DNA of 64,000 nucleotides, taken from positions 1,736,001 to 1,800,000 of the forward strand of contig OX337232.1 in the NCBI GenBank assembly GCA_946965045.2, written 5' to 3'. The position numbers and the translations under genes are program-made. A model generated the notes under the pieces. That model was not told the origin of the DNA and ran no database searches. It worked only from the letters and a program-made list of their open reading frames with translations. The stretch comes from Epithemia pelagica (taxonomy: Eukaryota > Protista > Bacillariophyta). Below are positions 1 to 64,000 of the stretch, one piece after another (position 1 is the first letter of the stretch; the number at the start of each line of letters is the position of its first letter).

Positions 1-11
1 TGCTGTGATTG

Positions 12-257
12 TCATCGTCTTTGGTCTTGTGTATTCTTGATTCTTGTAGGAGAGAGGTTATCTTGTAACCTACCGGTAGAATAGGGAGAGCCGGGCGCGG
101 GCGGATCAGATCCAAGAGGTGCGACGTGCGACTGGCATCTGGCAACGCAAGACCAGTCGCAGTCGCCACTCGCCACAGCCACACAAGACGCAACAATCAA
201 TCCCAGGACCAGGACCAAAAAATAGCCAGACGTGTGGGTGTCGCTGACGTGGATCAT
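12..257 (-). CDS. Possible 5' exon of a gene running off the left edge (secreted/membrane protein?)
   Basis: ATG at 257 followed by a hydrophobic stretch (YFLVLVLGLIVASCVAVASG) and a donor-like GTAGGT near 70-75. It sits head-to-head with AOX. No homology recognised, and other frames are also partly open. Confidence 0.25.
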   Translation of the reverse strand: MIHVSDTHTSGYFLVLVLGLIVASCVAVASGDCDWSCVARCQSHVAPLGSDPPAPGSPYSTGRLQDNLSPTRIKNTQDQRR

Positions 258-419
258 TCATTTTCGGCATAATTGAAGTTCTGCGTGATTCTTTCGGGTT
301 TCGGATAAAGATGTTGGTGGTTGGTTGCCTTGTTTGAAGATCTTCGCCCTCACAAAAACACAAAAACACAAAACAGACCACAAGCCATCATACGCGTAGA
401 GGTCATCCAACAAAACGCT

Positions 420-1880
420 ATGAACGCTCTGAGGACTTTTCATACGCAAACGAACAGCCTTTCCTTCGTTGCTAGAGCCACATTGGAGCGTCATGGTCGT
501 TCATTGGGATGCAGCTTGCAGACGTATCGTTTCCATGGGATCTCCGCAACGCCTGATTGCAAGACAAACTTGTTCGCCAAACGAGGATTTTCGTCGTTTG
601 ATCCCAGTGCCATCGTGAAAAGTGAGCCTGGCTTCGTCACAAGAAAGCTCAGGGCATTGAACATGAAGACTGTGAAACAAGTTATGCAGGAGCTGAAAGC
701 AGTCGACGCAAACGCCGATGAAAGGTATTGTTCAATGTTCTCTAGTGAAATGTAATAAGAAGTCGATCTCATCATATTTATTGATTGTTACAGACTGGAC
801 TCTGGAGAGCTGAAGAACCTCTTGCGAAAGCACAAGTCAACGTTCACAGAAGAAGAGATCAGTCAGATTGGAGAACTTTTCTATGCCGGAAAGTCCGGCG
901 GTTCTGTGTCGTTTGACAAGTTCATTGAAGCAATAGATCGAGTAGTTCAAATGGAGGAGGGTCAAGTGGAGGGAAACGATGAGAAATTGAACCCGCTAGA
1001 CGTTGGTACATGTGGCAATGAATACTTATTCTACAAGAGCCACGGCAACATGGACTGGAACATCGAGCTTACGCACACTGCTCCAAAGACTCTACAAGAT
1101 CGATTGGCATACAATGCCGTAAAGGGTGTACGCCTTGTCTTTGACCTTGCCACTGGTTGGAATGGTGAAATAACTCCCACCAAAGTTTTGAACAGGACTA
1201 TTTTCCTCGAAACAATCGCTGCAGTTCCAGGGATGGTTGCGGCCATTGTTCGGCATTTCAAATCGCTTCGAACGTTTCAACGCGATGGAGGTATGATGCA
1301 GATGTTTCTTGATGAGGCGAACAATGAACGCATGCATTTGTTGACATTCGTTCGAATGAAGGACCCGAACTTTCTTTTCCGGTGAGTTTTTTCCCCTCAA
1401 ACGCGTGCCATAATTGAACTACGCTCACAGATGGACAGACTTGCAGTCATTGGTGGACAGGTTGGTTTTGGGAGTGCTTTCTTGATTTCGTACATCATCT
1501 CCCCAAAGTTTTGCCACCGCTTCGTTGGATATGTTGAGGAAGAAGCATGCTCCACATATACGAAAATCATCGATGCCATCAAGAACGCAGATGAAGGAAC
1601 TGAACTTGCCTCATGGCAAACTCAACGCGCGCCACGGATTGCCCGTTCATACTGGAAGTTGGGAGAAGAAGGAACCGTGCTAGACTTGATGTATGCTGTT
1701 CGTGCGGATGAAGCTGAACATCGTGATGTCAACCATCTGTGCTCATCGATGGAGGACGGTATGCAGAATCCAGTGAGCAATACAGAAGAAAAATTAAACA
1801 CCATGTTGTTGAAGTATGTGCACGATATCATGGAAAGGACCCCTTCAAAAGAAAAAGCGCAAGGAGAAGTTTCCATGTGA
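420..1880 (+). CDS. AOX: Mitochondrial alternative oxidase with N-terminal EF-hand; 3 exons (420-724, 794-1381, 1439-1880)
   Basis: Diiron motifs LETIAAVPGMV, EANNERMHL, YVEEEAC and RADEAEHRDVNH. GT-AG introns 725-793 and 1382-1438 restore the frame (…FLFR|LAVIGGQ…). Arg/Ser-rich N-terminus is consistent with a mitochondrial presequence. Confidence 0.95.
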
Positions 1881-2077
1881 GTCGAAAGATCGGAGCGATA
1901 TTACATCTTTGCTTATGATTTGGTCACGGAAATTAATGATTGAGAATCATGTTGGCTGTAGAAAACATGTTATGATGACGAAGCAATGATTACATTGTGC
2001 AGATGCTCGAGTAGATCAATATTCTAAAAGGAATTCTCGTGGTTTATAGTATCCGTGCAGCGTCACACACATGAGAG

Positions 2078-3563
2078 TTAGGCTTCTGCATTTTCTTCTG
2101 CTTCCGTCTTTAACTTGACGCTATTCGGGTCAATTTCGGCACATTCAGCCGCACGCTTCTTGTTCCAGAAAGACGCCGGCAAGATCTTGGCAGGATTGCA
2201 TCGGGACTTGTACTTCTTCACCACTTCTGTGACTTCATCGAACAATCCGGTATCCAACGTGATCGGGTCTAAACCGAGATTGCAAAATTTTTCGTTCGAG
2301 ACATCTAGTTCATTCTCGGCAGCTTCCTGACGAGGATTTGGAATGAAATTCACTTCAACCCCAGTCATACTAGCAACCAACTCAGCGATGTCACGGACAC
2401 GGCGCGTTTCGGCAATCTGGTTGAAGATTTCTACACGTTCTCCCGCTGCGGGGGGATTGTTGATGGCCAATTCGATACATCGAGCAGTATCAGTGATATG
2501 AATGAATGCACGGGTCTGACCGCCAGTACCATAGACAGTCAAAGGAACTCCCATGGCAGCTTGCATCAAAAATCGGTTCAACACGGTTCCGTAATCCCCA
2601 TCATAGTCAAATCGATTAAGAAGGCGCTCATCCAAGGAAGTCTGGGGTGTGTTCGTCCCCCAAACAATCCCTTGATGGAGATCGGTAATTCGCAGTTGGT
2701 CATTCTTTTGGTAAAACTGCCAGAGAAGAGCATCCAGACACTTGGTGGCATGGTAGACAGAACCAGGATAGGCCGGGTGCAGAATATTGGATTCACGTCC
2801 TCCAGGTAGAATCACATCAATGTAACCTTCGGGGATCTCGCCGCCTGAAGTTCCATATCCGTACACCCCCATAGTGCCAAGATGCACAATATGCGCATCA
2901 ACCTCTGCATCAATCACAGCACAACAAAGATTGTTTGACCCTCCCACATTGTTTTCCACAGTGTAACGCTTGGTCTTGGACGTCTTCATCGAATAGGGAG
3001 CAGCTCTTTGTTCCGCGAAGTGAACAATGGAGTCGGGCTGTTCGTCTTTGATAAGTTGAACAAGTAGATCATATTCTTTAGCCACATCAAGGTTAACAAA
3101 TCTGATAACCTTGCCAGAAACTTCCTTCCATGCTTGGCAACGAACCTGTAAAAGTGGCAGCGATCATCTAGAAGCTGAGATGACTGCATCGACACCAAGA
3201 CAAAACGCTAGCCAAGAACTCAAAAAGCCTGCATTGAATGCAACAGACGTCTGAACTTACCTCGGGGGCCTGAATTGGTGTGAGTGAGTCACATCCAAGT
3301 TCGATGTCGATGTTACGCCGACTCAAATTGTCCACAACAATGATATCATGGCCTTGGTCACTCAGGTACAACGACGTCGGCCAACCGCAAAATCCATCTC
3401 CACCCAAAACGATAACTTTCTTTGGAGTGATATCCCCGTTAAGTTCAGCAAACAGGGTGGACCATGTTCTTGACGGGGTATATTTTCGTGGCTGCAAGGC
3501 CGTGAATGAGGTCACCAGAGTGACAGAAGAACACAATGAAGCAAACAGCAAGGCAAGCTTCAT
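2078..3563 (-). CDS. SQD1: UDP-sulfoquinovose synthase, plastid-targeted; 2 exons (3563-3261, 3145-2078)
   Basis: VIVLGGDGFCGWPTSLYLS, VHFAEQRAAPYSM, HLGTMGVYGY, YHATK and RFDYDGDYGTVLNRF. Intron 3146-3260 (GTAAGT…TACAG). Signal peptide ends in TS-F, a bipartite plastid-type leader. Confidence 0.97.
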
Positions 3564-4037
3564 TTTTCCAGTTTTTCTCGAAAGTTAAGGAGAGAGGCTA
3601 TGGCAAAGATCAACTCTGGATCAAAATCGAGATCACAATAAGGCTGCTGGGCTATCGAGAATTGCGTCACCCAATTGTACTATTGCCAATCAACAAGGCC
3701 CACTGTTCAGAACCTGAGATCAAGGTCAATGATCGTCTTGACATGGACGCACGTAGGAGACACCCAAAGATTCAACCCCATCAAGGAAACTTCCCAGAGA
3801 CCGGTCCCAAGTTTTTCCACAGTTTCTATTTGATGACAAATGAAAATTATCGCTTGGAAGTTTTCTGACGACACACGGACTGACAGGAGTTGTGGACGCC
3901 GAAGCATTCGTCTGTCTGTCTGCACATCTGCTTCGATCCGAGGGAGCAATTGGGAACACGGTGGAGTTTCACCCCCTTTAGCCGTGGATACCCAATCCAC
4001 CCACAGTTTTTTGACTCACCCTGTTGCTATCTTGGAC

Positions 4038-4886
4038 ATGATGAACAATTCCGCCATGGTCAATATTCTTGATAGGCCGCTTGGAAAGGGAGGTACCCGG
4101 TGAGTGGATTAACCTCCAAATATTTTCCGTACAAGTAACCGTGCAATATTTTTCTCATGAAACGAATCATTTCCTGTTGTCTTGGCATTGGAAAAGGACG
4201 AACAACGCAGAACAATCTGTGAGTCTTTCCTCCTTTGCCTATTTGTATTCAGAAATGGTTCAGTACCATCAAAATCGAGTCGACAGTATTAGCGAACTGG
4301 AACGACGACTGGAGGCGACTGGGTACAGCGTTGGGTTACGCGTACTGGAATTATTGGCTTACCGAGCTCGGGAATACAAACGAGAAACGAGGTTGATGAA
4401 CATTTTGCAATTTGTATCCACAACTGTCTGGAAATCGCTGTTCGGGAAAGCGGCTGATTCTTTGGAGAGATCCATCGATCATGCCGATGAATTCATGATT
4501 GTGGATTACGCACCAATAACAAGGTAAGGATTTACGCCGACATTTCGTGTGGGATAAAGGTTCAATCAATACGATGTTTTCTCTGCTGTACACAGAACTC
4601 ACCCTGCATATCCATGGATTATCAAATCGCTCTCAGCACATTTGTGAGTGTCCCTTCCGATTTCGGGGGATTATCTGTTGATGCATACATATCTGGGATA
4701 ATTGCCGGGATTCTGGAAGGAGCTGGTTTTCCTGCCCGAGTGACAGCTCATTCTGTATCATTGGAAGAAGGCGAGGCCCCTGCTTCCATGTCTAGTGTTT
4801 TGGTCTTGCCACCACGCAAGGAGAAGACAGTTTTCCTTGTCAAGTTCGCACCAACAGTCCTTTCTAGAGACAACGCCATGGGTTGA
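4038..4886 (+). CDS. TRAPPC5: TRAPP complex subunit 5 (Trs31, Bet3 family); 3 exons (4038-4099, 4197-4523, 4637-4886)
   Basis: NILDRPL…VSLSSFAYLYSEMVQY, LERRLEATGY, WKSLFGKAADSLE and GIIAGILEGAGFPARVTAH. Frame-consistent introns 4100-4196 and 4524-4636. Confidence 0.93.
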
Positions 4887-5083
4887 GGGATCGAAATCAT
4901 AGCAACAGTGCATGGCTTCATCGTTGTGCTTCCATCAATCAGAGTAAATTGTCTGAACGCCTAGTAGGTAGTATGGCAAAATAACAGTAAGAGAACTGGT
5001 GGCGTGATATGCTATTTTATGTGTAACGATTGCAGTCGTAATGTACGGGAATGCTTGAGAGTTGGTTTGAAGGGGCTCACTCA

Positions 5084-6035
5084 TTAGCGCTTTGGGGTCA
5101 TTGTCTTCACTGTGTCAGGGAAACAAAACATCCACCATTTTGCATACCACACGTCTTCTTCTTCGTGCATTTCTAAATTCTCCCCTCTTTTCGGTGGTCT
5201 CGCATTCATCGGTGGTGATGGAGACATACCTTGAGGTGATCGTGGTGAGGATTCCTCAATGGGAGAAGATGATGGTTTTTTGGAGTTCTTGACTCGAGGT
5301 GTCTGATTGTCCGCTTGTTTCTTATCCCGGCGACGTTTCTTCTTGTCCTCGCGGAGCTTTGCCACAGAATCCGTATGTTCAGCTTCCGCAAAAACGATTC
5401 CTAAGTCTGGGGCAGATATTGACTCATCATGTTGTTTGCCACCCTTGGACTGGTGAGATTGATGTGGATTGTAAGCACGATTATTCACACCACCCATAGG
5501 CAGAGGGTAGTTGCCGCCGTCGTATTCGTTTTGATCACTAGTCTGCCTGCATGCGATAAAAGAAAAGCTGTGAACATCATGATCAACTGGGTATCGGTAC
5601 TCGACAGGCTATACTAGGTGGAACTCACCCTGCAGTACCAACTAGCTTCGTTCCATTTAATGCCGAATGCTCAGTGTGAAGGGATCTCATCGCAGATTCA
5701 GCATCAGTGCTGTACGCCAATGAGTGCTGAGACTCTGCAGCCACTGATCGATCTTCTTTGGCGTGTTTCTTGGCTCGCTCTTTCTCCAGCACTAGAGCTA
5801 GTTCTTTCGAGTCCTGAACATCCAATACTTTCATAATACCCGCTAGACTGCTGTCTGTGGATTCTCCGGCAGCAGAGTTGATGCTGCTTGCCGCAGAATA
5901 TGTCAAGCTCCCGTTCCCATCCGTGGGATCGTTGTCCTCATTTTCAGAAGTGCTGCTTGGGTGTCGTCTATGGTGTCTTCGAGGCACTGCTGGAGCAGCG
6001 TCGAATGCACCATCGAATTTATACTTAGTAGCCAT
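5084..6035 (-). CDS. Hypothetical low-complexity protein, 2 exons (probable intron 5547-5628)
   Basis: ATG at 6035; GTGAGT donor at 5628 and CAG acceptor at 5547 join two ORFs. Ser/charged disordered composition with C-terminal WYAKWWMFCFPD motif. No family recognised. Confidence 0.6.
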
Positions 6036-7030
6036 GATTCGTGTTTGGTGTTCCTTTCAGTTTCTTTGTACAGTCCGTTTCAAGGAGGTCACGATCACTG
6101 TAAGAACTTCCAATCTTCACCGCATCCGTGTTTGATACCCAATGTTGTTGATTACCGATCGGCCCAAATCTTGAAGAAAGCTGAAAGCAAGTGTAGATCG
6201 GTGAACGGCTTAGGATGCAATGCCACAGGAATTCCGTTGTGAACAAACAAAACGATGGGACAACTCCGTATGCTGCGCCTTTTCTGATTCACTTTGCGTT
6301 TCACTCCTTCTCCACAACCTCCCTCTCGCTCTTGCTATCAGAGCACTTCAACGTGTGTGTTGCTTCCCTGCTATTGCCAAAAAAGCACACTAACAGACAA
6401 ATCTCAATAGCAAAGCTGGATAATAGGACAACCAAAATCCTCGTGCAATTGGCCGAGACCAAAAATTGCATGGCAGGGTATATCCGCAGTCCGTAGAGAG
6501 GATGGAGTACCTAAATTGCCAACGCCGGCAGTCCCGTAGAAGGGACAATTGCTCCCCCAGTGCCCCGAGAACATGTTGTCTGTTTGGTGGACAACCCAAG
6601 CGGAGTCGACACGTACTGATTATCTTTATACTCAATAAATCATGGTACAAGAAGTATTGCAGTTACAATTTACAATTATTTACCGACTCCCTCCTACAAC
6701 CAAGGAAAGTTTCGCGTGTCGGACATTGGCTCTTGTGAAATTTACAACTTGCCGGCTCGGCATCCATTGTCGTCGGGGGAACAAACGACTCCACATAATA
6801 GTAATAGAGCTTGGAACGCTTGTGGTTGTGGTTGTGGTAGTGCTGGCGCTTGGGGATTGGTGTAGAGAAGAAGTTCGTATTGTGTTTCTGCGACTCAACT
6901 CGCTTCCCACATTTCCCGCGATCACAAATTGATCGTGAATGAGAACCATGGTGTGTATCTTTCCTTGTCCACAAAAAGTTGAAGCAGAAACCCAAAACCA
7001 AAGGAAAAGTATCGTAGTTGTTGAATCAAA

Positions 7031-8009
7031 ATGCTGCAGTCCATGATACAGAAAGAATATTTGATTGGAGGATTCTCTGTTATCGGAGTTCTGGTCATCC
7101 GGTCCATTGTAAATCTTTTCTCAACGCCATCGTTGAATGCTGCAACAAAGACGTCGAACAAACCTATACCCCAGATGGGTGAGAATGACAAGGTTACAAT
7201 CTGGGGATACGAAGCTGCTGGCGAATATTCTGGCTATCAGAAAGGGATGAGTGACGCCTCGTACTATGTGGGACGAGTTGAAGCCTATTGCCGCGCTGCC
7301 AAGATTCCTTACACGAAACTTGCAAGCCAAGGAGGTTCCGAAAACCCATGAGGCAAAGTTCCATTTGCCAATATTAATGGGACAATGGTGGATGACAGTG
7401 CCAAGATAATCAGAGAAATTGAAGAAAAGCACAAAGTCAATCTTGATAAGACGCTGACTCCACAACAACTCGCCACTGGGCATTTCGTTCGTGAAACGCT
7501 TCATGGCAGTCTCTATTGGGTAAGTAGTCTGTTGGAGGACTCGTTCCTGGCATCGATTTGTCTCGCACTAACATTTCAATCAACAGGTTTCGGCTTATCT
7601 TACTTTCCAAACGTCTGACGGAAGAAAAGTGTTCCGTTCTGAATTGGCCCACTCTTTGCCTCCAGTAGTTCTCGACCTTGTCAATGCCATGGCTGTCAAT
7701 GCTATGCACAAAAATTTGTATGGACAAGGGATTGGTCGAATGCCAGATGCAGACGTGATTGAAAAGGGGAAGAAAGACTTGAAAGCTCTTAGCATTGCGC
7801 TGGGAAAACAAGATTTCTTGCTCGGGACGAAAACACCGACCTCGTTTGACTGCGACCTCTATGCCATTCTGGCATGCTTCTTTGGACATGAATACTTTTC
7901 CTCTTTGCCTTGGGTTTCCGAGGCCCGCAAGGAATATTCGAATTTAGATACTTTTTTCCATCGCATGAAAGACCTGCTCTATCCGGAATTGAAAACGAAG
8001 TCAGCGTAA
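7031..8009 (+). pseudogene. Metaxin/FAX-like GST-fold protein with in-frame TGA at 7349-7351; intron 7520-7586
   Basis: N-terminal TM, then S-Y-Y-V-G-R-V-E-A-Y-C-R…IPY, NP*GKVPF and MVDDSAKII (GST-N), then ALSIALGKQDFLLGTKTPTSFDCDLYAIL (GST-C). The same frame continues through the TGA. GTAAGT…CAG intron links to the 7629 ORF. Confidence 0.75.
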
Positions 8010-8448
8010 CGGTTTGTACGACGGAAAACAGGTCTTTTCTAGATCTCACAAATATGTGCTGTGTTCAATCAATTTCCTGATTCCAAGGGCTTGTGAACTT
8101 GTCCCTAATAGAGCTAAATTGACAAATAAGTCATAGGTCGACTTTAAAAGTGAACGAACATAGTGTGGTCAACGATTTGAACCGGATTCTTTCTCGTCAA
8201 GGTCAGATCCAATGTATGAGTACCATGTTGAACGTCTATGATGGTTTGTTTTTCTTTGTTCAATGAAATGGCTTTGGGAACTGTGAGGGTTGTGTTGCAT
8301 ATCTGTGTAGATGACCTCTGTGGCAAACTCGTTCATTATGTGTCTTCGGTACCACTTTGCTAGTAAATTTTTTTGAGTAGACCCAGAATTAACAACAACA
8401 CTTCCGATTCAGAAGAGGGCTCCTGTTTCACAAGAAGAACAGTGTACG

Positions 8449-9534
8449 TCACTTTCTTTGTGGCTTTTCAGTCAGCGTTTTCTTGCTCTTAACGATTCGT
8501 TGTCCCTCATAGCCAGCAGGTAGTACTGTATAGCCTACGGCACCATTGCCTTGGCGTGGAGGAGCCCCCCGCACAAGGATCGCCTCGCCTCGGAGAGGCC
8601 AAATACGACAAAGCACTCGTCCGCGGAGAAGCGCCATGGGTATGGACCCATAGGTTCGGGAATCGGAAGAATTTGATGGATTGTCTCCTTCCACCCACAA
8701 GTGTCCATCCGGTATTACCAAAAGTCCCTTACGACCAGGTCGTAGAACTGTATCGCCGGGCAATCCCAAGACTCGTTTGCAAATGGTGCCCTTTCGATTT
8801 GGATGCTGCAAGACGACGACATCGCCGATGGAGAGAGGGGATGTTAAGAGTTGCAACAATGACGACCACGACGCTTTTTCATCCGAGACTGAAATTCTTG
8901 GTTCATACCACTCATCGATGTGGCTATCACTTTGTTTTTCATACGCGTCTTGGAGCTGCTGAGCATACAGAACTCGTTCCTCTCCCCGGCTGATTGAAAC
9001 GTCATTGTCACGACCACGTCTTTGTCGTCGTTTCCTGTGGATTCGGTTGAGAGTCCATTTGTCGATGAGAACAATCTCACCATATGGATGAAGTGTGGGG
9101 TACATGGACGGTCCTTCTAAAAGTGTGATTTCCGCAACATATTCCAAAATGCTGTACACCATTCCACACGCCAAGATTCCTCGAAATAGAAAGGTACCGT
9201 AAAAATTGTACAGTTCTCCTTCCGGTGGATAATGTTGGTGATGACGGTGGTTGTGCGTCGGATCCGGAGAAGAAGGTAGATTCGAGGAATATCTTCGTCG
9301 TATATGACAACTTGGTGCTCTATTTGGATGTTGTAGATGGTATCGGAGGAAAGATTGGTCGGCAGCAAGAGGTAGTTGTTGGATTTTGAGTCCACATTGT
9401 TGAGACCCACAGAGAAACCTCTCACTTCCACGCCCCAGAGAGGTAAACCGGGCTGGTTTATCAAACTGTTTCACAGAGCCGTTTACTGTCATCCGATCAA
9501 GACGAAGTCGGCGCCATGGGATGGGTGCTATCAT
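8449..9534 (-). CDS. IMP1: Mitochondrial inner membrane peptidase subunit 1 (S26 family)
   Basis: GPSMYPTL (catalytic Ser), ICKRVLGLPGD (catalytic Lys), GDNPSNSSDSRTYG and GRVLCRIWPL. True start uncertain. Confidence 0.88.
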   Translation of the reverse strand: MIAPIPWRRLRLDRMTVNGSVKQFDKPARFTSLGRGSERFLCGSQQCGLKIQQLPLAADQSFLRYHLQHPNRAPSCHIRRRYSSNLPSSPDPTHNHRHHQHYPPEGELYNFYGTFLFRGILACGMVYSILEYVAEITLLEGPSMYPTLHPYGEIVLIDKWTLNRIHRKRRQRRGRDNDVSISRGEERVLYAQQLQDAYEKQSDSHIDEWYEPRISVSDEKASWSSLLQLLTSPLSIGDVVVLQHPNRKGTICKRVLGLPGDTVLRPGRKGLLVIPDGHLWVEGDNPSNSSDSRTYGSIPMALLRGRVLCRIWPLRGEAILVRGAPPRQGNGAVGYTVLPAGYEGQRIVKSKKTLTEKPQRK

Positions 9535-9838
9535 TGTTTCGATGAGGCGTTGGGGATTGGGGATTGGGGACGGGATTTTATTTTCGAAACATGAAGCATC
9601 TCCACGTGGAAGAAGCGCGCGCCTGATTTGGTCGGAGAGTCCTTCTCACTTTTTCCTCCCACCTCCCACACGAATTGGTTGGAATAGACACGGGATAGAC
9701 GACAGAGATAGACGACTGAAGACTAAGACTGAAGAAGTGTCATTGCCCCCCAACTTCTTGTGACTCTACAGATTGGGATACTGATACTTGGAGTCGTAGT
9801 TGGACGTGTCGATCGAATGCAAACCTTCTCTACCACTT

Positions 9839-11224
9839 ATGAAGCTTTTTCATGAGCCTGTTCAGCAACGACGGAATGGCAAGACTTTTCGACATTCGGA
9901 ACTGTTAATGTTGTCCTTGTTGCGAACAGCTGCATTCATTGTCGTGCCTTTCTTGGTGGTTGTGTTTTTGTGGGAGGAGAATACTTTGAACCATGGCCTC
10001 TTTGAAAAACATAATGGAAAAGGACATTCGAGTGTGTTCCAGACAAATTTGAAGAGTCACGGCAAAGATTTTAGTTCTACGGATGATGAAAGTCAAATGG
10101 ACCTGGACATGCTGGTGTCGTCTGCCGAAAGGATTGGTATGATGGAAGAATCGAATGAGGAAGTTCATCTCGATGGGGAAAAGAGTGCTGGTGATCGGTT
10201 TGTCGAGGCATTGGAACAGATTGACGGCGCGAATAAATACGAGCGTGCCCAAAAGTTACTGATCAGCCATTCGGGGGATCATGGTGACGACCCTGTTGCA
10301 CTCATGAATCGAATCTTGATTCGTCCTCGACCTCGTAATCTTCGATTGGTATTTATTGGTGATTCTCTTACGCGGTATCAGTACCTATCTTTGGCATATT
10401 GGCTGCGCTACGGAAGATGGTTTGATCCATCGGTTTACCCCAACAATCTACTTAATGCTCACTCCTTTCACCACGATTATCATCCGAACGATGATTGGAA
10501 TGAGTTCTTCATTCAATCCAATCGCATTCTGCAGCCATTCGAACTTTGCGATTGCAGTCGCCAAGAAAGGAAACACATCGCCGTAGAGCGACGATACTTC
10601 CATGAGTCCACGCGAAACAACACCCTTGTTTACATCAATGTGAGCGGTGAAAGCACATTGGGGCACAAAGGACTCTATGGAAGAGTCGATCCACGCCGTG
10701 TGTTCGAAGCGCACGGTGGACTCTCCCGTAGCGGCTTGATTGCGGACCATGAAAGAGAGGATGAATGGGAATATCGTAACTGGGGCGACTTGGTTCGATA
10801 TCATGTGGGAGCCTTGCGTCTTGGTCCATCGGCCGTCGTAATTCTCAATGCCGGTTTGCATCCCAATCGATTCCATGACTCCCTTCGAACCGCATCGTTA
10901 CGGATGGCGTTAGAAGGCGTGTCTCTGAAAGGCATTTGGAAAACGACGACCTTTCGAAAGGACCAACTTGTACAAACGAATATGGCAAGTGATGCTACTC
11001 AAGTTGTGGCAATGAGTACGATTGACAATGAAATGTGTGGTTTGATGGACGATTGCTTTGATCTCACTTGGATGGCGCATATCAACCCTGATATGTACTA
11101 TGATAACCTTCACTTCAATGAACCTGTCTATCGTATATTGAACGAAGAATTATTGGCAAGACTCGAATTGTTGCCTCGCGACTATGAGCAATTGGAAAGA
11201 TCCATGGTCCTCAAAAAGCAATGA
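9839..11224 (+). CDS. Type II membrane SGNH/GDSL-like hydrolase or acyltransferase
   Basis: N-terminal TM helix, VFIGDSLTRYQY (GDS), LNAGLH (block III) and DNLHF (DxxH). Confidence 0.7.
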   Translation: MKLFHEPVQQRRNGKTFRHSELLMLSLLRTAAFIVVPFLVVVFLWEENTLNHGLFEKHNGKGHSSVFQTNLKSHGKDFSSTDDESQMDLDMLVSSAERIGMMEESNEEVHLDGEKSAGDRFVEALEQIDGANKYERAQKLLISHSGDHGDDPVALMNRILIRPRPRNLRLVFIGDSLTRYQYLSLAYWLRYGRWFDPSVYPNNLLNAHSFHHDYHPNDDWNEFFIQSNRILQPFELCDCSRQERKHIAVERRYFHESTRNNTLVYINVSGESTLGHKGLYGRVDPRRVFEAHGGLSRSGLIADHEREDEWEYRNWGDLVRYHVGALRLGPSAVVILNAGLHPNRFHDSLRTASLRMALEGVSLKGIWKTTTFRKDQLVQTNMASDATQVVAMSTIDNEMCGLMDDCFDLTWMAHINPDMYYDNLHFNEPVYRILNEELLARLELLPRDYEQLERSMVLKKQ

Positions 11225-11320
11225 AGGTACATCATGGCCTCTGGATCGTCGTCTGATGTTTTACGGCAATGAAGGTACATCATCGTGGCCTCTGGATCGT
11301 CGTCTGATGTTTTACGGCAA
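11218..11320. repeat. ~48-bp tandem duplication spanning the stop codon of the SGNH gene
   Basis: GCAATGAAGGTACATCAT(CGT)GGCCTCTGGATCGTCGTCTGATGTTTTACG occurs twice (11218-11265, 11266-11316), differing by a 3-nt indel. Confidence 0.9.
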
Positions 11321-11790
11321 GTTATAAGTTATCAACACTGCATGTGACGTTCCGTGACAAGGGATTTTGTCCCACCATCCTGATCGATAGCGATTGATTG
11401 TCGCAAGAGGGGCGACTGTTGACGGGTTCCTCCTCCCTGATATTGATGCCAAACTATGACCAACGTATCCGAGCGCTGGTGACAGCGATATTCCATCTTT
11501 CCAGGCATGTTATAGACTTGCCTGGGCAACATTCCATCAAATCTGGCCTTGCATGTCCAGTTGCCCTCTGTCGGTATACTGGTTACAGACAGCCGATACG
11601 GCATCATTTATTTGGTGTTGCTGACAACCCTTCCTGGCCAGCGCCTAATAATCAATCATCACACGTTATAGCAATGAATGTAATCCATCGAACATATCTA
11701 TCATGAAGTGATCAATTAGTTACCTAGAGTTATCAACGCGAGCTACATCAACACTGAATTTCGATTCGCGCAAGGATAACAACCACACGC

Positions 11791-14305
11791 CTACGACGAC
11801 GCAGCGACGAGCCCCTTTCCTGAGTTGATGGCGTAAAAAGTGTCGGCAAATACGAGAGAAAGCACAGCCATGAGTTTCATGACAATATTCAGAGCTGGGC
11901 CACTCGTGTCTTTGAATGGATCCCCGACAGTATCGCCAACCACGGCAGCCTTGTGGATATCCGATCCCTTGCCTTGAAGTTCACTATCAGGGCTGGCCTT
12001 TTCAATGTACTTTTTGGCATTGTCCCATGCACCACCCGAGTTGGACATACTCACGGCCAACTGAATGGACGCCACAAGGGCTCCCACCAAGAGACCAGCC
12101 ACGGCAGTAACTCCAAACAAGATTCCAGTCAAAAGAGGAGTGAAAATGACCATGGCTCCGGGAGGAACCATTTCTTTCAAACTGGCTTGCGTCGAGATCG
12201 CAATACAGGCATCGTAATCGGGACGTTCCGTTGGGTTGGCATCCAACAAGTGGGGCTTCTCGTCGAATTGACGCTGGACTTCCATCACCATTGCCATGGC
12301 AGCTTCTCCTACACTCTTCATGGTCAAAGCGGCAAAAGCAAACGGGATCATTCCACCGACAATCAAAAAGGCAAAAGTCAGAGGCTCCAACATGTTAACA
12401 CCACCTTCAAAAAGGATGGTATTGCCGGCGTCTTTCGAGGCGTGCTGGATTCGCGAGACAAAAGCTCCAAACAGGGCAAGTGAAACGAGAGCAGCGGAAC
12501 CAATCGCAAATCCTTTTCCAATGGCCGCAGTGGTGTTTCCAGCCGCGTCAAGTGCATCCGTTTTTTCACGGACACCAGGGTCCAACTCCGCCATTTCGGC
12601 AATTCCTGTCAAAAAGCAGATAAAAGTGAAAAAAGAGTTAAATTGGATGGATTGCAGTCTTGTACATTCCCATGTCTTTCGCAGAGTATTCTTACCTCCT
12701 GCATTATCACAAACAGGTCCATAGACATCAATGGTCAATCCCGTAGCCAAGTTGGAGAGGAAACCAATCGCCGCCAAGGCGACGCCGTACATGTCACAGA
12801 CGGTGAATGAACCAAAAATGACAATGGCCAACACCAATACAGGAATGATGGCAGACTTGTATCCCAGAGCAATACCGTAAATCATGTTAGTCGCGGCACC
12901 TGTCTTACACGAATTGGCAACCTCGCGGACCGGCTTGTAGCTGTGACTCGTGTAGTACTCGGTTACCAACCCAATAATGAGACCACCAACGGCACCCATT
13001 GCGACGCAAAGAACAGCTTTCCAAGGGTGCAGAGTCATGGGTTCGTTTCCGACCGTTCGGAGAAGAGTGAATGAATCGGGCAAAAAGAAGGTGGCGGTGT
13101 AGTAAATAGCCGGGATCATGACGACCGTCGTGGAAATGAGTTGGACTTTGAGTGCCATTTCCACATGACTTTCAGTCTTGACGGTGGCAATGTGCGTGGC
13201 AATAAAAGAGCAAAGCAAACAGACAAAGATTCCAACCGCGCTCACAACAATCGGAAAGACCATGGCGTCCCAGTCACCGGCGGCACCGATACTGCTTCCA
13301 ATGACGAGGGCGGCGCACGTGGATTCGGCAAAGGATCCAAACAGATCACTTCCCATACCAGCCACATCACCCACATTGTCGCCTACATTATCGGCAATCG
13401 TAGCGGGGTTACGAGGGTCATCTTCAGGAATACCGTGAACCACTTTCCCCACAAGATCCGCACCGACATCGGCAGCCTTGGTGTAGATACCGCCACCCAC
13501 ACGACCAAACATGGCAATGACGGAACCTCCAAGACCATATCCAGTAATACACTCCGTCAAGTAGGACCATTCTTCGCCCTTGTTGTAATGAAGGCGGAAC
13601 AAGAGCATGGTCATGTAGAGCATCAAAAGACCGGCGGCACAGAGGGCGAAACCCATGACTGCACCAGCGCGAAAGGCCGTATTGAAACAGGCGGTCCAGC
13701 CAGGCTTCTGAGCCGAAACCGTGGTACGCACGTTACTGTAGACAGCAACCTTCATCCCAAGGTACCCACTTGCCATGGAAGTGACAGCGCCGAGGACAAA
13801 GGAAAGCGCCGTGAAACCGCCTCGTGCAAAGTCCCATCCTGTTCCCCAGGACACAAGCACAAGAATGATGATACAGAATACTGCAATGAAAAGAGCACAG
13901 ACATTGTATTCCGCCCGCAAGAATGACTCGGCACCTTCGTAAATGGCTTCGTAGATTTCCTTCAGTCGTGCCGTCTTTTCATCATTGTCACTCGAACTCA
14001 ACAAAGCAGTTCCTTCATTGTCTTGAGAGGCAAACGATTGGACTGGAATTTGAGCAATGATTCGGAACTGGAGGTAGGCCCACAACAGGCCAACCACCCC
14101 CGCCAAAAAGATTACCTGGGATGCCGATAACTGAAGATACCATGGAGCATGGAGTGAGAAACCCAAAAAATGAAGCCGACGTATCAATCAGTATTCTCGA
14201 ATCTCAGGGCGCGTTCGGAATGCCATACTGTTCTCTATGGAACCACACCGGTCGATTGCCATAGGACGGGACTAGTTCGATGATGGCGCATTGGTCACTT
14301 ACCAT
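11791..14305 (-). CDS. VP1: K+-dependent vacuolar-type H+-translocating pyrophosphatase; exons 14305-14303 (ATG only), 14130-12696, 12605-11791
   Basis: [10 protein letters not shown]…[32 protein letters not shown] and [14 protein letters not shown]. Introns 14131-14302 (ATG|GTAAGT…TTCAG) and 12606-12695 restore M-LSASQV and DNAGG|IAEM. Confidence 0.96.
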
Positions 14306-14625
14306 GGTGTCAAGGTCGGTATCCAAGATTTTGAGGATCAAGCGCCTTCAACTGGATCGCGCACAATGCTGGACTCGACGAAAGATGACAATCGGAGTTT
14401 GCTCTTGACACTTCCCCACGACACGCTTCAGTGACGTGTTACGTGTTGGCTTTTTGGCCACAGGTCTGGCCGTCTCTCGCCTCTGCGCGGAGGATGTGCG
14501 ACCGCGTCCGAGTTGACAACTTCCTCTCTTCATTTTTCTGCTTCCATCAAACAAGCAAGAAGCGAGACGCACATTGGACCTGGAGCCATCGAAACAGATT
14601 GACAAACAGCCGTATTCTGAAGAAA

Positions 14626-16596
14626 ATGACAATGGGGATTTGTCATAGATCTATGTTGATGCTGTGGTTGACCTTGGGTCTTCTAGCTACAGTCCCGTGT
14701 GATTCGACAAGCAGGTCCCCTGCCTTCCCTTTGGACGGTCGGTACATTGGACAAGGAAACTGGATATCACATTTGATGAAGCAACGACAGAGTTCTGTGG
14801 GTAAAAGATACTTTGCTATGGATCGGGTGAGTAGAGATGTACTTTGCTTGCAACGAGGTGGAAGTTCAGAGGCTCCTGTCCCGAAGAAAAGGCCCTTGTT
14901 CCTGGGACGTTTGGGAATTTCCAAAAACAACACATCATCCCCCGAAACCAAGCCACAAGAGGAGCAGGAGCAGAAGAGTCCCAACCCCCCTCAAGAATCC
15001 CCAAAAGAAAAACGCCGACGACAAAGCCCAGTAGGGAATGAAACGGATAGCAAACCGGACGAGAAGAAACGAGAGGGATCCAAGGCGAACAAGAACAACA
15101 AGACTTCTCCAACCAGTTCGTCGGGCAACACGACAGTGACAGAGGGAGGGAAAAAACCATCTACACAGGTCCCAGATCAAACAACAGTCACCGTGGCTCC
15201 ACCACCTCCTACCTATCATCTCGTTCGAGGTCAACCAAACATGATCCGACCGGCACCTCCTGCCTCTGAGAAGAACGCCTTGATTGTCGAGGTGTTGTCA
15301 CGCTTGCTTACACGCGCTGTCTTTGTGGTCTGGTCCTGGCGGTGGTTTTTTGGTCACGACAAGATTGTCCCTGTGCAACATTTTGTATGGTAAGTCGATT
15401 TCGAACGGTTTGTATGAAACACCCTTTTTCGGGCGCTCATTTTCAAGCGTTTTTCATGATATTATAAGGGAACGCCTGAACGATCGTTACTCCAAAGATG
15501 CTTCTGTTCTAAGAAGCGAGTTAAATGAACCACCAGTTGGCGTTGGGAAGTGGCGCTGGCACATACTGCACAAATGGCGAGTATTGCAGTCCCACCATCC
15601 ACAGCCCAAACCGTTGAGTGAAACCTTCAATCGGACGGTGGTAGTCATGGAACTGAGCAGTAAAGGTGGACAAATGGAACTGCCCTTTCTGACCGAAGCA
15701 GTCTCGTTCTTGGTGGACGAGTTCCGAGCCCGCGCCTTTGGCGTTGCAAAAGTCAATGGGCAACCACTACCACTGGAAGTAATTCTATTGGTCTCGGTAA
15801 GACAATCTGAAAGTAACGGAATGATCCAGCACGCATCAAGTTCTAATCAATGTGTTTCGTTCAGTCACCAGGCGGCTCCGTAACCCACTATGGGCTAGGA
15901 GCTGCACAGGTACAGCGATTGAAACGAGAGGAAGGAATCACACTGACAGTTTGTGTGGATCGGACCGCTGCGAGTGGAGGCTACATGATTGCCAGCCAAG
16001 CCGACACGCTCATTGCGGCTCCATTCGCCTCCATAGGAAGTGTCGGTGTTCTGGTGGAGGGCTTCAATTTGAATGAGGTGTCACGCTTGTATGGCGTCCG
16101 TCCCATCTCACTGAAATCCGGCAAATACAAAAATACTCTTTCCACCTTTGGACCCATTTCATCGACGGACGAGAAATTCGAAACAGAGCGACTAACCCGT
16201 GTCCACGAAGCGTTTCAAGATCTGGTGATATCCAGCCGACCTGCCCTGGCCGATCGCAAGGACGTCCTAGAAGGTCAAGTATACTGTGGTTCGGAGGCAT
16301 TGGAGTTGGATATGATTGACAAAGTAATGACATCGCATGAATACATTATGGAGCGCATTGGTGAAGGTGATCGTGTCTTAAAGCTCCATCCAGCAAAGTC
16401 GCGACCAAAACATCAACGGAAGAACATTCCCATTTCTCCTCATGATCTACTCCCTTACTTGCAATCTTGGGTTTCCAATAATGCAAATCCAGAGAGGATC
16501 GTATCGCTGCTCACGAAATACGGTCCCATGGTTGGGTTTGCCAATCATATCGTTCGTCAAATTATCCAGTTTTACTCCCCGACTCAAGACTATTAA
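14626..16596 (+). CDS. S49-family serine peptidase (SohB/SppA-like); 3 exons (14626-15389, 15469-15796, 15865-16596)
   Basis: SPGGSV, VDRTAASGGYMIAS (catalytic Ser), APFASIGSVGV and GKYKN (Lys). N-terminal signal peptide and a mid TM. Frame-consistent GT-AG introns. Confidence 0.88.
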
Positions 16597-16817
16597 GTGA
16601 TAGCTACCATGTCTAATATAGAATCTCCTTTCAGCGCCAGCCTTAGATGACATGGAGCGTAACCTTGAAACGATTGGTTGAGGAGACAGAGAAGTGCCAG
16701 TTGTTGAATGAGTGAAGGCCAGGCAAAATCGGCTGCAGCTGCAGGCGAACGCCATTGTAGACAGCACTCGAAGGAAATGAAAGTTTCTTGAAAGTGATTT
16801 CCAGTATCCACAAAAAT

Positions 16818-17120
16818 TTATTTCTCGTCAGCTCCCAAAATCCTCTTCTTCCGAAGTGCCTTTTTGGCTTCTTCAACTTCTTGCTCGAGTTCAACAGACG
16901 CTTGTTTATGGTCTTTTAAGGCAAGGACTCCATACACCACGGAACAAACACCATATATCCCCAACAACAGGACCCCCCATAGCGGTGCCCATTCAACTAC
17001 GATCTTCACCATCAAAGATGGAGCTGACGATGACTGAGAAATCAAATTGATGGCTCCAAGCCATATCGATAGCAAGACAACGCCGTAAATGCTGAATATT
17101 TGCCATCTCAAGAATCCCAT
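16818..17120 (-). CDS. DPM3: Dolichol-phosphate mannosyltransferase subunit 3
   Basis: 100 aa with two TM helices, then a DPM3-like C-terminus (…VVYGVLALKDHKQASVELEQEVEEAKKAL). Confidence 0.8.
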   Translation of the reverse strand: MGFLRWQIFSIYGVVLLSIWLGAINLISQSSSAPSLMVKIVVEWAPLWGVLLLGIYGVCSVVYGVLALKDHKQASVELEQEVEEAKKALRKKRILGADEK

Positions 17121-18469
17121 CTTCGTCGTCTTTGAGCGTGGCGCGGCATTGGTTATTGGTTGCTACTTGCTTTAGTGTAGCTATCGATGCTACCTTTTCA
17201 CCTTGTATCCAAGAGTGTAGGTTAGGGCTTTCTCTATCGACCTACTCCTACTCCTACAAATCCTATACAGTCAGTGCAAGGCTTTGTCCCGCGAAATACT
17301 TCTTCCCATACGAGCTCGTACCCTACAATACACCTAAGGGGATTGACGGCACCGTCTCAAGGAGTACACCTATCCACCATGGACATGGACCATGGCAATA
17401 GAACATTGTAGAAGGAAGTAGGAGTGAGAGTGAGTCCTTCAGTTTTCTGAATTCTGAACTGAAGAACCACGGTTGTTGCACCCCTGACAAGTGTATCTAA
17501 TGTCAACGAGTGGAATGCTTGTGTCTGTGTCCCCGGTCCCCGTAATTCGTAATGAGATTTGAGATTACCTTTTTGGCGGGTTACGCGGGTATGTCTTTGA
17601 GATTTCTCTCAAAAAAGTGGAGGGGAGAAAGATATTGATTCTTTCTAGTGTACTTCCCCCCTGATCGAGATCCGATTTTAGCCGCGCTTTCTATGTACTA
17701 CTATTTTCTTTTCATTGAGACGAAACTGGTACGATTTGATAGGCTGTTGTATCCGTTAACGAGTTGATTCTCGTCTGTTGGAGTCGCCGTTCGTTTGTGT
17801 ATTTAAGACCAACGGAGTCAGAATCAATTAAATAATCATATACAAGACCCGACCGGAGCATTTGAATCCCACGGTTTGTAAGTGGGCGCGTGGTGAACAT
17901 GAATCAAAATCATCAAAAATCAAAATGTGACAACTCATCGAGTACAAAGTTTCCACTTCTAAATTTTAATACACATGAGATATGTGAGCGCTTGGATCAT
18001 TTGGAACCCAAAATGTGCGCGCACTCCCATGCTCTATTTTAGATATGCCCCCCTCGCCTGTGGGCGATGAAAGTACTCGACAAATACATTCGGATATGTG
18101 CTGTAGCCGTCCCCATATCGTATTTGTCTCATTACGTTTCGTTCGCCTGTTCGCCCAAACGGGAAACTAGAGAGTTTGAAGCGAGACACCTTTTCTTTAC
18201 ACGTCCGATTTTTGGCCAGTTTGAAAGTCAATCTCGATTAAGCCTTATAGGGCGTGTGATGCCGGAGCACTGAACCTGTCACATAGTCACGAAAAGAATC
18301 GCCTCATTCATTGCCATTCCACCTCTCGCTCTTCTGCGATTGTAAATCGTCTCCGTTCTCGGACCAATTATCATCTCAACAGAGGTTCATGACCGTCTCC
18401 TACCGGTAGTCTCGAGAGTCGAGAGTCGCAAGAAGGAAAGACGAAACTCAGGCCGTGTCATCAAAAGTC

Positions 18470-20428
18470 ATGATGCCGGTGAAAGCAAGAGTAATACTAC
18501 GACGATGGTTTCACCACAGGACAAGGTCCGAATATCGAGAATTGACTGAAGACAACGAGAAAATTATTCCAGACAAAATTCATGACTGGACCACTGTCCC
18601 TGGTCTGATTGTAGAGGACGGTGAAGGTCTTCTCTGCGTTGAGGAGGAGGAGGATTGCCATGGACAGGTCCACAAACCAAAGAAAGATCATTACGTGAAA
18701 AGATCCTCGAGATGCAAAGAACCAATTGCCGATATGGAGGGAGTTGTCCAAAGACTAAGCAGATCAGAATCCTATGAGACTCTTGAAACAGAAGAGGAGT
18801 CTGATCTGGCAGACCATGAACATAGCCCGAAGCGACAACGATCGATCCGCTGGGCTGACGATGAGGGGAGAAAACTCGTTGTTCGTCATGTGGTTCAAAT
18901 ACTCAAGCCTCTGAATGTCCGCGTTGTCATTCTGATGCTCAATCCTGCAGAGAAAACTTTTGAGTTTGTTCAGTGTGAGTTTCATAGTGACGAGCGTCTC
19001 ACAGTCTGTGATCTCTTGGTACAATTGCCCTTCATGGCTTCCATGGAGTCACTGAAGAAGCAAAGATACGCGGCTCTCTACAGAGGAGAACGAGAAATGG
19101 TCAACATCATTTCAATCCAGGATTACGATATCGTCGAAGGTGAGATTCTAGTAGCTGTGTCTTCAACAGCCAATCCGAAACAAGCAATTGCCGCTGCAGC
19201 AGCCTTGCTTCTACAACGTAGTTTACTGCGAGCAGTGCAGAAAGCGAAACTGTCTGGACGGGCGCTCCAAAAGCTGATGAGTAGTGCAGAGCTCGCAAAA
19301 GTCCTCGAGGGTGCTGGGCGACCAAACCCAGCAAATCATTTGTATGAGGAAGATGAAGAATCTCGGGAAGATTGCCGACTTGTTCTGAGAGTTCTAAGCA
19401 AGGAGCTTGGGGAACATCGGGCCGAAGCCTGCGAACAGCAGGGTTCTTCGGATGATGAAGAAGAGGATGATCAAGAACAAGCTGCTTTTCCATTCATTTC
19501 TGTACCCGAGTTAAACGATGACGAATTCCGTCTGTTTGAGCAGGCAACGATTGACCCTTATTCTCCGGTCGCGAGGGGAAGAATGGCCGAGATACCGCCC
19601 AACTTGTTGCTAGATGATGGCTGTCATTTCAAGCCTCCATTTCGTTCATACGAAGAGGACAATATTGTATGGGACGAGATTTCCTCTGGAGAGGAAGATA
19701 TAGGTGAAATGGATGAACCTGAGCCGGTTGTCAGCTTTTCATCAGTGAACAACGAGGAAGCTGATGGTGAGGCACGTGAACACGTTGAAGAATATGTAGG
19801 AATGACTGCATTCGCGGAAGATCCTGACATCGATGATGATGAATGTATACATAAGAGAAGTCGATCAGAAGACCAAGAGACTCTATTGTTGGTTTCCTCT
19901 GATGAGAGCGGTCCTGGTTCCTGCGCAGAAGGTTATGCCAACACAAGTTATGAGGATAACGAACTACTCCAAGAAATGTCAGATGATTTAGATCCCATAC
20001 CCAAACTAGAGGACTCACTTGATGACGAAGACTTCGACGATTATGATGATGACCAAGACGAGCCCCCAGAACTACCCGAACGGGAAGTATGCGAGCTATC
20101 ACATATATCTGAGGTTGACACGCTAGAAGAGAACGACGATGTAACGACCGCTCTTACACTGAGCCAGCACGATTCGGAGGATAGTACAGACGTAGTATCA
20201 AATATACCCGAGATTGGATCAACGGGAGTGGGAGAAGGAAGTGTGAACATTCCCCAACGCTTGGCTGAAGAAGTGACTATGCAACTTGAAGAAAAGGCTG
20301 TATACGAAGCATCCACCGTTTGCATCGCCGTCGCTCTTCTACTTGGATCTATGAACAAGATTTCATCTCCTCGCATGTCATCGCATCTGAAACTCCAGCC
20401 CATCGAGGTGCAAGAAGCTGAGGTGTAA
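18470..20428 (+). CDS. Hypothetical acidic protein with one globular domain
   Basis: Long single ORF. Ordered segment VVILMLNP…FEFVQCEF…LLVQLP…EGEILVAV, followed by a D/E-rich disordered C-half and a short hydrophobic tail. Confidence 0.75.
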   Translation: MMPVKARVILRRWFHHRTRSEYRELTEDNEKIIPDKIHDWTTVPGLIVEDGEGLLCVEEEEDCHGQVHKPKKDHYVKRSSRCKEPIADMEGVVQRLSRSESYETLETEEESDLADHEHSPKRQRSIRWADDEGRKLVVRHVVQILKPLNVRVVILMLNPAEKTFEFVQCEFHSDERLTVCDLLVQLPFMASMESLKKQRYAALYRGEREMVNIISIQDYDIVEGEILVAVSSTANPKQAIAAAAALLLQRSLLRAVQKAKLSGRALQKLMSSAELAKVLEGAGRPNPANHLYEEDEESREDCRLVLRVLSKELGEHRAEACEQQGSSDDEEEDDQEQAAFPFISVPELNDDEFRLFEQATIDPYSPVARGRMAEIPPNLLLDDGCHFKPPFRSYEEDNIVWDEISSGEEDIGEMDEPEPVVSFSSVNNEEADGEAREHVEEYVGMTAFAEDPDIDDDECIHKRSRSEDQETLLLVSSDESGPGSCAEGYANTSYEDNELLQEMSDDLDPIPKLEDSLDDEDFDDYDDDQDEPPELPEREVCELSHISEVDTLEENDDVTTALTLSQHDSEDSTDVVSNIPEIGSTGVGEGSVNIPQRLAEEVTMQLEEKAVYEASTVCIAVALLLGSMNKISSPRMSSHLKLQPIEVQEAEV

Positions 20429-20962
20429 CAAAGATACAAGCATTACAGGTTTAGTTTCGCCTGAAGCCGAAGCTCCGTCATCAATGCTCGGTTACCCTCT
20501 CACACGGGGTTGAGAAACAAAAATGCATACTATCTCTTCGAAAGTTGATTGCGTTTTTCCTTTCATGTTGGTCGTGTATTGACTGGCACAAGATCAACAT
20601 CCCATGCGATCCAGGTCACTGAGTTATATACCCTACAAGCAGCAGTCGAGCTTATTGCCTTTAAACCTGACTGAATATGAGGTTAACTAACGATCACGAA
20701 AGCATCAGGCAGTATAATTCATTCACTTTTGCCACACTTTTGGCTATGGGTCACAGCTTTCTTCTCGGACATAGTCGATTCTTCTTTCGGACAACCGACA
20801 TCCTCGGTAAACGATGGTTGTCGTGTGCTGTGTAGTGATGAGGAAGAGCATTTCCTCGTAGCCGTGTTTTCCATAACCATCTCTACTCACTTGAATGTGA
20901 TGATTGCGAAATCTTTCTGGAAAATAAATGCATTCACCAATACTCCATCTTCCGGTGTCGGC

Positions 20963-22156
20963 TTATGAGCCTGTCAATTTGGATATTACAAAAATTCCCA
21001 GCGGACTGTCCAGAAGAAGATTGGAGACACCAACCGCAAGGAAAACCCCGAGAATATCCATGATGACTTGGATTGATGTAGAACTATGGGCAGGGTCGAC
21101 ACCAGCCCGTTTCAGTGCGAGTGGAAGAACCGCACCAAGACATATACTTGAAAACACAATGAGAAAAAGAGCCGACGTAATAGCAATTGTCTCAGGGAAC
21201 GGTGTTGAAAAGGCCATGGCTCGAAGAAAACCAGCAGACGTCAGCAGAGAACTTAGTGAAATGGCCATTTTGAGTTCCCGAACCAAGAATTGGCCCTGAG
21301 TGGACGGATTCAACGTTCTCAAAGCGAGTCCTCGTATGACTCTCACACTAGCTTGATTACCGGCATTACCTCCAGCACCAACCAGCATGGTCAGAAAGTA
21401 GACAATCTCTGGGTGATTGGAAATGAGAGACTCATTTCGGGAAAGAATGATACCACTAAATGATTGCAAAAGCAAGAGTCCAATTAACCAGACAGCCCGT
21501 TCTCGCAAAGCCTGCCAGTAAGACACTGTGGGCTCCAATGGACAGGCTCCCTCTTCCAAACTATCACACCATTCGTCCCCTTCACCTTCAAAGGTTTCCA
21601 AAATGATTCGTGGTTGTATGTCGTTTTCGGTAGTCCGAAGACTCAGCGCAGCGTTGTCGTCCTCCAACTTGTTGATCGTTTCAAGCAAAAGCTGATTTTC
21701 TTGTTTCAGTTGATCGAGCTGGTACCTCAATTCTTCTTCCGATAGTTCATCATAAATATTCGATTTTCCGGTGTCACCCTGACGTTCTTTTTGTGACAAC
21801 TTTTCTTCCTTGCTACTGCTGCCATAAAGCTGTGCTGATTGACCCAGTCTTGTTCTCATATTACGTGAAGGAATTCTTTCTCGAGTCACAGAAACAAGCG
21901 ATTTCCATAGCGAGGGTTCATGCATCTGAGCCAAAGAGTTGCATGCCGATGTGGCTTGCCTTCGTGCACGAGAAGCCGACGCGGAGAAGAGAGGAGATCT
22001 GTAAGCACCAGCAACATGTCCTGGTGACTGCCATGCATGTACCATGAAGCAACCATTATTACCGAGAGAAATTATTAAGAATATGTGAAGTAACGTTCGT
22101 GCAACCAATTCCACCTTTAATCGGAGCAAACGTGTTCTTTGAAGTCCTTCTTTCAT
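20963..22156 (-). CDS. MgtE-family divalent cation transporter (membrane domain only) with N-terminal extension
   Basis: RERAVWLIGLL, MLVGAGGNAGNQ and DPAHSSTSIQVIMDILG match the MgtE integral membrane domain. Upstream coiled coil and probable targeting peptide. Start uncertain. Confidence 0.85.
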   Translation of the reverse strand: MKEGLQRTRLLRLKVELVARTLLHIFLIISLGNNGCFMVHAWQSPGHVAGAYRSPLFSASASRARRQATSACNSLAQMHEPSLWKSLVSVTRERIPSRNMRTRLGQSAQLYGSSSKEEKLSQKERQGDTGKSNIYDELSEEELRYQLDQLKQENQLLLETINKLEDDNAALSLRTTENDIQPRIILETFEGEGDEWCDSLEEGACPLEPTVSYWQALRERAVWLIGLLLLQSFSGIILSRNESLISNHPEIVYFLTMLVGAGGNAGNQASVRVIRGLALRTLNPSTQGQFLVRELKMAISLSSLLTSAGFLRAMAFSTPFPETIAITSALFLIVFSSICLGAVLPLALKRAGVDPAHSSTSIQVIMDILGVFLAVGVSNLLLDSPLGIFVISKLTGS

Positions 22157-22395
22157 GTTTTTCTTTTTTATGCGGCCTCAATCGACGCCTTGATGGCTGT
22201 CGTCCGTTGAAATACGCCTCAGCGGGTTGAAGTAGATGGACCTTCGAAATCAATTACTGAAATAAAACATGTGTTTCCAATTTAACGATAATAGCGATAG
22301 GGTGTTTTTGATCATCTTTGCCCCTCCCACGTCAGACGTCAGACCCATTTTTTCCAAATTCTTACTTCTCGCCCTTTCTCTGTGCCTCGACCAGA

Positions 22396-24290
22396 ATGGT
22401 GAAATCCCATGGTCGATCCGTCCTTATGAGCCACTTGAGGCTTTTGGCGGCAACCATTGCATGTTCATACCCCCATGTTCTTGCCTTCTCAAAGTCCTCC
22501 TTGCCACATTTTGGAGTGAAAAAACCTGTTCAAAGCCGCGTCTTTGCCACCTCGGGCGGTGGTCGAAGAAATAGCACGTTCAATCCATTTGAAATGGTTG
22601 GGGATGTTGCATCCAGTTTACTGGGCGGAGGGAGTAACACAATGGAATCCAAAGCACCAAATGTGGAGAACGTTATATCTGGACTTTCTTCTCCTGCTGG
22701 AACTCTCTCGAGTTGGTCCGAGATTCGAGCTCGGTTGGAAAGACTTATGGTATCCGACGAGGAACGAAACTTTCGGTCCAATTTGGCATTGGGACACGGT
22801 GTGGCATCGCCACTTCACAAAATTCGACTCTATGATGAAACTAACCAAGAAAAGGATATCCGAGTTACGTTTTATCGTGGTAAGTTGAACTTCACATCGG
22901 ATCTCATGGCNNNNNNNNNNNNNNNNNNNNNNNNNNNNNNNNNNNNNNNNNNNNNNNNNNNNNNNNNNNNNNNNNNNNNNNNNNNNNNNNNNNNNNNNNN
23001 NNNNNNNNNNNNNNNNNNNNNNNNNNNNNNNNNNNNNNNNNNNNNNNNNNNNNNNNNNNNNNNNNNNNNNNNNNNNNNNNNNNNNNNNNNNNNNNNNNNN
23101 NNNNNNNNNNTTGCATGAAAGTGTGGTTAATGCTAGAAGAGAAAAAGATTCCGTATCGTGTTGAGAAAATTAACATGCGTTGTTATGGAGATAAGCCTGC
23201 GTCATTCATTCGGATTCAACCAGGTGGACAGATTCCAGTCGCAATAATTGATGGACGAGTCTACGGACAGTCCAATGACATCATGTATGCGTTAGAGCAA
23301 TTGTTCACACCAGAGCAAGGTTTTAAGTCACTCTCACCTGCAGTAAACCAGGAGGAAGAAGCTCGCAGCTTACTACGTTTGGAACGGGAGTTGTTTTCCG
23401 CATGGATGTACTGGTTGACTGGAGGAGGTGCACGATCGAGAGATAACTTCATCAAAGTCCTAACAAAAGTGGAAAAGTCCCTGTCAGAGACTGGTCCATT
23501 CTTCCTTGGAGAGTCGGTATCCATTGTGGACTTTATGTTTGCGAGTTTCTTGGAGCGCATGGCTGCCTCATTGTTGTATTTCAAAGGGTTTTTCATTCGT
23601 GTCGCACCCGGAGTTGCAACGGATTTTCCGGCTGTGAACAAATGGTTTGACGCCATGGAAGGTTTGGAAAGCTACCAACTCACCAAATCAGACTACTTTA
23701 CACATTGTTGGGATCTTCCTCCACAATTGGGCGGTTGCACGTACGAGTCTGGCTGTGAGCCGTACGAAAAAGCAATCAATGGAGAACGGGCGTTGGATGA
23801 TACTCAAGGCAGTTGGGAGCTTCCTTTGCAGCCACACAATGGTGGTGTTGAGCCAGATTGGACATGGGCAGCAGTTGACGAGGCCATGGCAATGCAAGAG
23901 GCGGTTGAACGCGTCACTGCCAACCACGAGGCCATTGTGAGATTTGCGTGTCGAGGTGCTGGGAAGAGAGGTTTCCCACCTGTGTCTGCTCCATTGTCAG
24001 ATCCCAATGCCATTCCGAGCGAATCTGTGGAATTTGCAGTCGACTCGTGCATACGAACAGTTTGCCTGGCACTGTTGGAAGGTGTTGATGAACAAGAGGA
24101 ATTAATGTCGAAAATTGCCCATGCTGTGTCTGTCGAAGGCGGAGACGGCTTTGTTTTAGGAGTAGTTGACAGTTTGGCCTATCTTAGAGATCGGATTGGT
24201 GTTCCGAGGGATATGAAACTTCCCGCAGCTCGACAACTGCGAGCCCACTTAAATTGGGCGATCGCTTATTTCCCGAAACAAGGCCAATAA
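22396..24290 (+). CDS. Glutathione S-transferase-like protein (omega/lambda-like), probably plastid-targeted, interrupted by an assembly gap
   Basis: Signal ending VLA-F; VTFYR before a GTAAGT donor at ~22880; after the gap (Y)CMKVWLMLEEKKIPY, IQPGGQIPV and GPFFLG…SIVD…FLERM. Confidence 0.85.
22911..23110. other. Assembly gap (200 N)
   Basis: Run of N inside the GST gene. Confidence 1.
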
Positions 24291-24812
24291 AGGAAGATGG
24301 GTTCAGATGGATATTTGTAACTGCTCGACAGCGCGGAGCCTTCCGGTTGAGCAACCTGTCACCGGCACAGTCTGTCGCAGCACGACCAAGATAATGCCGT
24401 CTTCTTCAAACAATCTCATATGGACCACGAGAAAATAGTGTGAGGTGAGATGTGATCTTTTTCTTCTACTTTCTTCTACTTTACGTAGACTTAATTCGCG
24501 CGATTCCATTATTCCTCGTTTTGTGCTTTTCGACAATGGTCGTGTAATGTGCACCATGTTTGGCTGGGACATCTGTACGTTAGTTATGCAGTGAAAAGAA
24601 ATAAAAACTAACTCAAATAATTGACTTTATGAAAGTATCTGCTACAATACTGAGATTGGAAAAGGCTAAGAGTGTCTCTTTCGTCTCTCCACAGCTGTTA
24701 CAAACATGATCGACGTACGACCAGACCGTCCATGTATAGAAGAAATGCCCTTGAATCTCGGATTCAGACCCTGTATACTCTAGAAAGAGTTGATATTGAC
24801 TGACTCATTTTT

Positions 24813-25199
24813 CTACTCAGTCCATTCAATGTCTTCAAAGTCATTCTTCATCTGCCGCTGGTTGAATTCTGCCAAGGGAAACTCCTCGTAGACAGCATGA
24901 CTCAAGACATGGTCTCTCGCAGAAAACGAGTCAGATTCTCTTTTTCGACACACCAGCTTGTTCATAAGAAACAAATGCAGTCGCTTGAAAAGTCCGGCAA
25001 TTCCAGTTGTTCGAACCAAATTTGGTGGCAAGTCAATACCATTCTCATTCTGGTCAGTGTTCGCCATAATCAGATATCTCTCCGCCGCAATCGAGAGGGA
25101 AGATCGCTTCTTTGTTTTGTAGGAAGGTCTGATGCGATCACGGGTGTACTGTTCGCACTGTTTTGAGAGCGGCGTCATATGCATAGGAACGGAACTCAT
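24813..25199 (-). CDS. Small hypothetical protein
   Basis: 128-aa ATG-initiated ORF in an otherwise empty 1.2-kb interval; no homology recognised. Confidence 0.35.
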   Translation of the reverse strand: MSSVPMHMTPLSKQCEQYTRDRIRPSYKTKKRSSLSIAAERYLIMANTDQNENGIDLPPNLVRTTGIAGLFKRLHLFLMNKLVCRKRESDSFSARDHVLSHAVYEEFPLAEFNQRQMKNDFEDIEWTE

Positions 25200-25524
25200 G
25201 CCTGTCTTCGCTTCGTCTCAATTGTTCAAAGTCAACAGAAAACCATTTGTAACAAGAGTGCAAACCATGGTTTACTCGAAGTTCATGACGTAAACGGACA
25301 AGTTGTTTGGTTGTGTTCCATCACCAGCTGAAAGGTCCAAATCCAGTCCCGTATTGTATATTTTTGGATAGATGGTAGTCACGCGTTTCATGAAACGCAG
25401 GCACTCACCTCCATCGCATTCAGTATCCGTTATCCGTATGAAACGCACGGTTTGTTGAATGAGCTGCAATGTCCTTTGCGAAGCTTTGCCCTTCCCAATT
25501 CGTGGAGAATCCCAAAGGTTGCTA

Positions 25525-27816
25525 CTATGCCTCAAAGTCAAGACCGATACCGACAGAATGCCTTGTCTTCCCTTCTTTTGTATAACATAAATCATAGCGA
25601 ACGGGGATGCCTTGAACGCTTTTACGGAGACCTAACCCTACACAGGATTTTCCGTACAAGGAGTCTCTTGAGTAATCTGGCGAGGCAACCAACCAATCGG
25701 CAAAAACTACGATCCTTCCATCTTGTTTTGTTTGTATCTTGGGAATATCGATGGGAAAGCGTAATTCTGCTGTTCCTCGAACAGCTCCAGTTATTCTCCC
25801 ATCTTCGGTTGCCCCCCGTATTTTGTTCGCAATTGCCTGAGCCCTGGCTTCATGTCGCGGTAAGTACGGTGTTGAAGTAGTTATAGAATGGAGCAATGCA
25901 AACACGACATCCCGCTTGTCTCTTGTCTTTGTTGACAGCAAAGGAAACGTTTGTCGAGCAGTTACAGATCCTGCCGCATATGGCCAAACTCCAATATCGA
26001 TAGTTGGGATGTACTTCTCAATTCGGGAAGGTACGAGTTTCCAACCCTGTTTTCCTACGCCTATACCATGATTTCGTTGAACACGTGAGCCTCCCAAAAG
26101 TTTGCAGTCAATGTTTGACCTTGCATCAATTTCGAGAAGAGAAAGCTTCTGCGAAAACGGTCCTAGGAAAAGGGAACAGCTTCCAATGTTTTCATGCAAT
26201 CCTGTCATGGTGGAGGTGCGCTCTAAGGAACAGCTCGCAACGCTGCTCTGTAAAAACCCCATCTCAAAGGGATTGTGGACTCGTAAAGTCGCTCCTCTTC
26301 TGTTGACAAGGGCATCGTGATCATAGTCAAGTTCCGTGGCATCAGTGACATCGGTCACTGCTGTTTCTGGAGGGTGTATTTCTGCATCAACATACGATGT
26401 CTCCTGTGTTGATTCTTCGCTTGATGATTCAATTCTGTGTTTCTGTCCACCATCGCTTGTTCCCGGCAAAGTTTCTATTCCCCCCAACTGAGTACCTGGT
26501 TCACTAGACTTGCTACCAATATAGTCTGTAAAAGCCTCCACTTCATATCCTCCATCAAGCCCAAAGTTGCTATTGCTAAAACGGAATCGAACAGAAGGTT
26601 CTTTGTCTGTGGGACCTCTCGCAACAGTAACACCAATAGACTCACCACCACCAAAGAGGTTTCCTTTTTCAAAGTTGAGATCACCTGCCCACGCTCCTGT
26701 ATATCCAGATCTTCCTAGTCCGTACTGGACATGTGAGCCTTTTTCTTCGAGTACGACGATTTGCAGCTGGACCGTTCCATCATCCAGTAACTGCGGAGAT
26801 ACATTAAGAACCGAACTAAATATACCACTTCCAGAAACTGCTTCCCAACGCCTTTCATCCCAGCGAAACGGCCTCCCTGAATGAAGTTTGAGAGCTGATG
26901 CAATTTTGGATGGTTTCGTTCGACCTGAAGTTTCCACAAGCGTTGTGTTCGCATCCGCGAGGGAAAACTTTTTGCGATTCTTCGACCTACCCTTCCGCGC
27001 GAAATGCTTGTCCTTGTACTGCCGTAAAGTCAAGAGCTCTCCAGTGTCTCCATCAACTGCCAGTTGCTGACAAAACACGATATCAACTGGCTTTTCGGAC
27101 ACGAGCGGCTCCTCAAGCATAAGCTCAGCTGTCGCTGTTTCAGGTCGAAGGTTCGCGGCTTTCAAGGAATTCAGAACGTAGCCTTCTCGAGAGTACCAGC
27201 GCTTTAACGCACGTGCAAACTCTTGAACAGAGTCCGGTTGCAACGGTCGACCAATAATGCCTGCCCTTCTTGCAGCCAACTCAACGACTTCTGGTGGAAG
27301 AACAGAGGAATTGCCCATCACTTTGATGCGTTCAACAGGCATTGTTGAAAGCTCTTTCATAAGTTTCTCTTCCATGAACTTTTCCTTACTTCGAAAAACG
27401 GAGGAAAATGCTTTTGATGCCCTCCTAAGCGGTGACGTCAAAGATGTTCCAACCAACGCTAGCGCTCCACTGACTGGTGTACTCTGTTGCATAACATTCT
27501 CTGTCACTCCAGTACTCCCCCCTCGACTCACGTTCTGAAAGTGGCCTATGCTATGACGTTTCTTGAGATTTTCTTCCATTGTCATGGGATCAGGGGTAAA
27601 CGTTGCAAGTACCGCTGTTTCTTCCGAAGACGCATCATGGAAAGATCCATCCATCAATCGATGAGAATTCGGTGTTCGTGGAGGTGGCGACCATCCTCCA
27701 CCAAAAGCGAAACCTTCCGAACAGTGACGATCCACCAGTAGAACTAGAAGGAGTAATGCAACAGCGGGGGATAGGAGCTCGAAATTCATGGTCCCCTTGT
27801 GTATGATGTTGGCCAT
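25525..27816 (-). CDS. Omp85/BamA-superfamily beta-barrel (Toc75/OEP80-like) with bipartite leader
   Basis: Signal peptide ending SEG-F; POTRA-like segment (LKRWYSREGYV); alternating beta-strand C-terminus (VVFADW…VGLGLRK…IPVRYDL…HSVGIGLDFE). Confidence 0.78.
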   Translation of the reverse strand: MANIIHKGTMNFELLSPAVALLLLVLLVDRHCSEGFAFGGGWSPPPRTPNSHRLMDGSFHDASSEETAVLATFTPDPMTMEENLKKRHSIGHFQNVSRGGSTGVTENVMQQSTPVSGALALVGTSLTSPLRRASKAFSSVFRSKEKFMEEKLMKELSTMPVERIKVMGNSSVLPPEVVELAARRAGIIGRPLQPDSVQEFARALKRWYSREGYVLNSLKAANLRPETATAELMLEEPLVSEKPVDIVFCQQLAVDGDTGELLTLRQYKDKHFARKGRSKNRKKFSLADANTTLVETSGRTKPSKIASALKLHSGRPFRWDERRWEAVSGSGIFSSVLNVSPQLLDDGTVQLQIVVLEEKGSHVQYGLGRSGYTGAWAGDLNFEKGNLFGGGESIGVTVARGPTDKEPSVRFRFSNSNFGLDGGYEVEAFTDYIGSKSSEPGTQLGGIETLPGTSDGGQKHRIESSSEESTQETSYVDAEIHPPETAVTDVTDATELDYDHDALVNRRGATLRVHNPFEMGFLQSSVASCSLERTSTMTGLHENIGSCSLFLGPFSQKLSLLEIDARSNIDCKLLGGSRVQRNHGIGVGKQGWKLVPSRIEKYIPTIDIGVWPYAAGSVTARQTFPLLSTKTRDKRDVVFALLHSITTSTPYLPRHEARAQAIANKIRGATEDGRITGAVRGTAELRFPIDIPKIQTKQDGRIVVFADWLVASPDYSRDSLYGKSCVGLGLRKSVQGIPVRYDLCYTKEGKTRHSVGIGLDFEA

Positions 27817-27983
27817 TGGTCCAGATTCCGTCGAAAATGTGAGTATGGGTGCGACGTGTGATGACCAATCAAATAACGATCCAAGGACAGACTGCAGCGA
27901 CGTTTTTGACTCATCCCCTCGATGTGTGCTGACAGAAAAGAGAAAGATCTTCGACAAACCAAAAACAATATAAAATATAAGAC

Positions 27984-28523
27984 ATGAGACATTTGACATC
28001 CCTCATATCAGCCCTCTTGGCAGCCACACAAGCCATTATCCTCCGCCAACCGAAAGCAACATGGTTCATTGACGGAAACAATCTGATGGGGCACAAAGGA
28101 ACACCACGTGATCGACAAGCCATCGCTGACAAACTCCAACCAGTGGAGCAGGCGAGCTCGGATTTACACATTCTTCTCATTTGGGATGGGGTCCCAGGCA
28201 AAGACAGCGTCTCTGTTGTCCCAGAGAGTGTCCAAGATGAAGACCTAGGAGGTGATACGACCTCCGTATTCCAGGTCGTTTCCTTGGCCGAGGGTATGAC
28301 GACGGACGATTGGATTATGGAACAGCTCGTGTTCCTCAAGCAATCTGCACCTTTTGCCAGAGTCCAAGTTGTGACAGCTGACCGTGCATTACGGAGGAGA
28401 GTTTTGGAAACAAAACCTATAGTCAAGGGCGTTGTCAATCCAGTGGTATTTTGGCGACGCTATCGTCCTAGACTAACTGGACTGAAAAGCGACTACTCCA
28501 ATGTTCCGAAGAACGAAGAATGA
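27984..28523 (+). CDS. NYN/PIN-domain (YacP-like) putative RNase with signal peptide
   Basis: WFIDGNNLMG, LIWDG, TTDDWI and VVTADRAL supply the acidic PIN-fold catalytic residues. Confidence 0.8.
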   Translation: MRHLTSLISALLAATQAIILRQPKATWFIDGNNLMGHKGTPRDRQAIADKLQPVEQASSDLHILLIWDGVPGKDSVSVVPESVQDEDLGGDTTSVFQVVSLAEGMTTDDWIMEQLVFLKQSAPFARVQVVTADRALRRRVLETKPIVKGVVNPVVFWRRYRPRLTGLKSDYSNVPKNEE

Positions 28524-28746
28524 TCTTCTTGATGAAGTTAACCTCTGAAGGTCAGGAAACAACAACAGAAATCAGTAACCAGGTAGACTTAGACATGACA
28601 AGTTCTTATTATGTTTCATACCTTTGTAGCCGTCGTGCGCAACCTTTTGAAGCCAAATAGATACGTGATATGACGCCAATTCTGACAGGACTTTCCTATA
28701 CACCATGCTTTGCATTTGGATCACTTGTTTCTAATCCATTTTCTGT

Positions 28747-29619
28747 TCATATCCCATCTGTTTGCTTTATGAGCTGTGCTGGGTCCGAATGCCCCTGTGT
28801 CGAAGTGCTTTCGCCTATCGTTGCTGATGATTGCGTTTGCGATCCTTGTTTTATTGTTTCATCTTCATTTTCGACCACTTTTTCTTTGCCGTTTTCGGCC
28901 TTGCTTCGACTTACTACGTGGTCGGAGTTGCGTGAGACAGCGGGAGCAGTTTTGGTTGACAGGACCGTCAATGAATCGGCGTGTTCCGTTCGCCACACGC
29001 TTTTTTTCTTCGTCAGTGTTTCATAGTGCGATATGTAGTAGTCATAGTTGTTCAATGTATAGTCTCCCACAGCGGCTTCTGTTAAAGCGATTAACCGCAA
29101 TTGATTGTGTTCCATTTCTTTTCGTAGCATTAACCGACGAGCACGTCGCTTCCTTGATTTACCCTGTTGCATTCTTTTCTCCCGCATCAATTCCTGCCAA
29201 GAAGATTCAATATCCTTTCGTATCGCAATCGCCAGGTCGAGCTGTTCCAATAAACCCTGACGACGACTTCGGACCAACTCGCGAATTCGTGTGGCCGATG
29301 TGGCTGCATTGGAGAGAGATTTTTCTCTTCCAGGGTCATTTGTGGAAAGATCATTTCCACAAGGTGCATTTTCCACGCTAGTTGCTGCGGAGCGTGATAT
29401 CGCTGAATGCTGAGCATGGTTTTGATAACCCACTTCTTTCTCAGCCTCTTCGAGTTCGTCTTCGACGACTAGATATTCGTGCGTCTCTTCTCCATCGTGA
29501 TGAGTTGTTGACAGTGTGGAGTGCTCAAGAGACTCCTGATACAATCTTTGGATGTGCTTTAGCTGTGCTTTTTGATGGATCGTCAAATTTGGCTGTTCTT
29601 GCCCCGTCGCCGATGACAT
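28747..29619 (-). CDS. Hypothetical coiled-coil protein
   Basis: 290-aa ATG ORF with a charged helical middle; no family recognised. Confidence 0.55.
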   Translation of the reverse strand: MSSATGQEQPNLTIHQKAQLKHIQRLYQESLEHSTLSTTHHDGEETHEYLVVEDELEEAEKEVGYQNHAQHSAISRSAATSVENAPCGNDLSTNDPGREKSLSNAATSATRIRELVRSRRQGLLEQLDLAIAIRKDIESSWQELMREKRMQQGKSRKRRARRLMLRKEMEHNQLRLIALTEAAVGDYTLNNYDYYISHYETLTKKKSVWRTEHADSLTVLSTKTAPAVSRNSDHVVSRSKAENGKEKVVENEDETIKQGSQTQSSATIGESTSTQGHSDPAQLIKQTDGI

Positions 29620-29914
29620 TGATAAGGTGTCTATTTCGATCAGGGTCTCGCAAAACTGGAAGCCTTGCCCATGGCGTTGCGGTTGCGTTGGGTGACAACG
29701 AAAACGGACGGCCCGAACCCGAAGCTATTACCTCTAAGGGCTGGGTGCACCGATTTGGTGTCTTCTAGGTCTGACCGCGCGTACGTGTTTTGTGGGGGAG
29801 GGGATGTCATCACATTTTACTCGCACATCAAAAATTTCATGCCCTACAAGATGGAAGACAATTCGACCATGGTATGAACCTCCCGATCACAATAACTTCC
29901 TGAATATACAGAAC

Positions 29915-29983
29915 TAATTGAGACAAACTTAGGATACTCTTTGTAGATGCCTTATGGACCTGAGGTTCAGTTTGTCTCAATTA
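29915..29983. repeat. Perfect 15-bp inverted repeat with 39-nt spacer
   Basis: TAATTGAGACAAACT (29915-29929) and AGTTTGTCTCAATTA (29969-29983). Confidence 0.85.
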
Positions 29984-30290
29984 CCTCCCAAAAATGAGCA
30001 TGCTAACCAAGAAGACACCAAATCGGTGCACCCAGCCCTTACCTACCGCATCCGCCAGTATTCCCCAGCGCGTAAGTCAATGAGGGTTGTTGAAAGGAAA
30101 ATAGTACCTCCGAAACACCCCCGCTGAGGAATGCATTGAAATTTCAGACTCTCGCTCACACTCCCCAGCGGAGGTGTTTTTCAGGTTGTAATTTCGTTGA
30201 AAAAAAAAAACCCCGCTAGGGGTTACGGTCACGGTCGGCGATTGCTTTTTCAGATTATTTTTTTCAGACTTGCCCAAAAAGCGAAATATC

Positions 30291-31265
30291 ATGAGTACGT
30301 TCCGAATCGAATCGGAAACCAAAGGTCGATCAGAATTCTTTGATGGAGATCAAGGCAAAGTCGCCTTATCTGATGAAAGTGCTCGCATGGATGGCATTTG
30401 GTGGGTAGAAGCAGTTGAAAGCGCCCTCAATCTTCATCCTGACCAGCGAGACGAGAAGCAAGAGAGCAACAGTGAAACGAAAACATTTGGAAACTATGCG
30501 TGCGCACACTCACAAAGCAACGGAGGATTCCGCGAGTCGTCACAATCGGTAGACTCAAAAGAAGATGATCCTTTGCGACAGAAGAAAGGATGGCCTAAAT
30601 TTCGTTTGCGCAGCAGAAAGCCTTCATCTAATGATAAATCGAAACAGAATGAAACCTCAGCTCCATCTCCAGTCTCCATTCCGAATACTGCAATTGAACA
30701 CGACTCTTCCATCCCTGCAAGCCAATTAGAAGTCACGACTTCATCACTGCAGCAGTTTGTGTTTGTTCATGAATCTAGCCAGCATCTGATTCAAGATATT
30801 CATGGTCATACTGTTTTACATGTTCTCCCAGGTCGAATTGATTTGGGGTATAGTGCGACGGTGTATACGTTGGCTCTTTCGCATTACTTGGAAAGTCTGT
30901 TTCAAGTATTGGCAACGGATGTGAAGCTTACTGTTTTGCTTGATGTACGGGCTGGACGTGGCTGGCCAAATCCACCGGCACTTCAAATGGTCGGTTTTAT
31001 TCGTCGTGTGGCATCCGATCTATGTGCACGATATCCGAACTGTCTGAACAAGTGCCTCATATTCCCGTTGCCTCGAGCAGCTACTGCTATTTGGAACTTT
31101 GTGGTTAAACCATATCTGGATGAAAATCTTCGTAATTCTATGGAGTTGGTTCCAGGTAACAGCACCGGAGTCGATTCACCACCACCGACGGAGAAACTGT
31201 CGGCATTTCTGTCCACTGAGAATGTGGATCATCTAGAGAGACACAGACTCTCATGTTTCAATTGA
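30291..31265 (+). CDS. CRAL-TRIO (Sec14-like) lipid-binding domain protein
   Basis: LTVLLDVR…IRRVASDLCARYPNCLNKCLIFPLPRAATAIWNFVVKPYLDE matches the CRAL-TRIO C-terminal pattern. Confidence 0.75.
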   Translation: MSTFRIESETKGRSEFFDGDQGKVALSDESARMDGIWWVEAVESALNLHPDQRDEKQESNSETKTFGNYACAHSQSNGGFRESSQSVDSKEDDPLRQKKGWPKFRLRSRKPSSNDKSKQNETSAPSPVSIPNTAIEHDSSIPASQLEVTTSSLQQFVFVHESSQHLIQDIHGHTVLHVLPGRIDLGYSATVYTLALSHYLESLFQVLATDVKLTVLLDVRAGRGWPNPPALQMVGFIRRVASDLCARYPNCLNKCLIFPLPRAATAIWNFVVKPYLDENLRNSMELVPGNSTGVDSPPPTEKLSAFLSTENVDHLERHRLSCFN

Positions 31266-31565
31266 GGTTAGAGAGATGGACGATGAGAACTACCGTAATT
31301 TGTAATTTTCGGTTTCCTGTACCCCATGGATCAGTGAGGGGGGTACAGGACCAAGAGAATTTTTACTATTTTTTTTAAGATTCCATACGCAAGGTACAAT
31401 TAAATTCATAGTAATAGTTAACTTCAACATCGGAGTAGTAGAGAAGAGTCGGTCGCACTATTCCAGTTATGGGAAAGACCGTGCTTCTTCGCGTAGCCTT
31501 AACCCTAAGCATAATACCCATCCTGCTGTATCTCTTGTTTCTCCTCTTTGATTCATTCCCATGCA

Positions 31566-31680
31566 CGCGGGGATCGACCCAGCGAACACATCCTGCGGTC
31601 TGTGTTGTCGCGAGGTCGTCACAGTAGCTAGTAGGAGAGAGTGCTAGGATGTAGACACACACGTTTGCCGAAAGGCCCAG
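31566..31680 (-). repeat. Repeat B2, distal part
   Basis: Matches B1 36140-36264 except for a 10-nt deletion and one substitution. Confidence 0.92.
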
Positions 31681-34199
31681 GGACACCCGTCATTTTGGTT
31701 CCTCAAGGATGACTTTAGCTACCCTACTATTGGGTAGCTAGAGCTGATCGCTAATTTCGCGAGGGCTAGCTATATTTATGTACAGTAGGGTTCGAGTTAA
31801 ATACCCGTGTTCAAGACCAAACGAGTTGTTAATTATTCTTATATCCGGTATGTACTGGTCAGAAGATTTTGTGGATCTACGTCTATCCTACGTAGCCCAG
31901 TACCAGAAGCCTGGTCATTTCTGGTCAATTTGGTCATTTCTGGTCAATTTTAGACGAGGCATGGCGTGCGCGGGCACGGACACTCAGGCATAAAAGTGAC
32001 TGTCGCACGACAACGTGAGCCGATCAGACCATCTCGCCGAGCCCCACCCCATAAACAAGAACCCAAAATGCTCTCTCTCGATTCTCAATTGTCTCATTTT
32101 TCCCGAAGAATTAAGAAAGCAAACCCTGGGGATGGATCCAATACATGCAACAATCAAACAAAGCTGTCAACACTACTTTATAAGGTAGAAAATGAGGACA
32201 TCCTGTTACAAAGGATCCTGCATCCTGCATGGAAAAGCGAAAACTCTTGACCATCTATTCTACTTGGGATTGTAGCCTCTCGGCTTGGCTACCTACAAAA
32301 GATGGGCTAAGGTAGATCGTCACAGTTCATGCAATAAAATATGGATCCATCCATGTCCACAACAAGCTGGAATGTGTGAATTGGAAACTGGTAGCTTTTC
32401 CCTTTCCACTTTCCAATCAATAGATATAGCTAATGTTACTGGTCGTCTCTAGCTAGGAGTACCTAGCTAGTTTATCCCTTTCCTAGCTAGATGAGCCTAC
32501 CTAGGTAGTATAGGTAGCGATCCTGAGTCCCGTATCGTAGTACGGGAGTATACATACTCGTACTCGTAGGGGTCAGAGTCAGAATGGTTGGGACGGGATC
32601 CCAATCCCATCGGGCGTGGGGTGGGGGGTGCTGATTTTAGATCGGCTTAAATAAAATCCCGCCTACGCGGAAAATGTCGGCGCGCTCTATAAGGGCCTCT
32701 CCGACTCTAACCTAAAACCTTCGGTATCAGTGTCCACTGCTTAGCTGTTGTTTGTCTGTGCCATCTTCAAAGGTTCCCAAGTGGACACAGACAGCATTTT
32801 TCGTTTTTCGTCTGTCTGTCTAACCATTAAAATTCCTCAGGGTTGAAGCAAGGCCAGCGTGCAAGTGACAGTTGACGGTTGGTGGTTGTCCTCGCCGGGT
32901 CACCACGATTCAAATTTGGGCATCCATCATCATCTCGACACCTGTCACAAAAACCCAAAACCGAGCCAAATGCTTGACCATGACGGGGGTGAGGTGAGAA
33001 CAATGGATGGATCATGCTGGACTGAACCGTTTCTCTCTATTGCTGCTTATTACTTATCTTGTGGTCTCTTTTCCCTTTTTCTCACGCATCACTGCTGCAG
33101 CTGTCTTTCCTATTGTTCTTGCATGATCCTTTACTTTTGTCTCATTTCGTACGAGTAGATGACAAGCCGCCAGATGTCAACTGGAATATCTTTTCCTTGT
33201 CGTAATCGTTTGTTGTTTGATTGTTTTTTGGCTACTGTCATATGCTCTATAGGATAGATTATTCTCTCTTCTCTCTCATCATAGCGTCATTCTCAATCAT
33301 TTCTCAACGATGTTGTTTTTGCATCAAATAGATGGGAAGCCATCTTGCCACACCCTACTGACCAATTATCATATCCTACCTAGGTAGGCGACACAAAGTG
33401 AGCGGTACAAGCTTGTGAGAGCTGTTCTGTTGTGTTTTCATAGCAAAACTGAGGGCCGTCGTCGTGCTCAAAACAAAGAACAGAGCTCCAACGAATTCAG
33501 AAGGCTCAAAAGTCTCATGGATGACAAGCACTGGCGTTATACTACTAGTAAATAAACAAAAGAAGGTCCAGAGTATAGAGTATGTATTTTAATGCAATCA
33601 AAGTTATGGGGCTCAGCAAAAACCAGTCATTTCTGTTCGACAAGAATGAACAATGGCAAGTAATGAGCTGCCCAGCGACTAAACAGATGAGTAGCGTCTC
33701 ACACGAGCAGAGCAAACAAAAGTGGCAAGTGGCAGTGAGCATGACTGATGTCATTGACAACATGGCAATTGGCAATGGATCAAGCTCACCTGGAAAGCCA
33801 GTAACATTCGTAAGTACCTACCTAGTAAGTACGATGTGCTTTGGCAAAAGAAAAGAGAATTGTGAGCCTGCCCCGAATTATGCAACAACCAACCGTCATC
33901 CACGCAGGGGACGCTTGTTGGGCTTGCGTCCGCTTCAAACGTCGAAAAATTCAGCTGGGCATGCGTGCCAATTTGCAATTTGATAATTTCTATTTGCATC
34001 AAAAGCGAAAAATGCTGTCTGTGTCCACTTGGGAACCTGTGAAGGTGGCACAGACAAAAAACAGCTAAGCAGTGGACACTGATACCGAGGGAAAAATTGA
34101 CCAGAAGTGACCATCGCCAGAACAGGATCTTCTTTTCTATGTCGCATTTGAGTCTCGTATTATGATGATCGCTAAATAATCTTTCCAGTTTGAGTCGTG

Positions 34200-34350
34200 T
34201 TGGTGTCCACTTGTTTCGCTGGTTTCGACTTGGTGTCCACTTGGTGTTCACTTGGTGTCCACTTGTGTCCACTGGTTTCGACTTGGTGTCCACTGGTTTC
34301 GATTGTGGTTTCGAGTTGGTTTCAAGTTGGTTTCGAGTTGGTTGCGACTT
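34200..34350 (+). repeat. ~11-bp minisatellite array 1 (TTGGTGTCCAC / TTGGTTTCGAC units)
   Basis: About 14 degenerate units; block 34249-34323 is identical to 35565-35639. Confidence 0.9.
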
Positions 34351-35512
34351 GCGACCCCTCTACAAACTTCGAACGCAATAATCAACCATCTCGCGCAATC
34401 GCCTCTGGCGACAAGAGGAGTGGTAAAAGCAAGTGAGAGGGTGCTTTGTTTGGTAGGAGGCTACGCTCTGGCGACAACAAGAGGAGTGGTAAAAGCGATG
34501 AACGCCAGACAGCATACAAAGTCTTGGTCATATGTCGGAGTGGGACAAGCAGAGTGTGTGCACTAGGTAGATGTAGATGTCCTGTAATACTATAGTAGAG
34601 CAACTCCGTTTGAATGAAACACACATTCCCAAAAACCACAACTCTAAATTGTATCAGCTGCCCATGTATTCGTAAAACCAGACAAGGATTCCAAGATGGG
34701 TCATGTGGACCTACCCCCGGAGCATTTTTGTGTGCGTGTGCAAACCTTTGGTCTCCCAAACGACGTTGGAAGTTCCGAACAAATCAACCATAAAAACTAC
34801 TCCTAACAGACACAGGAAGAAGACTGACAAGACAAGAAAGAAACGATCTACGGTTCGTGTGATATCGGTCGAAATAGAAAAAAAGAAACTCATTCTTATC
34901 CTCTTACAAATCTTGGCAGACCAAACCAAAGTAAGTGGTAGAGACAAGTGGTATATCTACATCCGCTCCGCGGAGTGGGGAGGCACGAGGAGGGGCTATT
35001 GACTCCGAGAAGGGCAATAGCTCCGAGAAGTGGACCGCCTTCTAAATCCGCGTCAGCGGATTTGGCGGTCCATGACGAGGAGCTATTGCCCGCCGAGGAG
35101 TCAATAGCCCCGACAAGTGCCCCCACGACCAGGAGTGGATGTCGCTTGCTTCTATAACCTCCGAGTCCCCCCTAATTAACTGTCACACTTTTTTCCCAGG
35201 ACTGTTTTTTTTGCTCCGCACTAGCTTTTTTAGCTCCGCACTTGCTCGCTTATGAGAGCGCGGCCGTCGTGGGCAATATAAGGCTATATTAGACGAGTAG
35301 ATTTTGATTCCTGTTGCTCTGAATAACAGACTATTCATGAACGGGACGTTTGCTAATTCTGTGGAAGCTTTTCTTGTAAAACTTGGAGCGGTGCGCAGCC
35401 GGAACAACGTCCATGTTGTGGAGAAGACCACCCGGCTCGAGCTCGAGGTCTCTCACGACTCACGAGGATGGCTCGTGCTGCAATAACACGCCAATCAACC
35501 CATACAATACTC

Positions 35513-35664
35513 TTGGTGTCCACTTGGTTTCGACTTGGTTTTGACTTGGCGTCCACTTGGTGTCCACTTGGTGTCCACTTGTGTCCACTGGTTTCGACTT
35601 GGTGTCCACTGGTTTCGATTGTGGTTTCGAGTTGGTTTCGAAGTGGTTTCGACTTGGTTTCGAC
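35513..35664 (+). repeat. ~11-bp minisatellite array 2
   Basis: Same two unit types and orientation as array 1. Confidence 0.9.
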
Positions 35665-35922
35665 GTTACCTCGGATTCACACGTGCTTAGGCCTTGCGGA
35701 CTCGGAAACATTTATTGTATAAACCCTAATTTAACGGTAAAATTCAATTTTGATCTTATTTCAAGATCAAAACTCTTAAATATAATAAAGTCAACGGAAA
35801 TTTTTGGTAAGTACTGCACTTATTTTGCTGTAGTCGATCGCTAAATTCACACTGTACCACTCGACAAGACTACCACGAAAGCGGAAAAGTCCATGTCGCC
35901 ACCAAAGTAGCGGGTGTCCCAG

Positions 35923-35944
35923 AAGGAACCAAGATGGCTCCCAC
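35923..35944 (-). repeat. Repeat B2, proximal part
   Basis: AAGGAACCAAGATGGCTCCCAC is identical to B1 36265-36286. Confidence 0.9.
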
Positions 35945-35972
35945 GGGCGGGAAAAGGGAATTTTTTTTTATC

Positions 35973-36139
35973 GTCTTAGTCTATCTATCTGTGTAGACTT
36001 CTCAAGATGGCAGTTGCAATGCTCGCAATCTCAAGAATTGTGAGCATGGACATCGCATCAAAGATGTCCAAGTCCGGTGGGGCTTGTCGTAGTCTATGTG
36101 CGATCAACTGCCCCGCTCCAACGTACGCACGACAGACAC
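35973..36139 (-). repeat. Split direct repeat A2
   Basis: 167 bp with 1 mismatch to A1; abuts B1 at 36139/36140. Confidence 0.97.
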
Positions 36140-36286
36140 CGCGGGGATCGACCCAGCGAACACATCCTGCAGGTTGGAGCGGTCTGTGTTGTTGCGAGGT
36201 CGTCACAGTAGCTAGTAGGAGAGAGTGCTAGGATGTAGACACACACGTTTGCCGAAAGGCCCAGAAGGAACCAAGATGGCTCCCAC
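36140..36286 (-). repeat. Split direct repeat B1
   Basis: 147 bp; its counterpart B2 is split by the TIR element. Confidence 0.93.
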
Positions 36287-36340
36287 CAACATTGAAGAAG
36301 AAGGCATCTCGGAAGTGTCAGGCTCATTTGGATCTTGTTC

Positions 36341-37650
36341 TCAAAACTCCAGATTCAACTGCGTCAAAAAGGTTCCGAATGCAACGGAGCCATTGAACTT
36401 GATTTCCTCAGGAGACTCGATTGCTGCTTCGATGTTGGATTGGATAGCGTCGATGTCACCTTGATCCATTGTTGTTTGGTTGGTCGGGTCGACGTGGCGA
36501 GAGTCCGGATTTGTTAGCATGGCTGTTGACATTCCGGCCGTCCATTCCATCACCTGTGGACGGATGTACCGGAGAAAGGCTGCCGACGACCATCTGCCAA
36601 GAATCATGATTTTCAAGACCGAAGTGTGGGCGAGAAAGAGCGCCATTGCTGCTCCTGAGCGGAGAGAATGGGTGCCGATTCCATCGGTCGGTACCCGAAC
36701 ATCGCTTGGCCACCACCTGTTGTGCAAGAGGAGCGAAGGAGTCTTATGGTGTCTTCCGCGCGGATGTATCTCGGTTTTGGTTGCGTGTTGGTTGACAGTT
36801 GTTGCGGGTCGAACCAACAATTAACCGGCGTTGTTGGGGGCGCTTCCGGCCTGTAATGGAGGATGCGACGGACGATGCGTCCCCACAGTCGAAAGGGACA
36901 CAGGATTGGGTCGGCTGTGCGGCTTTGGGTGCGAGTTTCGTATTTCTTGTCAGATTTTTGTTGCGTGAACGTGATGGAGGCGAAGAAGGCTTGTTCGGTG
37001 AAGTCGGGGTCGGTTGGTTTGATTTTGGATCGCAACTCGTCGTTGCGTTTGAAGCAGATGTTGCCGATCGTCAACAATTTTGTTTTTCCTCGTTGTTTCA
37101 CGGTGGAGTATTCACAACTTCGCATGGCGAAGAAGTATCCGGCCAGGGCGAGATCCGCGATGCAGGCTTCGAATGTGGAGAGGTCGATGTCGCCGTGGAT
37201 CCTTGTCGCAAACTCCCACATGAAGCGGAGGTGGCGTGGTGTGATCGCTTTTTGTCTCTTTTTGTCAGGGTCTATTTGAGCCCATGCTTTTTTCAGTGAT
37301 TCAATAATTGGGTGGTACCGGTTGCATCCCGGGACGTGGCAGGGGCTCGGCCGGTCGTTATACCGGAAGCGCGATGCCACGTTGCTAAGGGCCTTCTCGA
37401 GAGTTGTTGCTTGAAGAGGGTCCTTAGCCCCTCTTGTGAAAGCTCCATCTCGAAGTCTTTGCAAGAAGGTGCCGATGATCTGCGATCGCGTTCGAAGGGT
37501 CTTGATGCCGTCCAAAAAGGGGCCGTGTTGGAGTCGGAACAATTCGAGGTGCTCGCGCCATCGTTTCCATGTGCGGTCAACGGCTTCATTGGACGACTCG
37601 ACTCGTCCAAAGAAAATTCTCGCAGCAGCGGTGCGACGGATGAGATCCAT
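36341..37650 (-). pseudogene. Tyrosine recombinase of the retrotransposon, frameshifted near 36685
   Basis: YFFAMRSCEY (R) and QQKSDK (K) lie in one frame; GTHSLRSGAA (HxxR), LGRWSS and FLRYIR (Y) lie in the -1 frame. Confidence 0.9.
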
Positions 37651-40073
37651 GATTGCACTTCGCTGGGCAGGGGGCAAATCTGGAAGTTCTTGGGAATCTG
37701 TGAAGGGTACAAGTCGTGGATACGACGGGTTAGATCTTTATCGCAACAATCAAACGTTCGGGAAAGAAGGTCAGTGACAACATTTGCTTTTCCTGGAATG
37801 TGCACAGGATGCAACAGAAAGTCGTATTGAAGAACTAACTCCGTCAGTTTTTCAGAAACCCGTTGGTGGTTTGGCTTGTTGGAGCCAAAGGATGACTTGT
37901 GCATCCATCCGGTCGCCGAGCTGCTGTCCGAAAGTCCCAGGACACATGATTCGGATGTGATGGCGCCGTCGCAACAATCAACCCAGATCGTGACGACCTG
38001 GCAAAGGAACTCGAATAGGTTGTTCGAGAGTTTCAGGTCTGGGTCTTGGCCCAGTTCGTCTTGTTCCATTTCGGATTGGTTGGCCGCGAGGGCATAGATC
38101 TCGGGGTCTAATGGCACGTGCCAAGCTTTCCCGGTACGTATTGAGAATCCGCCCATGCCGTATGGGCATGAGTCCGCAATTACGACATTTGCTGGTTGGC
38201 GGCATGTCAACAGGTTGAGACTGACTCCTTTGTGTGCTTTCGCTAGGAGTTTCGACCATATGCGGAGATCTTGCTTGATGGCCTTTGGGATTCGGTATCT
38301 GAACCAAGGCTTCGGTCGATCTTGGTTCTTGGCTGACGGTGTGTCACGGGTCTCCTTGTTTTGTTGTTGCGATTTGCCGTACTTGAGTCGGTGTTTTCTC
38401 AAAATGTGTTCTTTTAGCTCTTGTGTTCGCTTTGTGTGGTAAAGTGCTAGGGGGATGCCTTTGCAGGCATGGATCATCTTTCCCAACATCGATTCGAGCT
38501 CCTTGAAAGTAACATAAACTCGTTTCGAGTCAATCCACGCTTCAATCTCGCGCAACCAACAGGTAAACTTGTCAAAGGGTAAACGCATCAACAATCTACG
38601 TGTGTCGATGATCCAGCCAAGCACTCGCATTTCTTGGGATGGAGCTCCTTCGGCTTTCATTTTGTCCTCGGCCAGGATATCGTTACGGTCGATTGGTTTG
38701 AAGGGTGAGGTTGGCCGAACAAGGAGGTGGAGGACCAGTGGCACGATGCCTGGTGCCCGGTCGATGTATTCTTGACAATCAACGAAGAGTTGTATCATGT
38801 CGTCGATATAGACGTCGTGATGTCCTTGGGGTCTTGGTTCAACGTCGACTGCCATTGGTTTTCCAGCGTGAAAAGGATCATCCATGCGTTTGATTTCCCC
38901 CATCAAGTCCTGAAGCGGTGAGCGACAAACCGAGGTGTCCCACTCGTCCAAATCTGCAACATCGTTGCAGAGGTCGCAGGATGCCTCGGAATAGACGCTG
39001 AACATCGCCGGATGTGGGCGGCCGCCGAAGGTAAGTCGAGTAAGGAGGTTTGCAAATTCTCCACTCACATCTGTTGTAATCGTATTCGCGACTAGGATAC
39101 CGTCGCCGTTGATGCGACGGTATGCGGAGCCCCAGTCGAACTTGCAAACAAGGATGCGCTTGTTGGGGAATTTTAGTCTCAAAGCAACAATCTGGTGGAT
39201 GATCCTATCGAGACACCACCCAAATACCAAATCAATCAACTCAGATTCGTCGCTTAAGTCGTTCAGAGACGGTGCGAAGCCGAGAGAGAAAGATTGATCA
39301 TGGGCTAAGCGGTCCTTGATCACAATGTTGCCATGCTCATCAATACCTGCGTGTTGAGCAACACCGAGTGGTCCGGCTCTGCCTTGTTGGATCTGGCGAG
39401 CACAATCAAACGAAATAGGGAACGAGTATCCAAACTTGGTATCCTTCTTGCAAACCTTGATAAGGGCCTCGGGGCGGCGTCTGGCTGAAGCGTGGTTTCC
39501 ATAAGCGAGGATGGCGTCATTCTCGAATTGGCGGTTGATGTCAGGTGGTAGTGGCTTGAAGTCGTAACTTGCACCGTTTCGTAATGTGTCCTGGATGCGC
39601 TCCCAGAAGGGGTGGTGACGTAGAAGTTGGGAAATGGAGCTTAGCGGTCGGAATTCGGATCCAGGACTGATTGTTGTGCCTGGATAAGCGTCGAACAACT
39701 TCTGGAGGTCAAAGTCAAAACTTTTAATAAGGTCTGAATTGAATTTTGCCGCTTCTGCAGATGTCTCATGTTGGAATGGCGACGGGAGTGGAGCTGGGAC
39801 GACTTCTTTACTGATGGCCAAGATGGTGTCAATCTTGTGGGTATGGGTTGGATTAGCTAGTTGTGGGCGCCGTATCTTATTCGTAAAGATTAGCGATGGG
39901 TTGTTTGGTAGATAGTTCTTGCCTCCTTGAAAGTCAACAAGGGAGGGGTTGTCGTGGTTGATGGTAGATAGAGTAGAGGGACAAACAGGGTCAGACTCAC
40001 CTAGCGTAGATTCTCCTAATTCAATCTCTGATTCGAGTCTGGTAAGATTCCGTTGGAGGGATTTACCAGTCAA
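37293..40073 (-). CDS. Pol: reverse transcriptase + RNase H (DIRS/Ngaro type); frame open from 40184, no early ATG
   Basis: FDWGSAYRRI, LTFGGRPHP and VYIDDMI (RT). IADSCPYGMGG, LFEFLCQ, LSDSSSA and ANVVTDLLSR (RNase H D-E-D-D). The 3' end overlaps the YR ORF. Confidence 0.95.
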   Translation of the reverse strand: MTGKSLQRNLTRLESEIELGESTLGESDPVCPSTLSTINHDNPSLVDFQGGKNYLPNNPSLIFTNKIRRPQLANPTHTHKIDTILAISKEVVPAPLPSPFQHETSAEAAKFNSDLIKSFDFDLQKLFDAYPGTTISPGSEFRPLSSISQLLRHHPFWERIQDTLRNGASYDFKPLPPDINRQFENDAILAYGNHASARRRPEALIKVCKKDTKFGYSFPISFDCARQIQQGRAGPLGVAQHAGIDEHGNIVIKDRLAHDQSFSLGFAPSLNDLSDESELIDLVFGWCLDRIIHQIVALRLKFPNKRILVCKFDWGSAYRRINGDGILVANTITTDVSGEFANLLTRLTFGGRPHPAMFSVYSEASCDLCNDVADLDEWDTSVCRSPLQDLMGEIKRMDDPFHAGKPMAVDVEPRPQGHHDVYIDDMIQLFVDCQEYIDRAPGIVPLVLHLLVRPTSPFKPIDRNDILAEDKMKAEGAPSQEMRVLGWIIDTRRLLMRLPFDKFTCWLREIEAWIDSKRVYVTFKELESMLGKMIHACKGIPLALYHTKRTQELKEHILRKHRLKYGKSQQQNKETRDTPSAKNQDRPKPWFRYRIPKAIKQDLRIWSKLLAKAHKGVSLNLLTCRQPANVVIADSCPYGMGGFSIRTGKAWHVPLDPEIYALAANQSEMEQDELGQDPDLKLSNNLFEFLCQVVTIWVDCCDGAITSESCVLGLSDSSSATGWMHKSSFGSNKPNHQRVSEKLTELVLQYDFLLHPVHIPGKANVVTDLLSRTFDCCDKDLTRRIHDLYPSQIPKNFQICPLPSEVQSWISSVAPLLREFSLDESSRPMKPLTAHGNDGASTSNCSDSNTAPFWTASRPFERDRRSSAPSCKDFEMELSQEGLRTLFKQQLSRRPLATWHRASGITTGRAPATSRDATGTTQLLNH

Positions 40074-40651
40074 ATGATAGGGGAAGGAGAGCCAAACGAT
40101 CGCGGTTTGCCAAAAAGGATTTGAGATTGTGGGTCGGGGGTTAGTAGAACATCGCCTTGCTCGTGGTTCCGAGTTGAAGCTTCTTCAACGTTCCGAATGA
40201 ATGTCGCACTTGCTGGTGAGGAAGAATGGCTTGTAGACGGGGTCGGGCATTGAGAACTCTGGTGCTCATCCTTGGGGGAACGTAATATCGGTTGGGTCGT
40301 ACAGTCAGTCTTGGGGGAATGAGAATTCGCAACCGTCGATGCGGGCTTATGTTTATCGAAAATTTTGGTCTTGAAATTTTTCTGGAAACGGACCGTCGGT
40401 TCAGATGGGGCTGGCGACGGTCGTAAGATCTTTTCTTTCACATCAGCAGAAGAGATTCGGCGTTCATCAGAAAAGACTTGGGGAATCAACGGAGTTGGAG
40501 TTCTTGGAACTTGGAAAGGAATGTCACTTGGATCTGGTGGGATCGTAATCGGTTGTCTTCGTGTGATTGGTGGTGATGGAGGGTAGAGAGATGAGAAGTA
40601 AGAGGAACCGTTTTTTTCTAGAAGAAGGGAATACGCTGTTACCCGAATCAT
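40070..40651 (-). CDS. Extra Pro/Ser/Thr-rich ORF between gag and pol (possible N-terminus of Pol)
   Basis: ATG 20 nt after the gag stop; 193 codons; overlaps the pol frame by ~115 nt with pol in the -1 frame. Confidence 0.5.
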   Translation of the reverse strand: MIRVTAYSLLLEKNGSSYFSSLYPPSPPITRRQPITIPPDPSDIPFQVPRTPTPLIPQVFSDERRISSADVKEKILRPSPAPSEPTVRFQKNFKTKIFDKHKPASTVANSHSPKTDCTTQPILRSPKDEHQSSQCPTPSTSHSSSPASATFIRNVEEASTRNHEQGDVLLTPDPQSQILFGKPRSFGSPSPII

Positions 40652-40670
40652 CAATCAACCCGGCAACTTG

Positions 40671-43481
40671 TCAAGTGTTCTTCTTGGCGTCGGCAAATGC
40701 TTTCTTGTAAAAGGCTGACATCGCCTGGCCCTTCCCATGCTCACGAGGGTCTGCGTGGCTGAAGGGGCATTGGTTACCATTTCGGCAATATTTCAAGGTA
40801 AAAAGCTTGTTGCAAAACGGACGGTCAACTCCTTCTACCGTCATATGAGGGATTTTCTCGAGCACGGATCGTGAGAAAACTCGGGAGTACTGGAGGTCGG
40901 TGGGAATACACCAGTCAGAAGGAGAGTCAAAGCGAACAATAGTGGGGGGAGGGGCGCTTGGATCGACAGTTGCTTTTCGTTTCTGCGAGTTCGACGAATG
41001 GTTTGTGGATGAATTCTTAGAAGAATCATTCTGTCCTCTTGCCTTGGCTCTGATAGCGGACTCAATGAACTTGGGAAGCATCTTGCAGATGTCTTCTTTT
41101 GATTTGATCTTGTCGCATAACTTGTTTATGTGGAAGTCCAACCGGTCACTACGGATATCCTCAACACACTTGGCGTCCTCAAGGTATATATCGATAAAGC
41201 GTTGGATGGCGAATTCGATCGAGAAAAGGACACGACACAAAAACGTTGGGTCCACGGCTTGACTGCTTCGGTAGATGTATCGATTGGAGAGTAAATGTTC
41301 AACCATCTTGTGGAGCTGCAACGCGACAAAACATTCGTTGTTCCAAATGGCACAAGCGAAAAGGTAGAAGGAACGAAGTTGAGTCTGGTATTCGTCACAG
41401 GAAAGTGGGCAGAAGAGCTTCTCGTTGACAAAGATGTCTCTCATGTCCTTTGTTGATAGTCCGTTGTCACTCCGCAAAGAGCTTTCATAGATAGCATGCT
41501 GGATGTGGTGGTCGAGAGCAAGGTGGGAATCTGGACCAGGGCAACAGTATGGGTCAAAGGAGAAAGGCGAGAAACCACTTGGGTGGTCGTTTCCTCGCCA
41601 ACGTAGACCAAACTTCTGCAACACACCACACTGACCAAAAAGGATATAACAAGCGTTATCTGATTTGCGGAAAACTCGAGCGTGAATCGTCGAGTAAAGG
41701 GTGTGGGTGCTCTTCTGATGAAATAGTTCGGTCGCGATCTCCGAGGGTGACGAGGGCAGCTCAAGGGAGGATGGACCGACTTGACCAAAGACAATAGCAT
41801 TCCGAAGGTAGGTGGTATGTTTGAAAATCTCTTTCTTTTCATCTTCTTTCTCACGGGTAATCTTTGAGGTATGTTTGGCAATGGCATCCGAAAAGTTTTC
41901 GACTAACTTCTCCGTCATGTAAATGGTGTCAGATGAGATTCCATTCGAGACATGGTGGTTCTGGGAGAACATCGGTGGCTGACCAATAGGAGGAACAACT
42001 GGGACGTTTGGGTTAATGGGTGGTAAAGGATCTTGAGGGATGGCTGCCTTTAAAGAAGGAAACAGTTTCGTCGTGTAGCATTCGAATGCCGTCAAAGCGT
42101 CAGTCGAGTTGGGAGGGACTTCGATAGCAATCGGTTCAGTACTAGAGTGCTTGTGGTAGGCAAACCAAAGAAACCGGAACAAGTCGTGGCTAGACTTGAT
42201 CAGCTCGTGGTACATTGGAAATGAGGTGCATTTCATCTGAAGCTCATGTGGGGTCGAAATCATCCAACGCTTGTTCAGAAACTTGAAGATGAGAGAGGCC
42301 AAAAATGGTGCGGTGCAACGAGAAGAGCTCAAGTCTTGTGAACCAAAGTGATCCAACAATAAACCGGAGATGGAAGGATGGAGGGGGAACAGACCTTTAA
42401 GAGCGAAGGTGGTCGCAGCCTCATCCTTGTCAGTCGTAGGTTTCTTGAGATTTCCAAAACGCAACAAATCAAATTTGAAGGATGGGAGAACGTTTTTGGC
42501 ACGGGACTTGGATGCAGACATGGCGTTCTCATCGATGCAACAAAACTTAATAATCTCGTGGGCGGTAGGAACATCGGGATACTCTACTGTCAAGAGGAGC
42601 GCGTCAATGTCTTCAGGGTCGATCCAAATAGGGGGAGAGCCGAATTCACGCTGGGACAAGCCAAGGAAAATCGGATCGGGATTCACGAAGTTTCCTGTAT
42701 TCGGGGCAACGATAAAGTTATGGACAATACGAATCTTGCCGCGATGGTCAACTCCCAAAAAGGCAAGGGGAGTCGAGCCCAAGTCGCAAGTGAGAAAGCG
42801 TTGGAATTTCTCAGCAGAAGAGACGGTATCAAACTTTTCGCAGAATTCAGTCCACGAATTGGGGAACTTATCCAAAGAGCGATGGAAAGGAGATACAAAA
42901 GCATCAGACCAATCTACAGGATCCATGGAATCGACTGTATTCAGACTCTCTTGGGGGAACGGGATGGGGAGACGGAAAAGATCGGAAGGACGGGACAGGG
43001 ATGTCGGCGTCTTGGTGTTGTCTTCGAATCCAATCTTGGGTTCGTGGTGTTTGGGCAAAGCCAAATCCTTTTTTGAAATCTTCTTATGGGTCGCCTTGTT
43101 GGAAGCGGAAGATTTCTTAGAGGTGTAGTTCGCCGGAGTAGTACCATCTTCATCCTGATCGGGACTCGATGAAGGTTTTGTCGTCTTCTTCGAAGTTTTG
43201 ACACTCTTAGAAGAACGGGACTCGAGACTTCCGGAACTACTCGAACGAGTGCGACGACGGCCAATGCCAGAGTCCTCGGGGACATCAGGAGGGTTACCGT
43301 CCAAGCTCAAAAGATCGTCATCGTCATTCGTACCGTAATGAGATTCGGGCTGGGAAGGCTGCGAGATAAACTGAGCCAAAGTGGCAGTCCCGTTGCCTTC
43401 AGTACCGCCAGAATCGGAAGGAGAAGCCGTGTCTTCCATGTTGGAAAACATCTCGTCGTCAAAGGCAGTAGTAACAGTCAT
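40671..43481 (-). CDS. ORF1/Gag-like protein with C-terminal CCCH zinc finger
   Basis: 936-aa intact ORF just downstream of A1; C-x8-C-x5-C-x3-H (CNKLFTLKYCRNGNQCPFSH). Confidence 0.88.
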   Translation of the reverse strand: MTVTTAFDDEMFSNMEDTASPSDSGGTEGNGTATLAQFISQPSQPESHYGTNDDDDLLSLDGNPPDVPEDSGIGRRRTRSSSSGSLESRSSKSVKTSKKTTKPSSSPDQDEDGTTPANYTSKKSSASNKATHKKISKKDLALPKHHEPKIGFEDNTKTPTSLSRPSDLFRLPIPFPQESLNTVDSMDPVDWSDAFVSPFHRSLDKFPNSWTEFCEKFDTVSSAEKFQRFLTCDLGSTPLAFLGVDHRGKIRIVHNFIVAPNTGNFVNPDPIFLGLSQREFGSPPIWIDPEDIDALLLTVEYPDVPTAHEIIKFCCIDENAMSASKSRAKNVLPSFKFDLLRFGNLKKPTTDKDEAATTFALKGLFPLHPSISGLLLDHFGSQDLSSSRCTAPFLASLIFKFLNKRWMISTPHELQMKCTSFPMYHELIKSSHDLFRFLWFAYHKHSSTEPIAIEVPPNSTDALTAFECYTTKLFPSLKAAIPQDPLPPINPNVPVVPPIGQPPMFSQNHHVSNGISSDTIYMTEKLVENFSDAIAKHTSKITREKEDEKKEIFKHTTYLRNAIVFGQVGPSSLELPSSPSEIATELFHQKSTHTLYSTIHARVFRKSDNACYILFGQCGVLQKFGLRWRGNDHPSGFSPFSFDPYCCPGPDSHLALDHHIQHAIYESSLRSDNGLSTKDMRDIFVNEKLFCPLSCDEYQTQLRSFYLFACAIWNNECFVALQLHKMVEHLLSNRYIYRSSQAVDPTFLCRVLFSIEFAIQRFIDIYLEDAKCVEDIRSDRLDFHINKLCDKIKSKEDICKMLPKFIESAIRAKARGQNDSSKNSSTNHSSNSQKRKATVDPSAPPPTIVRFDSPSDWCIPTDLQYSRVFSRSVLEKIPHMTVEGVDRPFCNKLFTLKYCRNGNQCPFSHADPREHGKGQAMSAFYKKAFADAKKNT

Positions 43482-43506
43482 CGTAGATCCAAAGTTGTTT
43501 TTGATT

Positions 43507-43673
43507 GTCTTAGTCTATCTATCTGTGTAGACCTCTCAAGATGGCAGTTGCAATGCTCGCAATCTCAAGAATTGTGAGCATGGACATCGCATCAAAGATG
43601 TCCAAGTCCGGTGGGGCTTGTCGTAGTCTATGTGCGATCAACTGCCCCGCTCCAACGTACGCACGACAGACAC
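43507..43673 (-). repeat. Split direct repeat A1 (5' end of the retrotransposon)
   Basis: 166/167 identical to 35973-36139. Confidence 0.97.
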
Positions 43674-44076
43674 ATGTCAGGCAGAGCTCGGAACGTGAGG
43701 AATGTGGGGGTAACCCTATCACCAGGAAAGAGCCTACAGATAAAAAGTTATGGGGACATGTACATCTGAGGGGGTGGGGGGTACGGGAATGCGAGGGGTA
43801 CAAAACACCGAAAATTACGGTAATCTCTGGATCTGTACGATTCGCGACTCCTTTCATGTTTCTTTCGGTCGCAGTTAATAAAGGTTCTCATTATTTCTCG
43901 CTGGCATCTGTTTCGGAAGAATCGAAAAATCTTGTCGATACTCGTATTCGGCATTTGTGTTAACATTTGAAGCCCGCCTTCTTTTCGTTTGTGAACAGAA
44001 AGTCACTGTTGTATGGTCCCTCATTGCCCCCTGTCTTCTCCTCAGTTGCATCAAGTGCACAAAGTCAAACGTCCAA

Positions 44077-45084
44077 ATGTCGGGAATTCTGTCTAATCGA
44101 TTATGGAACTCTGCACATCGAACAGTTCTCAATGGCAAGTTCAAGCCTGCCGGTTGCGGAAAGATACGACACCTGTCGAACAAGGCAAAGACGAAGACTG
44201 CTCTAGTTCTTGGATCATCTGGTGCTTTGGGCTCGTCTGTATCGCGGTGCCTATGCCAAAATATGAATATGAAGGTCGTTGGTGCTGATATTTTGGAGTT
44301 ACCACCAGAACTTTCTGATGATTGGATTTTGGACGGCTTCATTTCGCTCCCAGAAAATGCTCGACTGCCGGAACTGACTGTGGAACTGCAACGAGGAGTT
44401 CAACAATATTTGCGCGGCCAAAAGGACAGTGATCCTGATCAAGAAAGCTCGAACGGCATTGACGTTATTGTTGTGGCAAGTGGGGGCTGGGAAGGTGATC
44501 CGTCTCTTCTTTCCCCCAACCCAACAGGCGAACCTCTGTTGACGCAAGAAGAAGGTGAAAAGATGGCTTCGGCCGCAGAAAGCTACACCGAATCCATAGT
44601 TCGCATGCGACATATGAACCTGGACCCTGTCATTGCTGCTGGAGTAGTGGCTCAACATTTGTCTTCAAATGAAAACGGACTAATGGTTGTAATTGGTGCG
44701 ACAGCTGCCTTGTCCCCAACGCCTGGTATGATTGGATACGGGCTGGCAAAGGTGGCAACGCATCACTTGGTACAGACATTGGGAATGATGACGGCGGGAG
44801 GCAATCCTTTGGAACGCAAGGCTTTGCGTCAGCAAGCCTATTTAACCCGACAGCCACGTCCTTACATGTCTGTCGTGGGAATTTTACCAACGACGATCGA
44901 CACACCCAATAACCGTAGGGCAATGCCGAAAGAGGACTTTGATCAATGGGCAAAGCCAATGGATATTGCCATGGAAATTGGAAAATGGGCAGAGAATCCT
45001 ATTTTACGGCCTCATTCAGGTAGCCTTGTGAAGGTATCTGGTAAGCCCGGTGGTCAAGGAGCCAGTTTTGAAATCGTCTTCTAG
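44077..45084 (+). CDS. QDPR: Dihydropteridine reductase-like SDR
   Basis: ALVLGSSGALG, VASGGW, GMIGYGLAKVATHHL (YxxxK) and ILPTTIDTPNNRRAMP. Basic N-terminal extension suggests a mitochondrial presequence. Confidence 0.88.
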   Translation: MSGILSNRLWNSAHRTVLNGKFKPAGCGKIRHLSNKAKTKTALVLGSSGALGSSVSRCLCQNMNMKVVGADILELPPELSDDWILDGFISLPENARLPELTVELQRGVQQYLRGQKDSDPDQESSNGIDVIVVASGGWEGDPSLLSPNPTGEPLLTQEEGEKMASAAESYTESIVRMRHMNLDPVIAAGVVAQHLSSNENGLMVVIGATAALSPTPGMIGYGLAKVATHHLVQTLGMMTAGGNPLERKALRQQAYLTRQPRPYMSVVGILPTTIDTPNNRRAMPKEDFDQWAKPMDIAMEIGKWAENPILRPHSGSLVKVSGKPGGQGASFEIVF

Positions 45085-45323
45085 AAGAAAATAGCATTTG
45101 ATCAGTGTGTCGAGAAACTGGGAGCACTTTTCCTTTGGTCACGCAAGGGCGTTGTTTGTCGCCGACACCCATACGATTAGGAGCAGTAAAAGTAACTTGA
45201 GCTCCCACCATACGCAACATAAGAACATGGGCGTAGCTATACTTGGAGTAGGGAAAATAGAATATACCTTTCGGATAATTTGCTTGCATAAGGCAAAGAA
45301 TGAAAAACAAGAGACAAAAAAAC

Positions 45324-46706
45324 TTATTTCTGGTATGAAACAGGAAAAATAGATTCAACGAGCCATGATTCTACCCGAGCAACGGATTGCTTTTCAAAGA
45401 GTAGACCCAAGAAATGCGACCCGTTGGTGTGGATATGTTGAAGTTTGGGGGAAGTCATGCCTTTGTTCTGGAGAGCTTCTACCAACGCAAGTCCGTCATC
45501 CCGAAGTGGATCGGCTTCATGCGTGACGACCAGGATATTGGGCACAACAGTTTCGTCGTCCCACCCTTTCTCTGGCATGTTCAAAACAGGATTAACCAGT
45601 CTTTCGTAAGGGGTTGCTCTCCATTTTGAGGCCACCCAGGAATCATGGTTAGATCCAACTTTTTTCCTGTCTTCGAACGTCATTTCGGAATCGAGGACAG
45701 CCGCCGTCTCATTGGAATCCGGCAACCCCAAGTATGATTTCCAACACCAACGCAACCATTCAACTGATGCCATGCGAGAAGACTTTGAATTCAAGAAGTA
45801 GCTTGTTGAGCCTGTTCTAGGGTCCAACATAGGACATAAGATAAGAGATGACTTGACCAAGCCCGGAAAGAGACGCTGGCTCTCCATAGTCAAAACGGAT
45901 GCTAAATTACCACCAGCTGAAGATCCACATATATGCAACGGAATTTTCTCCGTTTGACTTTTGTGTGCACTTTTCATGATATCTTTCACGAACGAAAAGG
46001 CAACAAGGCTGTCTTCCACAGCGGTTGGGAAAGGAAAGTCTGGAGATAGGCGATATTCAACCGAAGCCAAGATGAGTGGTTTTTCGACCTGTTTGCTGGG
46101 CCGTGACAAAAAATCAATTCCATCACTGCCCTTGGTTGATCCAATCGTCAGCCCACCACCATGGAAGAAAACAATCACGGGAATTGTGGAGTTGTGTTGA
46201 AAGAATTTTGTAACGTCGAGATCCTGAATAGGTATGGTGCCGTTTTTGTTTCTGGTGGCACCAATGTTCTCCTTGTCTTGAAGCAATGTTGACGGGAACT
46301 GAAGAAGGATCTCCACAGTGTCAGGTAGGCTTGAAGAATCATCGATGGGTGCAACCTTTGCTTTGTCGCGTTCTGTGACAATTCCCCATTCCTTGAGAAT
46401 ATCATGTTTCCGAGGCACAGCAAATTTGTACTGCATAATATCGCATCCACCCAATGATTTGCACCATGCTTTCACAATAGGCGGTATTGTCCCGTCCGCT
46501 TGTCCATCATACGAATCGCGAAGAGTTGTCAACTTCTTCTGAAGATCCTTGTCGGGCTTTGATGCTGGGTATTTAATCAAAGAGTCGAGAGGCAAGAGGA
46601 ATCGAACCACAAGTTGCACAATTTTGTCCACGAACGAAACATGGGGATGGAACCAAAAGCTGTAGGGTTCTGTTCTACCGCTCTCTTTCGAACTTGAGAT
46701 TCCCAT
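45324..46706 (-). CDS. GDXG/hormone-sensitive-lipase-family alpha/beta hydrolase
   Basis: FFHGGG, VEYRLSP…FP, GSSAGGN (nucleophile Ser), ADPLRDDG and GSHF. MGISSS start resembles an N-myristoylation site. Confidence 0.9.
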   Translation of the reverse strand: MGISSSKESGRTEPYSFWFHPHVSFVDKIVQLVVRFLLPLDSLIKYPASKPDKDLQKKLTTLRDSYDGQADGTIPPIVKAWCKSLGGCDIMQYKFAVPRKHDILKEWGIVTERDKAKVAPIDDSSSLPDTVEILLQFPSTLLQDKENIGATRNKNGTIPIQDLDVTKFFQHNSTIPVIVFFHGGGLTIGSTKGSDGIDFLSRPSKQVEKPLILASVEYRLSPDFPFPTAVEDSLVAFSFVKDIMKSAHKSQTEKIPLHICGSSAGGNLASVLTMESQRLFPGLVKSSLILCPMLDPRTGSTSYFLNSKSSRMASVEWLRWCWKSYLGLPDSNETAAVLDSEMTFEDRKKVGSNHDSWVASKWRATPYERLVNPVLNMPEKGWDDETVVPNILVVTHEADPLRDDGLALVEALQNKGMTSPKLQHIHTNGSHFLGLLFEKQSVARVESWLVESIFPVSYQK

Positions 46707-47237
46707 TGTCGATCGTACCTTCAAATTTCTGGATACGGAAGATATGATGATGCGACACATGACGTGGACTTTCGGACTTGCTGGCTCGTCACGAGTCGGC
46801 CCAGTATCCATCCAGTGCATACTCTCTTCGCGCTGGCCCCGCCACCCCCCATTCAGCTTGCCCAACCACATTTCTCTCACATGCACTTGCCCTTTCTACA
46901 ACCTAGCTACTACGCCCTCTACTAAATACTCGTAAAATGATTCGAGGGTATTTTCCCGTCAAGATACGATTGCAACGGATGACCCCCTCCTACCTGACAA
47001 AAAAGAGAAGGGGCAAGCGGCGACCGGTCTCGGAAGTCGGAAAAGGTCATTGCACACCCCAATGTTTGCCTAGAGTGTACGGATAGGGACATCATAATCA
47101 TAACCCTCTTTAATCTGGGCATCGAAGACGTTGGTCAAACCATTGAACTTGTCCGTTGCCCCTTGAAATCCTTCGTCTGGAGATCTCGATGATTGAACAT
47201 TTCTGAGGTGGAAGCGCTTCTTGTAAATTGCTCTGCC

Positions 47238-49247
47238 ATGTCAGCGACCGCTGATACTTCTTTTGCAAACCATGCACTCGCATTATCTGTTCAACACTGG
47301 ATGGACTTGGGTCGAGGACAAGACCCTGTGACCGGAACTCCAGGTAGCATTGAAGAAGCAGCCATTCGAATCACCAACATCCTCATAATCCGCCTGATTG
47401 CCTTGCATCACAGCCACCGCGTGGAAGACTTGGCGACCAGTACAGTCGCTGTTGCTGTGATGAGCTCGCCAGAGTCATCCTTGTTGATGGAGCAAATTAC
47501 TCCGTCCCTTACATTGCAACTTGAGACCTATGTCACCTGTATGCTCTACGGATATGTTAACGAACTGCCCTTCCACAACTACCAACACGCTTATCACGTC
47601 TGTGTTTCAGCCAACAAATTCATCGAGTCAATATTGATCTCATCAGGCAACGGCAATCCATCTCAAAACGCTTTCGGTCTGGGATCCAACCCATTATCGC
47701 TGTTAGCACTAATTTTTGCGGCTTTGGTTCATGATGTTGGTCATACTGGAGTCTCAAACTTTCAGCGCGCCAAAGATGACCAACCATTGGCCGAAAAGCA
47801 CCAAGATCCGTCTCTTCACGAACATCACTCGTTGCACATTGCGTTTGACGAACTACTTAAAGACGAATATTCCGAGTTGCGTAAGGTCATGTTCAAAGAA
47901 CCATCTGACTACGAGACATTTCGGCAGCTGGTTTTTGATGCTGTCCTGTCCACAGACATTGCCAACCCGGCAAGGGCTGAAGAGGCCAAGCTCAAGTATT
48001 TTGATGCCTTCCCAATGGCTGGTTCAAAGGAAGGCCCTGCTGAAGAGATCAATCGACGTTCATCCATTGCAAGTAATATTTCCATGCCACGTGCCTCTAC
48101 GAAAGAGAATCGGCGGGGATCCGTGAGTAGTGTTAGTTCTGATATCACAATGGATAGCTACTCCATGATGAAGCATCAGAACAAGGTGACACGGAACACT
48201 GCAGTCACACTACAGGCATGGAGAGCGGCAAATGGTTCTAATCATAGCAGCCCCAAGAGACATTTGGCCCGACGGCACTCGATTGAAACCATTTCTTCCA
48301 ACTTCTCTGAATTCGCGGCCGATTCGATTCGAATGACGAGGGACCGGCCTGAACATGCAAGGCGATCATCGGTTGGTGGAGTGCCACAGCGACGTCTGTC
48401 GGCTTCGCACAGTACCGACACTGGATTAATGGGCATGGCGCTAGAACGTCGTCGAACCGACGGACTAGGGAAAGATTCAAAGTCGAAACGTCGTCCAAAG
48501 AGCAAGAGATCCAAAAGCCTGGACTTTGTCGGTGCAGGAGTAGGTGGAGATGCTGACGACCAGTATGATGGCGAAAGCAGCATCTCCATGACTCCTCCTT
48601 CATCGGACGACGAGTTTGACGGCGTAGTCATCACTGGAATAACTGGCGCGAAGGGTTCACCTCGTTTACCCATGAAAAATCCAATTATCTCCAGCGTGGA
48701 TATTGAATCATATGATATGATGCTGAACCCGCCGGTTTCGACCAAAACAGAACGAGACAATAGACGTATGACTCGCCGAGCAAGCAATGGCGGTGCCCCC
48801 GCAGCTAACATTGGCTCCATCCATGAAGAACAAGTAGTAAATGGAAACTTTGATGTTGGAAGGAAACCTAAAGACACCAAGTTTGGTGGCGGGGCAGCGG
48901 ATGATTTGCGAGCTGCCGTTTTGATCGAGCTTTGTCTACGTGCTTCGGATGTGGCTCATTGGTACCAAAGTTGGGACACCATGACTCATTTCAACCGGAG
49001 AATTTTTCAAGAATTGTGTAAGGCGAGCAATAATGGACGAGGGTTTGACCCACGTCCAAACTGGTTTGACAATCAAGCAAAGATTATGGAAACATACCTA
49101 CTCCCATTAGCAGAACAAATCGAATACCTTGACGTACTGCGGAAGGGATCTGGAATAGATCTGGTCGCGTCCCTGGAATCAAACAACGATCTATGGCTTG
49201 TAAAAGGATTTGATGTTGTTGAAACACTCAAGGCTGAGACAGACTGA
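47238..49247 (+). CDS. Class I cyclic-nucleotide phosphodiesterase (PDEase_I) with large internal insert
   Basis: PFHNYQHAYHV, AALVHDVGHTGVSN, HEHHSL, VLSTD, then LRASDVAHW…ELCK and DNQ. Start may lie further upstream. Confidence 0.88.
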   Translation: MSATADTSFANHALALSVQHWMDLGRGQDPVTGTPGSIEEAAIRITNILIIRLIALHHSHRVEDLATSTVAVAVMSSPESSLLMEQITPSLTLQLETYVTCMLYGYVNELPFHNYQHAYHVCVSANKFIESILISSGNGNPSQNAFGLGSNPLSLLALIFAALVHDVGHTGVSNFQRAKDDQPLAEKHQDPSLHEHHSLHIAFDELLKDEYSELRKVMFKEPSDYETFRQLVFDAVLSTDIANPARAEEAKLKYFDAFPMAGSKEGPAEEINRRSSIASNISMPRASTKENRRGSVSSVSSDITMDSYSMMKHQNKVTRNTAVTLQAWRAANGSNHSSPKRHLARRHSIETISSNFSEFAADSIRMTRDRPEHARRSSVGGVPQRRLSASHSTDTGLMGMALERRRTDGLGKDSKSKRRPKSKRSKSLDFVGAGVGGDADDQYDGESSISMTPPSSDDEFDGVVITGITGAKGSPRLPMKNPIISSVDIESYDMMLNPPVSTKTERDNRRMTRRASNGGAPAANIGSIHEEQVVNGNFDVGRKPKDTKFGGGAADDLRAAVLIELCLRASDVAHWYQSWDTMTHFNRRIFQELCKASNNGRGFDPRPNWFDNQAKIMETYLLPLAEQIEYLDVLRKGSGIDLVASLESNNDLWLVKGFDVVETLKAETD

Positions 49248-49558
49248 CGGATGTCCTAAGATACGTTCAAAACTCAGAGGACGCAATTCATATCGTTGAG
49301 ACCTTCCTCATGACTTGCTAGCTAGGACCATTGATGGCATGGATTATCAAACCGTTAACTCTCGTGACATTAAACAACTTGAGAATATCGAAGAAAACGT
49401 CCTCCAACTTTGAGTCACATAGGCTGGTGAGAATCCTTTACTCTCGGCAATCAGTGTGGTGAAATCATTTAATGACTCTCTTAACCCGTATTGAAATTCG
49501 CTTATAAGCCATACCTTCGTGAGTCCTACCATAAGGCGGGTAAAAGCTATGTACGAAA

Positions 49559-51925
49559 TCAATGGCTAGGAGAACTCCACAAGGGGACCAGCATCCCATC
49601 GACAGCCATTGCCACTGGATGCAATGCCTGTTCAGTCATGTCGTTACCCCAGGACTTTTTATTGTTGTATCGCTGAGAGAAGTGCGTCAAGAGTGTTCGA
49701 TTGGCATTCACCTGATTTGCTACAGAGAGAGCCTCCTGGATAGTAGAATGTTTCTTTTGAATACTCATCTCCCGTTGACCTTCATCAAAGGTCGCTTCAT
49801 GAATCAAAAAGTCGACAGCGCCATATTGTTGACAGACTCGAACGAATCGAGGGCAGGGTCTTGTGTCACCACTAAAAGCTAAGATATATGGTATGCTTCC
49901 ACGACCGGAACGGAGACCCATTACAAAGCCATATGAATTACAACATGAATGATCCACCAAAATATTTTCCCAGAAGTCTACCGGTCCTTGTGTAAACCTC
50001 TTATTCCAATCGCTCCACACGGCAGCGATACAATCTCGGGGCTCTTCATGGGCTACACCTCGAAAAAAGGTATGGTGATTGTCTGGCCAAAACACAAAAA
50101 TAAACTCCAGAACTCGTCTTGGTGCAAACACAATCGGAACCGGTTGATTGGTCAGCCGACGTTTCTTGGAAGAAGATGATGCAACAGGAAGGGTCAATTT
50201 CTCCGCGGCATCATTCGACGACGCAATCGCCAACAACAAAGGTACCAAACCTCCATAGTGATCCCAATGCGCATGGGAGATCCAAATAACGGAAATGACA
50301 CCAATGTCTTGTGTATGTTGGGGAGCATGGCGATACCACTGTGTCACAAAGCCCTCTCCCGCTTCAAAGGCAATCGCCCATGGTACCGGGGACTCAGCTG
50401 AAGGAGCTCCCATCAAAACGTGACCAGAAGCTCCACGATAAGGAGAAGGGGCTGCAGATCCTGTACCCAACACCAACAACCGAGCGACCGATGCGGTGCC
50501 ATCATCCTCAGATTTGTTTCCCATATCAGTGCCAGTACAAGTGACGATTTCGTCATTTTCGCCTTCCTCGGAGTCATCCAGTTCAATTTCATTGTCGTCT
50601 GTAGAAGCGATCCAGGAAGGCTTTGCTAGAAACCGCTCGAGAGCACCCGTGACCCCTGGGGCGATATGATCATGGTCCGACGTCACGGTGGGTAAAGAGC
50701 GAGGACGTTGGAGTGACGGATGAGACCAAGACCAGACCAGCTCCTCTTTCTTGGAACCGATATCTTGTCCCCATACCAATCTGCTAGCTGTAGTTAGTCG
50801 TTTCGTCAATTCATTTGTCCCGCCCTGCTTATCTACTGAAGAATCTTCTGACCGAATGGGAAAGAATAAAGGAAGTCGTCGGTTCCACAACAGTGACTGG
50901 TGCCACCCACGAACGAGAAGCTGGGAGTCCGTGCCGAGGTTTGGTTGTAACCAATAGATTTTGGTTATCACAGATGCGAAATTGTGTTGCTGTGGTCCTT
51001 CGACAATCACAAACGAACATTTCAAAGCTACCGTGCGATTTGAGTTCTCAATCGCTAACAGGGGCAAGTTTTCAATCAGTTCCCGGGTAATTACAGAAGC
51101 CAAAGGAGAAACAAGGAACGAGAATGTTGGATGTGTAGTCTGATCTATGTCGGTGTTGTTGGGAGTCAGAGTATACAAGAAAACTGTCTCTCGATTGCAA
51201 GGTCTTTGCGTGTGATCTGGTAATGTATGAGCATGGACACTCAAGAATTCATCCTGGTATACCTGCCACCAAATGGCATCTACCTTCTCATTTATCTTGC
51301 CGTCGACTTTGCCATCGTCCTTTGTGCCACCAGACGACGAGGCTGGTACTTCACACAAGAGAATTTTTGGATGATGAGCAAAATTTCGAGAGACCAGCAC
51401 TTGCATCAAGTCATTGGCAGTATTTTTATTCTTCATATGAGGTGTGACAACGGACAAGGAAGGAGCACCAGCCTCACGCAATGCGAACAAAAGCGAGGCA
51501 ATTCCCACCATGCGACGAGCATCTGTGCTCGGGAAAAACGCCGCCTTGACATTCTTGAGTTTGTATCGTTGATCGGCTGCTAGCCGGCTGGTACAATCTC
51601 CAACTCCACCCAAAGCATATCGTGCCATGACTTCACCCAGTTCCGCTTCGTCTTGGAAGCAAATGAAATCCTCTCTCCTCTTGGGAGACTCGAATCGATT
51701 TCGATAGACAGACAAGAACAACGTCGCATTCCCAGTATTCTCTGATCCGTCGGTCAAAACGTCCACTGAATAATGAAAACGCCATCGTCGGCATCGGGGC
51801 ATTGGGGAATACGGATAAGACTTCGAACCTTGAGGAGGAAGAAGAAGGGATGGTTGTAGATTTCTGCAACAACACATCACCCATCCAAATCCAAGATCCA
51901 ATCTGTCGACATGCGACTGACCCAA
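49559..51925 (-). CDS. ELAC2: tRNase Z, long form (ELAC2/Trz1)
   Basis: LLVLGTGSAAPSPYR, ISHAHWDHYGG (HxHxDH), FSGDTRPC, LIHEATF, HSTIQEA and LTHFSQRY, plus a degenerate N-terminal half. Start uncertain. Confidence 0.92.
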   Translation of the reverse strand: MGQSHVDRLDLGFGWVMCCCRNLQPSLLLPPQGSKSYPYSPMPRCRRWRFHYSVDVLTDGSENTGNATLFLSVYRNRFESPKRREDFICFQDEAELGEVMARYALGGVGDCTSRLAADQRYKLKNVKAAFFPSTDARRMVGIASLLFALREAGAPSLSVVTPHMKNKNTANDLMQVLVSRNFAHHPKILLCEVPASSSGGTKDDGKVDGKINEKVDAIWWQVYQDEFLSVHAHTLPDHTQRPCNRETVFLYTLTPNNTDIDQTTHPTFSFLVSPLASVITRELIENLPLLAIENSNRTVALKCSFVIVEGPQQHNFASVITKIYWLQPNLGTDSQLLVRGWHQSLLWNRRLPLFFPIRSEDSSVDKQGGTNELTKRLTTASRLVWGQDIGSKKEELVWSWSHPSLQRPRSLPTVTSDHDHIAPGVTGALERFLAKPSWIASTDDNEIELDDSEEGENDEIVTCTGTDMGNKSEDDGTASVARLLVLGTGSAAPSPYRGASGHVLMGAPSAESPVPWAIAFEAGEGFVTQWYRHAPQHTQDIGVISVIWISHAHWDHYGGLVPLLLAIASSNDAAEKLTLPVASSSSKKRRLTNQPVPIVFAPRRVLEFIFVFWPDNHHTFFRGVAHEEPRDCIAAVWSDWNKRFTQGPVDFWENILVDHSCCNSYGFVMGLRSGRGSIPYILAFSGDTRPCPRFVRVCQQYGAVDFLIHEATFDEGQREMSIQKKHSTIQEALSVANQVNANRTLLTHFSQRYNNKKSWGNDMTEQALHPVAMAVDGMLVPLWSSPSH

Positions 51926-52138
51926 AAGATTTTTCTGGGAGCGAAAGATAAACCTCCGCGGTCTAACACGAAATTTGGAATGGACAAGATTATAGAGACC
52001 ATCACCCTCTACCCGCTGGAGATAAGATCTTTGTTAACCAATCAAGCAGGCAACACTTTTTCGACACACGTCGAAGGCACATCGAGAACATAATACCCAA
52101 ACATAGACAGCGTTCGACGACGACAGAGCTTGTAATCC

Positions 52139-52913
52139 ATGTCGGAGGCTAGTGAAGTCCAAGAGAAAGAACCACAGATCCGAGATTCTGCAAGCATCCG
52201 AAAAAATTCCAAAGAAGAAGACCGATCATCTTTGTCGGAATCATGCGTGCGACCTACCGATAGTTCGAAGCACGCGAATGTATCGTCATCGTCTTTTCGA
52301 AAGACGGAGAAGGAAAGAGAGTGGGTGGCAACTCCACTTCCAATGGACATTATTTGTGGAAGGGGTGCAAAAATGACTCATCCGGGAAATCGTCGCTTTC
52401 GAGATATTGTCTTGGCGCATCAAAGCGATTACCAAAAGGCCAAACGCAGAGAAGACAAGACTCGGATTACAGCTGATATCGTCAATTTACTCTTGGTTGG
52501 GGCCAAGCCAGCACGGTACGTCCGCTTCCCATTGTCATGCTCTTTGACTGACAAATTGAGCCATTGTTCCGTGATTTCTTGACACATCAGTCCCATCGTC
52601 ACCGTCGCTTGTCTGTAGATTTTTGTTGAAAGATAGTGAAACAGACCAGTGGTACAATGTGGGGACTGAATACGCAAAGGAAAAAGTGAGCCATGCCTTG
52701 CGGAGCCGACCCACTTCGGAGCGTAAAAAGCGGAGTGCCTCCAGTCATGGCAACCATGACAGTATCAACAAGAAAAGTCGAAAGAAAATGAAATGTCCCC
52801 CGGAACTGGAAGCCACAGTCAATCGCCTGATATCGGAACAACAACAGTTGTTGGAAGATATGATTCGAAGGGAAGTTCTGCCAACCATTGCTTCCAGTGC
52901 TGGAGGAAGATAA
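52139..52913 (+). CDS. DUF6824-type protein; intron 52516-52618
   Basis: DIICGRG…HPGNRRFRDIV…Y…R|FL…W…KEKVSHALR; the GT-AG intron restores the frame. Confidence 0.85.
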
Positions 52914-53512
52914 AAAGTATGACTGACAGTTCTGGTGAACGAGCTGTCAAAGGGTATGATTTGATCGTCAAAGAGGACGATAAAACGAAGTAGTCCTGAT
53001 AGTCTTTGACCGACCAAGTATTCTGGTTGCACAACTGAATCATCAGAAAGATAAATCGAAGCAGCACTAAGAGTTAATTGTCATCCAGGTTTGCATAAAT
53101 CGATATATGGGTTGATCTGGTCGCTGCATGCATGGCTGATTAGTGGACCTATCGATATGGTTTATGTTAGTGAACTGACCTGTCCGAGGAACGAAGTGTA
53201 TCAATTCTAAACAGATCACAATTGTTCATTTAATTTACATTCGTCCAAGTTGTCGCCTCATGTTGGACCACTAGTTCCATTACAAGTGGGAGAGTGCTGG
53301 ATTGTCTTTGTCAGAAACGCGACTGTGTATATCCCACTGGTTTTTTGGTATGCTCGAAAGATGTCCACGAATCCAAGAGAGTTTGACTATGCGTCGAGAA
53401 CAAACTTTTCTCGTTCTCCAGGCAAAACCCTTTCATAACATTAAAACAAGGAATGGCTAATTGCCTGAAATGGGGACAAATCCCCTCTGCACCAAATATT
53501 CCAGATCAACGG

Positions 53513-54544
53513 TTATTCCCTTCTGCCTTCTGGTACGGCCCATGGAGCCTGCATTTCTTTGTGACCACCGCCTGTATCTGATATATGGAGTTTTTCTGCT
53601 TCAATGTAAGCAGTCCTACCCATTTTCTTGGCAACTAATGCGCCACTTGGCTGATGCGTGATTGAAAGTATTCCACGTTTGATTTCCATTCGAATTCTGG
53701 GACGATCCTGACATACCAAGGGGAAGATGAGTTCCTTCGTATATGGCGGTGCCCACCACGGTGACGCTACAGCGCCTGAAGATTCCGAAATCTGTGTTCC
53801 GGGCCTTGCGGGTGCACAAAGATAGTTCAAACTACCAACAACTGAAGATATATCATCGACAAAGAAATTGAGCCAAACAGCAACCCCGACAACAGCAAGG
53901 CTGAGGAAAGCAACAAGAGATTTGGCGGCAAATGTCACCTTCCTCCTCTTCGATTCCAGCCGTGTTACTTTACTGCGAAGGCGTTCCGATTCCTCATGCT
54001 GTTCTATCAACAAACTTTTCATTTCCGCATATGTCGTGTCTTTGTCGTCCTCCAAACGTTTCTTTTCCTGTTGAAGGACAGAGTTTTTGCCCTCATATTG
54101 TCGGAAAAGTTCCATTATGGTTTCCTCCATTTCACCCTTTTGGCTTTCTAGAGTTTTGATTTTCCCTTCTAATGCCTGTGATTCCTTTTCCAGCAATTCC
54201 TTCAAGAGGTCATCGTCAACAACGGCACCATTCTGGACTCCGGGTAAATCTCTTAAGGCTTCTAACAGTTCTGATCCTCTTCGGTCGCTTACGCGCTGGC
54301 GCTTCAAATGACTTAGTCTTCTGTATTCCTCGAGCTTTCCACGGAGGCTTGACAACACTTCTTCCGTCTCTCCTTTCTCCTGCTCTATTTGTTTCAGTTT
54401 CTCATGGAAGTTACGAGAATCGAGGCTTTTGTCAATGACCACATTATCCGAAGAGAATGAAACACTGGTCTTTCGACGATTGTTGGGACTTGTCCCAACG
54501 GACTTTCGATGAGACTCCAAGTTGCTCACGTCCTTCATGACCAT
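53513..54544 (-). CDS. Coiled-coil + single TM + conserved C-terminal domain protein (paralog P1)
   Basis: Heptad-rich N-half, TM (LVAFLSLAVVGVAVWLNFF), then LCAPARPG…SPWWAP…C…PW. Confidence 0.85.
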   Translation of the reverse strand: MVMKDVSNLESHRKSVGTSPNNRRKTSVSFSSDNVVIDKSLDSRNFHEKLKQIEQEKGETEEVLSSLRGKLEEYRRLSHLKRQRVSDRRGSELLEALRDLPGVQNGAVVDDDLLKELLEKESQALEGKIKTLESQKGEMEETIMELFRQYEGKNSVLQQEKKRLEDDKDTTYAEMKSLLIEQHEESERLRSKVTRLESKRRKVTFAAKSLVAFLSLAVVGVAVWLNFFVDDISSVVGSLNYLCAPARPGTQISESSGAVASPWWAPPYTKELIFPLVCQDRPRIRMEIKRGILSITHQPSGALVAKKMGRTAYIEAEKLHISDTGGGHKEMQAPWAVPEGRRE

Positions 54545-55184
54545 TGTCAATTGTCGGTGGGAATTCAAATCGGACCTCTACTGATACTGGTTAATCGATT
54601 CCTCCGATCCTTGACGAGGTGAATGGGGGAATTCAGGTTAACCTCGCCCTCTCAACGAGGTTCAAGAAAAATTCAACAGGATTATCAAAATGCCACTTGT
54701 GACTTGGGTGAGATGTCCGAAGTCCGAAGTCAGCACAAGCAGTCTCGGGACTCGGGACTCCTCAGTTCCCGAATTTTACATCATAGCTGTCTAAAGATTT
54801 AAAACTTAGACGCGCTAGGGAGTGTGTCAAACACTTCAAACAAAAGAATGAGGAACAGTGGTGACGTTGCTCGTTTTCCACTTAGCAAATCATGATGTGA
54901 CAAGGGTGAACTGGCATTCAATGTTGTACATTTTGAACTAGAGTGTGATTTAGAGGCATACGTCGTCCTACTAAAAGATTCATACAACGATTGTCGCAGG
55001 ACAAAAGCCAAGATCCCAAAGACGCGTAAAAAAATCGCTCTTGGCGTGAAATCGCCAGTTGGAGAAGAATATTGGCAACCTGCCAATTTCCATCACAACA
55101 TTATTTGGAATCTCGGCCGAGGTGAATTGTGGATTGGAGCCTTGTTCTTCCTCGATCCTCGAAGTCTCACAATCTTGCGGTTCA

Positions 55185-56633
55185 ATGATGTCCGAAAGTG
55201 AGATTAGTGAAAAAATGAAGAGAACTAATATGGACGTGATGGAGCGTAGGTTTAAAAGCCTGGAAACGCTCCAGAACAACGAAACAGAACATGGTGCCGA
55301 GTCTGCTTCCGTTGAGGTATCCAATGTGCTTGAGCATCCACCAGCTCTTCAAAAAAGCATGGAACTGCGGCAGCAATACAGCCATTCTTTCACAAACAAG
55401 CTCCGAGAACGCACTCGTTTGAGTCAAACGGATTCTTCTGCAGTTCGTCATCGTGTAAGCCAAACGGATTCAACTACAGTTCGTCATCATCGTCTACCTT
55501 CGTTGGCCGAGCATTCTTCCTCTGATGGGAACGAGTGTGAGCAAGGGGAGAAGACAGATGTCAACAGAGCTCTGCTCGGTCTTCGTGGTATTCTTGAGGA
55601 ACAGAAACGACGTCACGCGATAAAGCGAAAGCGCCTGGTAGAAATCCGTGAAGCTAACGCTGTTGCTGAAAAAGGGCTTGTTGTTCCCGAAGCTGTTCGC
55701 CGAAGTGTGTGCTCCAGATCTGATGATGTTAGCACAATTACAGATCCAACTTTCTTTGAGTGCAGAGATGCTCCAGACTACCTCTCAGTTGGGTGGAAAG
55801 ATGAGACTGTGCTAGAAAACGACGACGAAACGGTTGACTTAGAAGGTGTCAAGGGGCCCAAGATCGATGCCTCTTTGTTCAAGGAAGACGGTGCCAGCAC
55901 AACTGCCACTTCTGACTTGTCCGATTCCAGCACGCGTGGGCTCTCCGAAGAGCAGTCTCGCCAGTCTCAAGCTTTGGAGGCTATGAAGGCTCGTGTTGAG
56001 GCTCTCGAGGAGGAAAAGATAGAACGTGACGAGTCTATTGCTTCCTTTCTAGCGAACTACGCGGACAAATCTGTTCAACTCCGTCGAATGGAAGCAGATA
56101 CTGATCACAAGCGAGCTGAATGCTCTGAAATCCAGTCTTTGGTCGGGGAGAAACGTCAAGAATCTGACACCTTGCGCGGTCGATTGACATCATTGGAAAA
56201 TCGCACAACCGCTGCAAAGATCTGGCGTCGTCTTATCTCGCTGAGTGTCCTTGTTCTTTGTGCATGTATTGCTATTGATCATATCGTTCTTCCTGCGGAT
56301 TTTTCGAAAAAGACACACACTGCATGGAATGGAATATGCGCACCAGTCAAGCCTGGAACCAAAGTTTCCGAAGGGATGGGCCCGTTGGAAGCACCTTGGT
56401 GGGCTCCAAGTGGGTATCTCAAGGTTCCTATGTATCACTTGTCTGGTTGCAGCAGCCGTCCAAGGACTCGCCTTGAGGTTATTCGCGGTATGCTTTATGT
56501 CACGTCGAACAACGGTTTCGAGAGCCTTATCAAAAAGCCAAGCAAGAGTGTTCATGCGGAAGCTGGTACAATCCATATTCTAGATCGATACGGAGCACAC
56601 GTCCAAGTAGATGCTCCCTGGGCGCTGCACTAG
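55185..56633 (+). CDS. Coiled-coil + single TM + conserved C-terminal domain protein (paralog P2)
   Basis: Coiled coils, TM (LISLSVLVLCACIAI), then ICAPVKPG…APWWAP…C…PW. Contains a 36-nt tandem duplication at 55422-55493. Confidence 0.85.
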   Translation: MMSESEISEKMKRTNMDVMERRFKSLETLQNNETEHGAESASVEVSNVLEHPPALQKSMELRQQYSHSFTNKLRERTRLSQTDSSAVRHRVSQTDSTTVRHHRLPSLAEHSSSDGNECEQGEKTDVNRALLGLRGILEEQKRRHAIKRKRLVEIREANAVAEKGLVVPEAVRRSVCSRSDDVSTITDPTFFECRDAPDYLSVGWKDETVLENDDETVDLEGVKGPKIDASLFKEDGASTTATSDLSDSSTRGLSEEQSRQSQALEAMKARVEALEEEKIERDESIASFLANYADKSVQLRRMEADTDHKRAECSEIQSLVGEKRQESDTLRGRLTSLENRTTAAKIWRRLISLSVLVLCACIAIDHIVLPADFSKKTHTAWNGICAPVKPGTKVSEGMGPLEAPWWAPSGYLKVPMYHLSGCSSRPRTRLEVIRGMLYVTSNNGFESLIKKPSKSVHAEAGTIHILDRYGAHVQVDAPWALH

Positions 56634-57728
56634 GTTTGTCTCCATTGATCGGGATGATTGCTTAACGGGACGCCACATTCAGACAATATGGAGAGTGAGA
56701 ACACGTCTTGATAAACATGAACTCTGCATGACGAAGGTACATGTCGTCTACCTTTATAGAGCACATACGATTGGCACATAAGAAACAGATAAAATCGCTG
56801 GAGAACTGATATTCTGAAGTTTAGGTTCGGCGCTTGATTCTTGCCGCAATAGATCGACCAGGGATTGGTCGACCATCCGTTGTCCCGAAGGAAATGGACA
56901 GAGTGCAAAGAGGCTAGAGGAGTACTGTACTTCTTTCTTCTATGTAGCTAACTGGTGGAACGCAAAAGGTGCGCTCTCAAGCTCTGGATTACACAATACC
57001 ACATACACATTGTACATGATGTGTCATTCGAAACTTGAAACGCATTCATTCTCTTGTCTCCGAGCCGCATCCCATTCTTTTTGGAGTAGAAGGTAGGAGT
57101 ATCTAAAGGGAATAGTCTATTCTTCCAGCTGCAGCGCCTACCCGCTAGGGTACGGTCGACCGACTGCCCTGGCGCCATTACTCTCGGAATCATGGAGCGG
57201 GGGGACAGCCCGCTTGTGACAAGGGGCCACATAGACGAACCGCTTTTCGGGCCCCACATCTAGCCCTCCCAACCACCTAATCATAGCGGACTCGAACCAT
57301 GGACACCAACCATACGGTGGACATGGACATGGGTATGCCTTCATCTTTGCGCGGGGGTGCCCACTGCCCCACCCCCCAAACTTTGAAGCGGGACACGAAC
57401 AAACGTACCGCCCAAGCGCAAGCGGTATTGATATTGATAGAGTTAAAAAACATATTTGCTGATAGTCTCGTAAACGCTGCAAGGAGTAGAGAGAGAATTT
57501 TTGTATGTAGATCCATCCCCCAGCGGGGGCGGCTACTTGTACGAGTGTCTAATTTCTTCTAGCCAAACCCTGAAAACCACCCCGCCAGAAAGTAAAGAGG
57601 AGTTCTTTTTCTTCATGGTCAGTCCGCACGCGTCTGTTGCGTGGACACGGAGAACGGAGACACACGGACTGCGTCTCGCTGCGAACTGCGCAACAAAAAA
57701 TGCAGATACGTGTACGCAGTGATTGACA

Positions 57729-60700
57729 ATGACATTCTTTCGTGGCAAATCCGCTGCTTCCCATGAGCGAGATCCTAAAGGTTACGGATCCAGGTCACAG
57801 AAGGCATTGAAGGCAACAGAAGCTACTCGAGCTTCTAGAAGAAGTAGAAACTCAGACGCAATGTCGGTGAATGAAAGGTTTCATGACGAGCATTCACCCA
57901 TCACAACGGATGAAGCAGATGAAATCGTAGACGATTCCAAGATTGCGGGTGTCGGACCTCTCATGGAGTACTCGGATACATCTGAGGAACAAGATCCTAT
58001 ACGACGGCGTCATAAACCGTCTTCGTCAAAAAATGGCTTGCGGAAGCAATTGTCTACCGAAAGCATGCGTGTAGTTCGCTTCAACAGTTCATTCTCGGAC
58101 GATGAGGAGGATGTACTTCGATCTGCCGATCGCATCCAGCCGCCAAACATGCACGAATCCATACCACCTCCTCCTCCACCTGATATTCGAACTTCCTCGA
58201 ACATCAATCATCGCCACCATTCTAACAGTTCATCATCACAGCCTATAGATAACAGTCAATCGCATTCTTTGGTACAGCAAAATCAACCCAAACGCAAGAC
58301 CCATCGGAAGCAGCATATTCATCCGAGCAAAAGTCCTGACTGGATGACGCAGCTTGCCTATTCGTTTCGCTCTCCCTCCCCTTTGACCACAAACAGGAAG
58401 CAACTTCAAGCCTCGTCTTCAAACCTCTCCTCTTCAAATAATATCGAATATCCACCTGGTATCACAAAAGATATGTTTCCCTCTGCTTTCACAGACTCCA
58501 TGCCTCCAAATGGTGTTAAATTGGATGCTGATACTCTCGACACGATAAGAACGTCAAATGCCTCTGTTGTGAGTGAGAATCAGCCAGAACGACCTAGTAA
58601 AAAGGATTCCGATTTAAGTTTCCAAGCAAGTGAAGCCAGCCCACTTTTGGGAGATTCTTTCTTGCCCTCCTTCGCCTCAGTGCGATCCACTGATACACCC
58701 AGTCGTCGTCGCCTGAACGCGACTCAAAATTACGTGGCGTTGGCCGCCTCGTTCTTGAGAGACTATGAGGGTGGACGGGCCCCAACGCTTAGCACTGATT
58801 TGGATGACGTGACCGATCGACAACTTCGTTTGTATGAGTACAAGTTTGGAGGGTATTCTTTCCAAGCAAGTATTATCCTTGCTTCTATTGCTATTTTTGC
58901 GTCCAGCATGTTGGAAGGATTCGACGTTCCCCAAGAGTACAAGCTCTACTTAACCGCTTTGAATCTGATTGGTTCGAGTGTCTTCATGGTGGATATTTGG
59001 TTTCGCTCTCAGCTTCGAGGCAATCCAGATCAGACTCAGCATACACGGACCAGTCGATCAGAACGCCTGGTGAAACCAGTCATTCTCTTCGCCATAATAC
59101 TGGCGGTTGAAAACATTGCCCGTGTTATCGTCACGCCTGACAACGACATTGTTCTGTTTTCTAGCCTCTTCAAGCCGCTCGTCCTTTTCTACACAAGTTC
59201 GAAAGCTAGGGATGCTCTCGAGGCTCTCAGAAGAATAATTCGAATTGTTGTACGTGTATTGGCCATGGAACTCTTGCTTATTCTCATGTTTGCGGCTGTG
59301 GCATGTCGACTCTTTCGCGAGTTCAACAACTTTGTGGATTTAAGTACAGCTTGGCTCTCGCTTTTTGAACTATCGACCACAGTCGTGAACCCCTCTATCT
59401 GGATGCCAATCTACCAAAATTCCCCGTACGCAGCAATTTTCTTCATGTCCTTTATTGTGATATCCGTCTTCTACTTGCATTCTCTGGTGCTCTCCGTTGT
59501 CTTTTCGACTTACATCCAAGCTGCCTCTGAGATTCATGAACGAGCGTCAGGAGATCGAGAAGATTCGATTCAAATGGCGTTCGTTGCCTTACAGCGCAAG
59601 GAGAGACGAAACGTCGTTGATGTTGATCTTTTGCGCGAAACGCTAAGAATTCTTCGTCCCCACTACAACGCGATGAAGATCAATGCCCTAGTGGAGATCG
59701 TAGACCCAACAGATCAAAGGACTGTGGATTTCGGAACCTTCCGTACCAAAATACGACAAGCCCTCAACGCATCAATTCGAACGGCCAGAAGTGCTACAGT
59801 GCTCTCCACATTGGTGGAACTTGTCGCCGTTGTTGTTGCGGTGTTCAACTTTGCGTATGTTATCATGGTCTCATCGAGATTCCACGCATCATGGTTCATC
59901 AACGTCCAAGAGACAGTTGGTTCTGTGATTACAGTTATTGCTGGGTTTGAGTTGTTGATCAGATTCAACCCGCTACGAATCCCAGACTTCACCCCACTGA
60001 CTCGTCTCAATGCGACCTTTGACGGTCTTGCTTTGATTGCTTGTATCACGTCACTTGTGGGCATTGTTTTCTATGCGGCTGGGTACGATCATGCAATAGA
60101 GTACATATTGATTGGTCGTGCACTGGACATGGTTCGGATAATGCGATTCTTTCAGATATTCCGGGATGTTGTGAGACGGAGTTCGGATGTCTTGCCTGCT
60201 TTAGCTGGACCGGTCATCTTGGTCGTAACCACTCTTCACATTTTTGTATACCTGGGTATGGCACTTTGGGGTGGGGCAGTGGAAGTTGGACAACACTTTG
60301 GCGAAATTACGTATCTTTACGATCTGAATAATTTCAACAGCTACGCCGAGGGTTTGGTCACAATGTTTCAGGTACTTGTCGTCAACGATTGGCATGCAAT
60401 TGCTGAAGTATTTCTTTTTGCTGAGCGTTGCGCAAGCCCCTTTATTGTTTACCCAGTTTTCATTCTTGGCAATATGATTGGTGTCTCCATTATGTTAAAC
60501 GTGATGACAGCTTTCTTTGTTGAAACTTTTGTCACAAAACTCGATGACGGGGCGAACAATCAAGCCGAGGGCACGACAACGGTGCAGAAAGACCGTGATT
60601 TCAACATCTTAACAGAAGGAAAGAAGAGTGTACGGAGGGTGGCGACAAAACCAGACCGGTCTCAAACTGACGAGAACCACGTATCCATCGATGGAGGCGC

Positions 60701-61190
60701 CGACGCTGACTCAGAAGCAAGCTCTGAAGATTTGTATGAGTTTGATGTTTACGAGCGAGAAGGATTCGATAAAATCATGGAGACCGTTGCTGGAAACGCA
60801 GAGGCCCATGAATTTGCGCAACACATATGTAACTACCTCGAAATATTCGAGAAACTCACACCTGGTCGCGAGAAGGTTGGATACCTCATCTGTGACCAGA
60901 AAACCCTTGAGCGTTTTGGAAACCGTCGCTTCCAGAGCATCGCTGCCGGATTCCTGTCTGAACAGGAACTCAATGAAACTGTGAGTGATATGCATGCTCA
61001 GTTGCTTGTTCTCTCGGCCAAAACTACGTATTCCAATGACAGGGCTGTTACTCGGACCTTCCCGCACAGCATTGATTCTGTGAGGGCGATAGAAATATCT
61101 GCGTCTATTCTGCGACGCCATCCTGCTGTCTCGCTGTTCGTGATCAGATTAAAAGATTCTTCAAGACCAGCACTTGAATCAAGCACGTAA
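57729..61190 (+). CDS. TPC: Two-pore channel (TPC)-like cation channel
   Basis: Two 6-TM repeats with pore motifs LFELSTTVVNPSIWMPIY and MFQVLVVNDW, an S4-like GRALDMVRIMRFF, and an EF-hand-like linker. Long disordered N-terminus. Confidence 0.88.
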   Translation: MTFFRGKSAASHERDPKGYGSRSQKALKATEATRASRRSRNSDAMSVNERFHDEHSPITTDEADEIVDDSKIAGVGPLMEYSDTSEEQDPIRRRHKPSSSKNGLRKQLSTESMRVVRFNSSFSDDEEDVLRSADRIQPPNMHESIPPPPPPDIRTSSNINHRHHSNSSSSQPIDNSQSHSLVQQNQPKRKTHRKQHIHPSKSPDWMTQLAYSFRSPSPLTTNRKQLQASSSNLSSSNNIEYPPGITKDMFPSAFTDSMPPNGVKLDADTLDTIRTSNASVVSENQPERPSKKDSDLSFQASEASPLLGDSFLPSFASVRSTDTPSRRRLNATQNYVALAASFLRDYEGGRAPTLSTDLDDVTDRQLRLYEYKFGGYSFQASIILASIAIFASSMLEGFDVPQEYKLYLTALNLIGSSVFMVDIWFRSQLRGNPDQTQHTRTSRSERLVKPVILFAIILAVENIARVIVTPDNDIVLFSSLFKPLVLFYTSSKARDALEALRRIIRIVVRVLAMELLLILMFAAVACRLFREFNNFVDLSTAWLSLFELSTTVVNPSIWMPIYQNSPYAAIFFMSFIVISVFYLHSLVLSVVFSTYIQAASEIHERASGDREDSIQMAFVALQRKERRNVVDVDLLRETLRILRPHYNAMKINALVEIVDPTDQRTVDFGTFRTKIRQALNASIRTARSATVLSTLVELVAVVVAVFNFAYVIMVSSRFHASWFINVQETVGSVITVIAGFELLIRFNPLRIPDFTPLTRLNATFDGLALIACITSLVGIVFYAAGYDHAIEYILIGRALDMVRIMRFFQIFRDVVRRSSDVLPALAGPVILVVTTLHIFVYLGMALWGGAVEVGQHFGEITYLYDLNNFNSYAEGLVTMFQVLVVNDWHAIAEVFLFAERCASPFIVYPVFILGNMIGVSIMLNVMTAFFVETFVTKLDDGANNQAEGTTTVQKDRDFNILTEGKKSVRRVATKPDRSQTDENHVSIDGGADADSEASSEDLYEFDVYEREGFDKIMETVAGNAEAHEFAQHICNYLEIFEKLTPGREKVGYLICDQKTLERFGNRRFQSIAAGFLSEQELNETVSDMHAQLLVLSAKTTYSNDRAVTRTFPHSIDSVRAIEISASILRRHPAVSLFVIRLKDSSRPALESST

Positions 61191-62098
61191 ATGGTGATAG
61201 GAATCTATCGTCTTTAAGTTGAATGTGAATAACCCAAATCACGATTATGTGAAGTGCTGCTGTCGTACTGAAATGAGGAGAATTTAGGAGATGAAAATAG
61301 AAACGGGATCTGTTCCAAGTCAACCTGAGATTTCGCTTTACTGCCTGTCTGATTTCTGGGATCCTTGTGCTTGGTGTAAAGTGTCACCGTAGGAGTTACT
61401 CCCAGCGGGATTGTTTCGGAGGTAGAATTACCCTCATATCTACCCCTTCTGGGGAGTAACGTAGGAGTGCATCGCTCGTCATCTACTCCTCATCTCACAG
61501 GCAAAATCACACGGCGCATACTCCCTACAAAATGCACTTGTACCCAAAGACACAGACGATGCAGAAAAAACTATGCATCGAATCAGATATACACCTTGGG
61601 AACCTTGAACATGGATACTAGCTGAACGATTGGTTTCTTCTGTTGTGGTAGCCTATGTTCATCTTGGTTAAGTTGAGCGCTAGCGCCCCAAACCAGTTCA
61701 TGAATACGTCGTCGAAGTTTCTGTGACAGTGACGGATACGAAAATACGAAGAGTGTCCCCGGACCCCGGACAAGAAGCATCGCGCTATCGACTTCGTGAT
61801 CTTCGACTAATACAAAGCTACACGTACCATCAAAACCTTACACAATATAATATTCAACTTCACGCGTCGATCAGTTGCACATTGATAGTCACCTCGCCTC
61901 GAACGACAACAACGGGACAATTTTGTGAACAAACAAGTACTAATAATTTCTAATGAAAATCAACCTACACAGACGAGTTCCCCTGTGGTGAAAAAGGGGG
62001 GATGAAGAGTTAGTTTCTCAATTGCTTGTTTCCCATTTAGCAAGCGTACGAAAACGCCATCACGTACCAAGTCGGCTGACATGTCAGCATAACTCATC

Positions 62099-64000
62099 CT
62101 AGGGTAAACGAAGGCGTCCACTGTCACCTTCATCTCGACCATCGTAGTCTCCCCAGGGTAAGTCAACCTCGTGCCATCCATTTGAATTGAACGTTAGAAT
62201 GTTGGACAAAGTGACGTATGCAAATCTCGCAGGATACCTGCGGATCTTCTCCACCGGGGCGACATGCGTTGAAGCTGTTGCTCCCGTATCAACTTCTGTA
62301 ATAAAGAAGTTCCCTTCTTTAACCTCCAATCGGATCTGGGGAACATCACGACAAATGCTCTCATAAACCGTGCTTTTGAAGTAGGTGGGAACCCAGAATG
62401 GAGCAGCATGAACACCGCTTTGCTCTGTGATTCTCGCCCCCGGCAATGCTGGAGAACACATTATGTTGTACGGTGTCATGGACGATTCCCATCCACGAAC
62501 AAGGTATACCATAGATGTGACCATACATCCGAAGAATAGTGTACGGGCAAGGAAAATGATAGTCGCCCATGTTACGCTGTTCTTCCTTTCGACAGCAAGC
62601 CTCAAGCGCACCATCTCTTCGTACTGAGAGCCAAGAACATCATTCATTTTCCTGAACAAAGAGTCCTCTGGACGATACACGGTCGTGGTTTTTCGATCCT
62701 TTGATCTGGAGTTGGCTTCTTTTTCGCTGGCGATCTCTGACAACACTGCGTTTGACTGTGCATCAAGGAAGCCAAAAATACCACGAAGCTGAGTGAGCTT
62801 ACCAAGCATAGTTCGTGCACTTATCGAGTTCGTCGTCTTCATGTCTTCGGAGCCTCGAGAACTCGTTTGAGATGGGTCCGTAGCCATCTCACCTGCCGTG
62901 GATCGGAGATTGCTTAGGCCTGTTTCTGCGAGCCTTAGCCGCGTTTCCAACTCCTCAACACCGCCACACCCATGCTCCTTTAATTTGGTAACTTTTGAAC
63001 GGACAAGCTGAGCCTGAACTTCCTGAAGTCGGATGAGCTCCAAAAGACAGGCAGATGTGTTCGATCTCTCTTCCAGAACCTCCTGGCGATCAACCGTCTT
63101 CAGACACTCATCCTCGGAACTTTCGGACACATCAGACTTTTCGGGTGTAACAGAATTCACCTGTGCTTGAAGAAAGCCGATGAGACCACGCAACTGTTTC
63201 AATTTCGCTTCACCAGCGTTTGCGTTGGGGTTTTGCGGTCCTTCAAACTCCGAGCGAAGTGTACTAAGCGCAGACCCTGCTAGCTTTAGCCTTGTTTCCA
63301 TTTCCTCCACCCCAATGCTACTGTTCTTCAGATTATTGACCTTTGATTGGACAAGCTCTGCTTCCTCTTGAACAACGATGATCTCTGCCAAAACAGATGC
63401 AGCTCGCTTTTTCTCTTGGTCCAACACTTCGTCGTCCGGCATAGCAGCGTTGACCTGCGCTGAAAGAAAACCAATAATTCCTCTTAGCTGGTTCACCTTT
63501 GAATCCCTTTGGGCAACATGCGCGGGAGTAATTGCATTGGCATCGGTTACATCCCCTTTTCCTTCAATTGCACGAACAATGCCCTCGAACTCATCTCTAA
63601 TCTCTGAAAGGGCGGTATCGGCGAGTCGAAATCGTGTCTCCATCTCTTTGATTCCGTCGCCTTTTCGCGCTTTTAATTCAGAGAGTTTTCCCCGCACCGG
63701 TTGGGTTTCCTCTTGTAGACTAACAATTTTCGACAAGCACTCTCGTATTTTACTTTTCTCGTTCTCTGTCAGGGAGCACACTTCTGACTTCTTCTTGGGT
63801 GCGGCGTCATCTGATACCGCAGCGTCCAATTGTGCTCTTAGGAAGCAAATGATCCCTCGGAGCCTGTTTACCTTCGCAAGATTATTCCGTGTATTGGAGA
63901 CTTGCACAGGTTCATCGACATTTTGAGATTGTGTACGTCCCTTTTCGACACTCTCCTCACATTCTAGGCGAAGATCTCGCAACGCAACTTCAGCAAGCCT
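62099..64000 (-). CDS. 5'-truncated repeat-containing coiled-coil + TM + conserved C-terminal domain protein (paralog P3)
   Basis: Frame is open to the window edge; internal ~85-105-aa repeats; TM; MCSPALPG…APFWVP…C…PW. Confidence 0.85.
   Translation of the reverse strand, partial: RLAEVALRDLRLECEESVEKGRTQSQNVDEPVQVSNTRNNLAKVNRLRGIICFLRAQLDAAVSDDAAPKKKSEVCSLTENEKSKIRECLSKIVSLQEETQPVRGKLSELKARKGDGIKEMETRFRLADTALSEIRDEFEGIVRAIEGKGDVTDANAITPAHVAQRDSKVNQLRGIIGFLSAQVNAAMPDDEVLDQEKKRAASVLAEIIVVQEEAELVQSKVNNLKNSSIGVEEMETRLKLAGSALSTLRSEFEGPQNPNANAGEAKLKQLRGLIGFLQAQVNSVTPEKSDVSESSEDECLKTVDRQEVLEERSNTSACLLELIRLQEVQAQLVRSKVTKLKEHGCGGVEELETRLRLAETGLSNLRSTAGEMATDPSQTSSRGSEDMKTTNSISARTMLGKLTQLRGIFGFLDAQSNAVLSEIASEKEANSRSKDRKTTTVYRPEDSLFRKMNDVLGSQYEEMVRLRLAVERKNSVTWATIIFLARTLFFGCMVTSMVYLVRGWESSMTPYNIMCSPALPGARITEQSGVHAAPFWVPTYFKSTVYESICRDVPQIRLEVKEGNFFITEVDTGATASTHVAPVEKIRRYPARFAYVTLSNILTFNSNGWHEVDLPWGDYDGRDEGDSGRLRLP

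Follow-up and report, generated by a model that had tools for sequence, protein, structure and literature searches.

The 64,000-nucleotide stretch of Epithemia pelagica DNA analysed here (the window) contains a gene for a CRAL-TRIO domain protein and, downstream of it, a gene of the short-chain dehydrogenase family, called DHPR in an earlier reading made from the sequence only. That reading had 12.5 kb wedged between the CRAL-TRIO stop and the DHPR ATG, and the two gene borders agree with it, as the stop codon ends at 31265 and the dehydrogenase ATG lies at 44077, 254 nt after a TA dinucleotide and at the start that is also called in the second haplotig. An exact look-up of the DHPR product gave no match, and Rfam gave none across 31000-44200. 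The intervening DNA is a nest of transposons, designated E1 to E5 apart from the tyrosine recombinase (YR) retrotransposon, with the following features.

30291-31265, plus strand: upstream gene, CRAL-TRIO domain protein; its stop ends 25 nt before the TA
31291-31292, no strand: left copy of the TA target-site duplication around the outer MITE, from TA flanks in aligned family copies
31293-31565, plus strand: left part of the outer MITE (E1), 273 bp, Stowaway-like, with terminal inverted repeat (TIR) and TA target-site duplication (TSD)
31566-43673, minus strand: YR retrotransposon of Ngaro-like layout, 12,108 bp, from repeats, ORFs, folds and other copies
31566-31680, minus strand: distal part of the B2 repeat, whose proximal part lies at 35923-35944
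31681-35919, plus strand: E2, non-autonomous PIF/Harbinger-type (NuwaI-like) element, 4,239 bp, TIR GGACACCCG..., TSD CAG
31839-34129, plus strand: E3, unclassified non-autonomous element, TTC flanks at 31836-31838 and 34130-34132
32718-34091, plus strand: E4, 1.37-kb non-autonomous TIR element in E3, 91-nt TIRs starting CCCTCGG
34952-35300, plus strand: E5, 349-bp element with internal palindrome and no TSD, in the window haplotype only
35961-36139, minus strand: A2 repeat, read directly from the sequence
36140-36286, minus strand: B1 repeat, uninterrupted, the empty site for the CAG-flanked element
36341-37677, minus strand: tyrosine recombinase gene, frameshifted, from fold match and homologue alignment
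37293-40073, minus strand: RT/RNase H ORF, 926 aa, open, from motifs and predicted fold
40671-43481, minus strand: ORF1, 936 aa, open, Gag-like by position
43495-43673, minus strand: A1 repeat, which forms the 5' end when the element is read in sense; it matches A2 at 175 of 179 positions
43674-43820, plus strand: right part of the outer MITE (E1), 147 bp, from the family alignment
43821-43822, no strand: right copy of the TA target-site duplication around the outer MITE, from TA flanks in aligned family copies
44077-45084, plus strand: downstream gene, short-chain dehydrogenase family, weak adh_short match

The outer layer belongs to a MITE family bounded by TIRs and a TA TSD, as is supported by its family alignment. 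Both TA dinucleotides and both ends are in place at the bases given earlier: the left border reads TA and then CCGTAATT..., the right border ...AATTACGG and then TA (read from the sequence), and the TIR is CCGTAATT(TGTAATT)TTCGG. Other copies were compared for different ends, and in all 14 of the 14 aligned with their flanks the element starts with CCGTAATTTTCGG after a TA and closes with CCGAAAATTACGG before a TA; the borders are therefore family ends and not chance. At least 40 genomic matches (76 candidates) belong to the family; identity is 88-92% for intact copies, which measure ~430 bp, and ~80% for a second subfamily. Once the retrotransposon is removed, the window copy measures 420 bp, and it carries three private indels: 7 nt are duplicated at its left tip, 10 nt are deleted near 31326, and a further 10 nt are missing 11 nt beyond the retrotransposon junction, on its right side. 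The family resembles Stowaway-like MITEs in its length of ~430 bp, lack of coding sequence, ~26-nt TIRs, strict TA duplication and many copies in subfamilies, and its putative assignment to Tc1/mariner is made by the TA duplication.

Inside this MITE lies the YR retrotransposon, which without its nested load amounts to ~7.87 kb and reads A1-ORF1-RT/RH-YR-B1-A2-B2 on the minus strand. Its two ends directly abut ...CCCATGCA and ATGTCAGGCAG..., sequences that adjoin each other in intact MITE copies, and by comparison with those copies zero target bases were duplicated and zero lost. This contiguity, together with the ends shared by other copies, bears out the earlier limits of the middle layer (B2 end at 31566, A1 end at 43673): the A1 end falls on the same base in 8 other full copies, and in 5 of these B2 likewise has its outer end at the same position. 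The genome holds at least nine full-length copies at 77-86% identity (in one pairwise identity profile, the two halves of B2 were joined beforehand). A second copy, L084, has the same split-direct-repeat layout, flanks unrelated to each other and no TSD. The B1/A2 junction (36140/36139) is the joint expected if the two ends of the element were ligated. B2 of the window haplotype carries a private deletion of ~10 nt, and the B2 region of the second haplotig aligns ~9 nt longer. The final 62 nt of repeat A also match a separate tandem array of 8,202 bp on C11 (C11:1421048-1470322); a reading of this array as rDNA is not supported, with LSU rRNA found on C17 and C8 among the 4 of 37 candidates scored.

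Split direct repeats, the lack of a TSD and predicted RT/RNase H and tyrosine recombinase proteins support the view that the middle layer is a retroelement. The identities of the two enzymes were settled by their folds; sequence searches were blank. Pfam scans of all ORFs of the element, even at E<=5, returned no RT (RVT_1) or tyrosine recombinase (Phage_integrase) family, only chance-level matches and a weak CCCH zinc-finger match at the C-terminus of ORF1 (zf_CCCH_4, E=0.0018, below Pfam's cut-off), and PDB sequence searches with single sequences and profiles gave nothing meaningful for either enzyme. The AlphaFold model of the RT ORF (pLDDT 81) matches the RTs of MMLV, foamy virus, HERV-K, Ty3 and CaMV with probability 1.0, and the RT motifs K.D..SAYRR, LTFGGSP and YIDD are kept, with the RNase H motifs, across 35 homologues. 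The recombinase model (pLDDT 84) matches Cre, IntI, XerA and Tn1549 Int (probability 1.0) as well as Flp; residues R177, K232, R331, W354 and Y362 do not vary, and the consensus keeps the HS.R box. The gene has a 1-nt frameshift at ~36679, just upstream of the HxxR box, in the window and likewise in the second haplotig, and is intact (436 aa) at L084:9367-10677.

Layout and protein content support a putative Ngaro-like assignment of the middle element, made by comparison with descriptions of Ngaro. Its repeats match the Ngaro layout of split direct repeats as summarised in PMC4157794. The element shares with Ngaro (order DIRS) the RT/RNase H and tyrosine recombinase, the A1...B1-A2-B2 arrangement, internal repeats downstream of the recombinase gene, no visible methyltransferase domain and no TSD. 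It differs in that its RT and recombinase escape Pfam as well as single-sequence and profile searches of the PDB, ORF1 is very long at 936 aa, and the terminal repeats are 90-99% identical between copies against ~70-85% for the coding region. PAT-like and DIRS1-like elements are YR retrotransposons too, the former also with split direct repeats. DIRS and PAT, however, have a methyltransferase-like domain placed after RNase H and before the recombinase, whereas in the window element no ORF had a Pfam match to such a domain and no unassigned folded domain lies between RNase H and the recombinase; DIRS1-like elements have inverted terminal repeats and an internal complementary region in place of the split direct repeats seen here. 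A more far-reaching interpretation, which we consider rather doubtful, is that the middle layer represents a deep, undescribed YR-retrotransposon lineage, common in diatoms and marine metagenomes and beyond the reach of the RVT_1 and Phage_integrase models. At least 143 RT and at least 564 recombinase homologues come from diatoms and marine metagenomes, all of them hypothetical or unnamed and none with a Pfam domain, and the nearest named clusters in an Atlas sequence search, from Basidiomycota and Cnidaria, carry RVT_1. The terminal repeats are near constant across subfamilies whose genes differ by 20-30%; if the lineage were indeed deep, this constancy would point to unusually strong cis-constraint or to end exchange between elements.

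The B2 repeat of the retrotransposon is interrupted by E2, with CAG at 31678-31680 and 35920-35922. The inner layer had been read as CAG-flanked and inside B2, and so it is: the uninterrupted B1 reads ...GGCCCAGAAGG... across the insertion point and thus provides an internal empty site. E2 has subterminal 11-nt tandem arrays (34200-34351 and 35512-35664). In five relatives CTG adjoins the GGACACCCG ends, and three of these have it on both sides. The 5,034-bp relative L077, which shares these TIRs and is flanked by a CTG TSD, encodes a DDE_Tnp_4 transposase at L077:3068-4060 (PF13359, E=7.4e-12). These observations support a DNA transposon with a 3-bp CWG TSD, related to a DDE_Tnp_4-encoding element. 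A CWG TSD is the defining mark of the NuwaI group within the PHIS (PIF/Harbinger-ISL2EU-Spy) superfamily, a group that the survey of Han et al. 2015 (PMC4482050) reported from animals only. We liken the E2 family to NuwaI by TSD, TIR and transposase type, that is, the 3-bp CWG duplication, TIRs starting GG and a DDE_Tnp_4-type transposase in an autonomous relative of ~5 kb. In contrast to NuwaI, the E2 family is found in a diatom and its TIR starts GGA instead of the usual GGG, and the window copy, itself non-autonomous, has further transposons inside it. A second, Myb/SANT ORF was sought in candidate ORFs of L077 and L079, read without introns, and these had no Pfam match.

E2 is itself a nest. 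The three tiers of the sequence-only reading stand in their named types and borders, but its depth was too shallow, as at least three more transposons lie inside E2: E3 in E2, E4 in E3, and E5, which makes the nest five deep. The own sequence of E3 is ~0.9 kb (31839-32717 and 34092-34129), without a convincing terminal inverted repeat. It has six other copies at 94-95% identity, and identical 3-bp flanks occur in 4 of the 6 copies having both ends. E3 is absent from seven other E2-family copies. The closest E3-free relative (L076, 96% identical at the left end) reads TTCTTC precisely where E3 sits in the window, the alternatives being that E3 makes a TTC duplication or that L076 carries an excision footprint. 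The 30-nt terminus of E4 has 96 forward and 98 reverse matches genome-wide (control pattern 0), corresponding to ~97 copies. A 2-bp A/T duplication in 3 of 7 E4 copies is no better than chance, and TTAA flanks were not found despite the CCC...GGG ends. Long pairs of E4 TIRs are also located in the genome, for example at C3:4199522-4206006. E5 has an empty site, GACAAGTGG directly followed by ATTTTG, in the haplotig locus L086, and a copy 99% identical to it interrupts another MITE copy on C2 (L075).

The second contig, ctg1246l (loci L086 and L088), belongs to the same ENA assembly, is 98-99% identical to the window and is read by us as the alternate haplotig, presumably the second haplotype. 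Both haplotigs carry the MITE, the YR element, E2, E3 and E4; ctg1246l is without E5 and has three further insertions, and the two differ by SNPs and five presence/absence insertions. Among the differences is a second E2-type element in the MITE right arm of haplotig 2, independent of the one in B2. The comparison indicates which classes have moved since the haplotypes diverged: CWG-Harbinger elements, TA-flanked TIR elements, an LTR element of Copia type and a small element lacking a TSD. In a region so dense in multi-copy repeats, an assembler might produce a nest by chimeric joining. The window letters are identical to contig ctg1140l, but this contig comes from the same project and is hence not independent support, and the two haplotigs, both from one sequencing project (ENA ERZ21939226), are not fully independent against assembly error either. 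Nevertheless, the junctions checked directly in ctg1246l (MITE left end, B2/E2 left and A1/MITE) are all present, and it aligns unbroken across the other shared junctions. It has the same private indels and recombinase frameshift, yet its own SNPs and insertion differences, and each layer removes cleanly to intact host sequence with the TSD expected of its family. An assembly artefact is thus extremely improbable, and the nest and its borders are confirmed as real and mapped to the base.

The ~280-bp spacer between the two genes has very probably been filled by successive independent transposon insertions, each inside the previous one. Removal of the layers had been said to restore a B repeat, a MITE of ~420 bp and finally this spacer. 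The first two are seen in B1 and in intact MITE copies; the spacer is inferred and the earlier states of the locus are reconstructed, because neither the haplotigs nor the homologue searches yielded an allele without the MITE, the YR element or E2. CRAL-TRIO homologues outside the Epithemia pelagica genome are only 41-48% identical, so they offer no orthologous empty site to compare. The claim that the insertion order is readable holds for the MITE, the YR element and the CAG element, through nesting and the B1 empty site, and fails for E3 and E4 relative to E2. Nesting fixes the order of the first three layers, places E3 before E4 and marks E5 as late, but E3 and E4 may already have been inside E2 on its arrival.

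The ends and flanks of the layers, the families to which they belong, the protein folds and the differences between the haplotypes are shown by the data; from these we infer the transposition chemistry and the trans-acting enzymes as follows. A Stowaway-like MITE would first have landed at a TA ~25 nt beyond the CRAL-TRIO stop, presumably through cut-and-paste transposition by a Tc1/mariner-type transposase supplied in trans. The Ngaro-like retrotransposon would then have integrated into the MITE after reverse transcription of its RNA: the B1-A2 joint would allow a complete, presumably circular, DNA form, which the element's own Cre-like tyrosine recombinase would recombine into the chromosome with zero target bases duplicated. 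In a third step, a non-autonomous CWG-targeting PIF/Harbinger (NuwaI-like) element would have entered a CAG of B2, this element carrying E3 with its TTC flanks and E3 carrying E4. E5 would have come last, into the window haplotype only. Such growth may have been tolerated, as insertions into dead transposon DNA of a short spacer would cost the host little.

Nesting need not equal chronology. E3 and E4 could have been in E2 before its insertion into B2 and, at the extreme, the MITE ends could have mobilised the MITE and the YR element as one composite unit. Non-autonomous elements with nested passengers are still mobilisable through their TIRs, the TTCTTC of L076 could be an excision footprint, and E3 and E4 are, like E2, common to both haplotigs. 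Against this, E3 is not at the window site in any other E2 copy examined (L073, L074, L076-L082), and no other genomic place was found where MITE halves flank a YR element. A long match on C8 (L074) was the candidate for E2, E3 and E4 having spread as one composite; it was rejected, as E4 entered the divergent E2-like element of L074 independently and no E3 end is present. We therefore give a non-sequential history limited credence and retain successive insertion. Mere tolerance could also be replaced by active targeting, with the elements preferring transposon DNA or the local chromatin. At least ten insertions lie within ~14 kb when both haplotypes are counted, and E2-type elements entered the nest on two separate occasions, once in B2 and once in the right MITE arm of haplotig 2. 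E3 and E4 each also occur inside other E2-like elements elsewhere, and the other E5 copy sits in another MITE. Since the motifs are short and common (TA, CWG, NNC) and most copies of each family have unrelated flanks, we regard targeting as unlikely and favour tolerated successive insertion.

The nest is ordinary transposon nesting, a common kind of genome feature. In plants, intergenic clusters of nested transposons such as that at maize adh1 arise layer by layer through insertion into earlier elements. The diatom nest is alike in its intergenic layering and in an order readable from nesting; it differs in combining transposons of four mechanistic classes, in lying in a compact diatom genome of 60 Mb and in occupying a 280-bp spacer between closely packed genes while still being polymorphic between haplotypes. 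Of modest interest are its YR and CWG-Harbinger families, each a new representative in diatoms of a kind already known. The former is a Ngaro-like YR retrotransposon family that standard domain scans (Pfam) miss, and the 926-aa and 436-aa diatom "hypothetical proteins" can be labelled RT/RNase H and tyrosine recombinase. The latter is a CWG-targeting Harbinger lineage in a diatom, where the defining 2015 survey had such elements in animals only. The nest as a whole is a base-resolved record of the transposon classes active in a pennate-type diatom genome and of their order.

The insertion wedged between the CRAL-TRIO stop codon and the ATG of the dehydrogenase (DHPR) gene is a stack five deep, in which an outer MITE encloses a YR retrotransposon, the CAG-flanked element E2, E3 and E4; E5 came late, into E2 but outside this series. 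The sequence-only reading had described a nest of three layers (MITE, YR element and CAG element); these are real and in the right order, and all the boundaries it listed were borne out by self-comparison of 30500-44500 and direct reading of the ends, but the depth is five rather than three. Nesting gives the order MITE, YR element, E2, and places E3 before E4, and the recency of E5 follows from haplotype comparison. The window corresponds to G000:C5:1736001-1800000, and the genome searched comprises 60.5 Mb in 23 contigs.

Features of the nest (window coordinates)
31291/31293: left end of the outer MITE, TA then CCGTAATT, by direct reading
43820/43821: right end of the outer MITE, AATTACGG then TA, by direct reading
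35961-36139 and 43495-43673: repeat A pair of the YR element, 179 nt each, 175/179 positions identical
36140-36286: repeat B, whole copy, 147 nt
31566 to 31680, continuing from 35923: repeat B, second copy, broken off and resumed
Between these two parts: block splitting the second B copy, inverted ends GGACACCCG / CGGGTGTCC, CAG on each side
31839-34129: E3, ~0.9 kb of its own sequence, enclosing E4
32718-34091: E4, 1.37 kb, 91-nt TIRs, within E3
34952-35300: E5, in E2

The outer MITE belongs to a family with uniform ends. In the whole-genome search, each of its two pieces (273 and 147 bp) gave 40 scored matches among more than 70 candidates, and intact copies of ~430 bp form two subfamilies at ~90% and ~80% identity. 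The sequence-only reading had named MITE copies with different ends as the finding that would tell against it; in all 14 copies aligned with their flanks, TA is followed by CCGTAATTTTCGG at one end and CCGAAAATTACGG by TA at the other, and the flanking sequences are mutually unrelated. At its left tip the window copy has 7 nt duplicated, and it has lost 10 nt at each of two places; these changes are also present in the second haplotig where checked.

The YR element entered this MITE precisely. Intact MITE copies have CCCATGCA directly abutting ATGTCAGGCAG, and in the window the former ends immediately before 31566 and the latter starts immediately after 43673; thus, the insertion was exact, neither duplicating nor removing bases. 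A further eight full-length copies (77–86% identity overall) share the same A1 terminal base, and in five of them B2 ends at the same outer base. L084, a ninth full copy from a different contig of the same ENA assembly, has two flanks that are unrelated to each other. On the minus strand, the element reads A1, ORF1 (936 aa), a 926-aa ORF, the recombinase gene, B1, A2, a 16-nt spacer and B2. The B1/A2 joint is the exact sequence expected from joining the two ends of the element, a hallmark of split-direct-repeat YR retrotransposons (PMC4157794). Because no methyltransferase-like domain was found in the element, its layout matches Ngaro and not DIRS or PAT, and it is Ngaro-like in this sense.

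The ends of the YR family are better conserved than its genes. Between the window copy and L084, the terminal repeats are 90–98% identical, compared with ~70–85% in the genes, and across copies they reach 94–99%. The A and B repeats together with the first ~200 nt inside A1 (window 43300-43673 and 36140-36286) are 90–99% identical between copies (the eight genomic ones and L084), whose coding regions agree at only ~70–85%. On sequence comparison, this pattern suggests strong cis-constraint or an exchange of ends between subfamilies. Separately, the last 62 nt of repeat A find an 83% match at G000:C11:1421048-1470322, where the sequence recurs seven or more times, spaced exactly 8,202 bp apart. 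This array is probably not rDNA, the scored LSU rRNA copies being on C17 and C8, and may represent tandemly joined copies of a related YR element.

The enzymes of the YR element escape domain annotation, as neither the 926-aa ORF nor the recombinase gene matched any Pfam family better than expected by chance. For the 926-aa ORF, a word search recovered 143 or more homologues, all unnamed and none with a Pfam domain, whose alignment contains reverse transcriptase (K.D..SAYRR, LTFGGSP, YIDD, LGW..DT) and RNase H motifs (SDSCP.G.GGYS, NNLLEF, DSTSA.GWL, H.PG..N.VAD.LSR). Its AlphaFold model (pLDDT 81, pTM 0.83) matches the reverse transcriptases of MMLV, foamy virus, HERV-K, Ty3, XMRV, CaMV and HIV-1 with probability 1.0. 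The recombinase, whose gene is unbroken in L084 (436 aa), has 564 or more homologues, the closest named ones being from the diatoms Epithemia clementina and Fragilaria crotonensis. R177, K232, R331, W354 and Y362 are invariant, the HS.R box is kept in the consensus, and the model (pLDDT 84) matches Cre, an integron integrase, XerA, the Tn1549 integrase and Flp. The window copy retains ORF1 and the RT ORF as open frames, and its recombinase gene is disrupted once, by a 1-nt frameshift (~36679) just ahead of the HxxR box. The second haplotig carries the same frameshift, which is thus probably a real mutation rather than a read error.

E2 is a PIF/Harbinger-type element that duplicated its target. 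B1 is uninterrupted (GGCCCAGAAGG), while in B2 GGCCCAG runs into GGACACCCG and CGGGTGTCC into CAGAAGG; read against each other, they place E2 at 31681-35919 with a 3-bp CAG duplication. Elsewhere in the genome its ends have 12 left-end and 19 right-end matches. In the five relatives read, CTG abuts the GGACACCCG end, on both sides in three and at the sole recognisable end in two. An autonomous relative (L077, 5,034 bp) encodes a DDE_Tnp_4 domain (E=7e-12), as in PIF/Harbinger transposases. Target duplications of the form CWG, combined with TIRs beginning in GG, are the defining traits of the NuwaI group (PHIS superfamily), which was confined to animals in the 2015 survey naming it (PMC4482050). 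The 11-nt tandem arrays close to both ends of E2, common to its relatives, include a motif close to the TIR core, which marks them as probable, still putative, protein-binding sites. Most of E2 belongs to other families, and a genome search matched 34446-34951 and 35301-35338 (~540 bp) neither to other E2 copies nor elsewhere.

E3 and E4 are themselves members of repeated families. Six other E3 copies (94–95%) lack E4, and the 3-bp flanks are identical in four of six two-ended copies (TTC, TTC, ATC, TTC) and off by one base in the other two. Seven other E2-family members lack E3 and are continuous across its site. E3 and E4 could have travelled as passengers, already within E2 before it reached B2, a version that we regard as unlikely while granting it some weight. 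The closest E2 relative, also E3-free (L076:255-265; C2:5126448-5131907), has TTCTTC at the exact site of TTC-E3-TTC in the window; this may reflect a TTC duplication plus an old E3 excision footprint, or an insertion without duplication. E4 has at least 13 full copies (95–98% identity), and a count of its 30-nt terminus gave 96 forward and 98 reverse occurrences (control pattern, 0), hence ~97 copies. At C3:4199522-4206006, C2:3502919-3511330 and C4:2501490-2506868, inward-facing E4 termini lie 5–8 kb apart instead of the usual 1.35 kb, and these pairs are candidates for an autonomous E4 partner or for E4 copies with nested insertions. E5 is 99% identical to a block interrupting another MITE copy on contig C2.

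A second haplotig shares the nest. Exact matching of the products of neighbouring genes identified ctg1246l (same ENA assembly; L086 and L088), which runs collinear with the window over 23735-39080 and 41212-61464 (98–99.4% identity) and is read as the alternate haplotig since G000 holds no second copy of the locus. Direct comparison found three features identical in both, namely the left end of the MITE, private duplication included, the left junction of B2 with E2, and that of A1 with the MITE; across the other shared junctions, including those of E3 and E4, the alignment is unbroken. That the nest arose as an assembly error is accordingly a reading to which we give almost no credence. The transposon layers diverge by 0.4–1.3%, like the flanks (0.6–0.9%), so the shared layers predate the haplotype split, as the 4/179 mismatches between A1 and A2 also suggest.

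Insertion continued in each haplotype. E5 is missing from the second haplotig, which has a clean empty site without duplication. A 301-bp TA-flanked MITE (TIR GGGCTGGGTGCACCGATTTGG; window 29738-30038) is likewise missing from L086, where CCTCTA is directly followed by CCTACC. It falls in the 5' portion of the CRAL-TRIO frame; the called product is 324 aa in the window versus 364 aa in the second haplotig, so the gene may have become shorter through this insertion. Inside E4, the second haplotig additionally contains an 884-bp TIR element (L086:9512-10397, equivalent to window 33543; TA duplication, ends GAAGCAACCTGAC), a sixth nesting level in that haplotype, and a 92% identical copy adjoins a MITE copy in L007/L040. 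Also in the second haplotig, at the equivalent of window 39080, a Copia-type LTR (L086:15626-17231) interrupts the RT gene of the YR element; it is 96% identical to two LTR-like repeats of the L083 element, classed as Copia-type by a 1007-aa ORF with RVT_2. The right arm of its outer MITE (equivalent to window 43739; L088 reverse complement 2536-4175) holds a 1.64-kb element that shares the ends GGACACCCGG / CCGGGTGTCC with E2 but has an unrelated interior. The left flank of this element is CAG and the right flank CCG, and its presence suggests that the CWG-Harbinger family was recently active. With the two haplotypes taken together, 10 or more insertions lie in and beside the spacer. This growth is most simply read as insertions being tolerated where they fall in dead transposon DNA within a short spacer.

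Nesting of transposons as such is textbook knowledge. Prior reports of YR retrotransposons in stramenopiles are at annotation level only, with DIRS/Ngaro-like elements noted in Ectocarpus (PMC3145265) and LTR/Ngaro in RepeatMasker tables for Chaetoceros (bioRxiv 10.64898/2026.04.27.720831); Harbinger elements are known in Thalassiosira (PMC3145265). What is modestly new here is a base-level account of a diatom Ngaro-like family with strikingly conserved ends and enzymes that escape Pfam, together with a CWG-targeting Harbinger lineage outside animals.

Follow-up and report, generated by a model that had tools for sequence, protein, structure and literature searches.

The window analysed here is a stretch of 64,000 nucleotides from the diatom Epithemia pelagica, and its last part contains three protein-coding genes, P1, P2 and P3, which share a C-terminal tail made of one transmembrane (TM) helix and a domain of ~105 aa (Table 1). 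All three ORFs were found where a sequence-only reading of this DNA had placed them, including P3, which is open at the window end. The complete P3 ORF encodes 1895 aa (L006:1100-6787). In P2 the start codon is uncertain, with in-frame ATGs at 55185, 55188 and 55215. Public data contain a protein identical to P1 (P0001) and one that is near-identical to P2 (P0004, 481 aa). The TM helix of P1 is flanked by KRRK on its N-terminal side and by DD on its C-terminal side, and the domain that follows carries the motifs CAPxxPG and PWWAP, a second Cys and a final PW. In P3 the domain contains an insertion of 10 aa, and its final PW is followed by a further 18 aa.

Table 1. Features of the P1-P2-P3 region, in window coordinates.
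Feature	Position	Strand	Description or basis
P1	53513..54544	-	343-aa ORF including stop codon; N-terminal coiled-coil region, one TM helix, C-terminal domain
P1 C-terminal domain, aa 232-343	53516..53851	-	Alignments and AlphaFold2 model
P1 TM helix, aa 211-229	53858..53914	-	Hydropathy peak of 2.36 at residue 211
Intergenic region P1-P2	54545..55184	.	640 bp between head-to-head genes
P2	55185..56633	+	482-aa ORF including stop codon
P2 TM helix, about aa 350-367	56232..56285	+	Sequence; hydropathy of the equivalent protein P0004
P2 C-terminal domain, aa 373-482	56301..56630	+	Alignments; domain HMM score 98 bits
Channel gene, 1155-aa ORF	57723..61190	+	Pfam PF00520 (4e-22), two Ion_trans stretches; not a family member
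P3, C-terminal 633 aa	62099..64000	-	ORF runs past the window end
P3 C-terminal domain, 130 aa	62102..62491	-	Alignments; domain HMM score 94 bits
P3 TM helix	62498..62569	-	Sequence; hydropathy of P0003

P1 and P2 stand head to head, and the 640 bp that separate them are presumed to act as their shared promoter region. The RNA-like contigs of X6 span positions 53300-54634 (P1) without joints and 55210-56776 (P2), while the interval 54635-55209 has no X6 contig cover and is covered in the DNA-like runs X3 and X4; over both genes the X6 coverage pattern looks like that of RNA. In another diatom (locus L020) the block formed by a DUF6824 gene, P1, P2 and the channel gene is kept, with conserved head-to-head pairing of P1 and P2 and an Ion_trans gene adjoining the P2 orthologue. 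The giant P3-type gene of this species lies 190 kb off, and only the P1/P2/channel arrangement is syntenic. In two other diatoms, no clustering of family members was seen within 10 kb on each side of the giant orthologues.

Pairwise BLASTP comparisons of the three proteins gave E-values of 5e-36 for P1/P2 (35% over 237 aa), 3e-26 for P1/P3 and 4e-16 for P2/P3, in each case over the TM helix and the C-terminal domain. The mutual similarity that had been proposed for the three C-termini is therefore far beyond chance, and the proposed domain consensus is kept in their three-way alignment. The same reading had described the N-terminal halves as unrelated, which has to be corrected for P1 and P2, as their similarity extends ~120 aa upstream of the TM helix. 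Each of the three genes has its own orthologues in other diatoms, which indicates that they are old paralogues.

The N-terminal parts attached to this tail are diverse. Residues 45-202 of P1 gave weak matches to SMC/Rad50 coiled coils. P3, whose N-terminal part had been taken for a plain coiled coil, turned out to contain 12 tandem repeats of ~134 aa when searched with a repeat HMM, of which the last four to five, followed by the TM helix and the domain, lie in the window. Each repeat is predicted to form an antiparallel three-helix bundle, so that the earlier suggestion of a nesprin-like layout agrees with a predicted series of tandem bundles followed by a TM helix and a luminal tail. Orthologues of P3 carry 18 and 22 repeats, and tandem repeats are found in P3, P0005 and P0008. 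Spectrin repeats, as in nesprins and alpha-actinin, are likewise tandem three-helix bundles, but their period is ~106 aa against ~134 aa in P3, and the Foldseek rows to spectrin repeats had non-significant E-values of 0.6-0.7. Full-length P3 matched no Pfam family, spectrin (PF00435) included, and the repeats were accordingly not assigned to that family. Two further types of N-terminal domain were found in other members. P4, encoded 640 kb away in the same genome, is a fusion with an HD-type catalytic domain of cyclic-nucleotide phosphodiesterases (PDEase_I, PF00233) that scored above the cut-off (74.7 bits, E 1.2e-20), and this family is matched by P0011 and P0077 too, which are orthologous fusions. 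A BSD domain is present in P0112, P0129, P0136, P0134, P0117 and P0078. What had been regarded as a three-gene system is consequently part of a diatom-wide domain family, whose members also include PDEase_I and BSD-domain proteins.

In total, five family members and one fragment were identified in the genome that harbours P1-P3. The fifth member is located on another contig (C10) and has a split reading frame; it was read as two separate ORFs, with an intron or a frameshift presumed between them. An exhaustive profile search yielded 215 cluster representatives at E<=1e-3, of which 77 at E<=1e-10, and the domain was C-terminal in all true matches listed. One match, P0110, was rejected as spurious, being a low-complexity, repeat-rich protein with seven partial matches. 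Word-indexed protein searching was insensitive, returning two matches with P1 and five with an alignment of 47 full-length sequences, the latter because coiled-coil words swamped the search. Family members are present in MMETSP transcriptomes. All nine named members are diatoms, both pennate and centric, and an organism name is lacking for most of the 215 clusters; a diatom-specific family is thus our best reading, drawn from these nine named members only. In an alignment of 103 domain sequences C12, C47 and W104 are invariant, which bears out the two invariant cysteines noticed earlier in the three window genes, while P14, P17, A30, P31, W33, P35, K39 and P103 are conserved in at least 90% of the sequences. 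The conserved loops are rich in Trp. A disulfide between the two cysteines probably staples the domain.

Exactly one TM helix was found in all 88 members analysed, always with the domain downstream of it. The residues flanking the helix are unequally charged in these members, with a mean of 3.3 Lys and Arg upstream versus 0.9 downstream. Because of this charge bias, and because the N-terminal domains are of cytosolic types, the N-terminus would be cytosolic and the domain would reside in a lumen or outside the cell. The single TM helix of the earlier description holds throughout, and so does its overall architecture of cytosolic rod, one helix and small exoplasmic domain, as far as this can be predicted. 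The hydrophobic span has a median of 20 aa, the gap between the TM helix and the first Cys a median of 10 aa, and the number of residues beyond the final PW varies from 2 to >18. Such short spans weakly favour the ER, the nuclear envelope or the chloroplast ER, by a rule relating TM length to compartment that comes from fungi and vertebrates. With 110-150 residues after the helix, these proteins fall outside the tail-anchored class, in which a single TM helix lies within ~30 residues of the C-terminus and insertion is post-translational.

Searches of Pfam, NCBIfam and PDB sequences, run with the domain profile, with the set of 103 domain sequences and with the proteins themselves, returned nothing meaningful, in keeping with the earlier impression of a domain without a known family. 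A feature search of the ESM Atlas gave no usable match either, and literature searches with motif strings, three accessions, diatom KASH/LINC terms and tail-anchored nuclear-envelope proteins retrieved no description of the family. An AlphaFold2 model of the P1 domain (m18c48a0b2c05) was obtained with good confidence (pLDDT 89, pTM 0.77), and predicts a compact fold of two helices followed by mostly beta-strand. A clear structural match was defined as Z>=8, or a Foldseek E<=1e-3 covering the domain, Z<8 being the noise range stated by the tool. By these thresholds Foldseek against the PDB, a wide VIA-align search and an Atlas shape search revealed no clear relative, so that the modelling and structure comparison suggested by the sequence-only reading ended in a confident model with weak neighbours only. 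The closest neighbour was 2yms, a self-assembling propeller fragment (Z 6.0, rmsd 2.2 over 62 residues), followed by bulb-type lectins with Z near 5 (a B_lectin receptor-kinase cluster reached an Atlas TM of 0.51) and the two-blade propeller lectins RSL and BambL (Z 4.1-4.5). These weak neighbours align with the beta-meander of the domain (residues 23-104) at a sequence identity of 10-15%. The matches to propellers or lectins of the PQQ/BamB-like, RSL or B_lectin type were not accepted as a sign of homology (Z <=6.0, Foldseek E >=0.058, Atlas TM <=0.51), since values in the noise range are no evidence of common descent or of sugar binding.

As one module is joined to very different cytosolic parts, the domain most likely serves to hold these proteins on one particular membrane. 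We consider, with somewhat better than even confidence, that what these proteins share in their tails is a diatom-specific module for membrane anchoring and targeting. Such a module would consist of a single signal-anchor TM helix, ~10 residues and a compact domain of ~105 aa, which would sit in the lumen of an endomembrane or outside the cell and keep the N-terminal part in the cytosol. During evolution the module would have been joined to giant three-helix-bundle rods (P3 type), to shorter coiled-coil proteins (P1 and P2 types), to a cyclic-nucleotide phosphodiesterase (P4 type) and to BSD-domain proteins. The domain may hold the proteins in place by binding a luminal partner, by assembling with itself or in both ways, a logic that the KASH tail of proteins in the LINC complex follows as well. 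The docking or targeting role, the compartment and a tether or scaffold function of the family are what we infer from these data. More tentatively, the domain could act as the luminal adaptor in a bridge across the membrane that is specific to diatoms and would place giant three-helix-bundle rods, coiled-coil adaptors and a phosphodiesterase on one membrane face. Such a bridge could be of the LINC type, with the folded domain replacing the KASH peptide and engaging SUN proteins, or could link the cytoskeleton with the lumen of the silica deposition vesicle (SDV).

More specific versions of these ideas were weighed against the data. It appears unlikely, but worth considering, that the domain is located in the lumen of the perinuclear space or of the chloroplast ER, where it binds SUN proteins of the inner nuclear membrane, so that the family would be the diatom replacement of KASH and P3 a nesprin analogue that positions the nucleus. 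The genome has three SUN-domain genes, no KASH protein of diatoms was described in the literature searched, and varied cytosolic N-termini on one TM-plus-luminal tail, including a giant member of tandem three-helix bundles, follow the KASH pattern; the short TM spans fit as well. On the other hand, a folded domain of 105-150 aa takes the place of a short luminal peptide, and it has no PPPX or VVPT-type terminus. The variable length after the final PW also argues against a KASH-type need for a fixed free C-terminus. Yeast MPS2, a spindle-pole-body protein that binds SUN, was matched below threshold by three of 47 members, but the best of these matches (P0089, 24.1 bits against a cut-off of 28) covers coiled coil and TM helix only, with the conserved domain outside the match, and P1 has none. 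Membership of MPS2 was rejected, and the matches most probably reflect nothing more than a shared coiled-coil-plus-TM composition.

The limitation to diatoms among all named members, one centric species included, would also suit a link between the cell wall or SDV and the cytoskeleton, in which the domain, exposed to the lumen of the SDV or to the cell exterior, binds a glycan or organic matrix in a lectin-like manner and the cytosolic rods connect this matrix with the cytoskeleton or with cAMP/cGMP signalling. The Trp-rich conserved loops and the lectins among the weak structural neighbours point in this direction. However, all structural matches are within noise, no silica-related motifs were seen, and a TM helix with a median of 20 aa fits early-secretory membranes better than the plasma membrane, which makes this link quite improbable. 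A very small chance is given to a passive role, in which the disulfide-stapled domain has no specific partner and secures the TM helix as a luminal stopper, or assembles with itself, for instance as a propeller-like ring, and so bundles the coiled coils in the cytosol. The self-assembly of 2yms, the position of the domain within ~10 residues of the membrane and the likely oligomerisation of the coiled coils are consistent with it. Yet the match to 2yms is weak, and the strong conservation of surface-type motifs (CAPxxPG, PWWAP and the final PW) in 103 sequences that are otherwise ~30% identical suggests a specific interaction.

As a putative membrane-anchoring module, the tail offers a taggable handle on how the cytoskeleton of diatoms is coupled to the nuclear envelope, chloroplast ER or SDV, as it would bring rods as long as 2700 aa, coiled-coil proteins and a cNMP phosphodiesterase together on one membrane. 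It also represents a new domain family, for whose fold no clear structural relative was found, and with a confident model and many sequences available it is ready for Pfam/InterPro curation.

Several known anchored proteins resemble this family in part. The golgins giantin, golgin-84 and CASP likewise have long cytosolic rods and a single C-terminal TM helix, but are almost without a luminal extension, whereas a conserved folded luminal domain defines the diatom family. Yeast Mps2 (PF17060) similarly combines a cytosolic coiled coil, one TM helix close to the C-terminus and a short end in the lumen. There is also a parallel in design with the KASH proteins (nesprins, KASH5, plant WIP/SINE; PF10541), in which a common C-terminal TM helix and luminal tail are also found on unrelated cytosolic N-termini. 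Both families include one giant member of tandem three-helix bundles, have a cytosolic N-terminus and a luminal C-terminus (predicted in the diatom proteins), and carry a conserved Cys in the luminal part. The luminal peptide of KASH proteins is about 30 aa long (at most ~60) with a fixed PPPX or VVPT end, whereas the diatom proteins have a beta-rich folded domain that ends in a PW motif followed by residues of variable number. P1-P3 gave no match to PF10541, nor did the 103 domain sequences at E<=1, and in the literature searched no paper describes a KASH partner in diatoms, although diatoms have SUN proteins. On our best reading, the module is not a member of the KASH family and resembles KASH in its logic.

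The ORF list places P1, P2 and P3, the three window genes with a common TM helix and C-terminal domain, where the sequence-only reading had put them; full-length P3 is 1895 aa. The C-terminal parts are mutually similar in BLASTP, as had been claimed, with E-values of 5e-36 for P1 vs P2 (35% identity over 237 aa), 3e-26 for P1 vs P3 and 4e-16 for P2 vs P3, and the three-way alignment reproduced the proposed consensus: C-[AS]-P-x-x-P-G, P-[WF]-W-[AV]-P, K, a second Cys, R-[LM]-E-[IV], G and a final PW. The N-terminal halves had been described as unrelated coiled coils. This does not apply to P1 and P2, in which another ~120 residues upstream of the TM helix are similar (BLASTP), nor to P3, which carries a repeat array instead of a plain coiled coil.

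Coordinates of the genes and fragments (window positions unless another stretch is named; L005, L007 and L018, E. pelagica stretches beyond the window; L020, locus in another diatom; G000:C5, C10 and C17, genome contigs)
Feature	Position	Strand	Description
DUF6824 gene	52139-52582	+	small ORF, E 4.6e-13; counterpart beside P1 orthologue in L020
P1	53513-54544	-	ORF list; 343 aa counted from first ATG
P2	55185-56633	+	ORF list; 482 aa
Channel gene	57723-61190	+	1155-aa ORF, two Ion_trans stretches; counterpart L020:2696-6298
P3	from 62099, past window end	-	ORF list
P4	L007:1369-7482 = G000:C5 about 2,436,700-2,442,850, outside window	-	open frame of about 2037 aa
Fifth member	L018:554-1887 = G000:C10 about 2,733,000-2,734,350	+	domain over two overlapping frames
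P4-tail fragment	L005:1183-1623 = G000:C17 about 2,890,200-2,890,650	+	truncated copy of P4's last part
Separate PDEase_I gene	L020:18154-20184	-	676 aa, without common domain, ~7 kb from P1 orthologue

A word-indexed protein search, which is insensitive, returned two matches only. A five-sequence domain profile, run exhaustively with HMMER against 1.84 billion cluster representatives, matched 215 proteins at E<=1e-3, 77 of them at E<=1e-10. One of the 215, P0110, was discarded as spurious for its repeat-rich, low-complexity composition; in all other listed matches the domain is C-terminal. Family proteins are named only "hypothetical" or "uncharacterized" in their sources. All members with an organism name (n=9) are diatoms, including Epithemia clementina, Entomoneis paludosa, Entomoneis sp. 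CCMP467, the centric Stephanopyxis turris, Grammatophora oceanica (UniRef "Uncharacterized protein") and Fragilaria crotonensis ("hypothetical protein"), and several originate in MMETSP transcriptomes, so these genes are expressed. The earlier view of a lineage-specific family thus agrees with the nine named members, although the family is not confined to three genes.

Pfam scans of the larger members revealed four recurring kinds of N-terminus: PDEase_I domains (P4, a paralogue outside the window, and the cluster representatives P0011 and P0077), BSD domains (P0112, P0129, P0136, P0134, P0117 and P0078), repeat giants (P3, P0005 and P0008) and plain coiled coils, with residues 45-202 of P1 weakly matching the SMC/Rad50 type. 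The P3 array comprises 12 units of ~134 aa, compared to 18 in its Epithemia orthologue and 22 in a 2723-aa protein of another assembly. Three consecutive 134-aa repeats (residues 781-1173, in L006, just past the window end) are identical or nearly so, and P0003, a public version of P3 (1761 aa), has 11 repeats, exactly one fewer than here, which suggests that the copy number is polymorphic or that repeats were collapsed or expanded in assembly. Two consecutive repeats were modelled with three helices each (AlphaFold2, pLDDT 82); the best local Foldseek matches were designed antiparallel three-helix bundles (TM 0.83 by target) and the spectrin-repeat rows were not significant, so P3 would be spectrin-like in form only.

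The whole assembly (60.5 Mb, 23 contigs) was searched with the P1 domain and the family profile, recovering P1-P3, P4 (same contig as the window, 640 kb distant), a fifth member and one truncated fragment. In P4 a 3'5'-cyclic-nucleotide phosphodiesterase domain (PDEase_I, PF00233, E 1.2e-20, Pfam scan) is followed by a coiled coil, the TM helix and the common domain. As no fewer than two further clusters (P0011 and P0077) have the same fusion, the P4 type would seem to be a conserved diatom phosphodiesterase anchored in a membrane. Long Ser/Pro-rich insertions lie within the P4 catalytic domain. The fifth member was read as two separate ORFs, with the frame broken directly after the CSPxxPG motif, presumably by a short intron or a frameshift; its N-terminal part is Ser/Thr-rich, with no obvious coiled coil. 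The fragment on C17 contains the juxtamembrane helix, the TM and the first 35 domain residues; an overlap of roughly 110 aa reads identical to the P4 tail and then diverges into a stop, suggesting a recently duplicated fragment or a pseudogene.

In a low-resolution FastTree phylogeny of the domain, each of P1, P2 and P3 groups with its respective orthologues in other assemblies, and P4 clusters with a further PDE fusion; on this evidence P1, P2 and P3 would be old paralogues. In another diatom assembly, a P1 orthologue (58% identical) and a P2-type gene (domain E 5.5e-30) are arranged head-to-head, an Ion_trans channel gene adjoins the P2-type gene, and a DUF6824 gene flanks the orthologue's other side; this order mirrors window 52139-61190, the DUF6824 gene extending the synteny block. 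The giant orthologue of that diatom is on the same contig but about 190 kb off, and no more members were found within 10 kb of the giant genes of two other species, so that the conserved unit would be the divergent P1/P2 pair with the channel gene, not all three genes. The window channel ORF would fit a two-pore-type cation channel and has a long N-terminal stretch (350 residues) of low complexity.

Contigs of sequencing run X6 cover P1 (53300-54634) and P2 (55210-56776) but not the intergenic 54635-55209, whereas those of runs X3 and X4 cover the whole region, intergenic part included. The X6 coverage looks RNA-like and without introns, though the run type is not on record and transcript ends cannot be placed from contigs. 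The 3' end of P1 is matched by a marine metatranscriptome contig. The X3/X4 contigs are 13 and 7 bases shorter than the window at 54877 and 55149, and differ from it at about ten single bases across 53513-56755, probably through allelic or strain variation.

Only C12, C47 and W104 are invariant in the 103-sequence alignment, which upholds the two invariant Cys reported earlier; conservation is 90% or higher at P14, P17, A30, P31, W33, P35, K39 and P103, and most sequences share 25-35% identity with P1 overall. All 88 analysable members have a single hydrophobic segment (median span 20 residues; median 10 residues from TM to first Cys), whose flanks obey the positive-inside rule (mean K+R 3.3 in the 15 residues upstream vs 0.9 downstream). 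Because the N-terminal parts (PDE, BSD, coiled coil) are typical of the cytosol, the flanks positive-inside and exactly two Cys invariant, the N-terminus is predicted to lie in the cytosol and the domain in a lumen or outside the cell, and a structural disulfide is likely. The shortness of the TM spans speaks weakly for ER-type membranes; the rule relating TM length to membrane derives from fungal and vertebrate proteins and hence is a weak argument.

The absence of a known domain was confirmed by Pfam, NCBIfam and PDB sequence searches, which gave no match for the proteins, the profile or any of the 103 domain sequences. The P1 domain was modelled confidently (AlphaFold2, 103-row alignment; pLDDT 89, pTM 0.77): a short helix leads away from the membrane into the conserved loops CAPxxPG and PWWAP, after which come a helix ending at the second Cys and a six-stranded beta meander ending in the final PW. 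No clear structural relative was found by Foldseek against PDB (nothing at E<=1e-3; best 0.058), by a Foldseek-independent search (best Z 6.0) or in the ESM Atlas (TM 0.51 at best).

The preferred reading of the common TM and exoplasmic tail on unrelated cytosolic parts is a module for anchoring and targeting, which would hold varied cytosolic parts at a membrane. Rival readings concern what the tail does there. A lectin-like domain linking the cytoskeleton to the silica vesicle or cell wall would fit the bulb-type and RSL/BambL lectins found, with WD40 or BamB blades, at Z 4-5.6, and a passive or self-assembling luminal knob would fit the best hit, 2yms, a self-assembling two-blade propeller fragment; however, these scores are within the range that the tool calls common for unrelated folds, and the propeller and lectin matches were rejected as a sign of homology. 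A true SUN-binding LINC analogue would find partners in the three SUN-domain genes of the genome. Three members match MPS2, but sub-threshold and over coiled coil and TM only, a lead rather than evidence, and the literature search turned up no description of a KASH protein in diatoms.

The same search found neither the motif strings nor three accessions, and we rate the family (nine named members) as an undescribed diatom-wide domain family with an unassigned fold and an architecture of a known kind. Among known systems, LINC-complex proteins with their KASH tail come closest in logic, P3 being the nesprin-like giant. The earlier idea of a nesprin-like tether stands as to layout (giant, TM, exoplasmic tail), but KASH membership was rejected on three features: the diatom domain has no profile match to KASH; its C-terminus is not fixed (most commonly two residues past the final PW, in 44 of 106, with the longest tails of 24 residues), whereas that of KASH is; and where the luminal part of KASH is a short peptide, that of the diatom proteins is predicted to be a folded domain of 105-150 aa.
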